Shown: one piece after another, positions 1 to 64,000 of the stretch
How positions within the stretch are numbered: the stretch's first letter is position 1
Layout: every line of letters begins with the position of its first letter
DNA from: an uncultured Bacilli bacterium
Lineage (GTDB): Bacteria > Bacillota_I > Bacilli_A > RF39 > UBA660
DNA: 64,000 nucleotides
Direction of reading: 5' to 3'
Assembly (NCBI GenBank): GCA_934086485.1
Contig: CAKOIF010000001.1
Span: forward strand, 55,438-119,437
The notes under the pieces: generated by a model
What the model saw: the letters and a program-made list of their open reading frames with translations, nothing else
Database searches by the model: none
Told to the model about the DNA's origin: nothing
Translations under genes and position numbers: made by a program

Positions 1-1
1 G

Positions 2-604
2 TTTGGAATAAAATTTTATGAAGTTACTATAGAAAATAAAAACTGTATTTTAGGATTATGTGGAGTTGGTAAAGTAAATGCCTCAAGGTGCACACAAATT
101 ATGATTGATAATATGAAGGTCGATTTTATAATAAATGTTGGTGTTGCCGGAGGATTAACTGATAAACTCAATGTACTTGATATAGTTATTGGCGAAAAAC
201 TTGTTCAGCACGATTTTGATATAACAGCATTTGATCACGAAAAAGGTTATATTCCTAACTGTGGTGTATATATAAATAGTGATGATTATTTACTTAAACT
301 TGCAAGTGATATTTCTGTAAAAAATACAAATATTTTAAAAGGTGTAATTGCTTCGGGGGATATATTTTGCACGGATAAGAAAATGAGTGAGAAAATCCAT
401 TATAAATTTGATGCACTATGTGTTGATATGGAGGGTGCAAGTATAGCTCAGACTGCCTTTTTTGCTGGGGTACCTTTTATTATTGTAAGAAGTATTTCTG
501 ATATACCTAATAATCATAATGTAATAACTTATGATACTTTTTTAGAAAAAAGTTCTAAAATAATTTCTGAATTTTTAAAAAAGCTAATTGGTGATATAAA
601 ATAA
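2..604 (+). CDS. mtnN: 5'-methylthioadenosine/S-adenosylhomocysteine nucleosidase (5' end outside window)
   Basis: The frame of ORF 101..604 stays open to the window edge (FGIKFYEVTIENKNCILGLCGVGKVNA...). Motifs GVAGGL, CVDMEGASIAQ and VRSISD are typical of the Pfs/MtnN family. Confidence 0.8.
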   Translation, partial: FGIKFYEVTIENKNCILGLCGVGKVNASRCTQIMIDNMKVDFIINVGVAGGLTDKLNVLDIVIGEKLVQHDFDITAFDHEKGYIPNCGVYINSDDYLLKLASDISVKNTNILKGVIASGDIFCTDKKMSEKIHYKFDALCVDMEGASIAQTAFFAGVPFIIVRSISDIPNNHNVITYDTFLEKSSKIISEFLKKLIGDIK

Positions 605-605
605 T

Positions 606-935
606 ATGGAAGATATTTTTGAATTAGAGCTTAGAATAAAATTTGAAAGTGATATAATATTTAATAGAGAAAAAGGCTGCATTACAATTACAAATAATAT
701 GATAACTGGCCAAATTGGTAATGATACTGTTTATGGTGTTTATGGAAAAAATATAAAATATCCACTTTTATATTCTGATTTTGCTATGTCATTTTATAAA
801 GAAAAATACTTATTTGTTTATCCATCTTTGTCCTCTTCAAAAAGTGGGACTATTTATGAAAATGATAAAGTTGTTGGTAACTTTAAATTTGAATATTTAA
901 AAAAGTGTAATTACATTGATAATTTAAAAAGATAG
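606..935 (+). CDS. hypothetical protein
   Basis: 109-aa ORF tightly packed after mtnN. No recognisable motif. Confidence 0.45.
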   Translation: MEDIFELELRIKFESDIIFNREKGCITITNNMITGQIGNDTVYGVYGKNIKYPLLYSDFAMSFYKEKYLFVYPSLSSSKSGTIYENDKVVGNFKFEYLKKCNYIDNLKR

Positions 936-1004
936 AAATTAATTCATTCTTTTATTGTTAAGAAAATTATGTTATAATTTAATGTATGTGAAAAAGGAGT
1001 ATGT

Positions 1005-1403
1005 ATGGAAACTAAAAGAAGCGTATTAAGAGAAAAAATAATGGTTATTTTATATCAACTAGATATAGCGGATGCTCAAAAAATTAAAGCAAGTATTGAT
1101 GATACAATAAAAGATAATGTTCCAATTGAAAATGAATTTGTAAAACAAATAGTTTATGGTTGTGTAACTTATAAAACTCAAATCGATAATATGGCAAATA
1201 AATATATGAATGATTGGACAATTGACAGGATAGATAAAACTGGAGCTGCAATTTTAAGAATGGCTATCTATGAACTTTTATATACAGATACACCAGAAAT
1301 CGTAGTAATTAATGAAGCAATAGAACTTTCTAAAAAATATAGTGATGATAATGTTAGAAAAATTATTAATGCTGTTCTTGATAAGATAATAAAGGATAGA
1401 TAA
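1005..1403 (+). CDS. nusB: transcription antitermination factor NusB
   Basis: 132 aa with AILRMAIYELLY and INEAIELSK motifs. RBS AAGGAG upstream. Classical nusB-xseA neighbourhood. Confidence 0.85.
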   Translation: METKRSVLREKIMVILYQLDIADAQKIKASIDDTIKDNVPIENEFVKQIVYGCVTYKTQIDNMANKYMNDWTIDRIDKTGAAILRMAIYELLYTDTPEIVVINEAIELSKKYSDDNVRKIINAVLDKIIKDR

Positions 1404-2674
1404 TGGAATATAATTATTTATGTATTAGTGAAATTAATAATTACATTAAAAACCTTATTGATAAAGATTATTTTTTAAACAAAGTATATATTAAGGGTGA
1501 AATATCAAATTTTAAAAATCATACAAGAGGTCATTTATATTTTACTTTAAAAGACGATAATTCAAGAATAAATGCTGTAATGTTTGCTTCAAGTGCAAAA
1601 TCTTTAGATTTCGTACCTCAGGATGGCAATCAAGTTTTAATCGAGGGAAGAATTTCTTGTTATCCAGCCTCAGGAAGTTATCAAATATATGTAGAGAAAA
1701 TGAGTTTGGATGGAATAGGTAGACTTTTTATTGAATATGAAAAATTAAAAAAGAAACTTGCTGCCGAAGGTTTATTTAATAAAGAACATAAAAAAATGAT
1801 TCCAAAGTACCCAATGAAGGTAGGCGTTATAACTGCCGATACTGGAGCCGCGATTAAAGATATAGTTTCAACAATAAAAAGAAGATTTCCAATATGTCAG
1901 GTTATTTTATTTCCAAGTTTAGTACAAGGGCCGGAAGCTAAATATAATATTGTAAGTCAAATTCAAAAAGCAGATAGTTTTAATTTAGATACAATTATCG
2001 TAGGTCGAGGTGGAGGCTCAATCGAAGACTTATGGGCTTTTAACGAAGAGATCGTTGCAAGAGCAATTTATGAATGTAAGACACCGATTATAAGTGCTGT
2101 GGGTCACGAAATTGATTTCACTATAGCGGATTTTGTCGCAGATCTTAGAGCACCAACTCCTACTGGGGCTGCAGAGATGTGTGTACCAACAATAATGGAT
2201 ACACAGATTTTAATTAATAATCTTGTTATAAGATGTACTAAAAATATTAAAAATATGGTAAATCAAAAATTTATAATGCTTGAAAGATTTAAACGTAGTT
2301 ATATTCTGAAAAATCCATATTCAATGTATGAAATTAAAGAACAAAAACTTGATACTTTAATTGATAATTTAAAAAATAATATGGAAAATATTGTTGTTAA
2401 AAAAACACATTTATATGAAAATGTTATGTCTAGTTATGTATTTACAAATCCCTCAATGTTAATTGATAAAAGTGCTAATAAACTTGATATGCTTATAAAA
2501 AGTTTATCGCTTTTAAATCCTCTTAGTATTTTAGATAAGGGTTATAGTATAGTAAAACATAATGATAAAGTAATTAATAATATTAAAGGTTTAAAACAAG
2601 GTGATGAGATAGATATTTCATTTGCAAAAGGTAATATAAGTGCAAAAGTAATGGAGGTTAAAAATGGAAAATAA
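1403..2674 (+). CDS. xseA: exodeoxyribonuclease VII large subunit
   Basis: 423 aa with an N-terminal OB fold (GEISNFKNHTRGHLYFTLKD). Core motifs RGGGSIEDLWAFNEE and SAVGHEIDFTIADFVAD. Confidence 0.9.
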   Translation: MEYNYLCISEINNYIKNLIDKDYFLNKVYIKGEISNFKNHTRGHLYFTLKDDNSRINAVMFASSAKSLDFVPQDGNQVLIEGRISCYPASGSYQIYVEKMSLDGIGRLFIEYEKLKKKLAAEGLFNKEHKKMIPKYPMKVGVITADTGAAIKDIVSTIKRRFPICQVILFPSLVQGPEAKYNIVSQIQKADSFNLDTIIVGRGGGSIEDLWAFNEEIVARAIYECKTPIISAVGHEIDFTIADFVADLRAPTPTGAAEMCVPTIMDTQILINNLVIRCTKNIKNMVNQKFIMLERFKRSYILKNPYSMYEIKEQKLDTLIDNLKNNMENIVVKKTHLYENVMSSYVFTNPSMLIDKSANKLDMLIKSLSLLNPLSILDKGYSIVKHNDKVINNIKGLKQGDEIDISFAKGNISAKVMEVKNGK

Positions 2675-2885
2675 AACTTTTGAACAAGCTTTAGGTTCTT
2701 TAGAACAAATTGTTAAAGAACTAGAAACGGGAAATGTTGATTTAGATAATGCAATAAAAAAATATAGTGAGGCAATGAGTCTTGCTAAGTTTTGCTCAGA
2801 TAAAATTAAAGATGCCACAGCTGCGGTTAATAAGGTTTTAACTGAAAGTGGAGATCTTAAAGATTTAGATATTAAAGAAAATTAG
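2664..2885 (+). CDS. xseB: exodeoxyribonuclease VII small subunit
   Basis: 73 aa with FEQALGSLEQIVKELE..LD motif. Overlaps the xseA stop. Confidence 0.85.
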   Translation: MENKTFEQALGSLEQIVKELETGNVDLDNAIKKYSEAMSLAKFCSDKIKDATAAVNKVLTESGDLKDLDIKEN

Positions 2886-2907
2886 TACTAAGATTAGTAC
2901 TTTTTTT
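2884..2907 (+). terminator. rho-independent terminator after xseB
   Basis: AGTACT-aagatt-AGTACT hairpin followed by T7. Confidence 0.6.
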
Positions 2908-2962
2908 ATTAGAAATTACTAGCAAAAAAAATTTGTGAAAATCTCACAAGCCCAGTTACTAT

Positions 2963-3127
2963 CTAGTATTAATTTTCATAAATTATATACTTTTAAGAAA
3001 AAGCATCCCTGTATTTATCTTATATCCATTATAATTTAACCATTTTTTTGAGCAATTTTCAAGCCCTTTTCCCGAAAATTGGTACCTAAGTTTTCCAAAA
3101 AGTATATAATTTGCGAAAGGACACCCC
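2963..3127. promoter_or_regulatory. putative invertible promoter switch, copy 1 (left arm 2963-3000, 91-bp core 3001-3091, right arm 3092-3127)
   Basis: The arms are imperfect inverted repeats. AAATTATATACTTTT (2980-2994) is exactly complementary to AAAAGTATATAATTT (3098-3112). The core is homologous to 9142-9232 and 14124-14214, and to the reverse complement of 44015-44107. Confidence 0.7.
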
Positions 3128-3153
3128 AGTATTTATAAGGGATGGAGAAGATT

Positions 3154-4107
3154 ATGATAAAAAATAATAATGTAAAAATAATGGGTATAATTGCAACTGT
3201 GTTATTACTCATAATAGTAATAACAGCATCATTTGCATACTTTGGTTCATTTAATGTAAATTTAAATAATAATGTAGCAGTAAATATTAATTCTACACCG
3301 GTAGGCAATGGAACATTTATATCAAATGCAACCCAGTTAAATTTACAAGTACCCGCAGCAAATATGAGTTCAACATCCTCAAATAATACTGTAGCTGCTG
3401 CATCAAATACTGCAACACTTTCAGTATCACTTACAAGTGGAAACGATGAAATAGAAACAACTTGTACATTTGATATATATTATGAATATACAGGAAGTAA
3501 TTTCTATGGTGTAAGTCCTAATACAAAAACAAGTGGAGCAAATAAAGAAATAACAATGACCGTAAATGCCCCAAGTGGAACAAGTAATTTTAGTACAGAA
3601 ACAAATTTTGATTATAATACCACTACTGGTTGGGTAACAGAAAATAATAAAAGAAAAGTTAAACTAGTGGAAAATGCAAGCATATCAAATTATGAAACAA
3701 CAGCAACAACCCAAGAATATACATTTACAGGCAAATATTATAATTTAGATATAAGTCAAGAACAACTAGCAAATAAATCATTTACAGGTATTATTTATGC
3801 AAGTAAGAAAGAATGTGTAAGTAAAGAAGCACCAATAACTTTTAGCATATCAAACTCTAGTGTAGTAACTACTTATTATGCAAAGAAGGGAATGACTTGG
3901 GAAGAATGGATTAATAGTGAGTATTATGATAGTAAGTCTAATATTACCATTGCAAAGGGCGATAGCGTAGTTATTATAACAACCACTGATACCGAAGTAT
4001 GCACAGATTTTATTGAAATAAACCATTCACAAACACAAAAATATAATGATGTAATTATTAATAAAATGGAATATAATATATCTTATTATGGTAGCTGCGT
4101 TGATTAA
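3154..4107 (+). CDS. membrane-anchored surface protein, paralog P1 (short form, distinct C-terminal domain)
   Basis: Start moved to ATG 3154 by analogy with the paralogs (GGAG RBS 7-8 nt upstream). Has an N-terminal hydrophobic anchor. Shares a ~200-aa module with P2/P3 (NATQLNLQVPAANMS, TTCTFDIYYEY, GKYYNL). Confidence 0.75.
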   Translation: MIKNNNVKIMGIIATVLLLIIVITASFAYFGSFNVNLNNNVAVNINSTPVGNGTFISNATQLNLQVPAANMSSTSSNNTVAAASNTATLSVSLTSGNDEIETTCTFDIYYEYTGSNFYGVSPNTKTSGANKEITMTVNAPSGTSNFSTETNFDYNTTTGWVTENNKRKVKLVENASISNYETTATTQEYTFTGKYYNLDISQEQLANKSFTGIIYASKKECVSKEAPITFSISNSSVVTTYYAKKGMTWEEWINSEYYDSKSNITIAKGDSVVIITTTDTEVCTDFIEINHSQTQKYNDVIINKMEYNISYYGSCVD

Positions 4108-4195
4108 AAAATATGTTGAACACTATTAAATTTTTATATTTTGTTCTTGACAAGTGTAACAAATACGCATATAATGTAATTATACGGAGGATATA

Positions 4196-4870
4196 ATGGA
4201 GTTAAAAAATAGTCTTTATAAAAATATAGGTATTCACGTTATTACAACTTTATTTACAGTGGAAAAGGGTGATGTAAAAGTACTTCTTATAAAAAGAACT
4301 AATAATCCTTATAATGGTTATTGGGCACTTCCGAGTGGAGCACTATACAATAATGAACTTTTAGTGGATGGTGCAAAAAGAGAATTAAAGGAAAAGACTG
4401 GTCTTGAGAATATTACATTTGAAATGTGTGGTGTATTTGATAAACTAGATCGTAGTAACTTACAAAGAATGATAGGAATATCCTTTATTGGTGTTATAGA
4501 TGCTAAAAAAGTGTCACTTTTAAAAAATACTTTAAAAACATCTAATGCTGAATATTTTTCAATAAATAATATTCCGCTTCTTGCTTATGATCATAATGAG
4601 ATAATAGACTATTCGTTAAAAGTTTTAAAGGATAAAATAGTTAAAACAAACATTTTACAAAGTTTATTTCCCGGAGATTTTACACTTCCAGAACTTCAGA
4701 AAGTATACGAAATAGTACTCGAAGAAAAATTAGATAGACGTAATTTTAGAAAAAAACTTATTAATGAAGGTATTATTATTGATACAAAAAAATATGAAAC
4801 CTTCGAAGGTAAAAAACCAGCAAAATTATATAAGTTTAATAAAAAGATTAAAAAAGAAAATGCTATTTAG
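4196..4870 (+). CDS. NrtR-like Nudix hydrolase / transcriptional regulator
   Basis: Degenerate Nudix box (PSGALYNNELLVDGAKRELKEKTGL). C-terminal winged-helix-like segment (FTLPELQKVYEIVLEEKLDRRNFRKKL). Confidence 0.6.
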   Translation: MELKNSLYKNIGIHVITTLFTVEKGDVKVLLIKRTNNPYNGYWALPSGALYNNELLVDGAKRELKEKTGLENITFEMCGVFDKLDRSNLQRMIGISFIGVIDAKKVSLLKNTLKTSNAEYFSINNIPLLAYDHNEIIDYSLKVLKDKIVKTNILQSLFPGDFTLPELQKVYEIVLEEKLDRRNFRKKLINEGIIIDTKKYETFEGKKPAKLYKFNKKIKKENAI

Positions 4871-4921
4871 CACTTTTTTAATAAATATAAATGTGTAAAA
4901 AATACACAAAGAAAGGAATGT

Positions 4922-5443
4922 ATGAAAAAAGATTTATATATAGATTATGATGGTGTAATAAGAGGGACGATGTCAATTGCATATGAAATGATGGCAAAGC
5001 AAAATATTGATTTAAAGGATCGTAAAAAAGTTATAGATTTTTTTGAAAAACTTGATTGGTACTATTTAATAAGTATTTCTGTAGAACTTAATAGAGCATA
5101 CTATTATATAAATCAAATTATAAAAGAAAACAAATATAATGTTAGCATTTTAACGAAGATAAATTCCCTTAATGAGATGAGTGCTAAGATATTTGATGTA
5201 AGAAAAAATAGTAATGTTAAAACTATATGTGTTCCTAATAATATTGATAAAACTGATGCAGTAAATCCTAATGGTAATATTTTAATTGATGACTTTACAG
5301 GTAATTTACTTAATTGGAAGGAAAAGGGAGGTATAAGTGTAAAATTTACTGATAACGAGGATGATAGATTTTTATGTACGCAGTCACTAGATATTTGTCT
5401 GCAGGATAATTTAGAAAGAAAATTAGAAAGGAAAATAAATTAA
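4922..5443 (+). CDS. HAD-superfamily hydrolase, 5'(3')-deoxyribonucleotidase-like
   Basis: N-terminal DxDGV motif (YIDYDGVI) and a late LIDD motif. Confidence 0.4.
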   Translation: MKKDLYIDYDGVIRGTMSIAYEMMAKQNIDLKDRKKVIDFFEKLDWYYLISISVELNRAYYYINQIIKENKYNVSILTKINSLNEMSAKIFDVRKNSNVKTICVPNNIDKTDAVNPNGNILIDDFTGNLLNWKEKGGISVKFTDNEDDRFLCTQSLDICLQDNLERKLERKIN

Positions 5444-6216
5444 TGAATAAAATAAAAATTAATGAAAACTTTAAAAATGAAAAATTACCTTTACTATTTA
5501 ATATTAATTATGAAGGTAATAATGCTTTAAATGAAAACAAGGATTATCTATATATTCTTGATAGATATTTTAGCGGTATTGAACAAAATACAAGTGTATA
5601 TGAATTAGCAAAATGTATTGTAACTATTTTTTCACTTGATGAAGATAGTAATTTAAATTTAATTATTTATAATAATAGTGAAAAAGTTTTAGAATTATTT
5701 TCTAAAAATAATAATGTATTATCTCCCTTTATGAAAGCTAAAAAAGGTAGTGGTCTTATGGCATTAAGTAATGATGGAACTATTTTTAATTATGATACAA
5801 AAAACTTTTTTAAAGTTAATAATGAACCATTTTGCTTTTATCATTTAGAAAAATTTGGTGATATTGGAAATGATTTTTTACATATGCAATTTTTAGCACC
5901 ATTTGAACTTGATTATGATATTAAACGTTATATTAAATTTTTTATTGAAATTACGAATACATATCCTTATTTTGATGATAAAGAAATTAATTTAAAATCT
6001 CTTATGCTTTATTTGATGCAATATTATAAAACTTTTAAGTATTCTAATGAAACAAATTACTTATTAGAAATGGTTAATAATTATTTATATTTATTTGGAA
6101 AAGTAGATGTTAGTGATATTCCAAGATTTTATGATTTTAAAGAATATGACTTAGCAAGAAAACTAATTCCTAGTTATATGAAAAAGGATCTTTCAAAAAC
6201 TACGATAATTAAATAA
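5443..6216 (+). CDS. hypothetical protein
   Basis: 257-aa ORF translationally coupled to the upstream gene (TAATG overlap). Confidence 0.5.
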   Translation: MNKIKINENFKNEKLPLLFNINYEGNNALNENKDYLYILDRYFSGIEQNTSVYELAKCIVTIFSLDEDSNLNLIIYNNSEKVLELFSKNNNVLSPFMKAKKGSGLMALSNDGTIFNYDTKNFFKVNNEPFCFYHLEKFGDIGNDFLHMQFLAPFELDYDIKRYIKFFIEITNTYPYFDDKEINLKSLMLYLMQYYKTFKYSNETNYLLEMVNNYLYLFGKVDVSDIPRFYDFKEYDLARKLIPSYMKKDLSKTTIIK

Positions 6217-6249
6217 TATATAAATTGTAATTGAATATTTTAATTATTA

Positions 6250-6367
6250 AATGTTTCAAAAAATATAGACATCTATAAATATTTTTGTTATATTTAATGT
6301 GCTCGAAAAAAATAATTTTTTTATAATGTAAAAAAATATAAAATCACACACCTTAGAAAGGAAACGT
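6250..6367 (+). promoter_or_regulatory. conserved promoter plus 5' leader module, copy 1 (TAGACA 6266-6271, 17-nt spacer, TATATT 6289-6294)
   Basis: The same module occurs at 27595-27715 and 33320-33444. Conserved TGCTCGAAAAAAATAA 5' end and AAAATCACACACCTTAGAAAGG 3' end containing the RBS. Confidence 0.65.
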
Positions 6368-7288
6368 ATGCAATTTAATAAATTATATGCTGAATCTGGT
6401 TTCATTAGAGATTTAGCATTCAAGAAATTATTTCTCGAAACTCCAGAGTTTCTTAACTTTGTTTATGAATACTGCCTACAACTTCTTAGTCTTCCTTTTG
6501 ATGATACAATTGATTTACTTGATAATAATGTAAATGATAATATAAATATTAAAAATAGAGAAACAGATTTACTTTACGAGTCAAAAAAATATTTAGTAAA
6601 TATCGAAGGAAATAGTCAAACTTCAATAAGCGTTAATTTAAAAAATTTATCTTATTTGTGTGCTTTACTTTTAAGACAAGTTAAACCTGGTGCGGAAGAT
6701 AAGATTAAAAATGTTATTCAAATAAATATTAATAATCATAGTCCGTTTAAAACAAAAAACTTTATAAATATTACAAAATTAATTGATAGCATTACTGGAA
6801 AGGTAAGAAATGGACAAATTGCAATCGTCGATTTTAATCTTGATTATTATGATGACATAGCATATAATGAAATTGATAGTTTACCTGATGCTGACCCAAG
6901 AAAAATATTTTATTTACTTACAAAGGAAAATAATGATAAATATTATGGGTTATATAAAAATAGTGTATTAGGGAAAATGTTAGTAAGGAGAATGGAAATG
7001 ATGATAGAAAATTTTGATGCAATATTTTATTATGATAAAGACAAATTTAATGAAAGGGTTGCAAAAGAAGTTGGTTTCGAAGAAGGAAAAGCAGTTGGTT
7101 TAAATGAAGGCAAAACAATTGGCTTAAATGAAGGAAGAAATGAAGGAATTGCCATTGGCTTAGACAAAGGCAAACGAGAAATAATTTTAAGAATGCTAAA
7201 CGATAATGTTCCAGATTTAGATATTATTAAATATTCTGGCGTTACTGAAAGTGAGCTAGAATATATTAAGGAAAGTATAGGTAAGTAA
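6368..7288 (+). CDS. Rpn/YhgA-like PD-(D/E)XK nuclease family putative transposase
   Basis: D...E.Q-type core (RETDLLYESKKYLVNIEGNSQ). Typical C-terminal EG-rich repeats (GFEEGKAVGLNEGKTIGLNEGRNEG) followed by an ML..G.S.E.I tail. Confidence 0.6.
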   Translation: MQFNKLYAESGFIRDLAFKKLFLETPEFLNFVYEYCLQLLSLPFDDTIDLLDNNVNDNINIKNRETDLLYESKKYLVNIEGNSQTSISVNLKNLSYLCALLLRQVKPGAEDKIKNVIQININNHSPFKTKNFINITKLIDSITGKVRNGQIAIVDFNLDYYDDIAYNEIDSLPDADPRKIFYLLTKENNDKYYGLYKNSVLGKMLVRRMEMMIENFDAIFYYDKDKFNERVAKEVGFEEGKAVGLNEGKTIGLNEGRNEGIAIGLDKGKREIILRMLNDNVPDLDIIKYSGVTESELEYIKESIGK

Positions 7289-7392
7289 ACTTATACTTTT
7301 TTTCTTGCAATAAATATATCTATGATTTATACATAAAAAGTTTACAAATATCTTTCTTTAACCTATAATATGGATTAAGAAACGAGGAAAAT

Positions 7393-7692
7393 ATGTATTT
7401 TATTGATTTAAATGAAAAACAGAAACAGTTTATATATAGCAAATGTACTGTTAAACATTTTAAAGATAGTGGCCCAAGAGTATTATTATATAAAAGACTT
7501 ATTGAAAGAAGTAGTTTTACTAATACTTTTGTTACTAATTTTATAGAAAAACTTAGATATGAACCTTATTGTGAAAAAATAGACAATTTTTATGATTGGG
7601 AGTATGATACGATATATGTGCCAATTAAGTATGCTAATTTAATAAACAAATTTTTAAGTATTCATAATGATGATATTCTTCGAAGAAGATAA
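7393..7692 (+). CDS. hypothetical protein
   Basis: 99-aa ORF with GAGGAAAA RBS. Confidence 0.4.
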   Translation: MYFIDLNEKQKQFIYSKCTVKHFKDSGPRVLLYKRLIERSSFTNTFVTNFIEKLRYEPYCEKIDNFYDWEYDTIYVPIKYANLINKFLSIHNDDILRRR

Positions 7693-7763
7693 AGCAAATA
7701 AAAAGGTTGTAAAAAAAGATTATTTATTATATAATATGGAAAGAAAAAAGGAGAGAATTATAA

Positions 7764-9011
7764 ATGAAAAATGTACACGAAATTGAAATTAAACTTACTA
7801 CTGAATGGGAAAAATGCTTAGATGATGCATTTAAGAAAAAAGTTAAAGAAACTAAAGTAGATGGTTTTAGAAAGGGAGCTTGTCCAAAAGAAGTATTTAT
7901 CAAAAGATTTGGTATTGAAAGTCTTTATATGGATGCTGTTGATGAAGCAGTTGGCTTAGGATATAAAAAAGCTTTAGAGGATAATAAAGATATTAATCCA
8001 GTTATTGAACCAAAAGTAGATATTAAAAATATTTCTGAAAAAGAAATAGAATTTAAATTTACTATTATAACTAAACCAGAAATTACTTTAGGAGATTATA
8101 AAAATTTAGGAATTAAAAAAGAAGAAGCTAAAGTAACTAAAAAAGAAATTGATGAAGAGATTAAAAAAATGCAAGATAAATTTGCTGATTTAATTGTTAA
8201 AGAAGATGGTATTATTGAAGAAGGAAATACTGCTGTTATTGATTTCAAAGGAACTGTTGATGGAGAGGTTCTAGAAGGCGGAAGTGCTGAAAACTATTCA
8301 CTTGAAATTGGAACTCATTCATTTATTCCAGGTTTTGAAGAAGGTTTAGTAGGTCATAAAACTGGTGATATTGTTACTTTAAATCTTAAATTCCCTGAAG
8401 ATTATGTAGAAAATCTTAAAGGAAAAGATGTAGTATTTGAAGTAAAAGTTAATGAAGTAAAAGTAAGAGTTTTACCAGAAATTAATGAAGAATTCTTTAA
8501 AGATTTAGGATATGAAGATATCAAAACTAAAGAAGAATTAGAAAATAAAGTAAAAGACAATCTTCAAAAAGAAGAACAAGCTAAACTTGATGATATTCAT
8601 TTAGATAAAGTTTTAGATAAAGCAATGGAAAATATGAAAATTGAACTTAACGAAGAAATCGTTGATGATGAAATTCACAGAATGATCCACGAATATGAAA
8701 GACAACTTAAAATGCAAGGTTTAGATATGAATAAATATTTTGAACTTACTGGTGATACTGAAGAAGGTCTTCATAAAAAAATGGAAGGCGAAGCTACAAA
8801 AAGAGTTAAATGTCGTTATTTAATCGAAGAAGTTGCTAAAAAAGAAAATATTGACTTTACTAATGAAGAAGTTGATGCAAAAGCAAAAGAAATGGCTGAA
8901 AACTATGGTATTACAGTTGATGAACTTATTAAAGCATATGGAACTATTGATGTAGTTAAATATGATATGACAATGCATAAGGCATTAGAAATTATTAAAG
9001 AAAATAACTAA
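7764..9011 (+). CDS. tig: trigger factor
   Basis: N-terminal FRKGACPKEVFIKRFG signature. FKBP-type PPIase domain (DFKGTVDGEVLEGGSAENYSLEIGTHSFIPGFEEGLVGHKTGD). Confidence 0.9.
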   Translation: MKNVHEIEIKLTTEWEKCLDDAFKKKVKETKVDGFRKGACPKEVFIKRFGIESLYMDAVDEAVGLGYKKALEDNKDINPVIEPKVDIKNISEKEIEFKFTIITKPEITLGDYKNLGIKKEEAKVTKKEIDEEIKKMQDKFADLIVKEDGIIEEGNTAVIDFKGTVDGEVLEGGSAENYSLEIGTHSFIPGFEEGLVGHKTGDIVTLNLKFPEDYVENLKGKDVVFEVKVNEVKVRVLPEINEEFFKDLGYEDIKTKEELENKVKDNLQKEEQAKLDDIHLDKVLDKAMENMKIELNEEIVDDEIHRMIHEYERQLKMQGLDMNKYFELTGDTEEGLHKKMEGEATKRVKCRYLIEEVAKKENIDFTNEEVDAKAKEMAENYGITVDELIKAYGTIDVVKYDMTMHKALEIIKENN

Positions 9012-9036
9012 GAGGCTTAAAAAAGTCTCTTTTTTT
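9011..9036 (+). terminator. rho-independent terminator after tig
   Basis: AGAGGC...GTCTCT stem with a G-U pair, followed by T7. Confidence 0.5.
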
Positions 9037-9103
9037 AGATTAATTTAATAAAAAATACCAAACAAAAAAAATCAGGCAAATCTCGCACAAATCCAGTATT
9101 TTC

Positions 9104-9268
9104 CTAGTATTAGTTTTCGTAAATTATATACTTTTGAGAAAGTACATCCTCGTATTTATCTTATGTCTATTATAATTTAACCATTTTTTTGAGCAATTTT
9201 CAAGCCCTTTTATCGAAATTTGGTACCTCAATTTTCCTAAAAGTATATAATTTATGAAAGAATACCCC
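9104..9268. promoter_or_regulatory. putative invertible promoter switch, copy 2 (left arm 9104-9141, core 9142-9232, right arm 9233-9268)
   Basis: Perfectly complementary 15-mers at 9121-9135 and 9239-9253. Same architecture and orientation as copy 1. Confidence 0.7.
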
Positions 9269-9296
9269 AGTATTTATAAGGGATGGGAGAATATAT

Positions 9297-10970
9297 ATGG
9301 AAAAAAATAATGTAAAATTAATTGGAGTATTTGCAAGCGCTTTATTACTTGCAATAATTGTAACAGCATCGTTTGCATATTTTGGTTCATTTGATACTAA
9401 TTTAACAAATAATGTAGCCGTAAATGTAAATTCAGTATCACCTGGAGATGCAACATTTACCTCAAATGCAACGCAGTTAAATTTACAAGTACCAGCGGCA
9501 AATATGAGTCAGACAGCCTCGAATAATGAAATAGCGGCAGCCTCAAATACTGCAACACTAACAGTAAATTTAACTGGAGCAGCAAACTTGCTTACAACTT
9601 GTACATATGATATAGTTTATGAATATGATAGTACCTCAAATGTATATGGTAAAAGTCCGACTACAAAAAATGGTAACAAAGAAATAACATTACAAGTATC
9701 AAATGTAAATGGAACAAATAACTTTGCAAATGAAAAGAACTTTGATTATGATTCAAGTTGGAGTGGACTAAAAAGAACTCTAGTAAGTGGAGCAACAATA
9801 TCAAGTAATGGCTCGCTTACTACTCAAAATATATCAATAACTGGAAAGTATTATAACTTAACAATATCACAATCTTCTTTAGAGGGAAAAGCTTTTACAG
9901 GAAAAATATATGTAACAAATCATAGTTGTAGTACAAGTGAACCAGCATATATAACATTATTGAATAAGTATGGTGGAAAAGATAGTATAACAGAGCTTCC
10001 AGATAGTGCCTTTGAAAATGTATCTACCGCAAGTGATAAAGGTATGTATGCAAAAGCTGATGATTATACTGCAACAACAGGAATGAAATCTTACTATTAC
10101 AGAGGTGCCGTAGATAATAACTGGGTACAATTTGGAAAAGAAGGAGATAAAGATATATACTGGAGAATAATAAGAATTAATGGCGATGGAAGTATAAGGA
10201 TGATATACTCTGGTACAACAAAACCAGAAAGTGGTACAGCGGCAGTAATGACTGGAACAGGTACTCAAATAAGCACAAGTTTCTTTAATAGTAGTAGAGA
10301 TAAAGCAGAGTATGTCGGTTATCAGTATATAGAAGGACAACAACATGGTTATGGAAAATGTAATGGAACAAGTGCAAGCTGTACGGTAAATGAAAATACA
10401 GTATATAATAGTGCAATAAAACAGGCAATAGATAAGTGGTATGAAGGAACAACATTAGAAAAAGATGTAGCAACAAAACCATTAGTATCACAAGACCAAA
10501 TATTCTGTAATGATAGAAGTGCATCATCAACCCAATCAGCAGCTTGGACATCAACAGGAGCTACATATTACTATGGAGCATATGGAAGATTAACACAATC
10601 TACAAAAAGCCCACAATTAACTTGTCCTGAAGAAAATGATAAATTTACATTAAAGGAAAGTAGTATAGGAAATAAAGCGTTAGAATACCCAGTGGGACTT
10701 ATAACAGCGGATGAAGTAGCAATGGCAGGTGGAGTAGTTGGCGCAGGTAATAGTTCATATTACTTGTATACAAACCAAGTATATTGGTCGGGGTCGCCTT
10801 ATAATTTCAGTTCTAGTGGAGGTACTCGGGAATTTATTGCGATTTCTTCAGGTTACCTTGACCATAGTAGTGTGAATATTTATCGTGGCGCCCGTCCCGT
10901 CATAAGTTTATCCTCTTCAGTTAAATTATCGGGCAGTGGAACATATGATGATGTGTATGTAGTAAGCTAG
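9297..10970 (+). CDS. membrane-anchored surface protein, paralog P2 (long form)
   Basis: N-terminal anchor plus the module shared with P1/P3. C-terminal domain is shared with P3 and distantly with P4 (YWRIIRINGDGSIRMIYSG, IFCNDR, ARPVISLSS..GSGT). Confidence 0.8.
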   Translation: MEKNNVKLIGVFASALLLAIIVTASFAYFGSFDTNLTNNVAVNVNSVSPGDATFTSNATQLNLQVPAANMSQTASNNEIAAASNTATLTVNLTGAANLLTTCTYDIVYEYDSTSNVYGKSPTTKNGNKEITLQVSNVNGTNNFANEKNFDYDSSWSGLKRTLVSGATISSNGSLTTQNISITGKYYNLTISQSSLEGKAFTGKIYVTNHSCSTSEPAYITLLNKYGGKDSITELPDSAFENVSTASDKGMYAKADDYTATTGMKSYYYRGAVDNNWVQFGKEGDKDIYWRIIRINGDGSIRMIYSGTTKPESGTAAVMTGTGTQISTSFFNSSRDKAEYVGYQYIEGQQHGYGKCNGTSASCTVNENTVYNSAIKQAIDKWYEGTTLEKDVATKPLVSQDQIFCNDRSASSTQSAAWTSTGATYYYGAYGRLTQSTKSPQLTCPEENDKFTLKESSIGNKALEYPVGLITADEVAMAGGVVGAGNSSYYLYTNQVYWSGSPYNFSSSGGTREFIAISSGYLDHSSVNIYRGARPVISLSSSVKLSGSGTYDDVYVVS

Positions 10971-10980
10971 GTTATAAAAT

Positions 10981-11003
10981 ATGCTATTAAATTAGCATTT
11001 TTT
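10981..11003 (+). terminator. rho-independent terminator after P2
   Basis: ATGCTA-ttaaat-TAGCAT hairpin followed by a T run. Confidence 0.55.
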
Positions 11004-11004
11004 A

Positions 11005-11032
11005 TTGACATAAAATCCAAAATATATATAAT
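11005..11032 (+). promoter_or_regulatory. sigma-A-type promoter of the amidoligase gene
   Basis: TTGACA (11005-11010), 16-nt spacer, TATAAT (11027-11032). Confidence 0.55.
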
Positions 11033-11060
11033 AAATAATATCTATAAAGGGGGTAAGAAT

Positions 11061-12917
11061 ATGTCTTTATTAATTGTAATTATAACATCTGTTATAATGG
11101 GACTACTTCCAACAGGGATAAAATATTTATCTGTAATGGCAAGCAATCTACTTCCTAAAAATTTAAAGCATAAATATCAAAATAGTAGTTTTTATTTAAA
11201 AAAGTATAGAGAAGTTTATGATATAGCTATTTCTTTGAAGTTTAGTGATAAATTCAAACTAGGCTTAATAAGTAAAAAAGTCCTTAAAAAAATGACTTCT
11301 TTAGATTTGATTGATATTGTGGATAATTTAAAATATGATGAAAATAAACTTAAATTTCTTTTGAAAAGTGAAGTTTTAAAAAACTTATTTAAAATGGATA
11401 GTAAAATAACCTTTAATGATAAAAATTTTTATGAATCACTATATAATAGTGTAAATGATGATGAAAAAATAAATCTGCTTACTCACATAAATAATGATGA
11501 ATTTGTAATAGAAAAATATGATCATTTAAAGAAAAAATTAAGTGATAAGAATAAATGTAAAATTATATGTTCATTAGAAAATGATGATAATAAGACAAAA
11601 CTTATTAATGATGTAAAAATTGAAAGTTTGACATATCAAATTCTTTGTACATATAAAAGTTTTGAAAAAGTTGAGAATTATTTATTGTCTTTAAAAGATT
11701 TATATCAATATTATTTAGTAAAACTTATGAGTGAGGAAGAAATTATAAGACTTCTTGAGAAAAATTTATTAATTAAACAAATATTAAGATGTACAAATAA
11801 TAAAGAAAGGTTTAATACTTATTTTTCATATCTTTCCTTAAAAGATCAAATAGATGTTTTAAAAATAAATCCTAATAGTGAAATGGTTTTATCAACATAT
11901 TTAAATATAAAAGATATGCTTAATGAAAAAGAAAAATTAGAAATTTTAGTAAATATTCTAAAAAATGGTGATGAGAATATTAAAAAAGAAGCATTTAATT
12001 ATTTACCAAACTCCGTAATAAAGGATATTATTTTAACAAATGAAGAAAAACATAGTGATGAGAATGTTAAATTATATAATGGTGTTTCTGATAAAGTAAC
12101 TTTTGGCGTAGAACTTGAATCATCGCATAAAGATAGTTTATTAATTAAAAAGTTAAGTACAATAAACTCTAATTGGATTTTAAAAGGAGATAGTTCAATT
12201 AAGGGAGGAGTGGAAATAGTTTCACCAATACTTCATTATGATAAAAAATCCTTAATGAATTTAAAATATGTTTGTGATTTTATGGAAGCAAATAATTTTG
12301 AGGTAACAAATGAGTGTGGTGGACATATTCATATTGGCTTTGACTTTTTTGACAATGTTAAAGAACTAGAAATGCTTTATATGATATATGGCAATGCTCA
12401 AGATATTTTCTTTGATATATGTAATCGTAAGGGTTCTATCCAAAGACCTAAATTATTAGATTATGCTAAACCTATTACGAGTAAATTATATTTAGCAATT
12501 ATTACTCATAAATTTGATGATAATATAAATTTAAATGCTTTTGTTAAAGAAATGAAAGAATTACAATCAGGTAGATTTTTTGATATAAATATATTAAATG
12601 CCCAAAGTAAATTGAAAAATACAATTGAATTTAGATTTCCAAATGGAGAAATTAATTATGAAGAAGTTTTACTTAATATTACTTTGATTATAAAACTTTG
12701 TATGGCTGCGAAAAAATATGCAAGTATAAATTGTTATGATGAAAAATATTCAGTAATTAAACTTTTACAGTGTGAGACAAATAAAGATACTAGAAAAAAC
12801 ATTTTATTTAAAATTCTTTTTGATAATGACGAGATGCTTAAAAATATTTATAATGAAAGATATGAAGCAAATAATAAAGAAGATGTTTTTGAAAGAAGAT
12901 TTGTAATTGATTTTTAA
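11061..12917 (+). CDS. amidoligase-domain protein (Amidoligase_2-like) with long helical N-terminal region, paralog A1
   Basis: C-terminal motifs FGVELES, GGVEIVSP, CGGHIHIG and IEFRFPNG. Paralog of 41630..43405. Confidence 0.6.
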   Translation: MSLLIVIITSVIMGLLPTGIKYLSVMASNLLPKNLKHKYQNSSFYLKKYREVYDIAISLKFSDKFKLGLISKKVLKKMTSLDLIDIVDNLKYDENKLKFLLKSEVLKNLFKMDSKITFNDKNFYESLYNSVNDDEKINLLTHINNDEFVIEKYDHLKKKLSDKNKCKIICSLENDDNKTKLINDVKIESLTYQILCTYKSFEKVENYLLSLKDLYQYYLVKLMSEEEIIRLLEKNLLIKQILRCTNNKERFNTYFSYLSLKDQIDVLKINPNSEMVLSTYLNIKDMLNEKEKLEILVNILKNGDENIKKEAFNYLPNSVIKDIILTNEEKHSDENVKLYNGVSDKVTFGVELESSHKDSLLIKKLSTINSNWILKGDSSIKGGVEIVSPILHYDKKSLMNLKYVCDFMEANNFEVTNECGGHIHIGFDFFDNVKELEMLYMIYGNAQDIFFDICNRKGSIQRPKLLDYAKPITSKLYLAIITHKFDDNINLNAFVKEMKELQSGRFFDINILNAQSKLKNTIEFRFPNGEINYEEVLLNITLIIKLCMAAKKYASINCYDEKYSVIKLLQCETNKDTRKNILFKILFDNDEMLKNIYNERYEANNKEDVFERRFVIDF

Positions 12918-12977
12918 TACTGGAAAAAAGTGTTAATATAAATCAGATTTAAAAAGACATAATAATAATGTGATATT

Positions 12978-13937
12978 ATGAAAAAAGTATTATTGATTTT
13001 AAGTTTATTATTTCTTCCTTTAAAGATATATGCATATTCTGATTATGTCGTTTTAGGAGGAAAAACATTAGGCATTAAAGTAGACACTAAAGGTGTGATG
13101 GTTATTGGCTTTTATAAAGTTAATGGAAAATATAATAAGGGAAATCCTGCCTTAGCAAATGGCGATTATATTATAAGAATTAACGATATAGAGGTAAACG
13201 ATGTAAATAGTTTGTCAAATGCTATTGAAAAATTTATTAGAGATGAAAATGTTGATGTAACTTTTATTAGAAAAGGAATAGAGAAAAAGACTAAACTTGA
13301 TTTAATAAGTATTGATGGTGTTATTAAAACTGGTCTTTTTGTCAAAAGTTCTATAATGGGTATTGGAACACTTTCATACATTGATCCCAATACATTAATT
13401 TATGGCGCTTTAGGACACGAAATTGTTGAAAGTAATACTAATGAAAGAGTAGAAATAAAAGATGGAACAATTTTTAATAGTTTTGTAACCGGTATTGAAA
13501 AAAGTGTAATAGGAACTCCAGGAAGTAAAATAGCTAAATTTAATTATAATTATGAATTTGGTAATATTGTAAAAAATACAAGGTATGGAATATTTGGTAT
13601 TTATAATGATAAAATAGATCAAAATAATTTAATTAAAATAGGTAATGCTAAAATAGGAAGTGCAAAAATTAAAACTGTTTTGAATGGTGAAAAAGAGGAA
13701 GAATTTAATATTGAAATAACAAAAATAAATGATACCAGTGATATAAAAAATATTACTTTTAAAATAGACGATGATAGGCTTTTATCACTTACTGGTGGAG
13801 TTATTCAAGGTATGAGTGGTTCACCAATTGTTCAAAATGATGAAGTTGTGGGTGCTCTTACACATGTTATTGTTGATAATCCTTATTCTGGTTATGGTAT
13901 TTTTATTCAAAAAATGCTCGAAGAGGGTGAAAGATAA
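12978..13937 (+). CDS. spoIVB: SpoIVB-like stage IV sporulation serine peptidase (S55)
   Basis: Signal peptide, PDZ-like segment (GDYIIRINDIEVNDVNSL) and catalytic region GMSGSPIVQNDEVVGALTHV. Confidence 0.7.
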   Translation: MKKVLLILSLLFLPLKIYAYSDYVVLGGKTLGIKVDTKGVMVIGFYKVNGKYNKGNPALANGDYIIRINDIEVNDVNSLSNAIEKFIRDENVDVTFIRKGIEKKTKLDLISIDGVIKTGLFVKSSIMGIGTLSYIDPNTLIYGALGHEIVESNTNERVEIKDGTIFNSFVTGIEKSVIGTPGSKIAKFNYNYEFGNIVKNTRYGIFGIYNDKIDQNNLIKIGNAKIGSAKIKTVLNGEKEEEFNIEITKINDTSDIKNITFKIDDDRLLSLTGGVIQGMSGSPIVQNDEVVGALTHVIVDNPYSGYGIFIQKMLEEGER

Positions 13938-14000
13938 GTATATTATTTTTGTATTAACATATAATATTTTTAGAAAACATTTTGTTTTCTTGACATAGAT

Positions 14001-14026
14001 GAGTTTACAAGCGTAAACTCTTTTTG
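14001..14026 (+). terminator. rho-independent terminator after spoIVB
   Basis: GAGTTTAC-aagc-GTAAACTC hairpin followed by T5. Confidence 0.65.
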
Positions 14027-14085
14027 TTTGAAAAAATTTATTAATTAAAAAAAGTTTATAAAATTCTTACAAACCCAGTATTTAC

Positions 14086-14250
14086 CTAGCATCAGTTTTC
14101 CTATATCATATACTTTTGAGAAAAATCATCCTAGTATTTATGCTATCATCAATATAATTTAATCATTTTTTTGAGTGATTTTCAAGTCCTTTTCCCGAAA
14201 ATTGGTACCTCTATTTTCCTAAAAGTATATGATTTGTGAAAATAGACCAT
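14086..14250. promoter_or_regulatory. putative invertible promoter switch, copy 3 (left arm 14086-14123, core 14124-14214, right arm 14215-14250)
   Basis: ATCATATACTTTT (14105-14117) is exactly complementary to AAAAGTATATGAT (14221-14233). The substitution relative to copies 1 and 2 is present in both arms. Confidence 0.7.
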
Positions 14251-14277
14251 AGTATTTATAAGAGATTGGAGAGGATT

Positions 14278-16017
14278 ATGAAGATTAATAAAAATAAATT
14301 TAAAAGCATTATTGCCTCAGTATTTTTACTTGTTTTAGTAATAGGTGCAGCATATGCTTATTTAGGTACTTTTAATGTTGATTTAAGTAATGATATAGCA
14401 GTTAATATTAATTCAACAAGTCCAGGTAATATAGCTTTTGTAGCAAATGCTACTCAATTAAACTTGCAAGTACCAGCATCAAGTATGGGTTCATATTTAG
14501 CAAATAATACTGTAGCGGCAATGGAAAATAATACAGTATTAAGTGTAAGTCTTCAAGGAGCAAATGGATTTAAAACAACTTGTACATATGATATAGTTTA
14601 TGAATATGATAGTTCATCATTAGTTTATGGAAGTTCTAACGCTCCAGTTACAAGTGGTGCAACAAAAGAAATAACATTACAAATAGAAAATGTAACAGGA
14701 ACTAATTATTATGAAACAGAAAGAAATTTTAATTATTATACAGGTTCATATAATGGTAATACAAATGATAAATGGACATCAACCACTAAAAGAACATTAG
14801 TAAGTGGTGCAACAATAGAAAGCAAAGGGACTATTACAAGTCAAAGTATAAATGTAATAGGTAGATATTATAATTTAGATGCTTATCAAGATTTAGGTGG
14901 TAAAGCTTTTAATGGTACAATCTATGTAGAAAATGTTAATTGCAGTCTAGAAGAAACTGAACCAATGGAATTTGGCTATATGACAATTTTAAAAAACAAT
15001 GGAGGTAAAACAGCGATAGAAGCAAAATCAGTTGATTTAAGTGTAATACCTAAAACAAATGAAGGAATGTATGCAGCGCAGGATGATTTAGGAACATCAT
15101 ATTATTTTAGAGGAGCAGTAGATAATAACTGGGTAAAATTCGGCAAATATAAAAAAAATACATATATTTATTCATACATATATGATGAAGAAAATCAGTA
15201 TAAAACAAACCTTTTTACTGATGAATGTGATGATACCAAAATGGATTGTATGTTATTAGCATCAGAAGGTGATGATATGTACTGGAAAATAATACGAATA
15301 AATGGTGATGGAAGTATAAGAATGATTTATAGTGGAATAACACCTCCAACTGAAGATACTAGTCTAGCAAATTTAGATGATAATAATATTGGATTCTCTC
15401 AATTTAATGAAACGAATGATAAAGCAGAGTATGTTGGCTATATGTATACCATCGGAGAACAACACGGAATAACACAAAATAGTAAAATTAAAGCATATAT
15501 TGACAATTGGTACGAAAATTACACTAACTTTGTTTCTAATGATTTAATAAGTAATGAAATATTTTGTAATGACAGAGAACTTCGAAAAGGTTATACTTGG
15601 TCAGATAGAGATGAAATTGATTATGCACCTTACGAAAGAGCAACGTATTCAGTTTATTACCCAATATTAACTTGTACTAACAACAACGATAAATTTACAG
15701 TAAGTACAAATAATGGAAATGGAGCTTTAACGTACCCAATAGGTTTGTTAACATCGGATGAAATACTTATGTCTTGTTTTGACGCACGAGGACATTCATT
15801 TAATGCTGATTGCTTTTTGAGTTCGAATTTAGAGTATATGTTGCTATCGCCAGCGGACTTTAATGTTGATGCTGAAATTTATATAATATCGGATAATGTT
15901 TTTAATACTGCAAATGTAATTTATTCATATGGTGTAAGACCTGTAATAAGCCTATCATCAGATGTTGTGTTAACGGGAGATGGAACTTGGAATAATCCTT
16001 ATGAGGTTGTAAGTTAA
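14278..16017 (+). CDS. membrane-anchored surface protein, paralog P3 (long form)
   Basis: Start moved to ATG 14278 (GGAGAGG RBS), because the 14236 GTG extension lies inside the switch. Same modules as P2. Ends VRPVISLSSDVVLTGDGTWNNPYEVVS. Confidence 0.8.
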   Translation: MKINKNKFKSIIASVFLLVLVIGAAYAYLGTFNVDLSNDIAVNINSTSPGNIAFVANATQLNLQVPASSMGSYLANNTVAAMENNTVLSVSLQGANGFKTTCTYDIVYEYDSSSLVYGSSNAPVTSGATKEITLQIENVTGTNYYETERNFNYYTGSYNGNTNDKWTSTTKRTLVSGATIESKGTITSQSINVIGRYYNLDAYQDLGGKAFNGTIYVENVNCSLEETEPMEFGYMTILKNNGGKTAIEAKSVDLSVIPKTNEGMYAAQDDLGTSYYFRGAVDNNWVKFGKYKKNTYIYSYIYDEENQYKTNLFTDECDDTKMDCMLLASEGDDMYWKIIRINGDGSIRMIYSGITPPTEDTSLANLDDNNIGFSQFNETNDKAEYVGYMYTIGEQHGITQNSKIKAYIDNWYENYTNFVSNDLISNEIFCNDRELRKGYTWSDRDEIDYAPYERATYSVYYPILTCTNNNDKFTVSTNNGNGALTYPIGLLTSDEILMSCFDARGHSFNADCFLSSNLEYMLLSPADFNVDAEIYIISDNVFNTANVIYSYGVRPVISLSSDVVLTGDGTWNNPYEVVS

Positions 16018-16024
16018 ATAAAAA

Positions 16025-16046
16025 CTCAGTAGTTTTATCTACTGGG
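16025..16046. terminator. bidirectional hairpin between convergent genes
   Basis: CTCAGTAG-ttttat-CTACTGGG hairpin between the P3 stop and the stop of the minus-strand lipoprotein gene. Confidence 0.5.
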
Positions 16047-16493
16047 TTATTTTATGTTTTTGAAATTACTCTGTATTAAATCAGCATTATTTTTTTCATC
16101 CATTATAACTATTATTACATTTTGATTACTATCAATTATTACACTATCTGGGACTACACATATCCATCTATTAGGATCAACTGAATTTTTTAAAATATCT
16201 ACTGATTTTTGAGTATCTATATTATCATTTAATCTAATTATTCCTATCATATAGGCTATTGCATTAATATTTGCTTCGGAAACTATTGCTTCTTTAAAAT
16301 CAATATCAGCATCACCAAAATAATCCTCAAAATTATCTTTTGTAATTTTAGTAATATAATTATCTGGTAACTGGGCTCCTTTAGTCGATGTTTTTAAGAT
16401 ACTTTTTAAACTCATCTTTGTAATATCGTTTTCTTTTTTACAACCGGTAATAAGTAATAATGAAACTGTAATTAATAAAAATATTTTCTTCAT
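16047..16493 (-). CDS. putative lipoprotein
   Basis: Signal peptide with lipobox LLITGC. Confidence 0.65.
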   Translation of the reverse strand: MKKIFLLITVSLLLITGCKKENDITKMSLKSILKTSTKGAQLPDNYITKITKDNFEDYFGDADIDFKEAIVSEANINAIAYMIGIIRLNDNIDTQKSVDILKNSVDPNRWICVVPDSVIIDSNQNVIIVIMDEKNNADLIQSNFKNIK

Positions 16494-16613
16494 TTAATCT
16501 ATCCTTTCAATAATATTTTATCAAATATAAAAATAAAAAGAAAGTGGTAAGAAAGTTCTTTATTTTCATATTAAAGTATGATAAACTAATTGTAGTTATA
16601 GGATGGTTGTATT

Positions 16614-17642
16614 ATGAAAAAAGTTTTAAAAAATATCTTGAAAGTTTTATCTTTTATTGGAGTATTTATATTAATGGTTGTATTTACTTTGAATGCATCA
16701 TTACTTCTTATATGTTATGGTCCAAGTAAATCTGCAAGAAATATATTTACAACAACATTTTTAGAGACAGGTGCTTTTAAATTTGTTGTTCATTTAGTAC
16801 TTCCTAGTAAGACAATTAATGAAATAGTAAATAGTAACTCTTTAAAAGACTTAAATAAAGATGTTGATAGTAGTTTAATTGATGTTAATAACGAAAATAA
16901 AAAAGATATTAAAATCGAAGAGGTTAACGGAAGTAATTTCCATGGAACTATGATGATAATTAGTGATCCATCAAGAGTTAAAGTTGCGACTACTGCACCA
17001 TTTTCTGAATATGGTAAAACTCTTGATGAAATAGTTAAGGAAAATGATGCTATTGGTGGAGTAAATGGTGGTATTTATGTATCTACTCTTAATAAAGGTG
17101 GGTATCCAATGGGTGTTGTTGTTTCAAAAGGTGAAATAGTTTGGAATAGTCCAAATGGTGTTGGTTATCATTTAATTGGTTTTGATGAAAATAATATTTT
17201 AAAAATACTTCCTTTACAAGGACTTGATAAAAGTGGAGTAGAAAAACTTGTAAAAGAGGAAAAAATAAGAGATGCAGTTACTTTCCAAGAGGAAGCAAGT
17301 GATGCAAATAATCACTTTGTAAAACTTATTATTAATGGCGAAAAAAGAGAAAGTAATGGTCTTGGAAGTGGAGCAAATCCTCGTACAGCAATTGGCCAAA
17401 AAGCTGATGGAACAGTCTTACTTCTTGTTACAGATGGAAGAGGAGCATCAGGTCATCTTGGTGCTACAGCATCAGACCTAATTGAAGTTATGGAAAAATA
17501 CGGCGCTGTAAATGCTGCGAATCTTGATGGAGGGTCTTCCTCAACAATGTATTACGAAAATAAATATTTAATGACTTCGGTAACTTTATATTATTCAAAT
17601 TCATCTTGGCGTTTACCTGAGGCATTTATTATAGAAAAGTAG
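16614..17642 (+). CDS. phosphodiester glycosidase family protein (NAGPA/DUF2233-like)
   Basis: N-terminal TM segment. Motifs PRTAIGQKADGTVLLLVTDGR and NLDGGSSSTMYY. Confidence 0.7.
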   Translation: MKKVLKNILKVLSFIGVFILMVVFTLNASLLLICYGPSKSARNIFTTTFLETGAFKFVVHLVLPSKTINEIVNSNSLKDLNKDVDSSLIDVNNENKKDIKIEEVNGSNFHGTMMIISDPSRVKVATTAPFSEYGKTLDEIVKENDAIGGVNGGIYVSTLNKGGYPMGVVVSKGEIVWNSPNGVGYHLIGFDENNILKILPLQGLDKSGVEKLVKEEKIRDAVTFQEEASDANNHFVKLIINGEKRESNGLGSGANPRTAIGQKADGTVLLLVTDGRGASGHLGATASDLIEVMEKYGAVNAANLDGGSSSTMYYENKYLMTSVTLYYSNSSWRLPEAFIIEK

Positions 17643-17649
17643 GTATAAA

Positions 17650-18783
17650 ATGAGTAAGAGAAAAAAGAAAATGACAGGGTATAAAAAATCCTTGCTTATA
17701 TGGTTTTTATTATTATTAATTGCTAGTGAAGCATGTTTAATATATGTTTCTACTACGTTAAAAATGTATGAAAAAGGTAATATTGAAGGGTATATGACAT
17801 CTTTAATCAAAGATATGAAAACTGCAAGTAAAGTAGGAAATATAAACAAATATTTATCTTACAATAAAGTAGAAAGCAAATATGAAAAAACGTCTTCTTT
17901 CGAAGAGGGTTATAAAGAATTATTTAATGAAAGTAAATTAAGTTATAAGAAAAATGATAAAGAAAATACTTATGATATTTATGCAGATGACACCATGATT
18001 GCAAGTGTAACTTTAGATAGTAAAATGGTAAGAAGACTTGGAATTCTTTCTTTCGAAGAATACTCTATAAAAGAAATCGAAACATATAGCAAAAATGGTA
18101 TTTATAACATTGATGTATATGTAAATAGTAATTATGATTTATATATTAATGATATTAAAGTAAGTGATGAAGACCTTTTAAGTAAAGAGGAAATCAAAGA
18201 ATACTCTGAAGTTTATGATAAAGTTGATTTACCTTATGAAAATCATTATAAAATAACTAATTTAACTAAAAAGCCTAAAATTAAAGTTATGAGTGGAAAT
18301 GATGAAGTAAAAGTAACTAATGAAAAGTCTACTTATTATGGCGTATCATATTTTAAAACTGATGATAAAGATGCTGCGTTTGCTAAACTTACAAATAAAG
18401 ATTATGATCCATTAACATTTGCTAAAAATTGGAGTTTATTTTTAACTGCGGACCTTCCTGGTGAAAGATATGGTCTTTATACTTTAACACCTAATTTAGT
18501 TCAAGGGACAGCACTATATAAAAGAGCATATAGCTGGGCTACAAATGTAGATATAACATTTACCTCAATGCATACGCTTGATAAAGAAACATTTACAAAT
18601 GTAAAAATGAATGGCTTTACAGTGTATAATGAAAATGCTTTTAGCGTAGATATTTATTTAGAAAAGAATATGACTTTAGTTAATGGCGAAAAAAGGGTTG
18701 ATACATTAAATGATACATTCTATTATGCTTATATTGATGGGGCATATAGATTAATAACTATGAAATCGAAAGGTGATAATTAA
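17650..18783 (+). CDS. membrane-anchored hypothetical protein
   Basis: 377 aa with one N-terminal TM segment. Sits in an operon-like array with cell-envelope genes. Confidence 0.55.
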   Translation: MSKRKKKMTGYKKSLLIWFLLLLIASEACLIYVSTTLKMYEKGNIEGYMTSLIKDMKTASKVGNINKYLSYNKVESKYEKTSSFEEGYKELFNESKLSYKKNDKENTYDIYADDTMIASVTLDSKMVRRLGILSFEEYSIKEIETYSKNGIYNIDVYVNSNYDLYINDIKVSDEDLLSKEEIKEYSEVYDKVDLPYENHYKITNLTKKPKIKVMSGNDEVKVTNEKSTYYGVSYFKTDDKDAAFAKLTNKDYDPLTFAKNWSLFLTADLPGERYGLYTLTPNLVQGTALYKRAYSWATNVDITFTSMHTLDKETFTNVKMNGFTVYNENAFSVDIYLEKNMTLVNGEKRVDTLNDTFYYAYIDGAYRLITMKSKGDN

Positions 18784-19829
18784 TGGAAGATATTTTTGTA
18801 GTGGTTCCTACACTAAATCCTAATATTGAAATATTTAAAAAGTTTTTAGATAATTTACTTGAAAGTACTAAAAATGTTTTAGTATATGATGATGGATGTA
18901 ATAAAGAATATGATAGTTTTTTCAAAGAACTTGAAAAGAAAAAAATAACTGTTTTACATCATTATGTTAATTTAGGTAAAGGTAGGGCAATGAAAGATGC
19001 ATTTAATTATTTATTATTAAAATATCCTAAATTAAAAGGTGTAGTAACTGCGGATAGTGATGGTCAACATAGTATAAAAGATATTGAAAAAGTTAGTAAT
19101 GAAATATTAAAACATCCAGATAGTTTAATACTTGGTTGTCGTGATTTTGATAGTGAAAATGTTCCTACAAGAAATAAATTTGGTAATAAAATTACCAGGG
19201 GTGTTTTTAAAACTTTTGTAGGACTTTCAATTACTGATACCCAAACAGGTTTAAGAGGATACCCAACTAAAGTTATGAGTAGCCTTTTAACTGTTAAAGG
19301 TGATAGATTTGAATATGAAACAAATATGTTAATTGAAACAATAAATAAAAAAATTCCTATTATTGAAGTTCCTATAGAAACAATTTATTTAGAAAATAGT
19401 AATAGTGAAAGTCATTTTAATCCAGTTAAGGATTCATTTGAAATCTATAAGTTATTTTTTAAATTTATTTTAGCAGGTCTTTCATCATTTATATTAGATT
19501 ATCTATTATTTTATATTTTTTCTTTAATCATCGGAGGAGCAAATTCAATACTTTATTCAACAATATGTGCAAGAGTATTATCAAGTATGTATAACTTCTT
19601 AATAAATTCTAATGTAGTATTTAAAAATAGAAATAGTTCATCTCTAATTAAATATGCATGTTTATGTATAATTCAAATGTTTGTATCAGGACTTGCTGTA
19701 GAATATATAGTTAAATTAACTCATATAAGTTCAATGGTAATTAAATTAATAGTTGATATAATTTTATTTATTGTAAACTTTGTTATTCAAAGAACATTTA
19801 TTTTTGTAGGAGATAAAAATGAAAAATAA
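18783..19829 (+). CDS. glycosyltransferase family 2 fused to GtrA-like membrane domain
   Basis: GT2 motifs (VVPTLNP, DDG, TADSDGQH). C-terminal 4-TM GtrA-like region. Confidence 0.75.
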   Translation: MEDIFVVVPTLNPNIEIFKKFLDNLLESTKNVLVYDDGCNKEYDSFFKELEKKKITVLHHYVNLGKGRAMKDAFNYLLLKYPKLKGVVTADSDGQHSIKDIEKVSNEILKHPDSLILGCRDFDSENVPTRNKFGNKITRGVFKTFVGLSITDTQTGLRGYPTKVMSSLLTVKGDRFEYETNMLIETINKKIPIIEVPIETIYLENSNSESHFNPVKDSFEIYKLFFKFILAGLSSFILDYLLFYIFSLIIGGANSILYSTICARVLSSMYNFLINSNVVFKNRNSSSLIKYACLCIIQMFVSGLAVEYIVKLTHISSMVIKLIVDIILFIVNFVIQRTFIFVGDKNEK

Positions 19830-20442
19830 AAAATATTATATACCATTTACTTTACTTGTGCTTTTTGTTATTAATAGTGTTTTAGTTATTAATAATAAGT
19901 ATGTGAATATTGATGATAGTGTTCATAATTTTGTAATGAAATTTTCTAGTGAAATGACTACTAAATTTATGAAAATATTTACATTTTTAGGTAGTACACC
20001 GTTTATAACTCTCTTATGTGTTTTAGTATTTGTCATTTTGTTTTATAAAAAACAAAAAGAATATGCTTATAAATGTGCTGGTATTTTAGTTATATCTACT
20101 TTAATGAATAATATTGTTAAAGTTATTGTCAGAAGACCTAGACCAGAATATATCACAGTAGTGGAAAATACTTTTTCTTATCCAAGTGGTCATACAATGG
20201 CTAGTGTTACCTTATATGGATTTCTAATTTACTTTTTATTAAAAAGTAAAATTTCTAAATCATATAAAGTAGTATTTAGTATTATTTTAGGTATAATACC
20301 TGTTTTGGTAGGAATGTCTCGTATATATCTTGGAGCACATTATTTTTCAGATGTTTTCGGTGGGGCATTACTTTCAATTATGTTACTTTCTAGTATTGAT
20401 ATTATTTATGATAAAACGCTTAATAGAAAAAAATCTAAATAG
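19819..20442 (+). CDS. PAP2-family phosphatase (undecaprenyl-diphosphatase-like)
   Basis: Acid phosphatase motifs RRPRP, PSGH and SRIYLGAHYFSDV. Confidence 0.8.
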   Translation: MKNKKYYIPFTLLVLFVINSVLVINNKYVNIDDSVHNFVMKFSSEMTTKFMKIFTFLGSTPFITLLCVLVFVILFYKKQKEYAYKCAGILVISTLMNNIVKVIVRRPRPEYITVVENTFSYPSGHTMASVTLYGFLIYFLLKSKISKSYKVVFSIILGIIPVLVGMSRIYLGAHYFSDVFGGALLSIMLLSSIDIIYDKTLNRKKSK

Positions 20443-20448
20443 TTATTT

Positions 20449-20479
20449 AAACACTTGGCCTTGGCTAAAGTGTTTTTTT
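20449..20479 (+). terminator. rho-independent terminator
   Basis: AAACACTTGGCC..GGCTAAAGTGTTT hairpin followed by T7. Confidence 0.65.
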
Positions 20480-20520
20480 ATGAATATATTTGTGTAACGA
20501 ACAACTTTTTGAAAAAAGTA

Positions 20521-20549
20521 TTGACATCTATATTTTTTTAGAGTATATT
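20521..20549 (+). promoter_or_regulatory. sigma-A-type promoter
   Basis: TTGACA, 17-nt spacer, TATATT. Confidence 0.55.
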
Positions 20550-20599
20550 TTAAATATGCTAGCAGCAAATATATGTTCGATATTAGAAAAGGAGGAATT

Positions 20600-21190
20600 A
20601 TGTTATTAGAGCTTGAAAATCATTTAAACTCAAAATATCAAGATGTTACAAACTATGTTATAAAAAAATCACAAACAAGCAATAATTTTATTAAGGAAAT
20701 TAATAAATATTTAAATTACAATGTTAATAACGCTAAATTTGATAAACGTGACATTGGAAAATTAGAAAAAATGACATTGTTAAATATTCAGAACATTATC
20801 GGAGGAAGTTTTATTTTGATACATAGAGTACAAATTGAAAATGTATCTACGCCAGATGCGAAATATATAAATAAAAATATTTTTAATGGTTCAAAGTATT
20901 TTGAAATTAAATCTCCAAAGAAAAGTTTAAATGAAAACTCTAAATTAAAGAAAATATATAGGCAGTTAGATGAAGCAAAACATCAGTCAAATAATGTGAT
21001 AATATCTTTACTTAGAGATGAATGTGATTTAAGTAATGAAGAAGCCAATTTACAAATAATTAATTGCTTAAATAATATCAGATATCATTGGATTGATACT
21101 ATCATTTTAATTGGCAAAAGTAATTATATAAAAATATACAAAAAAAGAAAGAACCTTAACGGAATGCCATTGTGGTCCTTTCTTTTATAA
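20600..21190 (+). CDS. hypothetical protein with possible PD-(D/E)XK-like motif
   Basis: Start moved to ATG 20600 (AAAGGAGG RBS). Segment PDAKY...YFEIKSP resembles a D..ExK nuclease core. This is a weak call. Confidence 0.4.
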   Translation: MLLELENHLNSKYQDVTNYVIKKSQTSNNFIKEINKYLNYNVNNAKFDKRDIGKLEKMTLLNIQNIIGGSFILIHRVQIENVSTPDAKYINKNIFNGSKYFEIKSPKKSLNENSKLKKIYRQLDEAKHQSNNVIISLLRDECDLSNEEANLQIINCLNNIRYHWIDTIILIGKSNYIKIYKKRKNLNGMPLWSFLL

Positions 21191-21256
21191 ATTTATTTTA
21201 TCACGAAAGTATATTGAATGTCAATCATAAAAAAATAAAATTAAAAGGAGGAAAAA

Positions 21257-21709
21257 ATGATTTATTTAGAAAGTATTAGATTATTAGAAAATGATGAAGA
21301 GGGGTTAGCAATGGATGAGAGAAAAATATATAATAGTTTTTATCCGTTTGGTATTTTTTCACACATGAAAAATATTAAAAATATTAAATTTGGCTCTATT
21401 ACGATTTTTTCTGGAAGTAATGGCTGTGGTAAATCAACTTTATTAAATCTTATTTCTAGTAAGCTTAATTCAGTAAAAAAATCTAATTATGATAAAGGAA
21501 CATTATTTAAAAATTATGTGGATGTTATGGTTTGCGAAATGAATAAGATTCCCTAGAAAATAGTTACTTTTACAAGTGATGATATATTTGATTATTTACT
21601 TGATTTAAAAAGTATTAATTCTCACGTTAATCGTAGAAAGTTCAATGATATTCCATCAGTTAGAACTTATTATGAATTTTTCAAAAGTAATGAAAGTAAA
21701 TTCACTTAA
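21257..21709 (+). pseudogene. AAA/ABC-like ATPase remnant with in-frame TAG and 3' truncation
   Basis: Walker A GSNGCGKST. TAG at 21554-21556 is followed in the same frame by KIVTFTSDDIFDYLLDLKS... to 21709. The total is far shorter than an ATPase domain. Confidence 0.6.
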
Positions 21710-21820
21710 AAATGACTATTCAAAAAAACTTAAGCAAAAAAGTGTCAAGAAAGTGTAATTTGTATTTACAAAGAGAGCTTTGCCCTTTATAATAAATGGT
21801 AACTTTGAAGGGAGGATAAT

Positions 21821-24079
21821 ATGAATAATTTACTACCTGTACTTATACTTAATGAAGTCATTATTCTTCCTAATCAAGAAATTAAAATCGATTTAAATAA
21901 TGAATTTAGCAAAAAAATTATTTGGGCAAGTGCTAAAAATGAAATTAACAAAGTTTTAGTTATTGCTCCCAAAAATAGTTTAGAATCTGCACCCTCAATC
22001 GAAGATCTTCCCAGTGTTGGTGTAGTTGCAAAAGTAAAAAGCAAGGTAGAACTTCCTAATAATAAATTGAGAGTTGTTATAAGAGGCGAAGAAAGAGTAA
22101 GTATTAATAAATATTATCAAAACAAAAATACTAATGTTTTAAAGTGTAGTTTTAATGTTATTGAACTTCCAACTTTTTCAAAGGCTAATGAAACTGCAGT
22201 CCAACGCAAATTAATTGAACTTACTAAAAACTATATTTTACTTAATAAAAATGTTTCAAATTCAATATTAAAAACTTTGGATGAAAGAAAAGATTTATCA
22301 GATATAACGGATATAATTACCTCTTTTTTACCATTTAGTTTTCATAAAAAACTTTCATATATGGAAACTATTAATCCTCTTACAAGAGCGGAAAGCTTAA
22401 TTAATGACTTAAATGAAGAAATACTTGTTACAAATATTGATAGAGAGCTTGATGAAAAATTAACTCAATCTATTGAAAATGGTCAAAGAGAGTATATTTT
22501 AAAAGAAAAACTAAAGGAAATTAATAGTGAACTTGGAATAACCAAAGAAAATGAAATAGCTAGTTTAAAAGAAAAACTATCAAGCCTTTCTTTGGAAGAA
22601 AAAACTTATAATAAATTATTAAATGAAATTAATAAATATTCAACTTGTTCAGAATTTAGTCCTGAAGCAGCGGTTATTAAAAACTATTTAGACACTGTTT
22701 TAAATTTACCTTGGAATAATGAAACAGTATTAAATACTGATATTAAAAAGATAAAAAATGAACTTGATGCAACTCATTACGGACTCGTAGAACTTAAAGA
22801 TAGAATTTGTGAATATGCATACTTATTATCAAAGAATAAGGAATTATCTGCACCAGTTATTTGCCTTTTAGGAGCACCAGGTGTTGGTAAAACTTCAAGT
22901 GCATACTCAATTGCTAAAGCATTAAATCGTGAGTTTATTAAAATAAGCGTAGGTGGTTTAAATGATTCAACAGAATTAATTGGATCACGTAGAACTTATT
23001 TAGGAGCCTCTGCGGGAAAGATAATGCAAGGTATAATTAAATGTAAAGTAAAAAATCCGGTTATTCTTATTGATGAAGTTGATAAGATGGTTAAAGATTA
23101 TAAAGGGGATCCAGCCTCAACTTTACTTGAAATACTAGATAGTACGCAAAATAAATTCTTTATAGATAATTATATTGAGGAACCTTTTGATTTATCGAAA
23201 GTAATGTTTATTTTAACTGCGAATAGTTTAGATAGTATTCCCTCAACTTTACTTGATAGGTTAGAGATAATTAATATGGATAATTATCTAACTAGTCAAA
23301 AAATAGACATTGCAAAAAATTATTTAATTAAAGATATTTTTAGTGAATATAAAACAGAAATTAAAATTAGTAAGGAAGTTTTAGAATTTGTTATTGAAAA
23401 TTATACTAAAGAACCCGGAGTAAGAGAACTTAAAAGATTGCTTGAGAAGTTAATAAGAAAAGTTATAGTAAATGAGCCTAATGCTAAAAGCATTACAATT
23501 CTACACGTTAATAAATATTTAGACAATAAAAACATTAATTATTTGCCTGAGATTACTACAAGTGGCGTAGCAAATATTTTAGCATATACTACTGTAGGAG
23601 GGCGATTATCCCATATTGAAGTAGTAAAATATAAAGGTACAGGTAAAGTTACTATTACAGGCTGTGCTGGAGAAATTTTAAAAGATAGTATTAATGTAGT
23701 AATTAGTTATTTAGCAAATAATTATAATATTGACTTGAAAAATCAAGATTTACATTTTCATTTTTTAGAAAGTTATGTAAAAAAGGATGGACCATCCGCA
23801 GGTGTATCAATAGCCTGTGCGTTAATGAGTCTTATTAAAAATAAAAAGATAGCATCACAGATTGCATTTACGGGAGAACTTTCTTTAAAAGGTGATATTT
23901 TACCTGTAGGTGGTTTAAAAGAAAAAGTTTTAGCCGCGATTACTCAAGGTATAACTAAAATATTTGTGCCATCTGCTAATGCTTTTGAAGTTGCAAATAT
24001 AAGCGAAAATATTACGAATAATATTGAAATAGTACTTGTTAGTAACTTTACAGAAATATATGAGACACTTTTTAAATAA
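21821..24079 (+). CDS. lon: ATP-dependent Lon protease
   Basis: LON N-domain, Walker A GAPGVGKTS, and S16 protease motif KDGPSAGVS with a downstream K. Confidence 0.9.
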   Translation: MNNLLPVLILNEVIILPNQEIKIDLNNEFSKKIIWASAKNEINKVLVIAPKNSLESAPSIEDLPSVGVVAKVKSKVELPNNKLRVVIRGEERVSINKYYQNKNTNVLKCSFNVIELPTFSKANETAVQRKLIELTKNYILLNKNVSNSILKTLDERKDLSDITDIITSFLPFSFHKKLSYMETINPLTRAESLINDLNEEILVTNIDRELDEKLTQSIENGQREYILKEKLKEINSELGITKENEIASLKEKLSSLSLEEKTYNKLLNEINKYSTCSEFSPEAAVIKNYLDTVLNLPWNNETVLNTDIKKIKNELDATHYGLVELKDRICEYAYLLSKNKELSAPVICLLGAPGVGKTSSAYSIAKALNREFIKISVGGLNDSTELIGSRRTYLGASAGKIMQGIIKCKVKNPVILIDEVDKMVKDYKGDPASTLLEILDSTQNKFFIDNYIEEPFDLSKVMFILTANSLDSIPSTLLDRLEIINMDNYLTSQKIDIAKNYLIKDIFSEYKTEIKISKEVLEFVIENYTKEPGVRELKRLLEKLIRKVIVNEPNAKSITILHVNKYLDNKNINYLPEITTSGVANILAYTTVGGRLSHIEVVKYKGTGKVTITGCAGEILKDSINVVISYLANNYNIDLKNQDLHFHFLESYVKKDGPSAGVSIACALMSLIKNKKIASQIAFTGELSLKGDILPVGGLKEKVLAAITQGITKIFVPSANAFEVANISENITNNIEIVLVSNFTEIYETLFK

Positions 24080-24120
24080 AAATATGGTATAATTTTCTTA
24101 CATAGATAGGAAAGTGTTGT

Positions 24121-24840
24121 ATGAATTTAAAAGATATTAATTATGTTGATTATGGTAAAAATATTAAAGGTACGATAGTACTTTTACACGGATGGGGTCA
24201 AAATATTCAAATGATGGATATGCTTGGTCATCCCTTTGAATCTGAATATCGTATTATAATTTTGGATTTACCAGGTTTTGGTGAGTCTAAAGAACCACCG
24301 ACATTTTGGAATGTAACAGAATATACTACATTCTTACACGATTTTTTAACTAAACTAAAAGTGTCAAATCCAGTTCTAATTGGTCATTCCTTTGGTGGTA
24401 GAATTGCAATTAATTATGCATCAAGATTTGAAACTGAAAAAGTTATTTTACTATCAGCACCATTTAGGCCTAAAAAGAAAAAATTAAATTTAAAAGTTAG
24501 AATATATAAGATTATTAAAAAAATAAAATTATTAAAACCAGTTACAAACTATTTAAGAAACAAATGGGGCAGTACCGATTATAAAAATGCTAGTGAAATT
24601 ATGCGTGGAAGTTTAGTAAAAATTGTAAATGAAGATTTAACTGAAAATGCAAAGAAAATTGAAGCCCCAGTACTTTTGATATATGGTACTCTTGATAAAG
24701 ATGTTCCTTTAAAAGAGGCAATTTATTTAGAAACTATTTTAAAAGATGGTGGTCTTGTTAAATATAATGGATTAGGACATTATGCTTATTTAGAAAACTT
24801 AAATCAAACCATTAATATTTTAAAGAATTTTTTGAGTTAG
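24121..24840 (+). CDS. alpha/beta hydrolase
   Basis: HGWGQN and nucleophile elbow GHSFGG. Confidence 0.8.
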   Translation: MNLKDINYVDYGKNIKGTIVLLHGWGQNIQMMDMLGHPFESEYRIIILDLPGFGESKEPPTFWNVTEYTTFLHDFLTKLKVSNPVLIGHSFGGRIAINYASRFETEKVILLSAPFRPKKKKLNLKVRIYKIIKKIKLLKPVTNYLRNKWGSTDYKNASEIMRGSLVKIVNEDLTENAKKIEAPVLLIYGTLDKDVPLKEAIYLETILKDGGLVKYNGLGHYAYLENLNQTINILKNFLS

Positions 24841-24850
24841 GAGGTCCTTT

Positions 24851-26422
24851 ATGAAATATTTAATGCTTTTATTAGTTACTGCTTTTTTCATATTTGAAAG
24901 TTTATTCTTTATTCAAATGCTTCAGCAAAATTCATATAATGAAAAAAATAGATTTTTCTTATTCGTTTTAAAAAACATAAAAGAAAATTTAAATTACTAT
25001 GCCCTAAAATTACTTTTCGGAATATCATTTATTTTATTTTCAAACTTTGAGATTATATTATATGTTTACTTCTTTTTAATAATGTTCATTTTAATTTATT
25101 CAAGTATATTGCAATATAAAAAACACAATAAGAAATTGCCTTTAAAATTTACAAAAAGAGTTATTAGAATTTTTTCTTTAAATATAATTTCTTATTTGGT
25201 AGTGATGATTATTTGCTTTAATAAGAATCTTACATTTTTACTTGGAATAGAACTTTCTTATATTGCGCTGCTTCCATTTGCTCTAATACTTTTAAATTAT
25301 TTATTATTCCCAATTGAAAAAATAATTTATGAAGTATATAAAAATAAAGCAATTAAACGTCTTAATAAGATGGAAAATATTAATGTAATAGGAATAACTG
25401 GATCTTTTGGTAAAACTAGTACAAAAATGATTTTAAATGATATTTTAAGTGTGAAGTATAAGGGATTTGCCACTGCATCTTCATTTAATACACCAAAGGG
25501 AATAACCAAAACGATTAATGAAACAGAAAGTATTTTTAATGATTATTTTATTGCCGAGATGGGAGCTCGTGCTAAAGGTGAAATCAAAGAGTTATGTGAT
25601 ATAGTTCATCCTAAATATGGAATTATTACAAGTGTTGGTCCTGCACATCTTGATACTTTTAAAAATATAGAAAATATTACTAAAACAAAATGTGAACTAC
25701 TTGAAAGTTTACCAAGCGATGGAGTAATAGTATTAAATAAAGATAATAAATATTTAAGAAAGTATAAGCCCATAAATAAAGTAAAAACTTTATGGTTTAG
25801 TTTAAATGATAATAAGACTGATGCTTATGCAAGTGATATTAAATATAGTGACAAAGGAAGCACATTTACTCTTCATATAAAGAAGAAAAATATTCAAGTT
25901 GAAACTTCACTTTTAGGCAAAGAAAATATTTATAATATAATCTGTGCAGCCCTTCTGGCAACTGAACTTGGAATGTCATTAAAGGAAATTCAAAAAGGCA
26001 TTTCTAATATTAAAACTATTCCTCATAGATTAGAACTTAAGAAAGCAGGAAATGTTACAATAATTGATGATAGTTATAACTCTAATCCAATCGGTAGCGA
26101 AAATGCTATTGAAGTTTTAAAACTAATGAAAGGTAAAAAAGTTATTATTACTCCTGGTATGGTTGAAATGGGCAAGGATGAAGAAAAATTAAATTATGAA
26201 TTTGGATTTAAAATGGCCGGAGTTTGTGATAGATTTTATTTAATTGGTAAAAAAAGAAGTAAGTCTATTAAAAAAGGAATAATTGAAAAAAATGAAAAAG
26301 CTGATATAAAAGTATTTAATTCATTTAATGAGGCATATAATGATTTTAGAAAAGATTTTGCAAAGGAAAAAGTAACGGTACTTTTAGAAAATGATTTACC
26401 GGATACTTACACAGAGAATTAG
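24851..26422 (+). CDS. murF: UDP-N-acetylmuramoyl-tripeptide--D-alanyl-D-alanine ligase with N-terminal multi-TM extension
   Basis: Mur ligase P-loop GITGSFGKTSTK and DSYNSNP. The first ~165 aa are hydrophobic helices. Confidence 0.8.
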   Translation: MKYLMLLLVTAFFIFESLFFIQMLQQNSYNEKNRFFLFVLKNIKENLNYYALKLLFGISFILFSNFEIILYVYFFLIMFILIYSSILQYKKHNKKLPLKFTKRVIRIFSLNIISYLVVMIICFNKNLTFLLGIELSYIALLPFALILLNYLLFPIEKIIYEVYKNKAIKRLNKMENINVIGITGSFGKTSTKMILNDILSVKYKGFATASSFNTPKGITKTINETESIFNDYFIAEMGARAKGEIKELCDIVHPKYGIITSVGPAHLDTFKNIENITKTKCELLESLPSDGVIVLNKDNKYLRKYKPINKVKTLWFSLNDNKTDAYASDIKYSDKGSTFTLHIKKKNIQVETSLLGKENIYNIICAALLATELGMSLKEIQKGISNIKTIPHRLELKKAGNVTIIDDSYNSNPIGSENAIEVLKLMKGKKVIITPGMVEMGKDEEKLNYEFGFKMAGVCDRFYLIGKKRSKSIKKGIIEKNEKADIKVFNSFNEAYNDFRKDFAKEKVTVLLENDLPDTYTEN

Positions 26423-26434
26423 AAAGGAATGTTT

Positions 26435-27586
26435 ATGAAATTAAAAGTAGGTTTTATTTATGGGGGTATTAGTACAGAACACGAAATTAGCATAATAAGT
26501 GCACTTCAGGCGATAAATAATATGAATATAGATAAATATGACGTAGTACCTATATATTTGTCTAAAAATGGTGTTTTTTACACTGGAAAATATTTATTAA
26601 ATATTGATAACTATAAGGATTTAAGTTTAATACCTAAAAAATGCAAAGAAGTATCAATAATTAAAAAGAATAATGACTTTGCTTTATTAAGTGTTAATTT
26701 TCCTCATAAAATATTAGCTACTATTGATATTTTCTTTCCGGTTGTTCACGGCTATAATGTTGAGGATGGTTCTATCGCAGGATTTTTGGAAACTATTGGG
26801 GCTCCATATGCTGAAAGTGACTTATATGCAAGTTTAATTGGCCAAGATAAAGTAATTCAAAAAATGGTTTTCAAGGAAAATGAAATAAATGTTGTTCCAT
26901 ATACTTATTTTTATGAAAATGAATATCTTGATAATGAAGAAGAAATAATCTCTAAAATTAATGAACTTTCTTTTCCGGTAATTGTTAAACCTGCAAGACT
27001 TGGAAGTAGTGTAGGGATTAGCATTGCTGCAGATGAAGTTTCCTTAAAAGAGGCAATTAATGAAGCCTTAAAATATGATGAAAAAATAATCGTTGAAAAA
27101 GTCATTGAAAATCTAAAGGAATTAAACTGCTCTGTACTCGGAGATAAAGACTTATATAAACCCTCTTTAATCGAAGAGGTTAGTGCTAAAGAAAATATTC
27201 TTTCTTACGAAGATAAATATATTTCTGGTAGCAAGTCAAAAGGTATGGCAAGTGCAAGTAGAAAAGTTCCTGCCGATATTTCAAAGAAGTTAACCAAAGA
27301 AATAGAAAATATGAGTGTAAGAGCCTGTAAAGCCCTTAATACAAGTGGAATAGTTCGAATTGATTATTTATATGATACAAAAAATGAAAAGGTATATTTA
27401 AATGAAATTAATATTATTCCAGGATCACTATCATTTTATTTATGGAAAGATACTAAATATAAAGATTTACTAGCAAGTATTATTGAACTAGGAATTAAAA
27501 AATATAAAATTAAATCTAAAAAACAAACTAGTTTTGAAACTAATGTATTACAAAATTTTAATGGTACAAAAGGAATAAAAAAATAA
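26435..27586 (+). CDS. ddl: D-alanine--D-alanine ligase
   Basis: ATP-grasp protein (GGISTEHEISIISA, FPVVHG, EDGSIAGFLE, SSVGIS, LNEINIIPG). ATG 26435 is preferred over 26429 because of RBS spacing. Confidence 0.9.
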   Translation: MKLKVGFIYGGISTEHEISIISALQAINNMNIDKYDVVPIYLSKNGVFYTGKYLLNIDNYKDLSLIPKKCKEVSIIKKNNDFALLSVNFPHKILATIDIFFPVVHGYNVEDGSIAGFLETIGAPYAESDLYASLIGQDKVIQKMVFKENEINVVPYTYFYENEYLDNEEEIISKINELSFPVIVKPARLGSSVGISIAADEVSLKEAINEALKYDEKIIVEKVIENLKELNCSVLGDKDLYKPSLIEEVSAKENILSYEDKYISGSKSKGMASASRKVPADISKKLTKEIENMSVRACKALNTSGIVRIDYLYDTKNEKVYLNEINIIPGSLSFYLWKDTKYKDLLASIIELGIKKYKIKSKKQTSFETNVLQNFNGTKGIKK

Positions 27587-27594
27587 ATTACAAT

Positions 27595-27715
27595 TTTTCT
27601 ATAGACAATGTAACATAAATATGATATATTTAATTTGCTCGAAAAAAATAAATTTTTTTGTGAGCATTTTTTTTGCAAAAAAATTTTAAAATCACATACC
27701 TTAGAAAGGATACAT
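27595..27715 (+). promoter_or_regulatory. conserved promoter plus 5' leader module, copy 2 (TAGACA 27602-27607, 17-nt spacer, TATATT 27625-27630)
   Basis: Same -35/-10 and the same TTGCTCGAAAAAAATAA and AAAATCACATACCTTAGAAAGG blocks as at 6250-6367 and 33320-33444. Confidence 0.65.
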
Positions 27716-28990
27716 ATGAAAAAAATAATAATAATTTTAATAACAATTTTTGCTTTTACTACAAATATAAATGCACTAGAAAATATAAGTTATTCAATAA
27801 GTGGAACAAATAAGTCACTTTGTTCAAAAGATGGAAAGATTTTTCTAGAGATACCTTCGATTGATCTTGATGGAAAAGAATCATACATTTTAAAACCAAT
27901 GGAAAGTTTTAATACAAATTTAAAAACATATGAATATGCAAAATATTCAAATTATGATTTACCCGAAGATCTAAAAGATTATTTTTATGCTTTTCTAGAG
28001 TATAAAAATATTCCTGGAATAAGCCATAGTAATTATCACGTTTTAACACAAAGACTTATTTGGGATTATTTATATCCAGAATTGGAAATAAGATTTTGTA
28101 CAAGACAAGGTAAAACATTTGAGTTTCTCGAGGAGGAATATTATCAGGTAAAAGATATGATTACTTTAGTAGTAAATGGACCAGAATTTTTTAATAGTGA
28201 TAATTACTTACTTGAAAATAAAGAATACACTTTTGAATTTAAATATTTAGATAGATTTTATTTAGTTTCAAAACCTGATGACTTAAATGTTAAAATTTAT
28301 GATAATAAACTATTTGTAAGTGGTCCAAAAGGAAAATATCAGTTAGTATTTAAGAAAAAACCTCTTGAAAATAAACCTTTTATTTCAGAAAGAATTATAT
28401 CTGATGGACAAAATGAAGTATTTTCTTACAGTAATTTTAATGATAAAGAATATAAAATGAATATTATAATTGATAGTGTAAATTTAAATATATTAATTCT
28501 TGATGTAAATAATAAATCATTAACTGACAAATGCATAATTTTACAAAATGAAAAAGAATATTTATCATATTGTACAAATGAAAATGGTATTATTAATGCT
28601 AAAGGTTTACTTAAGGGAAAATATAATATTTTATTCGAAGAAACTAATGAATATGAAAAAATAAGTCAAGATATTGATTTAAATAGTGATTCAATGGTTA
28701 AATTAAAATTAATACCTAAAAATAAAGATAATGAAGATAATATTATTAATAATGATAATAACAATAATAGTGATAATAATCAAAATATTAATGATAATTT
28801 AAATAATAATGAAAACAGCAATACTGATAATGAAGAAATAAGCCTTATTCCAGTTAATGGTAAAGAAAATACTAATGAAGACTATTTAATATTCAAAGAT
28901 ACTTTATCTATAAATAAGTTTTATATTGTAGCTATAGTATTTATCTTCTTAACAGCGGTGGTATTTTGCATCAAAAGATTAAAAAAATAA
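27716..28990 (+). CDS. cell-surface protein with C-terminal membrane anchor/sorting-like signal
   Basis: Start at ATG 27716 after the conserved RBS. Has a signal peptide, a Cna-B/prealbumin-like segment and an N/D-rich linker. C-terminus is a hydrophobic helix plus KRLKK. Confidence 0.7.
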   Translation: MKKIIIILITIFAFTTNINALENISYSISGTNKSLCSKDGKIFLEIPSIDLDGKESYILKPMESFNTNLKTYEYAKYSNYDLPEDLKDYFYAFLEYKNIPGISHSNYHVLTQRLIWDYLYPELEIRFCTRQGKTFEFLEEEYYQVKDMITLVVNGPEFFNSDNYLLENKEYTFEFKYLDRFYLVSKPDDLNVKIYDNKLFVSGPKGKYQLVFKKKPLENKPFISERIISDGQNEVFSYSNFNDKEYKMNIIIDSVNLNILILDVNNKSLTDKCIILQNEKEYLSYCTNENGIINAKGLLKGKYNILFEETNEYEKISQDIDLNSDSMVKLKLIPKNKDNEDNIINNDNNNNSDNNQNINDNLNNNENSNTDNEEISLIPVNGKENTNEDYLIFKDTLSINKFYIVAIVFIFLTAVVFCIKRLKK

Positions 28991-29451
28991 TAATTTTGAT
29001 TTTATTACTTTTGATAAATACAGTAAATTCTAAAACATTTATAGTTCAAAATACTTTACTTGATAGTTTCACTTTAAGCGAGGATATATCATTAATTATA
29101 CCTTGCATTAATTTTTCAAAAACTTTTGATAAGTCGTCTACTTTAAAGGATAATTTAGAACTTGAAAAGAGTTCAGTTATGCCAAATAAAGAAAATAGTA
29201 CAGTAATTATACTTGGCCATTCTGGTTATAATTTTAATGCCTATTTTAATGATTTATTTGATTTAAAAAAAGGGGATTTTATATATTTAAAATATTTAGG
29301 TAAAACTTATACTTACAAAGTTTTTGATATAGAATATATTAATAAAAATGAATTTTACAAGGTTCAATATAATAAAAATTACTTATATTTAGTTACTTGT
29401 GATTTATATAATTTTAGTAAACAAATTGTTATAAAAAGCTCAAAAATTTAA
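28966..29451 (+). CDS. sortase family transpeptidase
   Basis: TTG start overlapping the upstream gene. Motifs VIILGHSGYNF (His), KKGDFIYL and YLYLVTCD (Cys). Confidence 0.65.
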   Translation: MHQKIKKIIILILLLLINTVNSKTFIVQNTLLDSFTLSEDISLIIPCINFSKTFDKSSTLKDNLELEKSSVMPNKENSTVIILGHSGYNFNAYFNDLFDLKKGDFIYLKYLGKTYTYKVFDIEYINKNEFYKVQYNKNYLYLVTCDLYNFSKQIVIKSSKI

Positions 29452-29491
29452 CTTTTTTGAGTTTTTTTGCATTTTTTTGAAGAAATTTATC

Positions 29492-29537
29492 AAAAAAAGG
29501 AGGAAATCGAGGGGGTAGCGGTAATAATATATATATG
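29492..29537 (+). promoter_or_regulatory. shared alternative-sigma-like promoter motif upstream of dnaG
   Basis: AAAAAAAGGAGGAAATC, 10-nt spacer, CGGTAATAATATATATATG. The same motif occurs at 37115-37159 upstream of comEA. Confidence 0.5.
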
Positions 29538-29550
29538 TAGGGGATAAAAT

Positions 29551-31299
29551 ATGAAGTATATTAATGAAGAAGAAATTAATGCTATAAGAGAAAATGCAAA
29601 TATTGTTGATGTCATTGAAAGTTATGGAATTAAACTCGAGAAAAAAGGTAAAGATAACTATGTATGCTTATGTCCATTTCACGATGATCACAATCCTAAT
29701 ATGATTGTTTCGCAAGCTAAACAAATTTTTACTTGTTTTGGTGGATGTGGAGCTACGGGTAATGTATTTACTTTTGTACAAAAATATGAAAATGTAAGTT
29801 TTATCGAAGCAGTTAAAATAGTTGCCGAAAAATCTCATCAAAACTTTAATTATGATATTAAAAGTTCTACTTCAAATGATAAATTTAGTAAAGAGTATGA
29901 AGTTATGGATTTATCATTAAAGTTATTTCAAAATAATTTAGCTTCGAGTGAGGGTATTAAAGCCAAAGATTACCTTTTTAAAAGAGGTATTACTGAGACA
30001 ATTATTAATGAATTTAAACTTGGACTTTCAATAAGTAATAATAGTTTAAAAAAATTTTTTGAAAGTAAAAATGTTGATTTAGAACTTGCTTATAAAATTG
30101 GTCTTTTAAATAAAGGTGGAACAGAGTATTATGATGTGTTTAATGATCGTATAATGATTCCAATATTTAATCAATCTGGTAAATTATGTGGTTATACAGG
30201 AAGATGTTATTTAAAAGATGAAGAAAATAAATATGTAAACTCAAAAGAAAATGAAATTTATAAAAAAAGTGAAGTATTATTTAACTATTTTAATGCTAAA
30301 AATGAAATAAATAAGTTGAAGGAAATTGTTATTGTCGAAGGTAATATGGATGCAATAACTATGAGTACATATGGAATTAAACATGTATGTGCTTTAATGG
30401 GTGTTGTACTTACAAGTTATCAAATAGACTTTTTAAAAAAACAAAGACTTAAACTGATATTAATGCTTGATAATGATAATGCTGGTAAAACGGCTACCTT
30501 AAAAGTTGGGGACAATTTATATAATGCTGGTATTGATGTTAGAGTAGTAAGACTTTCTGGGGCAAAAGATCCTGATGAATATGTAAGGAAAAATGGAATT
30601 GAGGCTTTAAAAGATAATATTAGTAATGCAAGAAAGTTTATTGATTTTAAAATTGAGGCTTTAAAAGATAACTATGATTTATCATCAGTCGAAGATATTC
30701 AAAAGTATGTAAGAGATGTGCTTGATTCAATAAAAAATCTTAGTGATATTGAAAAAAGTATTATAATAAATCGTTTAAGTGAAACATATCATATAGATGC
30801 AAATATTTTAAAAAAGGATATTACATTTAATGAAAAACCAAAGGTGCAGCAGCCTATTATTAAACAAAAGAAAAAAAGTGGTTATGACCTTGCTGTTTCC
30901 AATATAATTTATGGAATGCTTCAGAATAAAGAATATTATTTTATCTTTGCAAATCGGCTTGGTTATTTAAAAAATAGAGTTGAAAGAATGACAGTTGCAT
31001 ATATAAAGGAGTATATTGATAAATATAATCAAATTGATATTGCAGGATTTTTAGATTATGTGGTAAAATATGAAGATGTTTATGCTTTTGTAAGTGATGT
31101 TTTATCTAATAATGATAAAGAAATATCAGAAAAATGGTTTCTGGAAGCACTTGATAGAGCAAATAATGAAATAGATAAAATGGATTTAAAACAAAAAAAA
31201 TATAATGCACAAAATGAAATGGACGCAAATATGAAAATAAATGATGCCCAAAAGTGGCTTGAAAAAAGAAGAAAAATAGAGTATGAGGAAAGGATGTAG
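29551..31299 (+). CDS. dnaG: DNA primase
   Basis: Zinc finger [11 protein letters not shown]...CFGCG and Toprim motif [10 protein letters not shown]. Confidence 0.9.
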
Positions 31300-31304
31300 T
31301 AAAT

Positions 31305-32417
31305 ATGAAAGAAATTAAAACATTTAAAGAAAGGGAAGAAGAATTAATTAAAGAGGGGGAAGCCAAAGGTTATATTACTTATGAAATGCTTGCAGAAAAG
31401 TTAAAAGGGTTAGAAATTGATAATGATCTTTTAGATGAACTTTATAACAAATTACTTGAGCATAATATAACAGTTATATCAGGCGATGATGTATCCTCAA
31501 GTGGGGGAAATGTAGAAAAAGTACTCGAAGAAGTTAAAGATGAAGAAAATCTAATTTTAAATGACGAAGAAATTACTAAGGATGTAAATATTAATGATCC
31601 AGTAAGAATGTATTTAAAAGAAATAGGTAGAATTCCACTTCTTACACCTGATGAAGAACTTGCTTTATCAGAAAGAATTAATAATAATGATGAAGATGCC
31701 AAAAGAATACTTGCAGAAAGTAACCTTCGTCTTGTTGTATCAATTGCCAAAAGATATGTAGGAAGAGGTCTACTTTTCCTTGACCTTATTCAAGAGGGTA
31801 ACATTGGTCTTATGAAAGCAGTAGATAAATTTGACTCTAACAGGGGATATAAATTTTCTACTTATGCTACTTGGTGGATTAGACAAGCAATAACAAGAGC
31901 CCTTGCTGATCAAGCTAGAACAATTCGTGTACCAGTACATATGGTTGAAACAATTAATAAAATGGTAAGAGTTCAAAGACAATTAACACTTGAACTTAAT
32001 AGAGAACCTTCTGAAGAAGAAATTGCTAAAAAAATGAATGTTAGCATTGATAAGGTTCGTGAAGTAATTAAAATTAGTCAAGATCCGGTTTCACTTGAAA
32101 CACCAATTGGTGAAGAAGATGATTCTCATTTAGGAGATTTTATCAAGGACGAAAGTTCACTTTCACCAGAGGAATATACCGAAAATGAAATCTTAAAAGA
32201 GGAAATTGATGATGTACTTCAAAGCCTTCAACCAAGAGAGCAAGAAGTATTACGTCTTCGTTTTGGACTTAAGGATGGTACTTGTCATACTCTTGAGGAA
32301 GTCGGTAAAAAGTTTAATGTAACAAGAGAAAGAATTCGTCAAATTGAGGCAAAAGCCCTTCGTAAATTACGTCATCCTTCAAGAGCTAAAAAACTAAGAG
32401 ATTTTATGGAGGAATAA
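31305..32417 (+). CDS. rpoD: RNA polymerase primary sigma factor
   Basis: Regions 2-4 are conserved ([51 protein letters not shown]). Confidence 0.95.
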
Positions 32418-33025
32418 TGAAAAGCCTTCGCCTTGAGGCGGTAGCATCACTTGTAAAAGAAAATTCTAATGTTTTAGATGTTGGAACAGACCATGCATAT
32501 TTGCCAATTATTTTATCTAAGTCTGGAAAATGTCAAAGTATAATTGCAAGTGATGTATCAAATAATGCTCTTTCTTATGGAGAGGCTAATTTAAAAAAAT
32601 ATCATATTACTAATGTAAAGTTAGTATTATCTGATGGACTTAAAAATATAAGGGATAAATATGATACTTTAACAATTTGTGGTATGGGAACATACACTAT
32701 AATTGATATTTTGAAAAGTGGTTATTTACCAGAAAATATTATTATAAGTTCAAATAATGATTTATATACTTTAAGATGTTATTTAAATAGTATTGAATAT
32801 AAAATTAATAAAGAAATAATAGTTTATGAAAACGGAAAATATTATGACATTATTTCATATGAAAAAGGTAAAGAAAAACTTTTTTATTATCAAAAAATGT
32901 ATGGTAAAAGTAACGATAAAAATTACTTAAAATATTTACTTCATAAAGAAACTCATATTTTTAAAAAGAGTAAAAACTTTAAAACACTTAAAAATATTAT
33001 CTATTTATTTATAAAAACTATTTAA
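32417..33025 (+). CDS. trmK: tRNA (adenine22-N1)-methyltransferase
   Basis: VLDVGTDHAYLPI SAM motif. Position after rpoD matches Bacillus. Confidence 0.75.
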   Translation: MKSLRLEAVASLVKENSNVLDVGTDHAYLPIILSKSGKCQSIIASDVSNNALSYGEANLKKYHITNVKLVLSDGLKNIRDKYDTLTICGMGTYTIIDILKSGYLPENIIISSNNDLYTLRCYLNSIEYKINKEIIVYENGKYYDIISYEKGKEKLFYYQKMYGKSNDKNYLKYLLHKETHIFKKSKNFKTLKNIIYLFIKTI

Positions 33026-33281
33026 AAAATGTGGGGTTATTAATAAGACTACTTTCTATAGTAGTTTTTATTGTGGAAGAATTTACCTCTTTTGTACTTT
33101 CACTTACTTTAGAACCTCGGTTTAGAGAATTTAATATTTTTGGTAGATTTTTAGCACTTCCAATCATTGGCTTTACACTTTCATAAAGGGGAATTACTTC
33201 TTTAGCAATATTAATTGATTTAGAAAGACCAGATAATACTTTAGCTAAAGTTATTCCCGAAGATATTACATTTGAAAACAT
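33018..33281 (-). CDS. small VrrA/YqfQ-like protein
   Basis: 87 aa, convergent with trmK. The P-x-x-x-x-K-P...KNLP..L motif resembles YqfQ. This is a weak call. Confidence 0.4.
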   Translation of the reverse strand: MFSNVISSGITLAKVLSGLSKSINIAKEVIPLYESVKPMIGSAKNLPKILNSLNRGSKVSESTKEVNSSTIKTTIESSLINNPTFFK

Positions 33282-33319
33282 ATTTTTTCACCTATTTAAT
33301 TATATGATAAAAGTTTATT

Positions 33320-33444
33320 AAATGTTTCAAAAAACATAGACAATAGTAATTATTTTTGATATATTTAATTTGCTCGGAAAAAATAAGTTCTTTATATGTA
33401 ATAAAATGACTTTAAAATCACACACCTTAGAAAGGTATATAACT
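33320..33444 (+). promoter_or_regulatory. conserved promoter plus 5' leader module, copy 3 (TAGACA 33337-33342, 17-nt spacer, TATATT 33360-33365)
   Basis: Homologous to 6250-6367, including the upstream AAATGTTTCAAAAAA block. Confidence 0.65.
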
Positions 33445-34307
33445 ATGTTTAATAATCTTTACTCTAATTCAGGATTCCTACTTGATTTAGCTTTTAAAAA
33501 AATATTTCTTGAAACACCACAACTACTTAACTATGTATATAATTATACCTTAGAATTACTTGATCTACCAATAGACAATAGTATTCATTTACTTGATAAC
33601 AATGTAAATGATAATATAAATATTAAAAATAGAGAATCAGATTTACTTTATGAATCAGATAATTATTTAGTAAATATCGAAGGCAATTGTCAAACTTCAA
33701 TAAGTGTTAATTTAAAAACTTATCATATCTATGTGCTTTACTTTTAAGACAGGTAAAACCTAGTGATGCGGATAAAGTTAAAAAAGTATTGCAAATTAAT
33801 ATAAATAATAAAAGTCCGTTTAAAACAAAAAATTTTATAAATATAACTGAATTAATTGATAGTATAACTAATGAAGTAAGAAATGAACTTTTTTTTATAG
33901 TCGATTTTAATCTTGAAAATAGTTATAATATGACATATAATGAAATTGCTAGTTTACCGGGTGATGACCCAAGAAAGATATTTTATGTATTTACAAGTGA
34001 AAATAATGATAAATATTATGAGTTATATAAAAATAATAAACTAGGTCAATTAATATTAAGGAGGATGGAATATATGGTAGAAAATTTTGATGCAATATTT
34101 TATTATGATATAGATAAATTTAATGAGCAAGTAGCCAAAGAAGTTGGTTTTGAAGAAGGTAAAACTGCAGGAATGGCTATTGGTATAGACAAAGGCAAAA
34201 AAGAAATAATTTTAAATCTACTAAAAGCAGGGATGAATGAATTAGATATTATGAAGTACTTAGGTATCACTGAAAGTGATCTTGAGGAAATTACAAAGTG
34301 TAAGTAA
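33445..34307 (+). pseudogene. Rpn/YhgA-like nuclease paralog, frameshifted
   Basis: Collinear with 6368..7288 but split into two frames (33445-33747 and 33789-34307). There is a one-nt difference in an A tract (A5 at 33714-33718 versus A6 in the intact copy). Confidence 0.7.
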
Positions 34308-34397
34308 ATAACTTATACTTTTTTTGTTAATATTAATTTGTACCCCTAGAATAATAAAAAAAATTATGGTATACTTTTTTATAGTAGGGAGATTGCA

Positions 34398-35966
34398 ATG
34401 GAAGAAGCAAAGAAAAAAAATAATATAATATTAGACTTTATTACCTCATTTATATATATACCTGTATATTCATTACTTGGAATTAAATTCATTTTATGGG
34501 ATATGTGGGTAATGCTATTTAATTATTTTGCTTGGCAACTTGATAAAACGGTTAATGGAAAAGCCGATAAAGTTGAAACTAAAGAAGAGCAAGAACTTTT
34601 ATATCAAAAAACTAAAGGTAGAAAGAAAAAGAAACAAAGAGTATATAATTATAGTAAAAGAACTTTAGCAAGATATGAAAAAATGAAAATAGAACTTGCT
34701 AACGACTTAAGAACAAGTGGAGCCACTCGCAGTAAAACACCAAATGTTTATCAATTTACGGTAAGAAATGTTCAAGGTGATGGTCAAATATTTACGGCTA
34801 CAATGTCTGGGCTTTCTAAACTTGATATTAATGCATTTTTAGTAAATAAGGGTTATGAAGTTTATCAAATAAAAACAAGTAAGTTAATCAATTTTTTAAA
34901 TGCAGATTCTTCATTTATATCAAGAGAAATGTCTAAAAAAGATTTAATATTCTTTTTAACACAGCTTTCCACTTATTTAAAAGCGGGTATTACTTTAAAT
35001 GAAGGTATGAAAATATTAACTACGCAAATGAATAAAAATAAGAATAGGCAGAGAGTATTTGAATCAATTTGTTATGAACTTCAACTTGGAGAAACATTCT
35101 CAAATGCCCTTGCAAAACAAGGTAATTTATTTCCAGCACTTCTTATTAATATGATAAAGGCTGCTGAGGCGACAGGTACTTTGCAAGAAACTTTGGATGA
35201 TATGGCTAATTACTATACCGAAGTTAATAATACACATAAAGAAATGGTTAGTGCTTTGACATACCCAGCAATTATAATGATTTTTGCTGTAGCAGTAGTA
35301 ACGTTTATCGTGGTTTACGTTGTTCCTCAGTTTTCAACTATCTATGATACAATGGGACTTACTGTAAGCGGTATGACACTATTTTTAATAAATTTAAGTG
35401 CTTTTTTAACAAATAATTTATTTTTGGTTATTATGATTTTGGTGGCCTTAATTTTAGTAAATGTTATAATGTATAAAAAAGTTAAAATGTATCGAGTATT
35501 TATTCAAGAAATAACAATGAAATTACCGGTTATTAAAAATATTATAATATATAATGAGATTGCTATTTTTGCTAAAACATTTGCCTCACTTTTAAGAAAT
35601 AATGTATTTATTACGGAGAGTATGGGAATACTTAGTAAAATTACCAATAATGAAATATATAAAGCAATTATGTATAAAACAATTGATAATATAGTTATGG
35701 GTGAAAAAATATCTGATGCCTTTAAAGACCACTGGGCTGTTCCAGATGTCGCTTATTATATGATAGTTACTGGTGAATCCACTGGTCAACTTGCGGATAT
35801 GATGCAAAAGGTAAGTGATTATTATCAAGTTATGCATAAAAATACAGTTAATGCTTTAAAGAGTTTAGTAGAGCCAGTAATGATTGTCTTTTTAGCAATT
35901 GTAGTTGGTGGTATCTTACTTGCGGTAATTGTTCCAATGTTTAGTGCATATAATCAAATTTTATAA
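34398..35966 (+). CDS. type II secretion/type IV pilus platform protein (GspF/PilC/ComGB family) with N-terminal extension
   Basis: Two GspF-type repeats and 3+ TM segments. An extra ~120-aa N-terminal region has a TM hairpin and a K/R-rich stretch. Confidence 0.8.
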   Translation: MEEAKKKNNIILDFITSFIYIPVYSLLGIKFILWDMWVMLFNYFAWQLDKTVNGKADKVETKEEQELLYQKTKGRKKKKQRVYNYSKRTLARYEKMKIELANDLRTSGATRSKTPNVYQFTVRNVQGDGQIFTATMSGLSKLDINAFLVNKGYEVYQIKTSKLINFLNADSSFISREMSKKDLIFFLTQLSTYLKAGITLNEGMKILTTQMNKNKNRQRVFESICYELQLGETFSNALAKQGNLFPALLINMIKAAEATGTLQETLDDMANYYTEVNNTHKEMVSALTYPAIIMIFAVAVVTFIVVYVVPQFSTIYDTMGLTVSGMTLFLINLSAFLTNNLFLVIMILVALILVNVIMYKKVKMYRVFIQEITMKLPVIKNIIIYNEIAIFAKTFASLLRNNVFITESMGILSKITNNEIYKAIMYKTIDNIVMGEKISDAFKDHWAVPDVAYYMIVTGESTGQLADMMQKVSDYYQVMHKNTVNALKSLVEPVMIVFLAIVVGGILLAVIVPMFSAYNQIL

Positions 35967-35975
35967 GAGGAATTT

Positions 35976-36722
35976 ATGGAAGTATTATTATTTATAATTG
36001 GTGCGTGCTTAGGGTCTTTTTACCTTGTTGTGGGTAAAAGACTTCCTATAAACGAAGATATACTTTTTTCAAGAAGTAGATGTGATAAGTGTAAGAAAAA
36101 TTTAAAATGGTATGATTTAATACCTATTTTTTCTTATGTATTTTTGAAAGGAAAATGTAGATATTGTGGTGAAAAAATTAGTCCTATTAATTTAATTGTC
36201 GAAATATCTATGGGACTTTTGTTTGCTTTAGGCTATCATTTTATACCAATTGGCTATAATTTTTATGCATATTTGGTACTTACTAGTTTAATGATACTTA
36301 TTTTTATTTCTGATTTTTCATATTATATTATTTTAGATTCACCACTTATAATATCAAGTATTTTACTATTTATATTAAAATTTATCTATTTTGGATATAA
36401 AGATGCTTTATTAAGTTTAATAAGTGGAATATTTCTTTTTCTTGTTATGTATTTGATAAAAATTATTGGTGATAAAATTTTCAAAAGAGAAAGTCTTGGT
36501 GGGGGAGATATTAAACTTGCCTTTGTTATTGGCTATACCTTAGGATTTAGACTTTCACTTATTGCTTTAATATTATCATCATTTTTGGCACTTCCTTATT
36601 CAGTTGCCTCATTAAAACTACAAAAAAATAATGAAGTACCATTTGGACCTTTCCTAGTATCTTCATTATTTATAGTTTTTCTTTTTCAAGATAAGTTTGT
36701 TAATATTTTAGGTTTATTTTAA
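35976..36722 (+). CDS. prepilin peptidase (A24 family)
   Basis: N-terminal Cys-rich motif (CDKC...CRYC). Polytopic membrane protein with GGGDIKL catalytic Asp motif. Confidence 0.85.
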   Translation: MEVLLFIIGACLGSFYLVVGKRLPINEDILFSRSRCDKCKKNLKWYDLIPIFSYVFLKGKCRYCGEKISPINLIVEISMGLLFALGYHFIPIGYNFYAYLVLTSLMILIFISDFSYYIILDSPLIISSILLFILKFIYFGYKDALLSLISGIFLFLVMYLIKIIGDKIFKRESLGGGDIKLAFVIGYTLGFRLSLIALILSSFLALPYSVASLKLQKNNEVPFGPFLVSSLFIVFLFQDKFVNILGLF

Positions 36723-36814
36723 CTTGCAAGGTAAGCAAGAAGTCCCGCAACTACAGAACCAACCATTAATATTAATAATGACCACGCAATAAATTGTTTA
36801 TCTTTCTTTCTCAT
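36719..36814 (-). CDS. possible 31-aa small membrane protein
   Basis: Not in the ORF track. Translation by hand gives MRKKDKQFIAWSLLILMVGSVVAGLLAYLAS. RBS AAAGGAA upstream. Locally GC-richer than the surrounding spacer. Confidence 0.35.
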   Translation of the reverse strand: MRKKDKQFIAWSLLILMVGSVVAGLLAYLAS

Positions 36815-36947
36815 ATTAATTCCTTTCTTTAATTAAATCGAAACCCACACTCATCCTTGAGTACATTAATAATAACATATATTTTTCACTTTGTAAATTA
36901 CTCAATTTGAGTAATTTTTTAAAAATTATTTTAAAATGTATAATTTT

Positions 36948-36990
36948 AGTATTTATCTAGTATTATTTTTTATAAATTATAACTTTTTTG
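36948..36990. repeat. orphan, degenerate copy of the switch left flank and left arm
   Basis: AGTATTTATCTAGTATTATTTTTTATAAATTATAACTTTTTT matches 9095-9138 at about 35 of 43 positions, and 2956-3000 similarly. Confidence 0.55.
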
Positions 36991-37060
36991 AATACAAATA
37001 AATTAATTATTTTACATTGCTTTACAAAAACGCATGTAAATACTTTACAAAAAATAATTT

Positions 37061-37095
37061 GCCTAATATATGCCAAAAATTAGGCATTTTTTAAT
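37061..37095 (+). terminator. orphan hairpin plus T-run in the comEA upstream spacer
   Basis: GCCTAAT-atatgccaaaa-ATTAGGC followed by TTTTTTAATTTTTT. The nearest upstream plus-strand CDS ends 340 bp away. Confidence 0.45.
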
Positions 37096-37114
37096 TTTTT
37101 AAAAAAAACTTTTT

Positions 37115-37159
37115 AAAAAAAGGAGGAAATCATAAATTTTCCGGTAATAAATATATATG
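37115..37159 (+). promoter_or_regulatory. shared alternative-sigma-like promoter motif upstream of comEA
   Basis: AAAAAAAGGAGGAAATC, 10-nt spacer, CGGTAATAAATATATATG. Matches the motif at 29492-29537. Confidence 0.5.
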
Positions 37160-37172
37160 AAAGGAGGAATTT

Positions 37173-37883
37173 ATGATTAAGAAATATTTGAATACTTTTC
37201 TAATAAGTTTTGTTATATTACTTATTATTATTCAGTATGGATTATTTGTTTATTTTTACTATGTAAAAAGCTTTAAAAGTGAAAATGCGAGTCAAGTTCA
37301 GGAAAGTGTTGAAACATTTGATGAAGAACCTAATGAAAAAGAAAAACTTTCAGAATTTTATGTAGAAATAAAAGGTGCTGTAAATAGTCCTGGAGTATTT
37401 AAAGTAACTAGTGATAACATTATTAATGATGCTATAAATATGGCTGGTGGCTTAAAAAATAATGCTTATACTAAAAATATTAACTTAAGTAAAAATGTTT
37501 CAAAAGAAATGGTAGTATATGTTTATACAAATTATGAATATAGTTTACTTAATACTAAAGAAGAAAAAACTACTGAATGTAATTGTCCAAAACAAGATAT
37601 TTCTGCTTGTACTGATAAGGGAGCATCAATTATAACTAGTGATGAAAATAAACCCGAAGAACTTCCAGATAGTAATAGTGAAGTGGAAAATAGTAAAGTA
37701 AATATTAATAATGCCACAAAGGAAATGCTAACATCTTTATCTGGAATAGGTGATGCCAAAGCTCAAAAGATTATTGATTATCGTAATGAAAATGGTTTAT
37801 TTAAATCTATTGAAGATATTAAAAATGTAACAGGAATATCAGAAAAGTTATTTGAACAAATCAAAGAGTTTATTACAATATGA
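37173..37883 (+). CDS. comEA: competence protein ComEA (DNA receptor)
   Basis: N-terminal TM segment, SLBB-like segment and C-terminal helix-hairpin-helix (INNATKEMLTSLSGIGDAKAQKIIDYRNENGLFKSIEDI). Confidence 0.8.
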   Translation: MIKKYLNTFLISFVILLIIIQYGLFVYFYYVKSFKSENASQVQESVETFDEEPNEKEKLSEFYVEIKGAVNSPGVFKVTSDNIINDAINMAGGLKNNAYTKNINLSKNVSKEMVVYVYTNYEYSLLNTKEEKTTECNCPKQDISACTDKGASIITSDENKPEELPDSNSEVENSKVNINNATKEMLTSLSGIGDAKAQKIIDYRNENGLFKSIEDIKNVTGISEKLFEQIKEFITI

Positions 37884-39877
37884 AAAAAGTTTTAAACTCT
37901 TTCCTATTTTATTTAATAATGGGAATGATTTTAAGTATTTTTGTCATTTTAAAAGTATACGTAATAAAATATAAATCAGTTTATCAAGATAAAGAGTACA
38001 CACTAACAGGAAAAGTTTCTAAAGTAGTTTTAAGTGAGGGCAAAGTAAGTTTTGTTTTAAAATCATCAGAAAATATTCAGATGTTTTACTATGATGATTT
38101 TAATTTAAATGATGGTGATGAAGTAACTGTTAATGTAGTGCTTTCTTCGCCAAATAAAAATACTGTACCAAATACATTTAATTATCAAAAATATTTATAC
38201 AATAATGGTATTTATAAAGTTGGCACTGTAAATAAAATCGAAATAGTTAAGAAAAATATAAATATCTTAAATAATTTAAAAAGTTCTCTTTCTAAAAGAT
38301 TTTCATTTAATCCATATTTAAAACTGTTTATTCTCGGAGACAAAAAGGGTATTAATGAGAGTTATAATTACTATAAAGATATAGGAGTTGCTCATCTTCT
38401 TGCAATAAGCGGTATGCACGTTGGCGTATTTGTATCAATAATGCGTAAGTTATTATTTTTTCTTTCTAAAAAAAGTCAAAATAAAATTATTAGCATAGTT
38501 TTACTTTTTTATGCATTTTTAACGGGTTTTACAGCCTCAATCCTTAGAGTAGTAGTATTTTTTATAATTAATAGTATAAATAAAGATTATGATTTTAAAC
38601 TATCTAGAATGAAAGTTTTTCTTTTATCATTATATTTACTTATTTTAATTAATCCATTTTTTATAACTAATGTTGGTTTTCTATATTCATTTGCTTGCTT
38701 TTTTACAATGATTATCATAAATAAATATTTACATAAAAATTATTTTAAGAATTTATTTATTATTACTTTTTATATGACACTTTTTACACTTCCAATTACA
38801 GTGAGTTTAAATTATGAAATTAATTTAATGGTATTTGTTTCTAACTTCTTGCTTATTCCTTTTGTAAGTTATATTCTATTCCCATTTGCCCTTGTTACGG
38901 TGTTATTTAAGTTTTTAAATCCTGTATTTACATTTTTAACTTTTATAATGGAAAAAGTAGCGTATTTTTTTAGTATGATTAATTTTACTAAAATAATTAT
39001 TCCGAAAACAAGTATAGTTTTAATTATAATTTATTATGTATTATTAATTTCTTTTATATATTTTAATAAGAAAAGATATTTAGTTTTTTTAATAAACTTA
39101 ATTATTATTATAAAAATTATTCCTTTTTTTAATCCTTTTGCAAATATAATATTTTTAGATGTTTCTCAAGGTGATAGTATGCTTTATATAACTAAAAATC
39201 AAAGTAAAGTATATATGTTTGATACCGGAGGAATTAGAAACAGGAGTGTTAGTGACAATACTTTAATATATTTAAAAAGTTTAGGCATAAGCAAAATCGA
39301 TTATTTAATACTCACTCACGGAGATTTTGATCATTGTGGCGATGCCGAAAATGTAATAAATAAATTCAAAGTTAAAAATGTTATTTTTAATAATGATGGA
39401 TTCAAAACTATAGAAAAAAATATAATAAATATTTTAAATAAAAAAAGAATTTCATATTACCAAAGTAAAGATATAAGTTTACCTAATATTACATTTTTAA
39501 ATTCAAAGTTGTTTGATAATGAGAATGATAACTCTATTGTTACCTTAATTAATGAATCTGGTATAAAATTCCTTTTAATGGGTGATGCTGGAAAAAACGC
39601 CGAAAATGCTATTATGAATAAATATAATTTAAAAAATATTACTTTTTTAAAAGTGGGCCATCACGGTTCAAATACCAGTAGTAGTGAAACTTTTATTAAT
39701 TACATAAAACCTAAATACAGCATTATAAGTGTTGGTAAGAAAAATAGGTTTGGTCATCCTAAAAAAGAGGTTTTAGATACTTTGAAAAATACAAAAATAT
39801 ATAGAACAGATCATAATGGCAGCATAGAGGTTTTAATAAATAAAAACAAGTATAAAATTAATATATATAGTCCATAA
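37880..39877 (+). CDS. comEC: DNA internalization competence protein ComEC/Rec2
   Basis: Polytopic competence domain (AHLLAISGMHVG). C-terminal metallo-beta-lactamase domain (LTHGDFDHCGD, VGHHGS). Confidence 0.85.
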   Translation: MKKVLNSFLFYLIMGMILSIFVILKVYVIKYKSVYQDKEYTLTGKVSKVVLSEGKVSFVLKSSENIQMFYYDDFNLNDGDEVTVNVVLSSPNKNTVPNTFNYQKYLYNNGIYKVGTVNKIEIVKKNINILNNLKSSLSKRFSFNPYLKLFILGDKKGINESYNYYKDIGVAHLLAISGMHVGVFVSIMRKLLFFLSKKSQNKIISIVLLFYAFLTGFTASILRVVVFFIINSINKDYDFKLSRMKVFLLSLYLLILINPFFITNVGFLYSFACFFTMIIINKYLHKNYFKNLFIITFYMTLFTLPITVSLNYEINLMVFVSNFLLIPFVSYILFPFALVTVLFKFLNPVFTFLTFIMEKVAYFFSMINFTKIIIPKTSIVLIIIYYVLLISFIYFNKKRYLVFLINLIIIIKIIPFFNPFANIIFLDVSQGDSMLYITKNQSKVYMFDTGGIRNRSVSDNTLIYLKSLGISKIDYLILTHGDFDHCGDAENVINKFKVKNVIFNNDGFKTIEKNIINILNKKRISYYQSKDISLPNITFLNSKLFDNENDNSIVTLINESGIKFLLMGDAGKNAENAIMNKYNLKNITFLKVGHHGSNTSSSETFINYIKPKYSIISVGKKNRFGHPKKEVLDTLKNTKIYRTDHNGSIEVLINKNKYKINIYSP

Positions 39878-40135
39878 AAAAGTAAAAGCGAATTATTGCT
39901 TAAACTTTAATTGATGCTTTAGAAAGTTCTATAGAAGCAAATATAAGCTATGATATAACATATTTTTAATATATCATTTTCATAAATGGTAATTGTTATA
40001 TTTTAAATGTGCAAAGTAGTAAATGATGATTATATTAATATATAACTACTGAATTATTGATAAACAAAATAATTATAGCTTAATATTGTCATTAACCGAA
40101 GATTAATGTATAATATATCACATCAAGGAGGGTTT

Positions 40136-41155
40136 ATGGAGTATAATTTTGAAGGTTTAGAAAAGGAGCAAAAGTTTATAGTGGCTTCAAAAATATTGAG
40201 AGAAAATCTTAGAATTGATGAAGAATATTTTCATTCAAAGGAAGCAAAAGATGAACTTTATAGACAATATTTAGATTTAGTTAAGAAGTTATGCGTTTCC
40301 ACAAAAGGTGCATTTAATACAAAAAATGGAATGGTCATTCTTTCTATGCTGTTAAATGAGTATAATGCATCTAGAGAATATAGTGATTTAATAAATGCCT
40401 ACAATTTAATTTTAGAAAATTATCATAATTTAGCAAATGAATTAAACATTAATACTACTTTTGATTTATCAGTAATGTGTTCATATCTTTTATGGAATGG
40501 CTATTTTTCAAAAACAAAGTCTCATATATATGATGCAAAAAATAGAAAAGTAATTCTTGGCTTACCATTTGAGGTAATAAATGGTGGAGGAGTATGCTAT
40601 GAATATTCTATTTTATTAAAGGATTTTTTAGATAAATGTTCAAAAGAATCTGGTGTATTATTTTGCAAATTTCCTTTTAATGATAGTAAAATGAAACGTA
40701 ATTATAAACCAAATATTGAACGAAATTTTATAGATAATGAAAATAATAAATTATTAGAATATATTTTAAATATTATAACTAATTCAACTGGAAATCACGC
40801 TGTCACTCTAATCGATGAAAATGGCCAAAACTATATATATGACTTAACTAATTTAGCATTCTTTAATATCATTGATGCAAAATCCGCAGCTATAGTGGAT
40901 GGTAATGGCAAACTTAAGCTTAAACCAACAATCAGCACTATGATTTGTGGTTCAAAAGGAAACTTAATTGAAAATTTATATGGCCAAGAAAAATTTGTAA
41001 TCGAAGAAGAACAAGTTAAAGAGTGGTTTGAAAAAAATATTGACTTATTAAATGGCAATATACCTCTTTTAAATGATGCATATGATAATGCTCACTCATA
41101 TATGGAAACAATTAGTGCAGGGATGTCAAGAATTAAAACTAAAAAATCAAAATAA
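40136..41155 (+). CDS. hypothetical protein, possible transglutaminase/papain-like cysteine peptidase fold
   Basis: Start moved to ATG 40136 (AAGGAGGG RBS); ATG 40106 lies in a TGTATAAT -10 box. Candidate Cys-His-Asp triad: GGGVCYEYS, GNHAVTLI, YIYDLTN. Confidence 0.4.
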   Translation: MEYNFEGLEKEQKFIVASKILRENLRIDEEYFHSKEAKDELYRQYLDLVKKLCVSTKGAFNTKNGMVILSMLLNEYNASREYSDLINAYNLILENYHNLANELNINTTFDLSVMCSYLLWNGYFSKTKSHIYDAKNRKVILGLPFEVINGGGVCYEYSILLKDFLDKCSKESGVLFCKFPFNDSKMKRNYKPNIERNFIDNENNKLLEYILNIITNSTGNHAVTLIDENGQNYIYDLTNLAFFNIIDAKSAAIVDGNGKLKLKPTISTMICGSKGNLIENLYGQEKFVIEEEQVKEWFEKNIDLLNGNIPLLNDAYDNAHSYMETISAGMSRIKTKKSK

Positions 41156-41229
41156 TATTATAAATAACGAGGCATATTTTATTTGACATAAAACTATAAT
41201 GCAATATATAATATTCTTAAGGAGGGTAT

Positions 41230-41565
41230 ATGACTCAAAAAGAAATGGTTGAAACTATGTTCGAAAATTTGCATAATGCTGTAGGAACAAATGTTGAATG
41301 CAAAATGTGGTGGGATGAAAATCTTATGACTATAAATGGAACTTTAAGTGAAGTTACAGACTATGATAAAATTTGTGTAAAGGGAATTAACTTACCATTT
41401 ATAGGGTTAGGCAAAGCAATTTTCTATGTTAAAGGAGAAAATGGAATGCTTTATTTAAATCCAATGATGAAAGACAAATATGAAAATAAACCATATTATT
41501 TTGTAAATGAATATCGTCGTGTTTTTTTTGGCGAAGAAAAACAAATTGATGAACTTTCAAGATAA
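41230..41565 (+). CDS. hypothetical protein
   Basis: 111-aa ORF with AAGGAGGG RBS. Confidence 0.5.
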   Translation: MTQKEMVETMFENLHNAVGTNVECKMWWDENLMTINGTLSEVTDYDKICVKGINLPFIGLGKAIFYVKGENGMLYLNPMMKDKYENKPYYFVNEYRRVFFGEEKQIDELSR

Positions 41566-41629
41566 ATTACCTTAAAAAGGTAGTTTTTTTTATTAAGAGT
41601 GATATAATACTAATTACTTTGGGGGAATT

Positions 41630-43405
41630 ATGAATATAGATGAAATAAAACTAAACTATTATTTAAGTACAAATAAAAAACATTTATATAAACTAAAACA
41701 CGATTCACATTTTTTAAAACTACTTGGGAAAAATATAGATTTTATTAATGATACAATTTTAGATAATGTTTTAAATGATATTAATGCTGTTATTGATTTT
41801 CTTCTTTATGTTAAGACAGATGAAAATAAATATAATTTTTTGCTTATTCCTAAAATAAGACAAATTTACTTTAAAAATACATATCAAGATATTTTGTTTA
41901 GTGATAATTCTTATTATGATAAACTTTATTTAAAACTTTCTGATGAAGAAAAAGATAAATTTTATATGTATATTAAAATAAGTTATCTTCCTACATTTTT
42001 AAAAAATAATTTTAATATTATTGGTAAAGAAAAAGTATTTTATATTCTTATGAACTATCAATTTGATGATAAAGTTTATGAAATGTTTTTAAGTATGTTT
42101 GAGTGTAAAATTAAGATAAAAGGTTTACTTCTTAAAATAAAAGATTATAATGTTAAATGTAAATACTTTGATATTCTTCCTATTTATGAGCAAAAAAGAT
42201 GTATACCTTATTTACCAAATAGACTAGATTACATTAATAATAAAGAATTACTTCCATATATTATTGCTGCGGAAGGTAATGAAAAATTAATATTTAAATA
42301 TTATAATGATTTATCTTATAATGATAAATTAACTGTTTTAGAAAATATAAAATATGATAATGATTTGCAAATATATTTACTTAATCACTCTGGGTTTGAT
42401 AAAAAGGAGTATCTATCTGCTTTAAGAGTTATATTGGGCATTATTCACGATCCAAAAACTATCGCGGATTTATATGAAAAAATAGATATAAATGTTGTTA
42501 AAAAAGTGCAAGGTGATTGTATGCCTAACACAAGTGATAACTTTTATATGGACTATAATATTGATAAAAAAATTAAATTTGGTGTAGAATTAGAATGCTC
42601 TAATATGTATAATGATTTGCTTTTAAAGTTTAAAAAGTTTGGAGGGTGGAATATAGTTTCTGAGGAATCAGTAAAAAATGGTATTGAATTTACTTCACCA
42701 GTTTATCATTATGATAAAGAAAGTTTGCAAAATTTAAAAGATATGTGTGCATTTTTAAATAATAATGAGTTTAATTATAGCGATGATGCAGCGGGTCATA
42801 TTCATTTTGATGTTCATATATTTAATAATGTTAAAGAGTTAATGACATTTTACAAAATATTTTGTAATGTCGAGGACATCTTATATTTGATTTTTAATAG
42901 GCCAAATTCTTTTATTCGAAATAATATTAATACTTATGCTATTCCTTTATCTAATAGATTAAATAAAAATATTGTTAACTCTTTTCATCCAAAGTTTTCT
43001 TCGATAGAGCAGTTTACTTCCTTTGTTCATTATTCTCAATATGGTAGACACTCTAGTATTAATATTAATAACGTTTATGAAAATACTAAAAATACCATTG
43101 AAATAAGAATTCCAAATATAGAAATGAATTTTGAATATTTACACGAAAATATAATGCTTATTTGTTATTTAATTATGATTTCAAAAAAGATTGCTAATGA
43201 AGATAAATATAGTAAAAATAATATTTTGGTTAATTTATTAACTGTTGATATGACTATAGAAAAAAGAAAAGATATTTTATTAAAACTTTTATTTTCAGAT
43301 AATAATTATTTACATAATATTTTTGATTATCGTTTTAAGAGAAATATTGAGGTTAATAAAGACACAACATTTATCAAGGAAAATACTTCCCATCTAACTT
43401 TTTAA
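41630..43405 (+). CDS. amidoligase-domain protein, paralog A2
   Basis: Motifs FGVELECS, NGIEFTSP, AAGHIHFD and IEIRIPN. Helical N-terminal region shares the FSDNSYYDKLY block with A1. Confidence 0.6.
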   Translation: MNIDEIKLNYYLSTNKKHLYKLKHDSHFLKLLGKNIDFINDTILDNVLNDINAVIDFLLYVKTDENKYNFLLIPKIRQIYFKNTYQDILFSDNSYYDKLYLKLSDEEKDKFYMYIKISYLPTFLKNNFNIIGKEKVFYILMNYQFDDKVYEMFLSMFECKIKIKGLLLKIKDYNVKCKYFDILPIYEQKRCIPYLPNRLDYINNKELLPYIIAAEGNEKLIFKYYNDLSYNDKLTVLENIKYDNDLQIYLLNHSGFDKKEYLSALRVILGIIHDPKTIADLYEKIDINVVKKVQGDCMPNTSDNFYMDYNIDKKIKFGVELECSNMYNDLLLKFKKFGGWNIVSEESVKNGIEFTSPVYHYDKESLQNLKDMCAFLNNNEFNYSDDAAGHIHFDVHIFNNVKELMTFYKIFCNVEDILYLIFNRPNSFIRNNINTYAIPLSNRLNKNIVNSFHPKFSSIEQFTSFVHYSQYGRHSSININNVYENTKNTIEIRIPNIEMNFEYLHENIMLICYLIMISKKIANEDKYSKNNILVNLLTVDMTIEKRKDILLKLLFSDNNYLHNIFDYRFKRNIEVNKDTTFIKENTSHLTF

Positions 43406-43413
43406 GGTAATCT

Positions 43414-43746
43414 ATGTTTATAGACAATTTTTTAAATTCATTAAATACTAAAAGTGATAATGCTTTATTTTCTTTTTTGAATTCCCTTGCAACGAAATGT
43501 TATATTGATTATTATTTTAATATTTTATTTAAACTTAATTATGAAATAAATTTTAATGATGAATCTTTTTATGATAAACTTTTACAAAATGAAATTAGTT
43601 TTAAAACATATTTAATCATCCTTAAAGGAATAACAAATGAAAATATAAAATTAAAGTATACATTAGTTTTTATTGAAAAATTTTCCTTTAACGATGATTT
43701 TTTATACGATATTTATAAAACCTTTAATAATGATGCAAACTATTAA
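43414..43746 (+). CDS. small protein resembling the N-terminal helical region of the amidoligase paralogs
   Basis: NFNDESFYDKLLQNEIS resembles TFNDKNFYESLYNSVND (A1) and LFSDNSYYDKLYLKLSD (A2). May be a gene fragment. Confidence 0.4.
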   Translation: MFIDNFLNSLNTKSDNALFSFLNSLATKCYIDYYFNILFKLNYEINFNDESFYDKLLQNEISFKTYLIILKGITNENIKLKYTLVFIEKFSFNDDFLYDIYKTFNNDANY

Positions 43747-43993
43747 TATCGCATATTTTATGTAATGAATTTATAACTAATATTACTAGGAAATTTAAAA
43801 AAATTAAGTGTGAAAAATGTGGCTCAACACAATTTAATTATTCGTATAACTATAATATTAACCGACTCTGCACAAATTAGCTCTATAAAATATGGTTAAC
43901 TTCATAAAACTATTTATGGGGGTAAGGAGGAGGTCTGCCTATTAAACTAAAAAACTATAAAAATATATTAAATAATTATTAATCTAAATAATA

Positions 43994-44142
43994 TTTTTCA
44001 TTTACAGTATATAAATTTAGTACATGAATTTTATGGAAAAAGGGCTTGAAAATCACTCAAAAAAATGGTTAAATTAAAATAGATATAAGGTAAATACAAG
44101 GGTTCTCTTTCTCAAATGTTTAAGATAAGAGAAAAATGACCC
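43994..44142. promoter_or_regulatory. switch copy 4 with core in the opposite orientation (core about 44015-44107) and degenerate arms
   Basis: 44015-44107 matches the reverse complement of cores 1-3 (GGGCTTGAAAATCACTCAAAAAAATGGTTAAATT...). The downstream CCCAAGTATTTATAAGGGATTGGAG RBS block keeps the same orientation as in copies 1-3. Confidence 0.7.
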
Positions 44143-44171
44143 AAGTATTTATAAGGGATTGGAGTGATATT

Positions 44172-45575
44172 ATGAAAAATAAAAAGGTATATGTAATTTT
44201 AATAGTTCTTATTTTAATTGGAAGTATATTTTTAACTTATAATATTTATCAAAATAAAAATAAAGTAATTAAAACTAAAAAAAATAAACAAAATAATTTA
44301 GCAATAATGATTAAGGAAGATGGAGCAACTGATTATACAAAATCAAATTCAAAAGATATACCTAAAGGAAATTATGTATTAAATAGAGATAAAAGTTATT
44401 GCAAAAATAATGGTAAAATAGGTAATTATGATAGCTCTTTAGGTAAGGTTAGTTTTTTATTTATAGGTTCAGATAACTGCTATTTATATTTTGATTATAA
44501 AGATAATCCGCCAGAAATATTAAATGTTTCGGTAACTGGTAAAATATTAACTGCAGATTTAACGGATGATAATAATTTATCAGGATATGCAGTAAATACG
44601 AGTAATGTTACTCCATCCTCTTGGACTAGTATTTCCGGAAAAAACTATAAATTAAATATTACAATTTCTACTCCTGGTACTTATTATTTATGGGTAAAAG
44701 ATAATTCAAATAATATAACTAAATATGAAAATATTATTATAAATAAAACCGCTAGTGATATTATTGTTGCAAAATCCGAGACGAATTATTCAATTGTTTC
44801 AGAAAATGGGCTTAGATATGAGGGTGCTAGTCCTGATAATTACATATGTCTTGATAATAATACAAGTGGCAGTTGCTCAAATACTAATTTATTATTTAGA
44901 ATAATAGGCCTATTTGAGGAGGAATATTCTTTGGATGGGACAAATAGTGCCGGTAAAACTAATATGATTAAAGTTATTAAACCAACTCATTATGCAACTT
45001 CGTATTGGCATTCATCAAGAAATAATGATTGGTCAAATTCAGATATTAAAAAAGCATTAAATGAAACATACTTGACTGAACTTCTTTCATTAAATAGCAA
45101 TATTGAAAATAAAATTGTAAATGCAAAATGGTATTTAGGAGCTAAAGATACTAGTGACACTAACGACACAAATAATTCTGTTAACAATTATTATAGTGAT
45201 GAACGTTCTACTGAATATATATTATATAACCGAAGTGCATATGCTTTTGCAAAAGTTGGATTATTATATCCGAGTGATTGGGGATATGCTGCAATTTATA
45301 CTAAATGTAGTCGAAGCTGGTCAATGTTTGTAACTGGATACGGAAAATATTCAGGATGTGATTCAAATAATTGGCTTGGCTATAGTAGTAATGAATGGTT
45401 ATTAACACCTCAAGTTTCATATGAAGCAAGCGCTGCAGTTAAATCAACAAAAAGATACGTTGATAAATATGATGTAAATGGTTATAAATTCGCATATCGT
45501 CCAGTATTATATTTAGATGCAAGTTATGCAATGATTGGATCTGGCACTGAATCTGATCCATATCGTTTGGTGTAA
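44172..45575 (+). CDS. membrane-anchored surface protein, paralog P4 (different N-terminal module, related C-terminal domain)
   Basis: Start at ATG 44172 after the GGAG RBS. Has an N-terminal TM segment. The C-terminal region parallels P2/P3 (LLFRIIGL, VGLLYPSD, AYRPVLYLDAS..GSGTESDPYRLV). Confidence 0.75.
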   Translation: MKNKKVYVILIVLILIGSIFLTYNIYQNKNKVIKTKKNKQNNLAIMIKEDGATDYTKSNSKDIPKGNYVLNRDKSYCKNNGKIGNYDSSLGKVSFLFIGSDNCYLYFDYKDNPPEILNVSVTGKILTADLTDDNNLSGYAVNTSNVTPSSWTSISGKNYKLNITISTPGTYYLWVKDNSNNITKYENIIINKTASDIIVAKSETNYSIVSENGLRYEGASPDNYICLDNNTSGSCSNTNLLFRIIGLFEEEYSLDGTNSAGKTNMIKVIKPTHYATSYWHSSRNNDWSNSDIKKALNETYLTELLSLNSNIENKIVNAKWYLGAKDTSDTNDTNNSVNNYYSDERSTEYILYNRSAYAFAKVGLLYPSDWGYAAIYTKCSRSWSMFVTGYGKYSGCDSNNWLGYSSNEWLLTPQVSYEASAAVKSTKRYVDKYDVNGYKFAYRPVLYLDASYAMIGSGTESDPYRLV

Positions 45576-45632
45576 AATAAATTGACTATACCAAATAAAT
45601 ATAGTAAAATAATTATATTGATTGGGGGAAAT

Positions 45633-46871
45633 ATGAAAGAAAAATATTTAATAATAAATGCTGGAAGTTCTTCACTTAAATTTTCACTTTATGAGATGCC
45701 TGATAATATTGAAATAGTTAATGGAATAGTGGAAAAAATAGGTGAGAGTGATAGCTCATATACACTTAAATTTAATGGTCAAAAGATTAAAAAGTCTAAA
45801 GAAATATTAGATCATGAATGTGCTGCAAATGTAATGATGGAAGAATTATTACAAGATCATTTTATTAATGATATAAGTGAGATTGCTGGTGTAGGTCATA
45901 GAATACTTCATGGAGGAGAATTTTATGATAGTTCTGTACTTATTGATGAAGAAGTTTTTGAAAATATTAAATCACTAACTAAACTTGGACCACTTCATCA
46001 TCCAGGAGAACTTGCGGGTATTTCGAGTATAACTAAAATTATGCCTAGTGTACCTCAAGTTGCAGTATTTGATACATCTTTTCATCAAACAATGCCTAAA
46101 GAAAACTATTTATATGCTGTACCATATTCTTGGTATACTGAAAATGGTGTAAGAAAATATGGCTTTCATGGAACATCTCATAGATATATAACTGAAAGAC
46201 TTAAGGGTATTTATGGAGAAAATGTAAATGCAATTATTTGTCATATTGGATCTGGTGCAAGTATATCTTGTATAAAAGAAGGAAAATGCTATGATACCTC
46301 AATGGGACTTACTCCTTTAGATGGACTTGTTATGGGAACTAGATGTGGTTCAATAGATCCATCAATTATAGATTATATTAGCAAAGAAAGAGGACTTACT
46401 ATAGCTGAAATTAATGAAATATTAAATAAGAAAAGTGGTCTTTTAGGAATGTGTGGTAAAAATGACTTTAGAGATGTAACTGCACTTGCGGAAAGTGGAA
46501 ATGAAAACGCTATAAATGCCATTAAAATAATGGAAAATTCAATTGCTAAATATATTGCAAATTATTATGTAGAACTTAGTGGAAATGTTAATGCATTAGT
46601 ATTTACTGCTGGATGTGGTGAAAATGCAAGTAGTTTAAGAAAAGATATTATGGAAAAAATATCTTGTATAGGCGTTAAACTTGATGAAAACATGAATAAC
46701 AAAATCGCCGGATTTAAAGACATTCATGAAGGAATTATCTCACAAGTTGGTTCATCTTTTGATTGTTTAGTAATTCCAACTAATGAAGAATATATGATAT
46801 TAAATGATACTTATAATATAATTAAAGATAGAAAAAATGTTAGGGTGCTAGAAAAGAAAATTAATGCATAA
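45633..46871 (+). CDS. ackA: acetate kinase
   Basis: Begins MKEKYLIINAGSSSLKFSLY. Motifs GHRILHGG and GFHGTSH. Start moved to ATG 45633 after a GGGGGAA RBS. Confidence 0.95.
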   Translation: MKEKYLIINAGSSSLKFSLYEMPDNIEIVNGIVEKIGESDSSYTLKFNGQKIKKSKEILDHECAANVMMEELLQDHFINDISEIAGVGHRILHGGEFYDSSVLIDEEVFENIKSLTKLGPLHHPGELAGISSITKIMPSVPQVAVFDTSFHQTMPKENYLYAVPYSWYTENGVRKYGFHGTSHRYITERLKGIYGENVNAIICHIGSGASISCIKEGKCYDTSMGLTPLDGLVMGTRCGSIDPSIIDYISKERGLTIAEINEILNKKSGLLGMCGKNDFRDVTALAESGNENAINAIKIMENSIAKYIANYYVELSGNVNALVFTAGCGENASSLRKDIMEKISCIGVKLDENMNNKIAGFKDIHEGIISQVGSSFDCLVIPTNEEYMILNDTYNIIKDRKNVRVLEKKINA

Positions 46872-47535
46872 AATATATCTCGAAGCAAAAGATGCATTAG
46901 AGTATATTAAAGAGTCTATTGAAGAATCAAAAATTAAATCAATAGATATAAAAAATGCAAGGTATCATCATAATTCAGATTATCAAAATGCACCCTCAAT
47001 AGTAAAACATGGTTTATTACCAATTGGAGAGTTACATAGTTTAGGAGTTAAAAATTTCACTGATAAATTTTTGAAATTAAGTGATGATATAACAAGCCAT
47101 ATTAATGGTAATGATGGGATATCTTTGTCTGTTGTTGGCCTTAAAGACCTTTATAAAGATGAAGATGAGTATGATCCTTTTGTACCACATAATGTTGATT
47201 TTATTATTTCTAATAATGTTAGAGCATATCGAAATACAACTCATTATGGAAATGAATTTATATGTTCTGAACCTATAAATAATAATTTAATTAGGGCTAT
47301 AGATTTTAGAATTCTTATGCTTATAAATAATCTTCTTGATAATAAACTTACTGGTAATACTGAACAAGTAAAAATGATTCTTGAAAAATATAATGCACTT
47401 AAAAAAGTTTGTGAACAAATGAAAAAAGCAAATTTAGATGCTTATTTAAGAGAGATGTCTATTGAAAAAAGTACTTTAGATTATGAAAAAATGGCATCTA
47501 ATCCATATTTAAAATTAAAGAAACAAGAAAGATAA
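46864..47535 (+). CDS. hypothetical protein
   Basis: 223-aa ORF overlapping the ackA stop. Confidence 0.5.
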   Translation: MHKIYLEAKDALEYIKESIEESKIKSIDIKNARYHHNSDYQNAPSIVKHGLLPIGELHSLGVKNFTDKFLKLSDDITSHINGNDGISLSVVGLKDLYKDEDEYDPFVPHNVDFIISNNVRAYRNTTHYGNEFICSEPINNNLIRAIDFRILMLINNLLDNKLTGNTEQVKMILEKYNALKKVCEQMKKANLDAYLREMSIEKSTLDYEKMASNPYLKLKKQER

Positions 47536-47608
47536 TTTTCTGTTTTTTTTATAGACATTTTTTTAAAAATCTAGTATAATTTTCTATGTAAGAATAGGAA
47601 GGTGGATT

Positions 47609-48340
47609 ATGTTTGAAGGAAAAGTTGCTATAGTAACTGGTGGAGCAAGTGGAATTGGTTTTGCCACTGCTAAAAAACTTATTTTAAAAGGAGCTACAGT
47701 TGTTATATGTGATATAAATGATAATATTGAAGATATTGCATCATATTTAGGAAATAGATGTTATGGTATTAAATGCGATGTTTCTAAAGAAGATGATGTT
47801 AAATTAGTAGTGGAAACTACATTAAAAAATTATCATAAAATTGATTTTTTAGTGGCTAACGCAGGTATTGGTGGAAGTGCTAATAAACCACATGAACTTT
47901 CTTTTGAGGATTATAATAAAGTTATTAGTGTTAATCAAAATGGTATATTCTTATTTAATAAATATGTAATTAGCTCTATGCTAGAAAATGGTGGTGGTGC
48001 TATTGTTAATACATCCTCAATGTTTGGAGTAGTGGGAACAAATAGTGCATTTGCATATTCTGTTAGTAAAGGAGCAATAAATAATATGACAAGAAGTTTA
48101 GCTCTTACTTATGCCAAAGATAATATAAGAGTTAATGCAGTTGCACCTGGTTATGTTGATACACCAATTTTAAAAGATGTTCCAAAAGAATATAAAGATG
48201 TAATGGCATCAAGTATTCCAATGGGAAGACTTGGCAAAGATAGTGAAATAGCGGACCTTATATGTTATTTATTAAGTGATGAAGCATCATTTATAACTGG
48301 TGATATAGTAAGTATTGATGGTGGATTTACTGCTGCATAA
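47609..48340 (+). CDS. SDR-family oxidoreductase
   Basis: TGGASGIG cofactor motif and YSVSKGA catalytic motif. Confidence 0.85.
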   Translation: MFEGKVAIVTGGASGIGFATAKKLILKGATVVICDINDNIEDIASYLGNRCYGIKCDVSKEDDVKLVVETTLKNYHKIDFLVANAGIGGSANKPHELSFEDYNKVISVNQNGIFLFNKYVISSMLENGGGAIVNTSSMFGVVGTNSAFAYSVSKGAINNMTRSLALTYAKDNIRVNAVAPGYVDTPILKDVPKEYKDVMASSIPMGRLGKDSEIADLICYLLSDEASFITGDIVSIDGGFTAA

Positions 48341-48447
48341 AAAATTTGCTATTTACAAATTGTAATTAATTTGATACTATTAGTTTGGACGCGAGAGTAT
48401 GAATAGGAGTTAGATTTAACTTCTATTTTTTAGTGCAAGGAGGAATT

Positions 48448-50727
48448 ATGTTAAAACTAGAAAATATTACAAAAATTTATGAAGGAAAAAACTTTAAACA
48501 AATTGCTTTAAATGATGTTACTTTAGCGTTTCGTAATAATGAATTTGTATCAATATTAGGGCCAAGTGGATCTGGTAAAACAACACTTTTAAATATAATT
48601 GGTGGTCTTGATAAATATACTTATGGAAACTTGATTATTGATGGTGTAAGTACAAGAAAGTATAAAGAACGTGATTGGAATAATTATCGAAGTAAAAAAG
48701 TAGGTTTTATTTTTCAAAATTATAATTTAATAAACCATCAAACAGTACTATCTAATGTACTTCTTTCATTAAATATTGCTGGTAAACCTAAAAAAGAAAG
48801 TATAAAACTTGCTAAGAAAGTTTTAAATGATGTAGGACTCGAAAACTATATTAAAAAGAAACCTAAACATCTTTCCGGAGGTCAAATGCAAAGAGTGGCT
48901 ATAGCAAGAGCATTAGTAACAAACCCAGATATTATACTTTGTGATGAACCTACAGGAGCTCTTGATAGTCAAACATCAATCCAAATTATGGAACTTTTAA
49001 AGGAAATTTCTAAAGAAAAACTAGTAATAATGGTTACTCACAATGTTACCTTAGCAAATAAGTATTCAGATAGAGTAATTGCTTTAAATGATGGAGTTAT
49101 TACTTATGATACAAGTCCTTATGAAGTAGAAAATTACTCTTTAAAAAAAATTAAAAATAAAGGAAAAACAATGAATAAATTTACATCTCTTTCTTTATCC
49201 TTTAATAATTTACTTACAAAAAAATCAAGGACTTTATTAACTTCTTTCGCAGGCTCTATCGGTATAATTGGTATTGCTTTAGTACTTTCTTTATCTAAAG
49301 GTACTCAAAAATATATTAATAAAATAGAAAAAGAAACATTTTCTAAATACCCAATTTCTATTATGGAAAATTATATTGACTATCAAAATATGTTTGATAA
49401 AGAAAAAGAAAGTTGTAAAAATGGTAGTATTTGCTCTATAAATGATTTAACAAATAATGTAGTTAATGATAATAAAATAAATAGTATATCTAAATTTTCT
49501 AATATTTTAAAACAAAATTATGAGAATATTAATAATTATACATTAGATATAAATTATAACTATAATATAGATTTAAATATTTATAAAGATAATAAAATAA
49601 TAGAAAATTCATCTTTATATTTCAAAGAGTTTTTTGACTTTAATAGTCCTTTGTTAAAGGAATATACTTTAATTTATGGAAAACTACCTGAAAAATATAA
49701 TGAAATTGTTATTGTTACTGATGAAAATGGTAAACTTCCTTTGTCCCTTATGAAAAGTTTATTTATAAACAAAGATATAGATTTAAGTAAAAATATTAAT
49801 ATTTCTTATGAAAAAATAATTGATTCAAAGTTTAAATTAGCACCAGAAACTTCTTATTATATATATGAAAATGATACTTGGCAGTATATAAAAAATAATC
49901 AAGATAAAATAAATGATATTCTTGCTAAAAGTATAAATTTAAAAATTACTGGTATTTTAAAATTAAATAAAGATGCTGTTATAAGTGAAAGTGGATTTAT
50001 TGGTTACTCTAAAAAATTAATTAATTATTTAAATGATGAAGTAAATTCTTCGAATATTAAAAAATCTATTTTGGAAAATAAAGATATTAATCCTTTGACA
50101 AATGATTTATATGATGAAAATATGACTTATGAAAAGTTATTAGAAAGTATTAATGTTAATGATAAAAACCCTATAAAAATTGATATTTATCCTAAAGACT
50201 ATAAAAGTAAAGAAAAAATTGAAAGTATAATTAAAAAATATAATGAAGAAAATAGTAATGATAAAGTTTATTATACAGATTATTTAAAAGTCTTTATAAA
50301 TAGTATAACAAGTTTAATTAAGATGATTACTTATGTTTTAACAGCTTTTATTGGCGTAAGTTTAATAGTTTCATCAATTATGATATCAATAATTACTTAT
50401 ATAAGTGTTTTAGAAAGAACTAAAGAAATAGGTATTTTAAGAGCACTTGGTGCAAGTAAAAAAGATATAAAAAATATATTTAAAGCAGAAACTATAATTA
50501 TTGGTACTATTTCAGGATTTATTGGGGTAGGAGTAACACTTTTATTAGATAAAGTTATTGATAAAGTAATTAATAATTTAATGGGAATATCACATATAAC
50601 TTATTTACCATGGGATTATATATTTTATTTAATATTAATTAGTATTGTACTTTGTTTAATATCAGGATTAGTTCCAGCGAAAATAGCAAGTAAAAAAGAT
50701 CCAGTAATATCACTTCGTAGTGAATAA
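48448..50727 (+). CDS. ABC transporter, fused ATP-binding and FtsX-type permease (MacB-like)
   Basis: Walker A GPSGSGKTT, signature LSGGQMQR and Walker B ILCDEPTGALD. Large extracytoplasmic domain and C-terminal FtsX helices. ATG 48448 follows an AAGGAGG RBS. Confidence 0.85.
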   Translation: MLKLENITKIYEGKNFKQIALNDVTLAFRNNEFVSILGPSGSGKTTLLNIIGGLDKYTYGNLIIDGVSTRKYKERDWNNYRSKKVGFIFQNYNLINHQTVLSNVLLSLNIAGKPKKESIKLAKKVLNDVGLENYIKKKPKHLSGGQMQRVAIARALVTNPDIILCDEPTGALDSQTSIQIMELLKEISKEKLVIMVTHNVTLANKYSDRVIALNDGVITYDTSPYEVENYSLKKIKNKGKTMNKFTSLSLSFNNLLTKKSRTLLTSFAGSIGIIGIALVLSLSKGTQKYINKIEKETFSKYPISIMENYIDYQNMFDKEKESCKNGSICSINDLTNNVVNDNKINSISKFSNILKQNYENINNYTLDINYNYNIDLNIYKDNKIIENSSLYFKEFFDFNSPLLKEYTLIYGKLPEKYNEIVIVTDENGKLPLSLMKSLFINKDIDLSKNINISYEKIIDSKFKLAPETSYYIYENDTWQYIKNNQDKINDILAKSINLKITGILKLNKDAVISESGFIGYSKKLINYLNDEVNSSNIKKSILENKDINPLTNDLYDENMTYEKLLESINVNDKNPIKIDIYPKDYKSKEKIESIIKKYNEENSNDKVYYTDYLKVFINSITSLIKMITYVLTAFIGVSLIVSSIMISIITYISVLERTKEIGILRALGASKKDIKNIFKAETIIIGTISGFIGVGVTLLLDKVIDKVINNLMGISHITYLPWDYIFYLILISIVLCLISGLVPAKIASKKDPVISLRSE

Positions 50728-50732
50728 TATAA
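50692..50732 (+). repeat. 41-bp direct repeat, copy A (3' end of the ABC gene)
   Basis: AAAAAAGATCCAGTAATATCACTTCGTAGTGAATAATATAA matches 51717-51757 at 37 of 41 positions. Confidence 0.8.
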
Positions 50733-50840
50733 ATCATACACTTGTTAATAGAAGTTTATGATATAATTATATATAGATTGGTGTTATTGATAATGAACTA
50801 TTAATAAAACTTTAGTAAAATTTATAGGAGGTTAATTTTT

Positions 50841-51338
50841 ATGACAATAGTAGATAAAGAAGTATTAAAAAATGGAAATGTATTAAGAGGTTTAAGAGAT
50901 AGAGTTTTAGATAATCCAAAAGTTGAAAATATTTCCCCATTATTAGCTTGCATGATAGATTCTGATTTATATGTACCAATGAATTTAAATATTTCAGTTG
51001 AGGATGCCAAGACATTTAAAAATTCAAAAGTAGGGGATAAGGTTTCACTAAAAAATAAAATGAAAATGAGACCTGATTGGTTAAAAAATGAAGATGATTC
51101 TGATGATTTGTTTCTTCCAGTTTTTTCTAGCGTTGATGAAGCTACCGAGGAATATAATAAAAACTTTTCATGGATTAATTTATCACTTGATGATTGTATA
51201 GAGTTTGTTAAGTCTAATGATAAATGTGTTGGTATAGTTTTAGATGCTTATACAAAACCGTTTGTTATAACTGGAGATTTGCTTAAAATATTAGAAGATA
51301 TATTAAAAGATTACAGAAAAAATGAAGAAGATAAATAA
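50841..51338 (+). CDS. SseB-like family protein (tentative)
   Basis: 165 aa. The LYVPM and FLPVFSSVDEA segments resemble the SseB N-domain. This is a weak call. Confidence 0.4.
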   Translation: MTIVDKEVLKNGNVLRGLRDRVLDNPKVENISPLLACMIDSDLYVPMNLNISVEDAKTFKNSKVGDKVSLKNKMKMRPDWLKNEDDSDDLFLPVFSSVDEATEEYNKNFSWINLSLDDCIEFVKSNDKCVGIVLDAYTKPFVITGDLLKILEDILKDYRKNEEDK

Positions 51339-51386
51339 CAGTTTATCTCATGTGGTGATAAAAAAAAGAAAAGGGAGGTATTTTAA

Positions 51387-51656
51387 ATGAATACTATTGA
51401 TTATTTAATAACAGCTGATGGTGTAATTGAAAGAGGGATATTTTACAATTATATGCATAATTTAGGTTTTAAAGATAATATAAATCTTACAAGAGAATAT
51501 ATGATAAATAGTGATTATCCTTTTGGAGTTTGCTTGAAAAATAAGGAAATGATGGTAATTGAAAGTGCTACTAATTGTTATTTAATGCAGAAAAATAATA
51601 AAGTAAAAACTGTGGAAGAATTTAAAAAGATAATAAATCTATTAAATATAAAATAA
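51387..51656 (+). CDS. hypothetical protein
   Basis: 89-aa ORF with GGGAGG RBS. Confidence 0.45.
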   Translation: MNTIDYLITADGVIERGIFYNYMHNLGFKDNINLTREYMINSDYPFGVCLKNKEMMVIESATNCYLMQKNNKVKTVEEFKKIINLLNIK

Positions 51657-51716
51657 TAGAGATGATATAGCAAGTAATATAGAAAATTATTTCTTGAATT
51701 TGAAGTTGCTACAAAG

Positions 51717-51757
51717 AAAAAAGAACCAGTAATATCACTTCGTAGAAAGTAATATAA
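51717..51757 (+). repeat. 41-bp direct repeat, copy B (relic of an FtsX-permease 3' end)
   Basis: Would encode KKEPVISLRRK-stop, compared with KKDPVISLRSE-stop at the real gene end. Confidence 0.8.
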
Positions 51758-51765
51758 TTATAGTA

Positions 51766-52845
51766 ATGAAAAAGTTAAAAATATTACTTTTAATTATTGT
51801 TACTATTATGGCTTTGTATGGCATTATTATGATATATTCGGCATCAAGTATTTGGGCACAATATAAGTTTAGTGATGCATTTCATTTTGCAAAATATCAA
51901 TTTATCTTTTTTATTATAAGTTTTTTATGTATGTTAATTGTTAAAAAAATTGACTATAATTTGTATAAGAAACATTCAAATAAAATTCTTTTGTTAAGTT
52001 TTATTTTATTAATATTAGTTTTAATTCCTGGCATTGGAACACTTAGAAATGGTTCAAGAAGTTGGTTTAAAATAGGACCATTTGGTCTTCAACCTAGTGA
52101 AATAGCTAAAATAAGTTTAATTATTTTCCTTTCAAAATATTTAGAGAAAAATCAAAATAATTTAAGTAATATTAAAAAAAGTATATTACCAGTTTTGGGA
52201 ATTATTTTCTTATTCTTTGGACTTATCATGCTAGAACCTGATTTTGGTACAGGAATGGTTATTGTTTTATCACTTATGCTTATTTTATTTATAAGTGGTG
52301 TTAAACTTAAATTTTTTGCTTCATTAGGTATATTAGGAATTTTAGGAATAGCAGGGCTTATTATTATTGCACCATATCGTCTTAAAAGAATAATATCATT
52401 TTTAAATCCATGGTCAGATCCCTTAGGTAGTGGTTATCAAATTATTCAATCACTTTATGCTATAGGACCAGCAAGTCTTTTAGGGCTTGGTTTTGGTAAA
52501 TCTATTCAAAAACAATTTTATCTTCCTGAACCGCAAACTGATTTTATATTTGCTATTATTTGTGAGGAATTTGGCCTTGTCGGAGCAATAAGCGTTATAA
52601 TTTTATTTATTAGTTTATTTTATATTATTTTAAAAATATCATTAAAACAAAGTAATTTATTTGCAAAATATTTATCATTTGGGCTTGGCATGCAAATAAT
52701 ACTTCAGGCATCTCTTAATTTATGTGTAGTTACCTCACTTATACCAGTTACTGGAGTAACACTTCCATTTTTTTCTTATGGTGGAAGTTCACTACTTGTT
52801 AGTATGATAAGTATTGGAATAATCCTTAATATCTGTGAAAGTTAA
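51766..52845 (+). CDS. FtsW/RodA/SpoVE-family peptidoglycan glycosyltransferase
   Basis: 10-TM SEDS protein with motifs GSRSWF, QPSE.AK, EPDFGT, PE..TDFIF and LPFFSYGGSS. Confidence 0.85.
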   Translation: MKKLKILLLIIVTIMALYGIIMIYSASSIWAQYKFSDAFHFAKYQFIFFIISFLCMLIVKKIDYNLYKKHSNKILLLSFILLILVLIPGIGTLRNGSRSWFKIGPFGLQPSEIAKISLIIFLSKYLEKNQNNLSNIKKSILPVLGIIFLFFGLIMLEPDFGTGMVIVLSLMLILFISGVKLKFFASLGILGILGIAGLIIIAPYRLKRIISFLNPWSDPLGSGYQIIQSLYAIGPASLLGLGFGKSIQKQFYLPEPQTDFIFAIICEEFGLVGAISVIILFISLFYIILKISLKQSNLFAKYLSFGLGMQIILQASLNLCVVTSLIPVTGVTLPFFSYGGSSLLVSMISIGIILNICES

Positions 52846-52891
52846 TAATTTTTATTTAGTTAATTATAAAAAATAATTTGAGTTTTTCAAA

Positions 52892-53860
52892 TTATTTTTT
52901 TATTGTTCTTATAAAAGTATCACTTTCATTTGGAACAATTAATTTAGATTCTATTGCGTCAAGATAATCTAAATGAGTATATAAATCAAGTGAAATAATA
53001 TTCTTATAATCCTCAATAGTTTTTTCTTTATTAATTTGATACTTATCATATAATTCTAATGCAAATAGGGAACTTATTACATATTTTGCAATATCTTCAT
53101 ATGAAGAGCTATATACTTTTCTTAGTTCTTCTTTAGTAATATTTTTATTTTGATATAACAATTTAAAAAAATGATTATCAATATTTTTAATTTGTTCTAT
53201 ATGTATAAATCTATTAATATTATATTTAAAATATAAATCTTTTGCTTCATTAATTAAGTTTTCTATTATTATTTTTTTTACTTCATTAATATCATCTTTA
53301 TTAAAACCATTATTTACTAGATAATCACAAAGTATAAGTTCTAAGAAAACACTTTCTATTTCTTCGAAGTGTGTTCTTGCTTCATTATTATATAGTTTTG
53401 GATTTTTTTTCATATTTAATGCATGTCCATATTCATGTACTAGAGTAAATATATCCTCAATAGTTTTTGATCTAGTCATTTTTATTTTAATATTATCATT
53501 ATTAAGATATGTTATACCAACAAAATTTCTAATTGGATTATTTGCTGCAAAAATAATATTTTTATCTTTATTAATAAATAAACTAATAAAATTACTAAAA
53601 AGTTCATCATCTAATTGTTTAAAAAATTCATATACTGTTTCAAATAATAATTTTGCATTTACTCTTTGATTAAAAAACTCTAATTGATATGAATTATAAT
53701 TATTTTCCTTTAAAAAAGTACTTAAAAATTCTTCATAATAAAGTGAGTTTTCAACTTTAATATTATCTAAATATATTTTATTTCTTAAAAAGAACTTAGA
53801 AATGTGTTTATCATTTTCATTTTCTTTTTTTTCTACTATATTAATATTATTCATTATCAT
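52892..53860 (-). CDS. HEXXH zinc metallopeptidase (M3-like), tandem paralog 2
   Basis: TLVHEYGHALNM motif with downstream E. Paralog of 53847..54782. Confidence 0.6.
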   Translation of the reverse strand: MIMNNINIVEKKENENDKHISKFFLRNKIYLDNIKVENSLYYEEFLSTFLKENNYNSYQLEFFNQRVNAKLLFETVYEFFKQLDDELFSNFISLFINKDKNIIFAANNPIRNFVGITYLNNDNIKIKMTRSKTIEDIFTLVHEYGHALNMKKNPKLYNNEARTHFEEIESVFLELILCDYLVNNGFNKDDINEVKKIIIENLINEAKDLYFKYNINRFIHIEQIKNIDNHFFKLLYQNKNITKEELRKVYSSSYEDIAKYVISSLFALELYDKYQINKEKTIEDYKNIISLDLYTHLDYLDAIESKLIVPNESDTFIRTIKK

Positions 53861-54782
53861 CTTTCTTTCTAATTAATTTTCTAACATTTTCTCCATAACT
53901 AATAGGAACTCCTATACTTTTTAAATATTCTTTTGATTTATTATTTTTACATAAAATTCTTTTATAAAGATAAAAGGCTTTTTCAGGATCTTTTAAATAA
54001 ATATCATAAAGACCATAAACATATAAATCACTTATTGCATAACATGCTTGATATGTAAATGGATTAGAGTAGATATATTTTAGGTATAAGTAAAATTCAT
54101 TATAATTAAGTTTATCTTTATTTTTTAGAATTTGAAATATTTTTTTATAAAGTAAGTTATCATATGGAAATATATTTTCTTCTTTCATAAAATCATATAT
54201 ATCGTATTTTAATGAAGTTTGATCACTGGTTCCTTGAGTAACAGCACAATACATATTAATTAATTTTGATGTTTCCTCATCATTAATAGTATTCATTAAG
54301 TAAAAGTCTGATAATAGTTCTAAAAATTTACTTTCAATTTCTCTATAATAATGTGCTTTAATTCCTTCGGTATTAGATATCATTGATAAAGCGTGACCAT
54401 ATTCATGAACTAAAGTATACACATCTTCAATAGTTTCAGTTTGACCGGCCACTATATAAATATTACCATTTTTAATATTAGTATACCCACCAGCATCCTT
54501 TAAATCTTTTTTAGTGAATATAACATTATTGTTTCTTACTTTAAACATACTTAAAAACTTTTTGAATATTTCTTTATCAAGAGTAGCAAAAAAATCATGA
54601 GTAAGCATAAAAACATCTTCTTTAGAGTATTTTTTACTAAATTTTGGAATATCAATGTCCTCATCAATATTGCTATTATAAATATGCTGTTCAAAAGGTA
54701 ATGCACTTGTTTCTATTTCGATATTATCCCAAGCAATATAATCTTTAGTATTTAATTTTATGTCACCATATTCTGATTTCAT
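53847..54782 (-). CDS. HEXXH zinc metallopeptidase (M3-like), tandem paralog 1
   Basis: TLVHEYGHALSM motif. Overlaps the downstream paralog by 14 nt. Confidence 0.6.
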   Translation of the reverse strand: MKSEYGDIKLNTKDYIAWDNIEIETSALPFEQHIYNSNIDEDIDIPKFSKKYSKEDVFMLTHDFFATLDKEIFKKFLSMFKVRNNNVIFTKKDLKDAGGYTNIKNGNIYIVAGQTETIEDVYTLVHEYGHALSMISNTEGIKAHYYREIESKFLELLSDFYLMNTINDEETSKLINMYCAVTQGTSDQTSLKYDIYDFMKEENIFPYDNLLYKKIFQILKNKDKLNYNEFYLYLKYIYSNPFTYQACYAISDLYVYGLYDIYLKDPEKAFYLYKRILCKNNKSKEYLKSIGVPISYGENVRKLIRKKDDNE

Positions 54783-54846
54783 TATATCTCCTTTACGTAG
54801 GTAATGTTTATTATATCAAAATTATTTGCAAATGCAATATAGTAAA

Positions 54847-54855
54847 TGTTATAAT
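54847..54855 (+). promoter_or_regulatory. extended -10 promoter for the glmS leader
   Basis: TGTTATAAT. Confidence 0.5.
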
Positions 54856-54897
54856 TAATATACAAATTATAAAATGTGAAAGGAGTTAGTTTTTTTA

Positions 54898-55005
54898 TAA
54901 TAGCGCATGGCCTATTTAGGTGACGAGGACTTACATTGTCGATTTATCAGCGGATATGTAAGCGGAGCAGTTTTACTTCGGAAAATACTTTAAAAAAATA
55001 AAATC
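54898..55005 (+). ncRNA. glmS ribozyme: glmS ribozyme (GlcN6P-dependent self-cleaving leader)
   Basis: A/GCGC cleavage-site context at 54902-54906. Conserved core GGTGACGAGGA..TGTCGATTTATCAGCGGATATG with complementary CTTACA/TGTAAG arms. Lies directly upstream of glmS. Boundaries are approximate. Confidence 0.8.
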
Positions 55006-55051
55006 AAAATTATAACAAAGAGGTATTTAATAAAACAAGAAAGGAATTTTT

Positions 55052-56803
55052 ATGTGTGGAATTGTAGGTTACAAAGGTAATCAAAATAGCATTCCTGTTT
55101 TATTAAATGGGTTAAAATCTTTAGAATATAGAGGCTATGATTCAGCAGGACTTGCTTATATAAACGGGGGTAAAATAACAATTAAAAAAGCTATAGGAAG
55201 GGTTAAAAATCTTGAGAATTTAGTTACTAACGAAGACTATGGAAATATTGGTATTGCTCATACAAGATGGGCAACTCATGGGGGAGTAACAGATAAAAAT
55301 GCTCATCCTCATAAACAAGGTAAAATAACTTTAGTACATAATGGTATTATTGAAAATTATAAAGAACTAAGTGAAAAGATTGATACAAAATTATTAAGTG
55401 AAACTGATACAGAAATATTATGTGCTTATATAAATAAGTTATATAATGAAAATCACAATATGCTTAAGACTTTAGCAAAACTTAAAAATGATATAAAGGG
55501 TAGTTATGCACTTGCAATAATTAATGAAGATGAACCAGATACTTTATATGGGGTTCGTAAAAATGTACCATTAATACTCGCTAAAAACGATAATGAATAT
55601 TTTTTAGTATCTGATATGACTGCAGCACTTAAATATACAAATAAATTTTATTTACTTGAAAATGATGAAATTGTTAAAATTTCTGATAAAGAATATATTT
55701 ATGATAGTGATCTTAATCTATTAAAGAAAGAACTTTTAACTTTTGAGGGAACAAGTAATGATGTTATGCTTAAGGGTTATCCTCATTTTATGTTAAAGGA
55801 AATTCATGAAGAACCAATGGTTATTAATAATATTTTATCTTATTATTTAACTGATGGTAAGTTTAATGAAAATATGCCTGAATTTAAAAAATATAAAAAT
55901 ATTTATTTTGTAGGATGTGGAAGTGCTAGTTATACTGCAGACATTGCTAAAAAAGTATTTGAAAATTATGCAAATATTAAATGTGAAGTATTTTTAGCAA
56001 GTGAATTTAGATATCAAAAACATTTTTATGATAAAGATACATTAGTTGTATTTATTTCACAGTCAGGAGAAACTGCGGACACTTTAGAGGCTCTTAGAAT
56101 TACTAAAAGTGATGGTATAGATACATTAGCTATTGTTAATGTAGTGGGTTCTTCGATTGCTAGGGAAGCAGGTAAAGTATTATATATTAAAGCAGGAACT
56201 GAAATAGCTGTGGCCACGACAAAAGCATTTACAGCCCAATATTTACTTCTTACACTTATTGCTCTTAAAATGGCTGGTATAAATGATTTAAGCAAGTTTT
56301 ATAAAATAAATGAAGCATTAGAAACTGTATTTGCTATAGACTTTCAAAAATATGCAGAAAAAATATATACTAAAAAAGATGCGTTCTTTATTGGTAGGGG
56401 AATAGATTATGGTTTATGTGAAGAGGGAAGTCTTAAGTTAAAGGAAATAAGTTATATAAACTCGTCTGCATTTGCTTCTGGAGAACTTAAACATGGTACT
56501 ATATCATTAATTGAAAAAGATACTCCAGTTATGGGAATAATAACTGATGATAATCTTGCTCTAAAAACAATTAGTAATATAAAAGAGGTTCATGCAAGGG
56601 GAGCATATAGTTTATTTATTACAAGTTTAGATATTGATGGTGACTTTTATGATGATAAAATTAAAGTACCTCATATAAATAATTATATTGATCCTATTTT
56701 AATTGTGGCAAGTTTGCAACTTCTTGCATATAATGTTGCTCTTTTAAAAGGCGAGGATATAGATAAACCAAGAAATTTAGCTAAAAGTGTTACTGTGGAA
56801 TAA
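55052..56803 (+). CDS. glmS: glutamine--fructose-6-phosphate aminotransferase
   Basis: Begins MCGIVGY (N-terminal Cys), has two SIS domains and ends KSVTVE. Confidence 0.95.
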   Translation: MCGIVGYKGNQNSIPVLLNGLKSLEYRGYDSAGLAYINGGKITIKKAIGRVKNLENLVTNEDYGNIGIAHTRWATHGGVTDKNAHPHKQGKITLVHNGIIENYKELSEKIDTKLLSETDTEILCAYINKLYNENHNMLKTLAKLKNDIKGSYALAIINEDEPDTLYGVRKNVPLILAKNDNEYFLVSDMTAALKYTNKFYLLENDEIVKISDKEYIYDSDLNLLKKELLTFEGTSNDVMLKGYPHFMLKEIHEEPMVINNILSYYLTDGKFNENMPEFKKYKNIYFVGCGSASYTADIAKKVFENYANIKCEVFLASEFRYQKHFYDKDTLVVFISQSGETADTLEALRITKSDGIDTLAIVNVVGSSIAREAGKVLYIKAGTEIAVATTKAFTAQYLLLTLIALKMAGINDLSKFYKINEALETVFAIDFQKYAEKIYTKKDAFFIGRGIDYGLCEEGSLKLKEISYINSSAFASGELKHGTISLIEKDTPVMGIITDDNLALKTISNIKEVHARGAYSLFITSLDIDGDFYDDKIKVPHINNYIDPILIVASLQLLAYNVALLKGEDIDKPRNLAKSVTVE

Positions 56804-56830
56804 AGTAGCACTTTTTTCATATTATTAATT

Positions 56831-57349
56831 ATGGATTTAATTATTAGTTTTTTATTTGTTTCTATTATTGGCACGCTTTTTCATTTTACATACGATTATT
56901 TTAATCATAATAAGGTTGCATCAATTTTTTCGGCAGTTAATGAAAGTACGTGGGAACATATTAAGATGGGACTTTCATCAGCACTTTTATTTAGTATTTT
57001 TGATGGATTTAAATATGGTAAAATTGGTACATATTTTTTTGCTAAATCAGTAAGTTTACTTATGATAATCTTGATTATACCCATACTTTTTTATGGTTTT
57101 AAATTACTTTTTAAACGAAGTTTTCTTATTATAGATATCTTAATATTTTATATTGCTACATTTTTAAGTTCTTATTTATTTTTCTATATAATCAGAAATA
57201 TTAAAGAAATATATATTTTAAATTATATTGGTTGCATTGTGTTATTTATTATATTTAGTTTATATTTACTTTTTACAATTATGCCACTCAAAAATGAATT
57301 ATTTTTAGATCCAATTACTAAAAAATATGGTTTAGATAGCAAAAGATAG
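56831..57349 (+). CDS. integral membrane protein of unknown function
   Basis: 172 aa with 4-5 TM helices. Confidence 0.55.
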   Translation: MDLIISFLFVSIIGTLFHFTYDYFNHNKVASIFSAVNESTWEHIKMGLSSALLFSIFDGFKYGKIGTYFFAKSVSLLMIILIIPILFYGFKLLFKRSFLIIDILIFYIATFLSSYLFFYIIRNIKEIYILNYIGCIVLFIIFSLYLLFTIMPLKNELFLDPITKKYGLDSKR

Positions 57350-57384
57350 TTTTATCATTTTAATTATTATGATAAACTATTGTT

Positions 57385-58119
57385 ATGAAGAAAGTATTTT
57401 TTATTATTAATATTATTTTATGTGTTATATCATTTTTATATGGAATATCTATTTTAAATGTAAATTCAGGTACTCTTTTTTACTTAATTTGGTTTTTAAT
57501 TAGTGCATTTTTTATTATTATAGATTTACTTATTTACTTTAAAGTATTTGAAAAATATAAAGTTTTTAAAAAAATTTTTATCTGGGTATGTTCTATTGGA
57601 ATTTGCATATTTTTAGTTATTCTTAGTTTGATTATAAGTAAAATGAATGTAAAAGTAGTAAAAAACTTGGATTATATTATCGTTTTAGGTGCTCAAGTTA
57701 AAGAAAGTGGCCCTAGTGTAGTTTTAAGATATCGACTTGATAGAGCAGTAAGTTATTTAAAAGAAAATGATAATACTTTAGTAATAGTTTCTGGTGGGCA
57801 AGGTGCAAATGAAAAAGCTACCGAAGCAAGTGTTATGAAAGAATATCTAATTAATAAAGGTATAAATGAAGATAGAATTATTATTGAAGATCAAAGTAAT
57901 ACCACTAAAGAGAATTTAATTAATTCTAAAAAAATAATTGGTAATGACAAATCTATAGGAATAGTTACAAATAATTTTCATATGTATAGAGCCCTTTTGA
58001 TAGGAAAAAAGTATGGAGTTAATGCAGTAGGTATTCCCTCAAAATCTAATAGTTATTACCTTCCTAACAACCTTTTAAGGGAAGTATTTGCATATATAAA
58101 GTTTATTATATTAGGGTAA
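57385..58119 (+). CDS. YdcF/DUF218-family protein with N-terminal TM segments
   Basis: IIVLGAQV..VSGGQG..E motif typical of the DUF218 (SanA/ElyC-like) family. Confidence 0.7.
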   Translation: MKKVFFIINIILCVISFLYGISILNVNSGTLFYLIWFLISAFFIIIDLLIYFKVFEKYKVFKKIFIWVCSIGICIFLVILSLIISKMNVKVVKNLDYIIVLGAQVKESGPSVVLRYRLDRAVSYLKENDNTLVIVSGGQGANEKATEASVMKEYLINKGINEDRIIIEDQSNTTKENLINSKKIIGNDKSIGIVTNNFHMYRALLIGKKYGVNAVGIPSKSNSYYLPNNLLREVFAYIKFIILG

Positions 58120-58171
58120 TTGAATTTATCCTTTTTTTATGGTACAATAATTTCACTTTATGGGGGTAATT

Positions 58172-61100
58172 ATGGATTATCAAAAATTTATGGAACTTGT
58201 TCCAAAAGAAACAAAAGATTTTGTATTTACAGTATTAGATCGTCTAAATTTTTATGAGAATGCTTCTATTTTTGTTAAAATCAAAGGTTTAGATGGTTAT
58301 TATAAGAAAAACTTCATTACAGGTGATGAAATTAAAATATTATCTATAATGATTAAAATATTAAATACTACAGTATATAATTCTTATTCAAAAGGATTTT
58401 TAACAAGGGACATATATTATCAAAATTTTAATGATATAGGAAATGAACTTGGTAATATAGGCATAAGTTCATTTGAAAAAGGTCCCAGTGAGGAAATACT
58501 TTATAAGAAATATATTGACTACTTTTCCTTTTTAGACAAAGAAATAGATTATTTAACTCTTTCACCATTAAGAATATTTAATAGAGCTTTAACAAAGATT
58601 TATAATGAACCAAAAAATATAGAATTGTACTTAATATCATTACAAAAAGCATTAGAAATACTTCCAAATAATACTAAAATGAATGAAATTGAAAAGAAGT
58701 ATTTAAGTGAAATCAGAAATGATTTATATGAAAAGGCAAGTATTGATGTTATTAAAGTCGTGGAAAATGCCTCTATAATATTTCAAAAAGCAAAAGATAA
58801 CTTTAATGACTATAATGACTTATCAAGTATTACAATTTTAATGTCTATACTTTTAAGTAGTTCTTGTAAAGAGATTCAAAGTAAACTTTCTTCATATGAA
58901 TTTGACATTGTAAATAAAGAAAAATACAGTACTTTTATAGAAAATGAAAAAGTAGATTACGAAATAGTTAAATATTATTTTGAAAAATATTTAAAATTTA
59001 AAAATGTAAATGAATTATTTTTAGCATTATTTGATAGGAAAGTAACTAATTCTGTAGAGGTTGAAAAAATATTTTTAAGTGCAGGACTTTCTAAAGAAAA
59101 AGCAAAAAGTATTTTACTCACTCCCTCAAAAGAGAAAATTATCTCTAACTTTTACTCTGATATTCCTCCAAAAGAAAAATGCGATTATCAGTTGATATGC
59201 TCTATGTATAATAGCGTTAATACCCAAAATAAAAGAATTTACCCTAATGATAATATGTATTTAACTCTTATTATATTTGATTATCAAAATAATGGAAAAC
59301 TATCAAAATATTTTTTAGAAAATGGAGTTACTCTTGAAATGATTTTATCTAAATATAGTATTATATTAAGTGACTCTCAATATATAGACTATCAAACATA
59401 TTTAAATGAAGTGTTAATAGGCTATAAAGATGCAAAAGATAAATTAAAATTTATGGCAAGTAGTGATTTTATAGTTAATTTATTTAATGAATTTGCTAAA
59501 AATAAAACAAATAATTTAGAAAGTGATATTAATAATTATTATAAACTTATTGCAATAAAAGAAACTGAGGAATCTTATGAAAGAATTTATAAAGGTAAAG
59601 ATAAAATATATATTGATTTTTTAAATACCTCTTATGAAATATATGATAAGTTAAGAAATCTTGATGTAGTAAATAGCATTTTATCACAAACTGATTTAAA
59701 AGTATTATCAATAATGATTGCAATAAATAGGCTAATAGCTTGTTTCTTAATAAAGGATGGATTAGATAAAAATGGTCTAAATAAAGTACTAGGAGAAGTT
59801 TATAACGTTAAGTTTAGTCTATATGACAGGGTAGATAGCTCATTTGAAATTAATCTTTCTAATGGAAAAGTAAGTACAACTTTAATACAAAAAATAAATG
59901 TTGGTGATCATCCAGTAGAGGTTGAAAGAGAGTTTGGCTCATATTTAGGTGATGATTTATTAAATACTTTATATAAACTTTTTGAGGTAGAAAAAGATAA
60001 TAGTTTAATTTTGAAAAAACTATTTATGGGTAAAACTATAGATGAAATTAAAAATAGTATTGATAATGAAGCAAATAGGTTCTTTAATAAGAAAGAATAT
60101 GATGAATATCAAAAATTATTATGTATGCCAAATGATAATGCTTGTGATTCTACAAAACAACTCCTTAATAAACTTTGTATGATAAATTTAACTGATATAA
60201 AAGTAAACATTTTATATGAATTTGTAGCTATGAATTTTGATAATAATACACTTGATTTTTATCAAGATGCTTTAGAAAAATATGGAATTACTAAAGAAAG
60301 TTTGAAAGAAAAATTTGGATTTATTAATAGTGAATTTGCTTATAATGAAATTAATTTAGAAAACTTTATGTCTTTAGTTAACTATTTTATAGTTGAAAAT
60401 AATAATCACAAATATAAAAATAATATTCAAAATATATTAATTAGTTTAATTGGAGACGGTTATTTTGATGAATTAATTACTAATAAAAAAGCACTTTTAT
60501 ATGAACTTAAAGAAACTAAAAAATATATTCCATCACTTACTGAAACTATTGAAAATTTACAAAATAGTGTAGTCGAGGAAGTTAACATTGATAGTTTAAG
60601 CGAAATAATGAAGTTTGGCGATGCTTTAACTGGTGAATATGAACTTGTTACAAGTGAAGAAAGAAAAGCCTTAGAAAGTGATAGTAGTGCATTATCAATT
60701 CAAACTATAAATGATTTATTATCAAGAAAAAATAAACCTAAAAAAGGATTTTGGGCATCATTATTTGAGCCATATGAAGAAGAAAAAAATATTACTGATG
60801 TTCCAACTTTAAAAGAGGCAATCAACAAAAATATTATGATATTATCTAGGGAACTTTTAACATTTGATTTGGTAAGAAAATATATATCAGTTTATTTTGC
60901 TAAAAATCTAGAATATGTTAATAAATCTAGTGAAGCACTTGCTTTATTAAATGAAAGACTTAGTAAGTTAAATCCTAAAGATACTTTTGAATATGCTTCC
61001 TTTTTAGAGGTAAATTCAATGAAAACAATTATGACAGAAAAAAATAAAAGATTTAATGTTACAAGCTCGCTTTTAAATCAAGAATTATATAAAATTAATG

Positions 61101-61402
61101 CCGCAATTGTAAACCATTTTATTACAATAAATGCCTTAGAAATGGCAAGAGATGACTTAATACCTTTAATAGGTAGTGAGGTTATAATTGGTACGGGATT
61201 TATATCAAATAATAGTGCTATGCAAATTACAAATGATGTAATTGGTCTTTTTCAAGCAATTCTTGCACAAAATGTTGAACAAACTAAAATTATGCTTGAA
61301 AGGCTTAATAATATGCCAAACATTGATGTTACAAAGTTAAATGCTAATGTAAATGGTTATATTGAAATGCTTGAGGAAAAAAATAGAAGTTTAGAAATGT
61401 AA
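58172..61402 (+). CDS. large alpha-helical protein; C-terminal ~350 aa possibly TelA-like
   Basis: 1076 aa from ATG 58172 (GGGGG RBS). No enzymatic motif seen. The resemblance of the C-terminal helical region to the toxic-anion-resistance TelA family is tentative. Confidence 0.5.
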   Translation: MDYQKFMELVPKETKDFVFTVLDRLNFYENASIFVKIKGLDGYYKKNFITGDEIKILSIMIKILNTTVYNSYSKGFLTRDIYYQNFNDIGNELGNIGISSFEKGPSEEILYKKYIDYFSFLDKEIDYLTLSPLRIFNRALTKIYNEPKNIELYLISLQKALEILPNNTKMNEIEKKYLSEIRNDLYEKASIDVIKVVENASIIFQKAKDNFNDYNDLSSITILMSILLSSSCKEIQSKLSSYEFDIVNKEKYSTFIENEKVDYEIVKYYFEKYLKFKNVNELFLALFDRKVTNSVEVEKIFLSAGLSKEKAKSILLTPSKEKIISNFYSDIPPKEKCDYQLICSMYNSVNTQNKRIYPNDNMYLTLIIFDYQNNGKLSKYFLENGVTLEMILSKYSIILSDSQYIDYQTYLNEVLIGYKDAKDKLKFMASSDFIVNLFNEFAKNKTNNLESDINNYYKLIAIKETEESYERIYKGKDKIYIDFLNTSYEIYDKLRNLDVVNSILSQTDLKVLSIMIAINRLIACFLIKDGLDKNGLNKVLGEVYNVKFSLYDRVDSSFEINLSNGKVSTTLIQKINVGDHPVEVEREFGSYLGDDLLNTLYKLFEVEKDNSLILKKLFMGKTIDEIKNSIDNEANRFFNKKEYDEYQKLLCMPNDNACDSTKQLLNKLCMINLTDIKVNILYEFVAMNFDNNTLDFYQDALEKYGITKESLKEKFGFINSEFAYNEINLENFMSLVNYFIVENNNHKYKNNIQNILISLIGDGYFDELITNKKALLYELKETKKYIPSLTETIENLQNSVVEEVNIDSLSEIMKFGDALTGEYELVTSEERKALESDSSALSIQTINDLLSRKNKPKKGFWASLFEPYEEEKNITDVPTLKEAINKNIMILSRELLTFDLVRKYISVYFAKNLEYVNKSSEALALLNERLSKLNPKDTFEYASFLEVNSMKTIMTEKNKRFNVTSSLLNQELYKINAAIVNHFITINALEMARDDLIPLIGSEVIIGTGFISNNSAMQITNDVIGLFQAILAQNVEQTKIMLERLNNMPNIDVTKLNANVNGYIEMLEEKNRSLEM

Positions 61403-61417
61403 AGTCTAAACTTTTTT
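61377..61417 (+). repeat. 41-bp perfect direct repeat, copy A (contains stop and terminator hairpin)
   Basis: AAAAAAATAGAAGTTTAGAAATGTAAAGTCTAAACTTTTTT is identical to 62147-62187. Contains the AGTTTAGA..TCTAAACT hairpin plus T run. Confidence 0.9.
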
Positions 61418-61481
61418 AATTTATAAGTTTAAATTTATAATGATTTATGTTATACTACTTGTAGTTATTCAGGAGGTTATA

Positions 61482-62156
61482 ATGAACGAATTTTATTCAA
61501 AAATAGAAGATTGTTATCTATTAGCAGGAAAATTAAAAAAAGAGTTAGAAAGCAAAATTGAATTTTGGGGTTCTACATATCAAGAAGTTCCTAGTGGAAA
61601 GTATTTATCTTCTTATAGAAGAAACAATGGAGAATATATGTTTAATGGACAATACATTCCTTTTTATTTTAAATTTTCAGAGAATGAATTTTTAAGAATA
61701 GGCGTAGGCTCTAACTATCGTGGTAGTTCAATTGGAGAGAAAATGGCTGCATTAAGTGACTTTTATTCAATATTAAGTAAAGAATATGGAGATCCAACTG
61801 TATTTTATACTATTAAAGGTGATGATAAAGAGTTCTTAACTTTACAGTGGGCATTTATTAATAAAGAAGAAGAGATAGTAAAATTTCAAAATGGAACATA
61901 TTTTGATGATGCTGAGATTGATAAATTAATTGTGATAGGTAAAAATAAAGAAAATATTGAAAGTTACAGTTTCAATGACACAACTAGAAACTTTATTTCT
62001 AGGCAAATTGGTTTACCATTTGAATTAATATATTTAATAGATGAAGATATTGAAAATTTTGTTAAACATAAAACAGGTAAAGAAATTACAATTCCTCAAA
62101 ATGCAAAAATAGACTGTGTTCCCGTTACATCATTAGAAAGAACATTAAAAAAATAG
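61482..62156 (+). CDS. hypothetical protein
   Basis: Start moved to ATG 61482 (CAGGAGG RBS). The stop codon lies inside repeat copy B. Confidence 0.55.
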   Translation: MNEFYSKIEDCYLLAGKLKKELESKIEFWGSTYQEVPSGKYLSSYRRNNGEYMFNGQYIPFYFKFSENEFLRIGVGSNYRGSSIGEKMAALSDFYSILSKEYGDPTVFYTIKGDDKEFLTLQWAFINKEEEIVKFQNGTYFDDAEIDKLIVIGKNKENIESYSFNDTTRNFISRQIGLPFELIYLIDEDIENFVKHKTGKEITIPQNAKIDCVPVTSLERTLKK

Positions 62157-62187
62157 AAGTTTAGAAATGTAAAGTCTAAACTTTTTT
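62147..62187 (+). repeat. 41-bp perfect direct repeat, copy B
   Basis: Identical to 61377-61417. Confidence 0.9.
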
Positions 62188-62247
62188 TAATATTTAATTG
62201 AAAAAATGTATAAAATATAATATACTTAATTTAGATAGGAGGACAAA

Positions 62248-62802
62248 ATGAATATAGCGTTAATTGTTATTATAGTTTTAGTTGTAATAATTGCTTTATA
62301 TGTAATTAATACAAGAAATGCATTAGTAGTTTTAAGAAACAAAGTTAAAGACCAATTAAGCCAAATTGATGTTCAACTTAAAAGAAGATTTGATTTAATA
62401 CCTAATTTAGTTGAAACTGTTAAAGGTTATGCTAAACATGAAAAATCTACTTTAGAGGATGTTGTTAAAGCCAGAAATACTTATTTATCTGCTTCAACAC
62501 CTGAAGACCAATTAAAAGCAGATGGTGAGCTTACTAAAGCAGTTAATAAACTTTTTGCTTTAGCGGAAAGTTATCCTGATTTAAAAGCAAATGAAAGCTT
62601 TTTATCACTTCAGAAAGAACTTACTACATGTGAAGAAAAAATTACTTATGCTAGACAATTTTATAATGACTCAGTACTTTCTTACAATAACAAGATTGAA
62701 CTTTTTCCTAGTAGTATAATTGCTAGTATGTTCCATTTTGAAAAAGAGAAATTCTTTGAGGCAAGTGTTGAAGAAAGAAAAAATGTACAAGTAAAATTCT
62801 AG
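62248..62802 (+). CDS. lemA: LemA family protein
   Basis: N-terminal TM segment followed by RNALVVLRNKVKDQLSQIDVQLKRRFDLIPNLVETVKGYAKHE and YNDSVLSYNN motifs. Confidence 0.9.
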   Translation: MNIALIVIIVLVVIIALYVINTRNALVVLRNKVKDQLSQIDVQLKRRFDLIPNLVETVKGYAKHEKSTLEDVVKARNTYLSASTPEDQLKADGELTKAVNKLFALAESYPDLKANESFLSLQKELTTCEEKITYARQFYNDSVLSYNNKIELFPSSIIASMFHFEKEKFFEASVEERKNVQVKF

Positions 62803-62836
62803 GCATTGCAAAATGCCTTTTTTAATAGGAAGGTTT

Positions 62837-64000
62837 ATGAGAAAAAGAAATTTATTATTATTTATTATTTTAATGTTATTTCCAGTTTTAGTATTTGCTA
62901 AAAATGATATTTATTCAAAAAATGCTGATATTTATATTAATAAAGATGGTAGTGCAAATGTTACTGAAACTTGGGATGTAAAAGGACAAGATGGAACAGA
63001 GTGGTATATTCCCCTTACTAATCTTGGTCAAAGTGAAATTTTAAACTACAATGTTTCAATGGATGGTAAAGAATTAAAATTTAAAAGTTGGAACATTAAT
63101 GAAAGTATAAGTCAAAAAGCCGGTTATTATGGAATAAATTATGTAAATAATGGTATGGAGTTATGCTTTGGTAAAACAGATTATAAAAGACATACTTTTG
63201 TAGTTAAATATACTATTACTAATTTTGTATTTACCACAAGTGATGCGGATGTTATATCTTGGCGTATATTTGAATATCAAAATAGTTCAACAAATTGGGA
63301 AAACTTTACAGTTAATATAAAAAGCTTTTATTCATTTCCTGATACTTTAGATGTATGGGGATATGGATACAAAGGTTATGCTTATGTAAAAGATGGAATG
63401 ATTCAAATGTCTAATGAAGGAGATATGGGTACAAACTATGTTGTACTTCAGGCAAAATTTCCAAAAGGTACTTTTGAAAACCTAGTTACATATTCTGAGT
63501 TTGAAACTTTTGATGATGTAAAAGATATGAATGATGAAGAAAAATTTGACTATGATTATGATTTAGATAATGAGTATTCAAATTTAAGTACATTAGGAAA
63601 AATATGGTATATTATAAAAAATATTATTTCTACAGTATTTCCATTTGCATTATTTGTTTGGATTGCTGTAATGTGTACTAAACCTGAATTTGGTTACAAA
63701 GATAATAAAAAAATTGATAAGAATAATACACCAATGTTTAGAGATATTCCTTGCAATAAAGATATTTATTATGCAAATACACTTATTTATTTAAATAAAT
63801 TTGGCTATAAGGAAGGAAATATAATTGGGGCAATTATTCTTAAATGGATTAAAGAAGATAAAGTTAGATATATTAAACGTAATGATGGTACTAGAAAAGA
63901 AGAAAGTGTATTAGATTTAACTAGTAAGCCTGAATTTACTGAAAAAGTTGAACAAGAATTATTTGATATTATGTATAAAGCTTCAGGTGATGGATATCTT
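62837..64000 (+). CDS. DUF2207-like membrane protein (3' end outside window)
   Basis: Absent from the track because it has no stop in the window. ATG 62837 follows AGGAAGG. Has a signal peptide and is in the usual LemA partner position. The frame is open to the window end. Confidence 0.65.
   Translation, partial: MRKRNLLLFIILMLFPVLVFAKNDIYSKNADIYINKDGSANVTETWDVKGQDGTEWYIPLTNLGQSEILNYNVSMDGKELKFKSWNINESISQKAGYYGINYVNNGMELCFGKTDYKRHTFVVKYTITNFVFTTSDADVISWRIFEYQNSSTNWENFTVNIKSFYSFPDTLDVWGYGYKGYAYVKDGMIQMSNEGDMGTNYVVLQAKFPKGTFENLVTYSEFETFDDVKDMNDEEKFDYDYDLDNEYSNLSTLGKIWYIIKNIISTVFPFALFVWIAVMCTKPEFGYKDNKKIDKNNTPMFRDIPCNKDIYYANTLIYLNKFGYKEGNIIGAIILKWIKEDKVRYIKRNDGTRKEESVLDLTSKPEFTEKVEQELFDIMYKASGDGYL

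Follow-up and report, generated by a model that had tools for sequence, protein, structure and literature searches.

A family of short DNA cassettes, each of them very likely an invertible-promoter switch for phase variation, precedes the members of an expanded gene family, here called the P genes, in an uncultured lineage of AT-rich gut Bacilli. The window, i.e., the whole stretch of 64,000 nucleotides that was analysed, carries four of these modules, and the initial annotation had taken the family to be limited to these four loci. The family is much larger, since at least 38 distinct switches lie before members of the P family in related genomes. Relatives of the organism carry the labels 'Mycoplasma sp. 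CAG:472', 'uncultured Bacilli bacterium' and UBA6448. Its DNA has about 25% G+C and encodes peptidoglycan and sporulation functions, including SpoIVB, GerA, PBP and MraY.

The four P genes of the window all lie on the plus strand. P1 (3154-4107) encodes a protein of 317 aa with an N-terminal hydrophobic anchor, the same product being given by metagenome gene callers, and it is preceded by a ribosome-binding site, GGAG, at 3144-3147. P2 (9297-10970) encodes a 557-aa paralogue of P1 and P3 (50% and 51% identity), P3 (14278-16017) a protein of 579 aa, and P4 (44172-45575) a protein of 467 aa, the N-terminal part of which is unlike those of P1-P3 and the C-terminal domain of which is related to those of P2 and P3. 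The P proteins are made of an N-terminal hydrophobic helix and a beta-rich domain, and are predicted to be located at the surface. Their N-termini, as read from the translations of P1-P4, have no lipobox cysteine, and searches with Pfam and NCBIfam assigned the P proteins to no lipoprotein family. More than 6000 homologues of P2 were found, all of them unnamed. A P-protein profile search against PDB sequences gave no match; the AlphaFold2 model of P2, built from 9 sequences, has a mean pLDDT of 43.5, and a Foldseek comparison of this model with the PDB returned nothing at E <= 0.001. The N-termini of P1-P3 (3154-3260, 9297-9400 and 14278-14390; a hydrophobic helix, then SFAYFGSF) resemble SipW-type signal peptides of the TasA/camelysin kind; the only match in favour of this SipW/TasA idea, which is kept as a hint, is Peptidase_M73 at E = 0.55. 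In species-representative genomes, a protein-guided scan yielded 165 stretches and revealed ten or more P paralogues per MAG, the MAGs being labelled uncultured Bacilli, Mycoplasma sp. CAG:472 and CAG:776, MGYG-HGUT-04242, UBA6448 and Anaeroplasmataceae.

The ~165-bp module that had been placed at three positions in the initial annotation does recur there, with a pairwise identity of 78-79% over a 241-nt upstream unit (2909-3149, 9050-9290 and 14032-14272; repeat family D2), and the likeness among the units upstream of P1-P3 runs on into the 5' coding regions (family D1). Its placement just upstream of the start codons is equally correct, as the module drawn at that stage ends 27-30 nt before the ATGs at 3154, 9297, 14278 and 44172. 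Inverted repeats are present in copies 1-3, and we found again the perfect complementarity reported for their central 13-15 nt. The dimensions first given, a 91-bp core between imperfect repeats of ~30-37 bp, had to be revised: the repeats are 27-29 nt long, 83-89% complementary and 89-91 nt apart, and they are best delimited as 29-bp sites around an 89-bp core. Switches 1-3 then correspond to 2973-3119, 9114-9260 and 14096-14242, each being a 147-bp cassette in which two inverted 29-bp sites bracket a core of 89 bp. In switch 1, the left site (2973-3001, TTTTCATAAAT-TATATAC-TTTTAAGAAAA) and the right site (3091-3119) enclose a core at 3002-3090; in switch 2, the sites at 9114-9142 and 9232-9260 enclose a core at 9143-9231; and in switch 3, the sites at 14096-14124 (central CATATAC) and 14214-14242 enclose a core at 14125-14213. 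All these sites were recognized both as inverted repeats and by the signature described below. The core of switch 1 was delimited from its sequence, a promoter scan and the conservation across 39 distinct cores, those of switches 2 and 3 from their alignment, the core pattern and core conservation. The right 29-bp sites of all four copies end 35-37 nt 5' of the ATGs of P1-P4, and common to all four copies, 3' of the right site, is the stretch CCCAGTATTTATAAGGGAT-GGAG, followed by the ATG (family D6). At the ends of the upstream genes, hairpins resembling terminators, with T runs, can be read from the sequence. These terminator-like hairpins would count as insulation and would in this way support the inverton reading.

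Within the core, conservation is highest over a sigma-A-type promoter-like element, TTGAAA-N17-TG-n-TTAAAT. Switches 1-3 carry it on the minus strand, directed away from the P gene, which corresponds to an OFF state: in switch 1, the -35 box TTGAAA (3062-3057) is followed by a 17-nt spacer, then TGg and the -10 box TTAAAT (3039-3034), while the -35 and -10 boxes are found at 9203-9198 and 9180-9175 in switch 2 and at 14185-14180 and 14162-14157 in switch 3. In the fourth copy (core 44024-44106, plus strand), the element runs into P4 at 44046-44074, with TTGAAA at 44046-44051 and TTAAAT at 44069-44074, which corresponds to an ON state. As in an inverton, the core promoter faces the neighbouring gene in one orientation only. 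When 39 distinct cores from this and related genomes were aligned, the -35-like hexamer, the 17 nt and TGnTAWAAT were found at fixed positions and the remainder of the core drifts. Moreover, paralogues devoid of inverted repeats (L046, L047, L050 and L111) carry the identical promoter fixed gene-ward, ~60 nt upstream. The promoter case rests on this conservation, because a consensus promoter scan of single regions was no richer than for shuffled sequences; consensus matches and conservation together suggest that the core element has promoter activity. The core pattern CATTTTTTTGAGNNATTTTCAAGNCCTTTT matches the window four times, on strands + + + -, as against 0 expected, and both orientations are present in one genome, the fourth copy being opposed to the three others. 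The strict promoter test scored 34 of the 38 distinct switches as OFF and 4 as ON, and additional ON copies emerged with the motif rule. Of the switches of MGYG-HGUT-04242, seven were scored as OFF and one as ON, and another was unscorable.

The inversion itself can be read from natural alleles. The same loci were taken from other public assemblies via the exact look-up of flanking proteins. At the P4 locus, the promoter is directed gene-ward in L014 and L017 and in the opposite direction in L018 and L011. Between L014/L017 and L018, both flanks are 100% identical and the intervening DNA is an exact reverse complement, bounded by the perfect 21-bp repeats TTTCATAAATTATATACTTTT and AAAAGTATATAATTTATGAAA. 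A second inverted pair was obtained at a related locus from metagenome contigs scanned with the core pattern, L022 being OFF and L034 ON. The arms of the sites in this pair differ at five positions and each difference travels either with the flanks or with the core, so that the crossover is confined to ATCATATACTTTT. For P3, the ON state was found in L132 and in L021/L032; the window and nine other assemblies, with matching flanks, have this switch OFF. The SpoIVB of the L132 sample is identical to that of the window. No assembly was found in which switch 1 or switch 2 is ON. Between samples or strains, both orientations were found at three loci, with the breakpoints inside the repeats. The initial annotation had read the modules as invertons, and we checked this against the possibility that orthologous loci never differ in core orientation. 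Differing orientations were found at the P4, the P3 and the third locus, in agreement with that reading. Both orientations were seen between samples or strains only; within one population, the switches would be reversible. Contig ends located inside switch cores (L005, L009 and L026) might be taken for traces of mixed orientation; they were set aside because paralogous repeats explain them equally well.

The fourth copy differs from the others. It had been described as rearranged, and it is a related copy indeed; more precisely, the core is turned around between its flanks, since 43985-44110 aligns with cores 1-3 once it is reverse-complemented. The site signature is kept by the right site only (44107-44135, CTTTCTCAAAT-GTTTAAG-ATAAGAGAAAA), the type of which is the one that L109 has in intact form, one central position being mismatched. 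The left site (43995-44023) was located by alignment with the intact orthologues, no flanking inverted repeat being found there, and comparison of this remnant with the reverse-complemented right site gives only 14 matches over 29 positions, with 3 among the central 7 (a count made by eye on the alignment). The P4 haplotype with intact repeats was found in both states; the window-type haplotype is ON in all six assemblies, i.e., the window, L010, L012, L013, L015 and L016. Because the left site has decayed and no longer matches the right one, P4 is probably locked ON. Hence, copy 4 of this genome, which had been listed together with the working switches, is probably frozen ON. The state predicted for this genome is P1, P2 and P3 OFF, with the P4 promoter gene-ward and probably locked.

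The recombination sites carry information on the enzyme. Their signature, YTTTC-N4-A-N9-T-N4-GAAAR, occurs seven times in the window, always at the switches, as against 0.18 expected. We screened 1.24 Mb of related DNA for pairs of sites with an xTTTC start on both sides, a gap of 86-93 nt and at least 19 matches out of 29, the centre being left unconstrained, and obtained 56 pairs, 38 of which are distinct. All but two of the detected pairs lie directly 5' of an ORF with a P-type N-terminus, the two exceptions being L085, at a contig edge, and L090, with a zinc-ribbon gene. The latter switch (L090 252-398) belongs to the same family and has perfect 29/29 repeats, before the gene of a zinc-ribbon protein (MKCLECQQDN...). 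In the 38 pairs, the invariant positions are T2-4, C5, A10, A17, T20, G25 and A26-28, which form dyad arms (positions 1-11 and 19-29). Positions 12-20 differ among loci, with TATATAC, CATATAC, TAGGTAG, TATACAG and CTTATAC among the variants, and show, from first to last, 1, 1, 0, 0, 0, 0, 1, 3 and 0 within-pair mismatches out of 38. At the variable arm positions 6, 7, 9, 23 and 24, 17-21 of the 38 pairs are mismatched, approximately the expectation under independence.

A tyrosine-recombinase core site consists of two inverted binding arms and a 6-8-bp overlap region that is identical in the partner sites, whereas for serine invertases a match of the central 2 bp is sufficient. The central 9 bp, being identical within pairs and variable between loci, fit a tyrosine recombinase, and from these pair statistics we regard this enzyme class as a reasonably likely one. 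On the same grounds it is improbable that the inversion, real in itself, is carried out by a serine invertase of the Hin/Gin/Mpi type, which needs 2 central bp where 9 are kept here; furthermore, a Hin-seeded profile search of 1.24 Mb around the switches found no serine recombinase. What speaks for such an invertase is that the sites are dyad-symmetric and that it could act in trans on many loci, like Mpi in Bacteroides (PMC2268961, for global recombinases). Moreover, neither recombinase class was found nearby, which would leave room for a serine enzyme.

Three further observations concern the sites. Switches 1 and 2 (2973/3091 vs 9114/9232) have identical central regions, so that the overlap rule would allow a 6-kb inversion or deletion between them; no such event was seen in the assemblies. 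In L083 (5289-5638; the same DNA is found in L149 near 1671-2019), a signature site pair is 292 nt apart instead of 89, which suggests a longer invertible segment. Finally, a conserved motif, C(C/T)NNGTATTTA, is found beside the recombination sites, and its eight copies in the window (3007-3017, 3125-3135, 9148-9158, 9266-9276, 14074-14084, 14130-14140, 44091-44101 on the minus strand, and 44141-44151) are all in switches, as against 2.2 expected. Inversion would leave the core copy of this motif paired with the leader copy as an inverted repeat on either side of the right site. Covariation gave no support for an action of the motif as an RNA hairpin; it could serve as an accessory protein-binding site.

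We then come to the gene of the recombinase. ORF reading, Pfam scans of unknown ORFs, motif regexes and jackhmmer revealed no tyrosine or serine recombinase in the 64-kb window, and none was found in the flanks (~10 kb on its left side and 4-5 kb on its right side). Searches with jackhmmer, seeded with an Xer protein and with Hin, of the 1.24 Mb around the switches found none except one XerC-like gene, and this scarcity of recombinase genes counts against the switch reading. The product of the XerC-like gene, a 283-aa protein (PF00589, PF02899), is the sole candidate. The gene is located directly 3' of P-family genes in six sister MAGs, and also directly 5' of tig in L152 and in all contexts of P0121, P0122 and P0139. 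Between the window and the nearest MAG, tig is 98% identical, yet other genes occupy the position of the xerC-like gene in the window. A tblastn of the sister-genome xer against the window gave no match, and a 99-aa ORF upstream of tig, considered as an xer remnant, was discarded as it shows no similarity. The XerC-like family is widely conserved, with 60%-identical relatives named XerC by NCBI; the gene is a candidate only and may encode a housekeeping enzyme instead.

The P sites share with the Xer/dif core sites (B. subtilis dif and L. lactis difSL) an organization in 11 + 6-7 + 11 with dyad arms. The dif/difSL arms, TTTCCGAAAA / TTCCTAGAA, are also resembled by the P-site arms (sequences: PMC2965235, PMC5357621 and PMC3025954). 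When aligned globally to dif/difSL, the P sites fall within the top 0.1-4% of the 29-mers of the window, many unrelated 29-mers scoring higher. The resemblance, striking by eye, does not surpass the top 0.1-1% of random 29-mers of this AT-rich window; as it does not stand out from chance here, a relation of the P sites to dif or difSL is at most possible. Moreover, dif is a single-copy site for chromosome-dimer resolution, whereas the P sites are inverted pairs. The link to Xer is that the sole recombinase linked to P genes in the sister genomes is XerC-like. A more speculative scheme, which we hold to be unlikely as a whole, is that the dozen or more invertons per genome constitute a regulon served by one XerC-like recombinase, a dimer-resolution-type enzyme co-opted for phase variation, and that the locus-specific 7-9-bp crossover cores are used as address labels. 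If this were true, the labels would prevent recombination between most of the switches. The window lineage, without the XerC-like gene at its conserved position, may then carry partly frozen switches.

Another gene was considered as that of the invertase and rejected. A 306-aa ORF (6368-7288 of the window) is matched over its full length, below the threshold, by Rpn, a family of recombination-promoting nucleases (E = 0.002). This ORF is disrupted in some strains (L004 and L008) and is rarely near switches elsewhere. A degraded second Rpn-like copy, split into two ORFs, lies at 33370-34307 (~80% DNA identity; families D3, D4 and D8). An 82-nt intergenic element (family D5) is present three times, at 6244-6325, 27580-27661 and 33315-33396 (65-87% identity); it precedes the Rpn-like genes and an ORF at 27635.

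Do the inverted alleles require a dedicated enzyme at all? Rare RecA-type homologous recombination between short inverted repeats would make them evolutionary accidents and not the product of a programmed switch. Such an origin would agree with the observation of both orientations between strains or samples only, and with the invariance of switches 1 and 2 among assemblies. We nevertheless consider it very improbable. Indeed, the perfect-match stretch, 13-21 bp, is short for RecA, and inversion has occurred independently at three or more loci. In addition, the spacing of 89-91 nt and the placement before P genes are kept in 38 distinct switches. Bases of the dyad arms located outside the crossover region are also invariant among species at ~35-80% protein identity, which points to their recognition by a protein.

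Even less probable is an origin of the cassette as a miniature mobile element, ending in inverted repeats and carrying an outward promoter, that was inserted either way upstream of genes. The ~150-bp unit does have terminal inverted repeats and many copies per genome, and a solo half-cassette remains where P1 was deleted. But the conserved sequence passes both repeats and was duplicated along with the gene start (families D1, D2 and D6), and no target-site duplication is found beside the repeats in the alignments of copies 1-3 and of the P4 alleles. Furthermore, when alleles of one locus are compared, the segment is exactly inverted in place and the flanks at the junctions are identical, and the half-cassette left by the P1 deletion is the only copy away from a gene start. 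As for an action of the repeats as RNA (a leader hairpin, an attenuator or a riboswitch-like element, with orientation incidental), it is barely conceivable: the ON-state leader can form a long hairpin bracketing the right site, but its folding z-scores are only -0.5 and -1.7, its consensus fold is weak, with a compensatory change in one of 12 pairs, in right-site dyad arms that are conserved as DNA, no Rfam family matches at the switches in a whole-window scan, and the inverted alleles would stay unexplained, so this hairpin was rejected as the mechanism.

The invertible-promoter switch that we favour would work as follows. With a terminated upstream gene on one side and the 5' leader of the P gene on the other, the cassette would carry in its core a single promoter of the sigma-A type, the -10 box of which is TG-extended. 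Supplied in trans, a site-specific recombinase would exchange strands within the central regions of both sites and flip ~118 bp. In the ON state, the promoter would read across the right site into a leader of ~100 nt and then into the P gene; in the OFF state, it would read back to the upstream terminator. Each P gene would thus be toggled individually, and the population would show varying combinations of exported membrane-anchored proteins.

The initial annotation stated that no described system fits the family. This was overstated, because the arrangement of one promoter per paralogue is known from Mycoplasma penetrans mpl and from Bacteroides (PMC2268961). Both may serve as analogues, and they appear to be the closest ones: the mpl promoter inversions and the Bacteroides invertons. 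The mpl (P35) genes form a dispersed family of 38 lipoprotein genes in which several promoters invert (Horino et al. 2003, cited from PMC2268961). According to this account, mpl is, like the P system, a large paralogous family of surface proteins distributed over several chromosomal places, in which most genes have their own adjacent invertible promoter and are independently ON or OFF, and tyrosine (Xer-like) recombinases are proposed there as the invertases (PMC2268961). The same is found here, with a switch of its own before each P gene, at four loci in the window and 38 distinct ones in related genomes. This likeness is one of system description. Unlike the mpl lipoproteins, the P proteins have no lipobox cysteine and their host is walled and has sporulation genes; another difference is that no recombinase gene is close to the P genes of the window.

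In Bacteroides, many promoter invertons per genome share a common repeat motif and the recombinase is encoded elsewhere (PMC2268961; PMC11892184). The Bacteroidales invertons, with global invertases such as Mpi, are also comparable to the P switches in that they precede surface structures of gut commensals (PMC2268961 and PMC11892184). They differ by the phylum, the repeat sequences and the promoter type, and by serving polysaccharide operons, whereas the P switches serve single protein genes. Mpi is a serine recombinase. The site logic of the P switches, unlike Mpi, favours a tyrosine enzyme.

Among Firmicutes, Clostridioides difficile has, like the P system, several invertible elements upstream of surface or signalling genes, and its RecV-dependent switches (cwpV, flgB, cmrRST and pdcB) depend on one tyrosine recombinase in trans (PMC9286219). 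The P system, by comparison, is one homologous promoter cassette amplified together with one gene family. The RecV switches are sequence-unrelated to each other, and several of them act via the leader RNA and not via a movable promoter. The fimS element of Escherichia coli is, like the P switches, an invertible promoter segment for a neighbouring surface-structure gene, and it is flipped by tyrosine recombinases. However, fimS is a single 314-bp locus with 9-bp repeats, and FimB and FimE are encoded alongside it, while the P switches have 29-bp sites, an 89-bp interior, many loci and no adjacent recombinase. Full-text literature searches returned no description of invertons in this lineage, and this invertible-promoter family in a poorly known lineage is apparently undescribed.

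The P family is the most expanded gene family of the organism, its homologues are nameless, and the biology of the lineage is almost blank. Its switch-by-switch phase variation would mark the P proteins as a variable interface with the host, phage or the immune system. From a practical point of view, the site signature and both junctions are markers by which ON and OFF states can be read in existing metagenomes, and the 38 natural site pairs are a clean data set for the rules of a recombinase target. The understanding of phase variation itself is unchanged by this system, which is sizeable, well supported and unsurprising in principle.

Other observations concern the P genes and their surroundings. 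P genes have been lost in some strains (L125 12230-12600 and 17380-18070; L137, L138; L036): one deletion removed the right site and P1, leaving a solo left site and core, and another removed switch 2 and the N-terminal half of P2. In a sister species (L179 6291-9941, L174 1-6673), P-family genes adjoin parts of a diversity-generating retroelement (bAvd and an RVT_1 reverse transcriptase), and the P family may also be diversified by targeted hypermutation. In the window, two paralogous Amidoligase_2 (PF12224) genes, at 11061-12917 and 41630-43405, adjoin P2/P3 and P4, and Amidoligase_2 homologues are found near P-family genes in 8 of 79 loci of other genomes. A 205-aa ORF (20573-21190) gives a borderline match to a CdiA C-terminal toxin domain (E = 7e-6, 26.5 bits for a cut-off of 26.6). 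The sole Rfam match of the window is a glmS ribozyme (54891-55037, 56.4 bits), located upstream of glmS (55052-56803).

Follow-up and report, generated by a model that had tools for sequence, protein, structure and literature searches.

A housekeeping region with four paralogous genes

The window, by which we mean the whole 64-kb stretch of DNA analysed here, is a chromosomal housekeeping stretch with 25% G+C and 75% A+T. It contains nusB, xseAB, tig, spoIVB, lon, a murE/F-like ligase gene, ddl, dnaG, sigA, comEA/EC, ackA, a glmS ribozyme and glmS. The contigs related to the window are labelled as uncultured Bacilli from the human gut. Four paralogous genes, designated P1 to P4, are dispersed among these genes, and each of them is located 3' of a conserved upstream region of about 240 nt.

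3154 to 4107, plus strand: P1, 317 aa, with an N-terminal membrane helix and without the C-terminal domain of P2-P4 (short member)
9297 to 10970, plus strand: P2, 557 aa
14278 to 16017, plus strand: P3, 579 aa counted from the ATG at 14278
44172 to 45575, plus strand: P4, 467 aa

All four proteins comprise an N-terminal membrane helix, followed by a remainder which is predicted to be beta-rich in a model of low confidence (the AlphaFold model of P2 has a poor pLDDT of 45.7). In Pfam, NCBIfam and the PDB sequences no match to the P proteins was found. A search with P2 at E <= 1e-5 revealed more than 6,200 proteins related to it, of which the best 120 are just 76-98% identical to P2. The family consists of membrane-anchored or secreted proteins of an uncultured low-G+C lineage of Bacilli, which is common in metagenomes of the human gut, Hadza samples among them. 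Judged by these sequence features, the P proteins would fit contingency surface proteins.

Architecture of the switches

The upstream regions of P1, P2 and P3 each contain a unit of about 147 bp, in which two 29-bp arms in inverted orientation enclose a core of about 90-100 bp. The core (about 90 bp) contains no ORF. These units are called switches 1 to 3 in the following; the related unit before P4 is described separately below. The term 'toward' is used for a core promoter which faces the P gene and 'away' for the opposite state.

2924 to 2949, minus strand: leftward terminator-like hairpin just outside the switch 1 left arm, with the stem TTGTGA/TCACAA at 2933-2949 and a T8 run at 2924-2931
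2973 to 3001: switch 1 left arm, TTTTCATAAAT / TATATAC / TTTTAAGAAAA, complementary to the right arm at 24 of 29 positions, spacer 7/7
3002 to 3090: switch 1 core, invertible, here in the away state
3091 to 3119: switch 1 right arm, TTTTCCAAAAA / GTATATA / ATTTGCGAAAG
3120 to 3153, plus strand: switch 1 leader outside the switch, conserved CCCCAGTATTTATAAGGGAT, then the RBS GGAG at 3144-3147 and the ATG at 3154
9114 to 9260: switch 2, away state, arms at 9114-9142 and 9232-9260
14096 to 14242: switch 3, away state, arms at 14096-14124 and 14214-14242, spacers CATATAC/GTATATG

Each arm is composed of an 11-nt half-site (YTTTCNNAAAW), an asymmetric spacer of 7 nt, which is GTATATA or GTATATG in copies 1-3, and a second 11-nt half-site in inverted orientation. 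In copies 1-3 the arms of a switch are complementary at 22-27 of 29 positions, and their spacers are identical at 7 of 7 positions, as they are in all intact copies. Outside the right arm of the switches the leader CCCCAGTATTTATAAGGGAT is invariant and is followed by the RBS and the ATG. At copy 4 the core of switch 1 is found again as its reverse complement (2973-3078 against 44030-44135, 80%). The hairpin on the left side was recognized by RNAfold of the leftward transcript at switch 1, and a comparable hairpin with a T-run adjoins copy 3 and many related loci. Its position and sequence suggest that it would stop transcripts which leave the switch leftward.

A motif of the type CCC(A/T)GTATTTA (CCCAGTATTTA) occurs three times per switch, namely outside the left arm, within the core and outside the right arm. 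In copy 1 it is located at 2951-2963, 3008-3017 and 3126-3135, and equivalents are present in copies 2-4. Both the core copy and the right copy lie 8 nt from a GAAAA half-site, and these two copies are complementary to each other when the switch is in the toward state. Furthermore, switches 1 and 2 share identical 14-nt arm words (2980-2993/9121-9134 and 3099-3112/9240-9253), so recombination between the two switches, leading to an inversion or a deletion of 6.1 kb, is conceivable. Collinearity is preserved in all places shown for this strain.

A conserved probable promoter within the core

According to the earlier note, TTGAAA-N17-TTAAAT is read from the minus strand ahead of P1-P3 and from the plus strand ahead of P4, and exactly this arrangement is present.

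3034 to 3062, minus strand: switch 1 core promoter, -35 TTGAAA at 3062-3057, 17 nt, TGG and TTAAAT at 3042-3034, facing away from P1
9175 to 9203, minus strand: switch 2 core promoter, TTGAAA-N17-TTAAAT, facing away from P2
14157 to 14185, minus strand: switch 3 core promoter, TTGAAA-N17-TTAAAT, facing away from P3

Within the window the pattern matches four times, only at the switches, against 0.53 matches expected, and none of 100 shuffles reached four. A single promoter-like match is not above chance in such A+T-rich DNA (3 against 2.6 expected; 4 against 2.2). The significance of the core promoter is due to its exact fourfold recurrence together with its conservation in related loci, and not to any single match. 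A TATAAT directly after TTAAAT, which had been claimed for all copies, exists in copies 1 and 2, whereas copy 3 reads TATATT and copy 4 TAAAAT at this place. Common to all four copies is a TGn extended -10 directly 5' of TTAAAT. This hexamer carries a T at position 2 (-11), where the canonical -10 has an A, for which reason a promoter scanner calls TTGAAA-18-TAAATT instead.

In the cores of family A the block CTTGAAAAT..CTCAAAAAAATG.TTAAAT is the best-conserved part. Four diverged core types keep the hexamer positions and the 17-nt spacing (TTGAAA/TTAAAT, TAGATT/TATAAT, TAGTCA/TATTAT and TAGAAA/TAGAAT); the sequence of the spacer differs among them, and TGn is frequent. The conservation of hexamers and spacing around a freely varying spacer is the signature of a promoter and not that of a protein-binding block. 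Together with the comparative evidence given below, this pattern strongly suggests that the core promoter is a sigma-A-type payload which would drive a gene in one orientation only. Upstream of copies 1-3 only co-directional housekeeping genes with their terminators are found, so an away-facing core promoter has no gene to drive.

When genome contigs were scanned for the promoter pattern, only two MAG contigs matched. In the reference MAG L001 the left half of a switch is masked by a run of N (3544-3713).

Inversion in natural populations

Metagenome contigs were scanned with an anchor located outside the switch, which yielded 59 human-gut loci; due to the position of the anchor these matches are unbiased with respect to content and orientation of the core. 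The inversion of the core in nature is proven at an orthologous locus of the copy-3 type. Two contigs from different samples, L015 and L037, are identical over 8,261 nt upstream of the switch, followed by a block of 103 nt which is the exact reverse complement in one relative to the other and which is enclosed by a perfect inverted repeat of 13 nt (ATCATATACTTTT / AAAAGTATATGAT). Past the inverted block another 342 nt, reaching into the gene, are identical. Both orientations are thus represented at this orthologous locus.

The gene behind this switch is conserved only in its first part. Between L015 (8707-10075) and L037 (reverse strand) the P3-type gene is 100% identical over its initial 285 nt, and beyond them the mismatches climb from 4 to 69 per 100 nt. 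This course of divergence suggests a recombinational replacement of the part that would code for the ectodomain.

The majority of the 59 loci belongs to a sister family, family B, with the arm spacer GTATAAG. Here as well both states are observed at near-identical loci, for example in the pairs L011/L012, L053/L059 and L022/L036. In comparison to L011 the spacer of L012 is changed from GTATAAG to GTTTAAG, and this change is matched in both arms, which fits a need for spacer identity. Mixed switch states within samples are found among the 59 loci. In the assemblies of the strain of the window itself, each of the 23 places shown for P1-P3 has its switch in the away state.

Eight contigs (L008, L016, L027, L052, L060, L061, L076 and L078) break off inside the switch, as is expected from assemblers at repeats of mixed orientation; promoter invertons would thus also account for the contig breaks at these loci. 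The contig L009 begins with a Nextera/Tn5 adapter (positions 1-35, …AGATGTGTATAAGAGACAG) joined to a switch core and is an assembly chimera, the formation of which was probably helped by the likeness of the adapter to the family-B arm ATGTATAAGA.

The broken switch before P4

43994 to 44023: switch 4 left pseudo-arm, degenerate TTTTTCATTTACAGTATATAAATTTAGTAC, not complementary to the right arm (15/30)
44046 to 44074, plus strand: switch 4 core promoter, TTGAAA-17-TGG TTAAAT, family-A core, facing P4
44107 to 44135: switch 4 right arm, sister type, CTTTCTCAAAT / GTTTAAG / ATAAGAGAAAA

Copy 4 had been regarded as the same element on the plus strand. That is true for the core promoter, but the right arm is of another type and no matching left arm exists. 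The right arm belongs to family B, and its spacer GTTTAAG is identical to that of L012. An inverted partner of this arm could not be identified in the window, and the word ATCTTAAACATTT is absent throughout the 64 kb. The possibility that copy 4 is a normal switch which is currently ON was considered and rejected, since its arms do not match.

The transcription start of P4 is predicted near 44081-44083, which would result in a leader of about 90 nt. An identical P4 protein is encoded on 18 contigs, and the orientation of the switch is the same in three of the three places shown. Because its switch is without a partner arm in the window, P4 is best read as locked ON and not as the selected member of a one-at-a-time set.

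Decayed switches point to the probable ON orientation

The state of each switch was assigned from alignment scores and the integrity of the arms was scored separately, before both were combined. The arms are intact in 25 of 25 away-state instances. The 32 toward-state instances, in contrast, include 12 with intact arms and 20 decayed ones, which represent at least four classes of lesions. In the first class the left arm is lost and the upstream terminator is fused to the -35 of the core (two different junctions), the second is a deletion of 4 nt from the spacer of the left arm, found at several different loci, the third consists of substitutions in the right-arm spacer, and the fourth comprises chimeric arms (L029 and copy 4 of the window). 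The association of decay with orientation is significant in Fisher tests on instances (p = 2e-7) and on unique sequences (p = 6e-5). Some of the decayed loci share a common origin and are not independent events; if just four independent decay events are counted, the probability is still 0.01-0.06.

The genes behind the decayed toward switches are intact: full length (467-599 aa) is retained in all 14 of them whose reading frame can be followed to its stop. Truncated ORFs with a known switch state (L004, L009, L042 and the short P1) are located behind away switches. A related strain (L088) has undergone a deletion of P1 together with the right arm, and a remnant of an away-state core is fused to the NrtR promoter (12290-12565); P2 of the same contig lacks both the switch and the 5' half of the gene, of which 195 aa remain (17430-17500). 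All decayed switches are frozen toward an intact gene and all away switches are intact, which argues for the toward state as most likely the ON state.

We therefore favor, with a probability of roughly 0.75, the reading that each gene possesses its own inverton, that the core promoter switches the gene ON when it faces it, and that P1-P3 are OFF and P4 is locked ON. According to this reading, a recombinase encoded elsewhere would exchange strands within the identical spacers and thereby flip the core. In the toward state the core promoter would give rise to an mRNA, the leader of which, about 90 nt long, runs through the right arm into the conserved leader and the RBS, so that the gene would be ON. 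In the away state transcripts would go leftward into the terminator-like hairpin beside the left arm, and the gene, lacking an adequate promoter, would be OFF. P1-P3 would be OFF as the population majority in this assembly, and P4 would be constitutively ON, its switch having lost the matching left arm.

The assignment of P4 as ON and of P1-P3 as OFF agrees with the core-promoter reading of the earlier note and is the better supported of its two readings, given the natural inversion, the conservation of the promoter and the decayed switches facing intact genes. Its interpretation as a one-of-several pattern typical of antigenic variation is not supported in the form proposed: the switch of P4 is defective and appears fixed ON, and the switches seem to act independently for each gene. 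In other genomes several switches face their genes at once, which indicates an independent ON/OFF decision per gene.

Competing readings of the two orientations

The earlier note had also pointed to a hybrid promoter in the other orientation, the elements of which are indeed found at the positions given for them.

3079 to 3108, plus strand: candidate hybrid promoter, TTGGTA at 3079-3084 in the core, 18 nt, TATATA at 3103-3108 in the right-arm spacer

The proposal that it would make copies 1-3 ON is weakened by a missing T at -7, by the variability of the -35 and by the loss of the element in locked variants. For promoters of the sigma-70 family, including sigma-A, a T at -7 and an A at -11 are essential.

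If the core promoter and the hybrid one were active side by side, an inversion would replace a strong promoter with a long leader by a weak promoter with a short leader, and P1-P3 would be expressed at a LOW level and not be OFF. Each of the four core types does carry a -35-like hexamer at the same place, separated by 17-18 nt from the spacer of the arm (TTGGTA/TTGGGA, TAGGCA/TAGACA, AGGACA and TTGGTA), and the dominance of the away state in every assembly of this strain would be compatible with some expression in that state. However, the paired -10 (TATATA or TATAAG) has no T at -7, the positions of the hybrid -35 vary where those of the core promoter stay fixed, and the scanner does not call the hybrid promoter. 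Moreover, locked variants in which the hybrid -35 is deleted still have intact genes. We consider simultaneous activity of both promoters unlikely. About as doubtful, and perhaps slightly more so, is a related idea, in which the switch would be a bidirectional device with two outputs, formed by back-to-back promoters in the core amid the triple CCCAGTATTTA motif, and expression would be graded rather than binary. Should this apply, inversion would replace a strong promoter, the leader of which is structured and contains the arm, by the weak hybrid with a short leader, and CCCAGTATTTA could be the site of a regulator or an accessory protein which couples expression to the direction of recombination.

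A more radical alternative takes the hybrid as the real promoter, with the away state as ON, P1-P3 expressed and the core 'promoter' serving another role, for example as a protein-binding site. The recurrence of the hybrid -35 at the same position speaks for it, and away as the normal expressed state would fit the constant away orientation of P1-P3 in this strain. The T at -11 in the family-A TTAAAT counts against the core promoter, unless the 18-nt spacer (TAAATT) is used. Under this assumption, however, 20 of 20 decayed switches would be frozen OFF, yet their genes are full length, and it is behind away switches that gene deletions, and truncated ORFs where the state is known, are found. The conservation of the core block, with hexamers and spacing kept and the spacer free, is likewise that of a promoter. 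Expression from the hybrid alone is for these reasons improbable.

A leader switch of the cwpV type, with a promoter outside the switch and an orientation-dependent terminator or RBS-masking structure in the leader, is very improbable. In the toward state AAATAC..GGG of the core is complementary to CCC..GTATTT of the flank, and a long leader hairpin of -12 to -23 kcal/mol is predicted by RNAfold. Against this stand the lack of a promoter conserved upstream of the left arm, the terminators of the upstream genes which precede the switches, and the terminator which directly abuts the core -35 in the locked loci; the hairpin itself has no U-run, no informative covariation and no Rfam match. RNAalifold gave one compensatory pair for it, which lies within the arm half-sites, and the 3' side was fixed by the search anchor, so the leader hairpin was not used as evidence. 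In Rfam no family matches at the switches, the sole match in the window being the glmS ribozyme.

That the two states are not programmed at all, and arose as artefacts of assembly or by separate insertions of a small repeat element, can practically be dismissed: short inverted repeats can mislead assemblers, and L009 is an adapter chimera, but the exact reverse complement lies between identical flanks of 8.2 kb and 342 nt, dozens of independent assemblies contain the same states, and the spacer change is matched in both arms.

The recombinase

The core sites of tyrosine recombinases (lox, FRT, dif, fim) consist of two inverted half-sites around an asymmetric spacer of 6-8 bp, which is identical between partners. 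At the level of layout the 11-7-11 arms of the switches with their partner-identical spacers correspond to such sites, and from this layout we infer that the flipping enzyme is a tyrosine recombinase. A Pfam scan of all sizeable ORFs of the window, six near the right end excepted (51387-51656, 55052-62802), revealed no recombinase, and an invertase is also absent from the 10 kb upstream of the window. Motif scans of all ORFs of at least 120 aa in the window and in the 59 loci identified a single Xer-like protein, encoded in L024, and in none of the loci scanned was there a resolvase-type motif. The Xer-like protein was rejected as the invertase, as it is a housekeeping XerD located beside a deoB-like gene. 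The recombinase may be encoded elsewhere in the genome.

Relation to known invertible systems

The well known fimS of E. coli, which is inverted by FimB and FimE, is a single switch of 314 bp with inverted repeats of 9 bp and adjoining recombinase genes. It resembles the switches described here in that the short invertible segment contains the promoter and ON means an orientation toward the structural gene, and in layout, because the tyrosine recombinases of fimS use half-sites around a short spacer. The units described here, in contrast, are about 147 bp long, are present in many copies and have no adjacent recombinase. The hin system of Salmonella has hix sites of 26 bp with a 2-bp crossover, and an invertase gene and an enhancer are located inside the segment of about 1 kb. 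An invertible promoter segment is common to both systems, but none of the other features of hin, and hence of serine invertases of the Hin/Gin kind, is found at the P loci.

The RecV switches of C. difficile (cwpV, flgB) are similar in that they belong to a member of the Bacillota with several short switches, and RecV is one distant tyrosine recombinase. They act after initiation, through a leader terminator or Rho and with the promoter outside, whereas the promoter of the P switches lies within the core; neither a conserved upstream promoter nor a leader hairpin with a U-run is present here.

In Bacteroides fragilis and other Bacteroidales the loci for capsular polysaccharides and surface proteins carry invertible promoters, which are inverted by the global invertase Mpi and by tyrosine recombinases, and such 'invertons' have been surveyed by PhaseFinder and DeepInverton (PMC11602134, PMC11892184). 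Many dispersed promoters, similar inverted repeats, invertases encoded elsewhere and surface structures of a gut commensal are shared features (PMC2268961, PMC11602134, PMC11892184). The phylum is a different one, and the switches described here have sigma-A -35/-10 elements, 11-7-11 arms and single genes instead of long operons. Compared with invertons in general, flanking inverted repeats are present at copies 1-3 and missing at copy 4, both orientations occur in nature, and a dedicated recombinase was not found in the regions searched (window, 10 kb upstream, 59 loci).

Systems in which promoter inversion controls many genes are thus already known, and on the features compared the closest analogue of the P1-P4 switches is mpl (P35) of M. 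penetrans. According to summaries of the work of Horino et al. (2003, 2009), most members of this family of 38 lipoprotein genes are believed to have an invertible promoter next to them and to be switched independently of each other, and the recombination has been described as the work of one tyrosine recombinase (PMC2268961, PMC3599477). As far as these two sources outline the mpl system, the likeness extends to a large paralogous family of surface proteins in a low-G+C genome of the Bacillota type, to genes dispersed over several chromosomal places, and to an adjacent promoter for most genes with independent ON/OFF control; the mpl recombinase is also encoded outside each switch and serves many sites. 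The four copies of the window and the 59 related loci, with their mixed states within samples, show the same organization. The host, in contrast, is an uncultured, spore-forming (SpoIVB) gut member of the Bacilli. By the description of mpl in these sources, the P proteins are also set apart as probably unrelated, as not being lipoproteins and as having no Pfam or NCBIfam family, and the arms seem to differ in sequence, with at least two spacer classes here.

The switch would govern a very large and fast-diverging protein family. With the ON orientation and the assignment of one inverton per gene, existing metagenomes could be read as maps of surface expression states, and the natural locked-ON variants would be ready-made controls. 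The existence of arm classes which differ in their spacers suggests how a genome may avoid recombination between its many switches.

Other elements in the window

A second family of repeated leaders or promoters was observed at 6244-6373, 27580-27721 and 33315-33447, which consists of TAGACA-17-TATATT followed by AAAATCACACACCTTAGAAAGG and precedes the ORFs 6368-7288, 27635-28990 and 33370-34307. The first and the third of these ORFs encode paralogs which are about 80% identical and have no family assignment, and a sortase gene is located 3' of ORF 27635-28990. The glmS ribozyme (54891-55037, plus strand; Rfam RF00234, 56.4 bits) lies directly 5' of glmS (55052-56803) and is ordinary. Paralogs with an Amidoligase_2 domain are encoded downstream of P2 (11061-12917) and upstream of P4 (41630-43405). 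Small ORFs with a CdiA C-terminal toxin-like domain are present in the window (20573-21190) as well as in L024 (6556-7068).

Follow-up and report, generated by a model that had tools for sequence, protein, structure and literature searches.

Matched core sequences in the arms of putative invertible promoters upstream of paralogous secreted-protein genes in an uncultured gut Bacilli lineage

The 64-kb stretch of DNA analysed here (the window) contains three similar elements, copies 1, 2 and 3, which align over approximately 200 nt and each of which consists of two 29-nt sites lying 118 nt apart, with the ATG of one of three paralogous genes 35 nt past the right site (Table 1). The sites have a layout of 11 + 7 + 11 nt, a near-palindrome made of two inverted half-sites around an asymmetric core at positions 12-18, and the putatively invertible segment between them is 89-90 bp long. 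In the loci sampled below, the sites take the form TTTTCnTAnAT + 7-nt core + nTnTnnGAAAA, with the ends TTTTC and GAAAA nearly invariant. When the inverted repeats of the window are ranked by length, copies 1-3 come 5th to 7th, and the conserved interior pattern matched within the window at these three copies only, with 0 matches expected. The interior of each contains a consensus match to a sigma-70-type promoter, TTGAAA-17-TTAAAT, on the minus strand. Since this predicted promoter points away from the gene, copies 1-3 are in the OFF orientation. A terminator-like hairpin precedes each copy, and these hairpins would insulate the switch against read-through.

Table 1. Positions of the predicted switches, their component sites and the associated genes within the window
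Feature	Position	Strand	Description
Copy 1 switch	2973-3119	+	Left site 2973-3001, core TATATAC 2984-2990; right site 3091-3119, core 3102-3108
Copy 1 interior	3002-3090	promoter on -	-35 3057-3062, -10 3034-3039; OFF
Gene under copy 1	3154-4107	+	317 aa from ATG 3154; paralog with the shared N-terminal domain
Copy 2 switch	9114-9260	+	Left site 9114-9142, core TATATAC 9125-9131; right site 9232-9260, core 9243-9249
Copy 2 interior	9143-9231	promoter on -	-35 9198-9203, -10 9175-9180; OFF
Gene under copy 2	9297-10970	+	557 aa; family with >6,200 unnamed homologs in gut metagenomes
Terminator-like hairpin, 5' of copy 3	14001-14020	+	A similar one lies 5' of copy 2 at 9010-9031
Copy 3 left recombination site (putative)	14096-14124	+	Outer half TTTTCCTATAT, core CATATAC 14107-14113, inner half TTTTGAGAAAA
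Copy 3 interior, 89 nt	14125-14213	-	-35 TTGAAA 14180-14185, 17-nt spacer, -10 TTAAAT 14157-14162; OFF
Copy 3 right recombination site (putative)	14214-14242	-	Reverse complement TTTTCACAAAT-CATATAC-TTTTAGGAAAA; core 14225-14231, + strand GTATATG
Gene under copy 3	14278-16017	+	579 aa; N-terminal hydrophobic helix; beta-rich conserved N-terminal domain common to genes 1 and 2
Fourth switch-derived copy	43995-44135 (element to 44174)	+	ON: -35 TTGAAA 44046-44051, -10 TTAAAT 44069-44074
Gene 3' of the fourth copy	44172-45575	+	467 aa; different protein, only a 30-aa C-terminal motif common to genes 2 and 3

A further motif, CCnnGTATTTA, is present as three direct copies, one in each flank and one immediately interior to the left arm, and is conserved over 48 loci. 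In the window it is found at approximately 14078, 14134 and 14252, at 9096, 9152 and 9270, and at 3011 and 3129. It may be the site of an accessory protein, and base pairing between two of its copies, on either side of the right arm, would be possible in the ON-state mRNA leader. The consensus fold of an ON-state leader hairpin formed from the repeated GTATTT motif was weak (-2.96 kcal/mol), with essentially no covariation.

The window also holds a fourth, switch-derived copy in the ON orientation. Its alignment score was approximately 200 to copies 1-3 inverted in silico versus 87 to their OFF form. The right site of this copy is intact (44107-44135, core CTTAAAC), and the left site (43995-44023) is degenerate and without a matching core. 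Because the left site has decayed, this copy is probably locked ON, as judged from its sequence.

The putative secreted proteins encoded by genes 1-3 share a domain of approximately 225 amino acids, and each has an N-terminal hydrophobic helix. Searches of Pfam, NCBIfam and PDB with the three proteins gave no above-threshold match; the carboxyl terminus of the gene 3 product had a sub-threshold Pfam hit to DUF6273 only. A resemblance of the signal peptide to the SipW/TasA type was not confirmed, and the AlphaFold model of a switch-controlled protein was poor (pLDDT 46.6). Relatives of this genome also carry paralogs that have no switch, in which the same promoter is fused straight to the ribosome-binding site and reads into the gene. 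Several other features of the window were noted in passing. Each of two Amidoligase_2 paralogs (11061-12917 and 41630-43405) has a switch-controlled gene in its neighborhood, the region 20573-21190 encodes a small protein with a CdiA C-terminal toxin-like domain, and a glmS ribozyme (54891-55037; Rfam RF00234, 56.4 bits) is located 5' of the glmS gene at 55052-56803.

The arm cores of copies 1 and 2 are AAATTATATACTTTT and AAAAGTATATAATTT, at 2981-2995/3097-3111 in copy 1 and at 9122-9136/9238-9252 in copy 2. Read directly from the sequence, the left arm core of copy 3 (14105-14117) is ATCATATACTTTT and the right one (14221-14233) is AAAAGTATATGAT. The two are exact reverse complements at 13 of 13 positions, and the pairing ends outside this stretch, where T14104 is opposite T14234 and G14118 is opposite T14220. 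The sole core difference of copy 3 from copies 1 and 2 is C14107 with its mirror G14231, located at position 12 of the site, which is the first position of the 7-nt core. The first-pass annotation had reported a T-to-C change on the left mirrored by an A-to-G change on the right, with full complementarity retained, and this is confirmed to the base. By simple arithmetic the odds of the mirrored base are approximately 1 in 39, assuming one substitution in the right arm, and the three copies by themselves make the mirrored change only suggestive; with the 32 distinct arm pairs from related loci described below, the support for a paired change is overwhelming. The same position-12 change is present in three related loci (L144, L155 and L195), and the change in copy 3 is therefore an old, inherited paired change.

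Scanning the species-representative genome collection for the exact pattern of the conserved interior gave no match. As the switch sequence was too divergent for a scan of this kind, related loci were retrieved by anchoring on the conserved protein domain, which produced 35 loci in the species-representative genomes and another 80 in metagenomes. The two-arm switch architecture was found in 51 of the retrieved loci, the arms being located at -183 and -64 relative to the ATG. One of these, L145, was dropped for an indel in an arm, leaving 50 loci with 32 distinct arm pairs. One public metagenome contig, L210, begins with 35 positions (TATCGTCGGCAGCGTCAGATGTGTATAAGAGACAG) that we take to be a Nextera adaptor and that would in that case be an untrimmed-read artefact.

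The 7-nt core was identical in both arms in 28 of the 32 pairs, versus 7.2 pairs on average and 17 at most when the right arms were permuted in 100,000 trials. Arm-to-arm mismatches were found at 69 of 352 compared positions in the outer half (positions 1-11) and at 63 of 352 in the inner half (positions 19-29), giving 132 for the half-sites together versus 8 (of 224) in the core (positions 12-18). Departures from the consensus were distributed in a similar manner, with 15 paired and 69 unpaired in the outer half, 34 paired and 8 unpaired in the core, and 18 paired and 63 unpaired in the inner half. An independent counting of pairs scored the core helix as 97.3% paired, with four of its seven positions altered on both sides. 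The tally of paired against unpaired substitutions that the first-pass annotation had proposed, made over the 13-bp stretch in the 32 arm pairs, came to 47 paired and 28 unpaired departures from the consensus. Co-variation is confined to the 7-nt core. The suggestion that the arms co-evolve within a locus while differing between loci thus stands for the central seven nucleotides and does not extend to the half-sites at positions 1-11 and 19-29, which diverge unpaired.

Seven matched versions of the core were observed: TATATAC, CATATAC, CTTATAC, TATAAAC, TATATAG, TATACAG and TATACAT. These are linked by at least six paired changes of a single step each, which fall at positions 12, 13, 16 and 18. 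The four unmatched cores consisted of two hybrids of two core types (L089 and L134), a degenerate site (L187) and L197, which shows a fresh change of the core in a single arm and whose ortholog L105 is matched. L089 and L134 are mosaics, each joining arms of two different core types. Within the window, copies 1 and 2 carry one common core, TATATAC, and the cores therefore do not give each switch of a genome its own unique address.

Both orientations of the interior occur among the 51 related two-arm loci, 27 being OFF and 24 ON. Over 2.3 kb, L090 (OFF) aligns colinearly with L186 (ON) at 90% identity, interrupted only by a block of 148 nt that is 100% identical as the reverse complement. A block of this kind was found in L092/L196 at 99.3%, and the pairs L191/L199, L202/L138 and copy 3/L144 resemble L090/L186, the copy-3 relative L144 being ON. 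In seven such OFF/ON pairs the outer half-sites remained fixed in place and the inner half-sites exchanged sides. A model in which the inner halves are swapped left 0 mismatches, versus 6 without the swap, in six of the seven pairs, and 2 versus 5 in the seventh. Position-11 markers remain with the flank and position-19 markers move with the interior, which places the crossover within positions 12-18. The idea that the arms are recombination partners is borne out by the two orientations at orthologous loci and by this exchange of the inner half-sites. An arm forms the exact start of several public contigs, the right arm in L084, L086, L188, L205 and L229 and the left arm in L162 and L228, which suggests assembly breaks caused by mixed orientations within a sample.

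No inverted form of copies 1-3 was found in approximately 25 independent assemblies of the same species, in which all were OFF; the contigs spanning a switch numbered nine for copy 3, nine for copy 2 and six for copy 1, plus L221 and L222. Intact, matched sites and the behavior of the related loci suggest that copies 1-3 themselves are also able to invert. The arms, the interior and the right flank were identical among the same-species assemblies, L227 alone differing, in the left flank and the inner half of the left arm. L227 is a mosaic, with a gene and interior identical to those of copy 1 and 19 differences in those two segments, and together with L089 and L134 it may represent exchange between loci. 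In another strain of the species, L220, the right arm and gene 1 are deleted (equivalent to 3088-4125 of the window), as are switch 2 and the 5' two-thirds of gene 2 (equivalent to approximately 9097-10975). From these deletions it follows that the switch-controlled genes are dispensable and are hot spots for loss.

Gene order differs in close relatives. The trigger factor gene (tig) of the window is 96-98% identical to those of uncultured gut Bacilli MAGs labelled 'Mycoplasma sp. CAG:472'. When 7707-9012 of the window is compared with L001-L003, the trigger factor gene alone is shared, at 96% nucleotide identity, and the flanks differ on both sides. Just upstream of tig, L001-L003 have a paralog without a switch and a gene for an Xer-like tyrosine recombinase, both of which are absent from that place in the window. 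No recombinase was found in the 64-kb window by Pfam analysis of essentially all ORFs of at least 100 aa, by a scan for tyrosine-recombinase motifs or by tblastn, and no member of a recombinase family was found over the 10 kb preceding the window (in L220-L222). The Xer-like gene beside tig in the relatives is a single-copy gene that genomes lacking full switches carry as well. It is a weak candidate for the recombinase and may be a housekeeping gene.

The reading that we prefer, with a probability of roughly 0.88, is that the copies are invertons in which a recombinase, most likely of the tyrosine family, flips the promoter by way of the matched 7-bp cores and thereby toggles one secreted-protein gene each. 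A recombinase encoded outside the window would pair the two sites of a switch and exchange strands inside the core, and the resulting inversion would switch the promoter between facing the gene (ON) and facing away (OFF). Exchange by a tyrosine recombinase leaves a heteroduplex in the overlap region of the product, so that partner sites must share this region, as is established for Cre, FLP and lambda Int. Here too the core would be heteroduplex in the product, and because of this the two cores of one switch must match, their sequence being otherwise free. Such a requirement would let the core vary between switches, giving the seven versions, and keep it equal within each, with C14107/G14231 as one such change. 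The 11-7-11 layout, the identity across all seven core positions and the free choice of core sequence are the reasons for matching these sites to the tyrosine recombinase rule.

A new core could spread to both arms in the following way. If a mutation arose in the core of one arm and a single inversion followed, each chromosome strand would carry one parental core at both sites, and replication would then be expected to give daughters in which both arms are mutant or both are wild type. The earlier proposal that recombination keeps the arms matched is plausible, given a tyrosine recombinase. We infer the class of the recombinase, the effect on transcription and the route by which a new core is fixed, the last of these from the known mechanism; selection for invertibility would yield an identical pattern of matched arms.

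A serine invertase of the Hin/Gin/Mpi type would require identity only at a central 2-bp crossover, any wider match reflecting half-site recognition or recent ancestry. The 29-bp sites are near-palindromic around an invariant TA at positions 14-15 that could serve as the 2-bp crossover, and global serine invertases acting on many promoters are known in Bacteroides, according to work cited in PMC2268961. However, the paired changes at positions 12, 13, 16 and 18 span all seven base pairs and reach beyond the center, and half-site contacts at those positions would not force the same variant into both arms. A palindromic TA crossover would in addition leave the relative orientation of the sites unfixed, the window has no resolvase-type gene and the 89-nt interior contains no gene, so that we consider a serine enzyme unlikely.

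Two further explanations dispense with inversion, and both appear highly improbable. In one, the 5' leader of the genes would fold into a hairpin from the two arms, as RNA or as a single strand, and act like an attenuator or riboswitch-like element; the matched change would then be covariation of the RNA type. The complementary arms would suit a hairpin, as would the many arm-to-arm differences that are transitions readable as G-U pairs and the conservation of the region 5' of paralogous genes. Yet the switches have no Rfam match, the copy-3 region folds no more stably than shuffled sequences (z = -1.44), a transcript from the internal promoter would hold one arm only, and the co-variation ends sharply at the 7-nt core instead of running along the helix. 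We rejected the hairpin on the orientation polymorphism, which contradicts it: no RNA model predicts both interior orientations with swapped inner half-sites. In the other, the copies are miniature inverted-repeat transposable elements, or the arms are a pair of palindromic operators around the promoter, and the matched change was copied or is coincidental. Short, multi-copy elements with inverted repeats at both ends resemble such transposons, but the switches sit at a constant distance from the downstream ATG within conserved flanks, and the outer halves of the arms stay with the flank. Since only the inner halves move, the exchange took place within the arm and was not a re-insertion of the whole element. 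Each arm is near-palindromic, like the binding site of a dimeric regulator, but operators would need no matching central bases and would not invert. The movement of only the inner half of each arm led us to reject transposon and operators alike.

The present switches can be compared with several known systems. The heterospecific lox and FRT variants used by Cre and FLP have inverted elements around an asymmetric spacer of 6-8 bp and recombine efficiently only with a partner that has the same spacer, whose sequence can otherwise vary largely at will. Unlike those engineered variants, whose half-sites are 13 bp, the sites described here have 11-bp half-sites and comprise seven natural variants in one chromosomal switch family. 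Mpi is a serine recombinase whose inverted repeats share one consensus, whereas the cores found here are locus-specific. According to the summary in PMC2268961, many surface-structure loci of Bacteroides fragilis are under promoter inversion by globally acting recombinases, and the present switches resemble these in placing what may be surface-structure loci under promoter inversion.

The closest mechanistic parallel is provided by the RecV switches of Clostridioides difficile, whose 'spacer code', a 2025 proposal based on six switches, holds that the spacers are identical within a switch and unique to each; the heteroduplex overlap rule was applied there, with Cre cited as precedent (PMC12282940). 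Like that system (PMC12282940), the present one has several short invertible regulatory segments per genome, sites made of two degenerate motifs around a short spacer, and a recombinase that is encoded elsewhere and would act in trans, as judged here from its absence in the window. It differs in the half-site (TTTTCnTAnAT here versus AWAGTWNCCNTTW), in the length of the spacer (7 bp versus 6), in that its switches precede paralogous secreted-protein genes, and in that copies 1 and 2 have a spacer in common. The RecV-binding motif AWAGTWNCCNTTW-N6-WAANGGNWACTWT had 0 matches in the window with up to three mismatches allowed. The switches therefore appear to work like the RecV family without being members of it, as the binding motif differs and is absent from the window.

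In gene organization the closest analogue, as judged from the summary in PMC2268961, is the mpl (P35) lipoprotein family of Mycoplasma penetrans, which has individual invertible promoters and Xer-like tyrosine recombinases as candidate enzymes (Horino et al. 2003, via PMC2268961). As far as that summary goes, the two systems are alike in that each gene of a large paralogous surface-protein family has an adjacent invertible promoter of its own for independent switching, and both hosts belong to the Bacilli/Mollicutes radiation and have reduced genomes; they differ in that the gene family described here is unrelated, has neither a lipoprotein signal nor a Pfam match and belongs to a different lineage. 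None of the papers in the collection searched links this lineage with invertons. The switches are a new member of an established switch type and not a new kind of mechanism.

It is tempting to speculate that the switch family is a natural record of how a spacer code evolves, through mutation of one arm, inversion at low efficiency and replication, and that switches with the same core could recombine with each other; we regard this extension as possible but rather doubtful. If it were true, both the disrupted gene order around these loci in close relatives and the mosaic or hybrid arms of L227, L089 and L134 would be accounted for by recombination between switches with a common core, for instance copies 1 and 2.

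The comparisons made here provide natural support for the 'spacer code': seven codes were observed, paired changes numbered at least six, and the crossover region could be placed from the sequences alone. Further switches can be looked for, and candidate recombinases tested, with the site model TTTTCnTAnAT-N7-ATnTAnGAAAA. For the organism, the data point to phase variation by invertible switches in an uncultured, reduced-genome lineage of human-gut Bacilli. The switches would govern a very large, unnamed family of putative secreted proteins, of which metagenomes contain more than 6,200 homologs, and because its members appear to be under phase-variable control, they are candidates for surface or host-facing functions.

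Follow-up and report, generated by a model that had tools for sequence, protein, structure and literature searches.

Four copies of a short element precede related cargo genes in the window (the whole 64-kb stretch of DNA analysed here), and they probably represent one family of promoter invertons, with copy 4 a mosaic that has lost its left site and is locked ON; we place the probability of this reading at about 72%. In this low-GC gut Bacilli bacterium, each switch would stand 5' of a gene whose product is a variable extracellular protein with a membrane anchor, and a recombinase encoded elsewhere would exchange strands in the spacer region of the flanking sites and thereby flip the core. 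Depending on the orientation, the promoter would then face the gene (ON) or the opposite direction (OFF), and in this genome copies 1-3 would be OFF and copy 4 ON. According to this reading, one rearrangement destroyed the inner half-site of the copy-4 left site together with the conserved flank and truncated the upstream gene, which would leave one competent site, a core that could not be flipped, and a constitutively expressed cargo gene.

The window has a GC content of 25%, and nearly every gene is located on the plus strand. Genes recognised by eye from the translations include nusB, xseA, the genes of trigger factor and a SpoIVB-type peptidase, lon, murF, ddl, dnaG, sigA, comEA/comEC, ackA, ftsW, and glmS. 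In a genome collection scanned for the core promoter motif described below, the single match was a 2-kb Hadza MAG contig (L028), which was labelled 'uncultured Bacilli bacterium'. Two paralog pairs adjoin the switches: Amidoligase_2-domain genes are present at 11061-12917, near the copy 2/3 loci, and at 41630-43405, near the copy 4 locus, while a second pair near switch-bearing regions is formed by 6368-7288 and the split ORFs at 33370-34307. These pairs suggest segmental duplication around the switches. An ORF at 20573-21190 gave a borderline match to the CdiA_C toxin domain (E = 7e-6, 26.5 bits against a cutoff of 26.6).

Architecture of the switches and the predicted promoter

Copies 1-3 can be aligned over approximately 250 nt with a mean column identity of 89%. 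Their parts follow the same order, namely a conserved left flank (..CTCACAAACCCAGTATTTACCTAG..), a 29-nt left site, a core of approximately 89 nt, and a 29-nt right site; 3' of the right site, a fixed block (ACCCCAGTATTTATAAGGGAT.GGAG) leads to the ATG start codon. Copy 1 extends over 2973-3119 (sites 2973-3001 and 3091-3119; cargo gene 3154-4107), copy 2 over 9114-9260 (sites 9114-9142 and 9232-9260; cargo gene 9297-10970), and copy 3 over 14096-14242 (sites 14096-14124 and 14214-14242; cargo gene 14278-16017). All three are intact, and their predicted promoter lies on the minus strand, facing away from the cargo gene, which corresponds to the putative OFF state.

The 29-nt arms form a dyad (TTTTCnTAAAT - TATATAC - TTTTnGAGAAAA), in which two half-sites of approximately 11 nt flank an asymmetric spacer; this arrangement, judged from the sequence, is that of a site-specific recombinase core site. 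A repeat search found arms of 27-29 nt with 83-89% complementarity in copies 1-3, and in the 18 complete copies other than copy 4 the best ungapped 27-nt inverted repeat reached 78-89% (21-24/27).

The core motif TTGAAA-17-TGgTTAAAT was present with zero mismatches to the search pattern in all four window copies, and its strand follows the core, being minus in copies 1-3 and plus in copy 4. Its -35 element, 17-nt spacer, and TGn -10 element are invariant across all copies, while the remaining core is variable. A consensus scanner recovered the same promoter-like site in all regions scanned (copies 1, 2, and 4), its strand being plus for copy 4 and minus for copies 1 and 2. However, promoter-like matches in these AT-rich regions (25% GC) were no commoner than in shuffled sequences, and the prediction of a promoter is based on conservation and geometry, not on the scan.

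The scan results would also fit a core that is a protein-binding or RNA element, in which case its orientation would not mean ON or OFF, and so would two further features, a motif repeated three times per switch and the predicted folding of the ON-state leader into a long hairpin (both described below). We regard such a function as quite improbable, since the -35 element, the spacer, and the TGn -10 element are invariant while other core bases vary, and since subtypes B and C, whose core sequences are different, yet keep a TGn-extended -10 element on the same relative strand. No other promoter-like site recurs 5' of the cargo genes in the regions of copies 1, 2, and 4. In addition, a terminator is located between copy 2 and its upstream gene, indicating that the copy-2 cargo gene, and presumably the others too, needs its own promoter.

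The repeated motif, CC(C)AGTATTTA, occurs once each in the left flank, the end of the core, and the RBS block (2955-2966, 3006-3018, and 3125-3137 in copy 1, with equivalents in copies 2-4). In the ON orientation, the core copy is predicted to pair with the RBS-block copy, and the 5' leader would form a long hairpin that carries the recombination site in its tip and leaves the Shine-Dalgarno sequence unpaired. The pairing of the leader stem is kept despite sequence differences between copies, with z values of -0.6 to -2.4.

A further segment of the window, 36941-36995 (AGTATTTATCTAGTATTATTTTTTATAAATTATAACTTTTTTGAA), is like the conserved left flank plus left site, without core or right site. 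It is located between a prepilin-peptidase-like gene and a comEA-like gene, was the best non-switch match (score 53), and appears to be an orphan half-switch.

Orientation of the copy-4 core and inversion within the family

The core of copy 4 (44021-44106, plus strand) is homologous to the reverse complement of the copy 1-3 cores. In global alignments, 44015-44107 shared 82%, 79%, and 76% identity with the reverse complements of 3001-3091, 9142-9232, and 14124-14214, respectively, whereas identity to the copy 1-3 cores on the same strand was 45-47%. Local alignment of 43950-44172 with the three other upstream regions gave minus-strand scores of 117, 110, and 105, compared with a mean of 23-24 (sd ~3.3, maximum 38) for 500 dinucleotide-preserving shuffles and 53 for the highest-scoring unrelated 223-nt tile of the window. 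On the plus strand, the scores were 40-49, and the match was limited to the RBS block. This block (CCCAAGTATTTATAAGGGATTGGAG, 44140-44164) and the start codon ATG at 44172, both part of the fixed block at 44140-44174, are on the plus strand and co-linear with those of copies 1-3, which rules out inversion of the whole region. The original prediction, that the fourth core is reverse-complemented next to an un-inverted RBS block and start codon, is thus borne out, with a similarity above that of shuffled sequence, and its coordinates were right to within a few bases.

Within the copy-4 core, a predicted sigma-70-type promoter is located at 44046-44074 on the plus strand, consisting of TTGAAA (44046-44051), a 17-nt spacer, TG (44066-67), and the -10 element TTAAAT (44069-74). 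This predicted promoter faces the cargo gene, and copy 4 is assigned to the putative ON state.

Public collections scanned for the promoter motif provided 17 further copies, which were oriented relative to their RBS blocks: nine were OFF, six were ON with intact arms, and two were incomplete and left unscored. Loci L031 and L038, which come from different metagenomes, have flanks identical at 200/200 positions on either side and cores identical at 89/89 positions on opposite strands. Two variable inner arm positions are swapped between them, which places the crossover inside ATCATATACTTTT. Loci L049 and L050 possess identical arms and encode an identical 806-aa cargo protein, and their cores, 96% identical, lie on opposite strands. 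Finally, L029 is the syntenic ortholog of the window at 7.7-20.4 kb, with proteins 93-99% identical, and its copy 3 is ON; compared with window copy 3, the flanks are 97-98% identical and the core is on the opposite strand. The opposite orientations in these three pairs indicate that the family consists of genuine invertons. Together with the ortholog of the copy-4 locus, L040 (see below), they support the earlier proposal that the core has inverted at least once. Both orientations at one locus were thus found for the family, while copy 4 itself was seen only ON, with the opposite orientation only in L040.

The inverted core of copy 3 (14125-14213) is only 88% identical to that of L029, and the differences cluster at the core ends. 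The lower identity of the core than of its flanks may reflect an exchange of cores between loci.

Short AT-rich elements with terminal inverted repeats, present in several copies, could also be MITEs inserted independently in either orientation. For this family such an origin is extremely improbable, because all copies occupy the same place relative to the left flank, the RBS block, and one gene family, and no copy was found away from such cargo genes within the window. Moreover, identical loci differ solely by exact inversion between the repeats, and the alignment of copies 1-3 revealed no target-site duplication or direct repeats flanking the arms. A MITE or small non-autonomous transposon was rejected on the basis of these missing duplications, the fixed genomic context, and the exact inversion, and site-specific inversion of one element family is retained as the explanation.

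Contigs L007, L032, and L048 end inside the core or at a switch arm, which fits mixed orientations in the population and equally fits assembly breaks caused by repeats. In L051 (1-252), the start of another cargo-like gene (MNKKIKIGLFA..) is present on the far side of the switch and reads away from it. This switch could be a two-way toggle or, as the start is at the contig end, an assembly mis-join through a repeated switch.

Mosaic structure and probable fixation of copy 4

The left (promoter-distal) site of copy 4 (TTTTTCATTTACAGTATATAAATTTAG, 43994-44020, plus strand) is degenerate. Its outer half-site and TATATA centre are recognisable, but the site has a 2-nt insertion, a deletion of approximately 9 nt has removed the inner half-site (..TTTnGGAAAA), and the conserved left flank is replaced. 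A scan with the arm consensus sequences recovered six sites in total for copies 1-3 and a single one for copy 4, with no partner nearby; on the left side of copy 4, no site was present within 8 mismatches of any arm consensus. Likewise, the repeat search found no arm pair in copy 4 comparable to those of copies 1-3.

The right (promoter-proximal) site at 44107-44135 (minus strand, reverse complement TTTTCTCTTATCTTAAACATTTGAGAAAG) was assigned to subtype B by arm comparison. It differs from the right site of L049/L050 at 2/29 nt, with one change in the central spacer, and the subtype-B right site occurs 5' of copy-4-like cargo genes adjoining ackA in related genomes. The possibility that the copy-4 right arm is a decayed arm of the copy-1-3 type was rejected, as the related loci show a distinct functional subtype.

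The arms of copy 4 had been described earlier as poorly complementary, and this is indeed the case: the best 27-nt inverted repeat reaches 14/27 (52%), compared with 78-89% in the 18 other complete copies, and a single site is recognisable. The sequences show a left arm broken by indels beside a nearly intact right arm, rather than even decay of both. We interpret copy 4 as a mosaic: its core is of subtype A, its right site belongs to subtype B and is nearly intact, and its left site is destroyed. This refines the inversion claim, with copy 4 no longer read as a plain flip of a copy-1-3-type switch.

Comparison with L040, the syntenic ortholog of the copy-4 locus, delimits the rearrangement. 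The genes for 349-aa, 111-aa, and 591-aa (amidoligase-domain) proteins are 93-98% identical between the two, and the L040 switch shares the core subtype of copy 4, with 94% core identity, is oriented the other way (OFF), and has arms that match at 24/27 positions. Homology between the window and L040 ends at 43740, inside the upstream gene, and resumes only within the core. The DNA at 43741-43993 has no counterpart in L040 and stands in place of the conserved left flank and of the 3' half of the upstream gene; for this replaced DNA (253-287 nt), neither the window nor any of the retrieved loci gave a significant match. The upstream gene (43414-43746, plus strand), at the left edge of the rearrangement, is truncated to 110 aa, compared with 233 aa in L040. 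The same broken left arm is present in a variant of the copy-4 locus, L044/L045.

Loss of one site is also seen elsewhere in the family. In another strain, the copy-1 ortholog (L039 1-420, OIYS01000945.1) keeps the core and one site, while the other site and the entire cargo gene are deleted and a NUDIX gene lies directly next to it, which we read as a second route of decay for these switches.

The mosaic raises the possibility that the orientation of copy 4 did not arise by a flip in place, and that recombination between sites of two different switches joined an A-type core, already in its present orientation, to a B-type right site and its cargo gene. In copy 4, an A-type core is indeed coupled to the right site, RBS, and cargo start of a B-type switch, and the two types meet inside the site. 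In related species, a copy-4-like cargo gene and ackA directly follow the spoIVB flank known from copy 3, and the core of copy 3 is less similar to L029 (88%) than its flanks are (97-98%). On the other hand, the window contains no parental B-type switch, and the A-type switch of L040 at the syntenic position makes it equally possible that the core flipped in place and the right side was converted afterwards. We consider an inter-switch origin of the copy-4 orientation a possible but less likely course of events.

In L049/L050 (1-1500) and L046, the spoIVB flank, which is the left flank of copy 3, is followed by one switch, a copy-4-like cargo gene, and ackA; the window counterparts of this junction are 12978-14124 and 44107-46871. 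The 30 kb with lon, murF, ddl, dnaG, and sigA must accordingly be located elsewhere in these relatives, and the synteny breakpoints coincide with switch sites. A still more tentative extension is that recombination between switches at the 29-nt sites shuffles cores, sites, and cargo genes and moves tens of kilobases, with copy 4 as a scar of such an event. If so, copy 4 would be a hybrid A/B switch locked ON as a by-product, and the phase-variation machinery would also drive the mosaic evolution of surface-protein genes and genome architecture in this lineage.

Whichever way the mosaic arose, the copy-4 locus was ON in all nine contigs, from eight samples, namely L001-L003 and L055-L058 (0-3 mismatches over a 425-nt spacer) together with the variant L044/L045. 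In the variant, the cargo is 93% identical and a 73-nt indel represents a duplication in the distal core, and the switch is ON, so that the state has been kept through measurable divergence, which supports fixation. Assemblies, however, give the majority orientation only, and copies 1-3 were just as uniform (OFF in 23/23 near-identical-strain contigs whose upstream sequence covers the switch). Uniformity alone is therefore weak evidence for locking of copy 4, and the argument depends mainly on the missing half-site.

In the C. difficile flagellar switch, mutation or deletion of a few bases in one inverted repeat is sufficient for locking (PMC8890394). RecV-type recombinases nevertheless tolerate poorly conserved repeats (PMC8890394), which would count against locking of copy 4. 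It might accordingly still work, through rare inversion or a distant partner site, with the assemblies showing its dominant ON state. The equal uniformity of copies 1-3 across the 23 scorable contigs, although the family clearly inverts, is compatible with this, as are the almost intact right site and the left sites of copies 1-3, which lie 30-41 kb away and are inverted relative to it. Yet the core has no partner site within 8 mismatches beside it, the left arm has lost its inner half-site to a deletion, and two diverged lineages, with cargo 93% identical, are both ON; a partner site in copies 1-3 would mean the inversion of a 30-41 kb stretch of housekeeping genes instead of a flipped promoter. 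A working copy 4 is thus unlikely. With one recognisable site and a constant orientation, copy 4 is most likely locked ON, in line with the original prediction that it may be locked; a single competent site would leave the core unable to flip and the cargo gene constitutively expressed.

Cargo proteins, related systems, and significance

The copy-4 cargo gene (44172-45575, plus strand) encodes a 467-aa protein with an N-terminal membrane helix, two beta-sandwich domains, and an unmodelled C-terminal domain. The AlphaFold cargo model has a mean pLDDT of 53 and is confident only for the N-terminal helix and the two beta-sandwich domains, which weakly resemble PKD/Ig domains, with no Foldseek match at E <= 0.001. 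None of the four cargo proteins received a Pfam/NCBIfam assignment, one having a weak sub-threshold DUF6273 tail, and the PDB sequence search of the cargo proteins was without match. The cargo family comprises at least 1332 homologs. Among the 120 homologs listed, there were only two source names, both 'hypothetical protein', and the MAGs were 'Bacilli bacterium' and 'Mycoplasma sp.'. The cargo proteins may be read as membrane-anchored, modular extracellular proteins.

No recombinase was detected by Pfam searches among 20 window ORFs, by a motif scan that covered every ORF of the window and of loci L028-L043, or on reading all window translations. The likeness to the C. difficile RecV, M. penetrans, and Bacteroides systems (PMC8890394, PMC2268961) leads us to infer a recombinase that acts in trans and is encoded elsewhere in the genome.

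This kind of system is well known, and no new mechanism is revealed here. In gene-shuffling systems, such as M. pulmonis vsa, M. agalactiae vpma, and the shufflons, one fixed promoter is present and inversions bring silent genes to it. This model was rejected for the present family, as each cargo gene has its own core with a predicted promoter and the inverted segment is approximately 89 nt of non-coding DNA. More similar is E. coli fimS (FimB/FimE), in which a promoter lies in a short invertible segment 5' of a surface-structure gene. The fimS switch occupies one locus of 314 bp, its repeats measure 9 bp, and its recombinase genes lie beside it. In contrast, four loci with 29-nt sites occur here within 64 kb, and no recombinase gene was found in the window. 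Mutations in the fimS repeats lead to locked-ON or locked-OFF strains, as cited in PMC8890394.

The closest functional match is the mpl (P35) lipoprotein gene family of M. penetrans, in which each gene has its own invertible promoter (Horino et al. 2003, as given in PMC2268961). Both families include many paralogous surface-protein genes over several loci, each with a short invertible element that bears a promoter (predicted in the present family), and the mpl genes are independently ON or OFF under recombinases acting in trans, as is proposed here. The present family differs in its walled, spore-former-like Bacilli host (spoIVB, murF, ddl, and ftsW are in the window), in its 29-nt dyad sites, in its unrelated cargo proteins with a membrane helix instead of a lipoprotein signal, and in the decayed and apparently fixed copy 4.

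The RecV switches of C. difficile (flgB, cwpV, cmrRST; PMC8890394) are likewise short invertible regulatory segments of a Firmicute, flanked by inverted repeats that are imperfect; several loci share one recombinase, and changes of few repeat bases lock a switch (PMC8890394). These switches differ from one another in sequence and mechanism (Rho-dependent termination in flg), whereas one core and one cargo family are found here, and the C. difficile locks were engineered (PMC8890394), whereas that of copy 4 would be natural, via rearrangement. The Bacteroides invertons of capsular polysaccharides and surface proteins (PMC8748976, PMC11602134) also form a multi-locus promoter family acting on surface structures in a gut commensal, and, as in the gut invertons catalogued by PhaseFinder or DeepInverton (PMC8748976, PMC11602134), orientation varies between metagenomic samples. 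They differ in phylum, repeat sequences, and cargo, and neither an adjacent nor a global invertase was found here.

The switches described here would represent a previously uncharacterised promoter-inverton family of uncultured low-GC gut Bacilli, present in Hadza and other human gut metagenomes, and would control a very large set of variable surface proteins (at least 1332 homologs). With three intact OFF copies and one putatively locked-ON mosaic, a single genome provides an internal control for read-level studies of switching. Copy 4 may be a natural equivalent of the engineered phase-locked mutants of C. difficile and E. coli, and it points to a surface protein that this strain would display constitutively.
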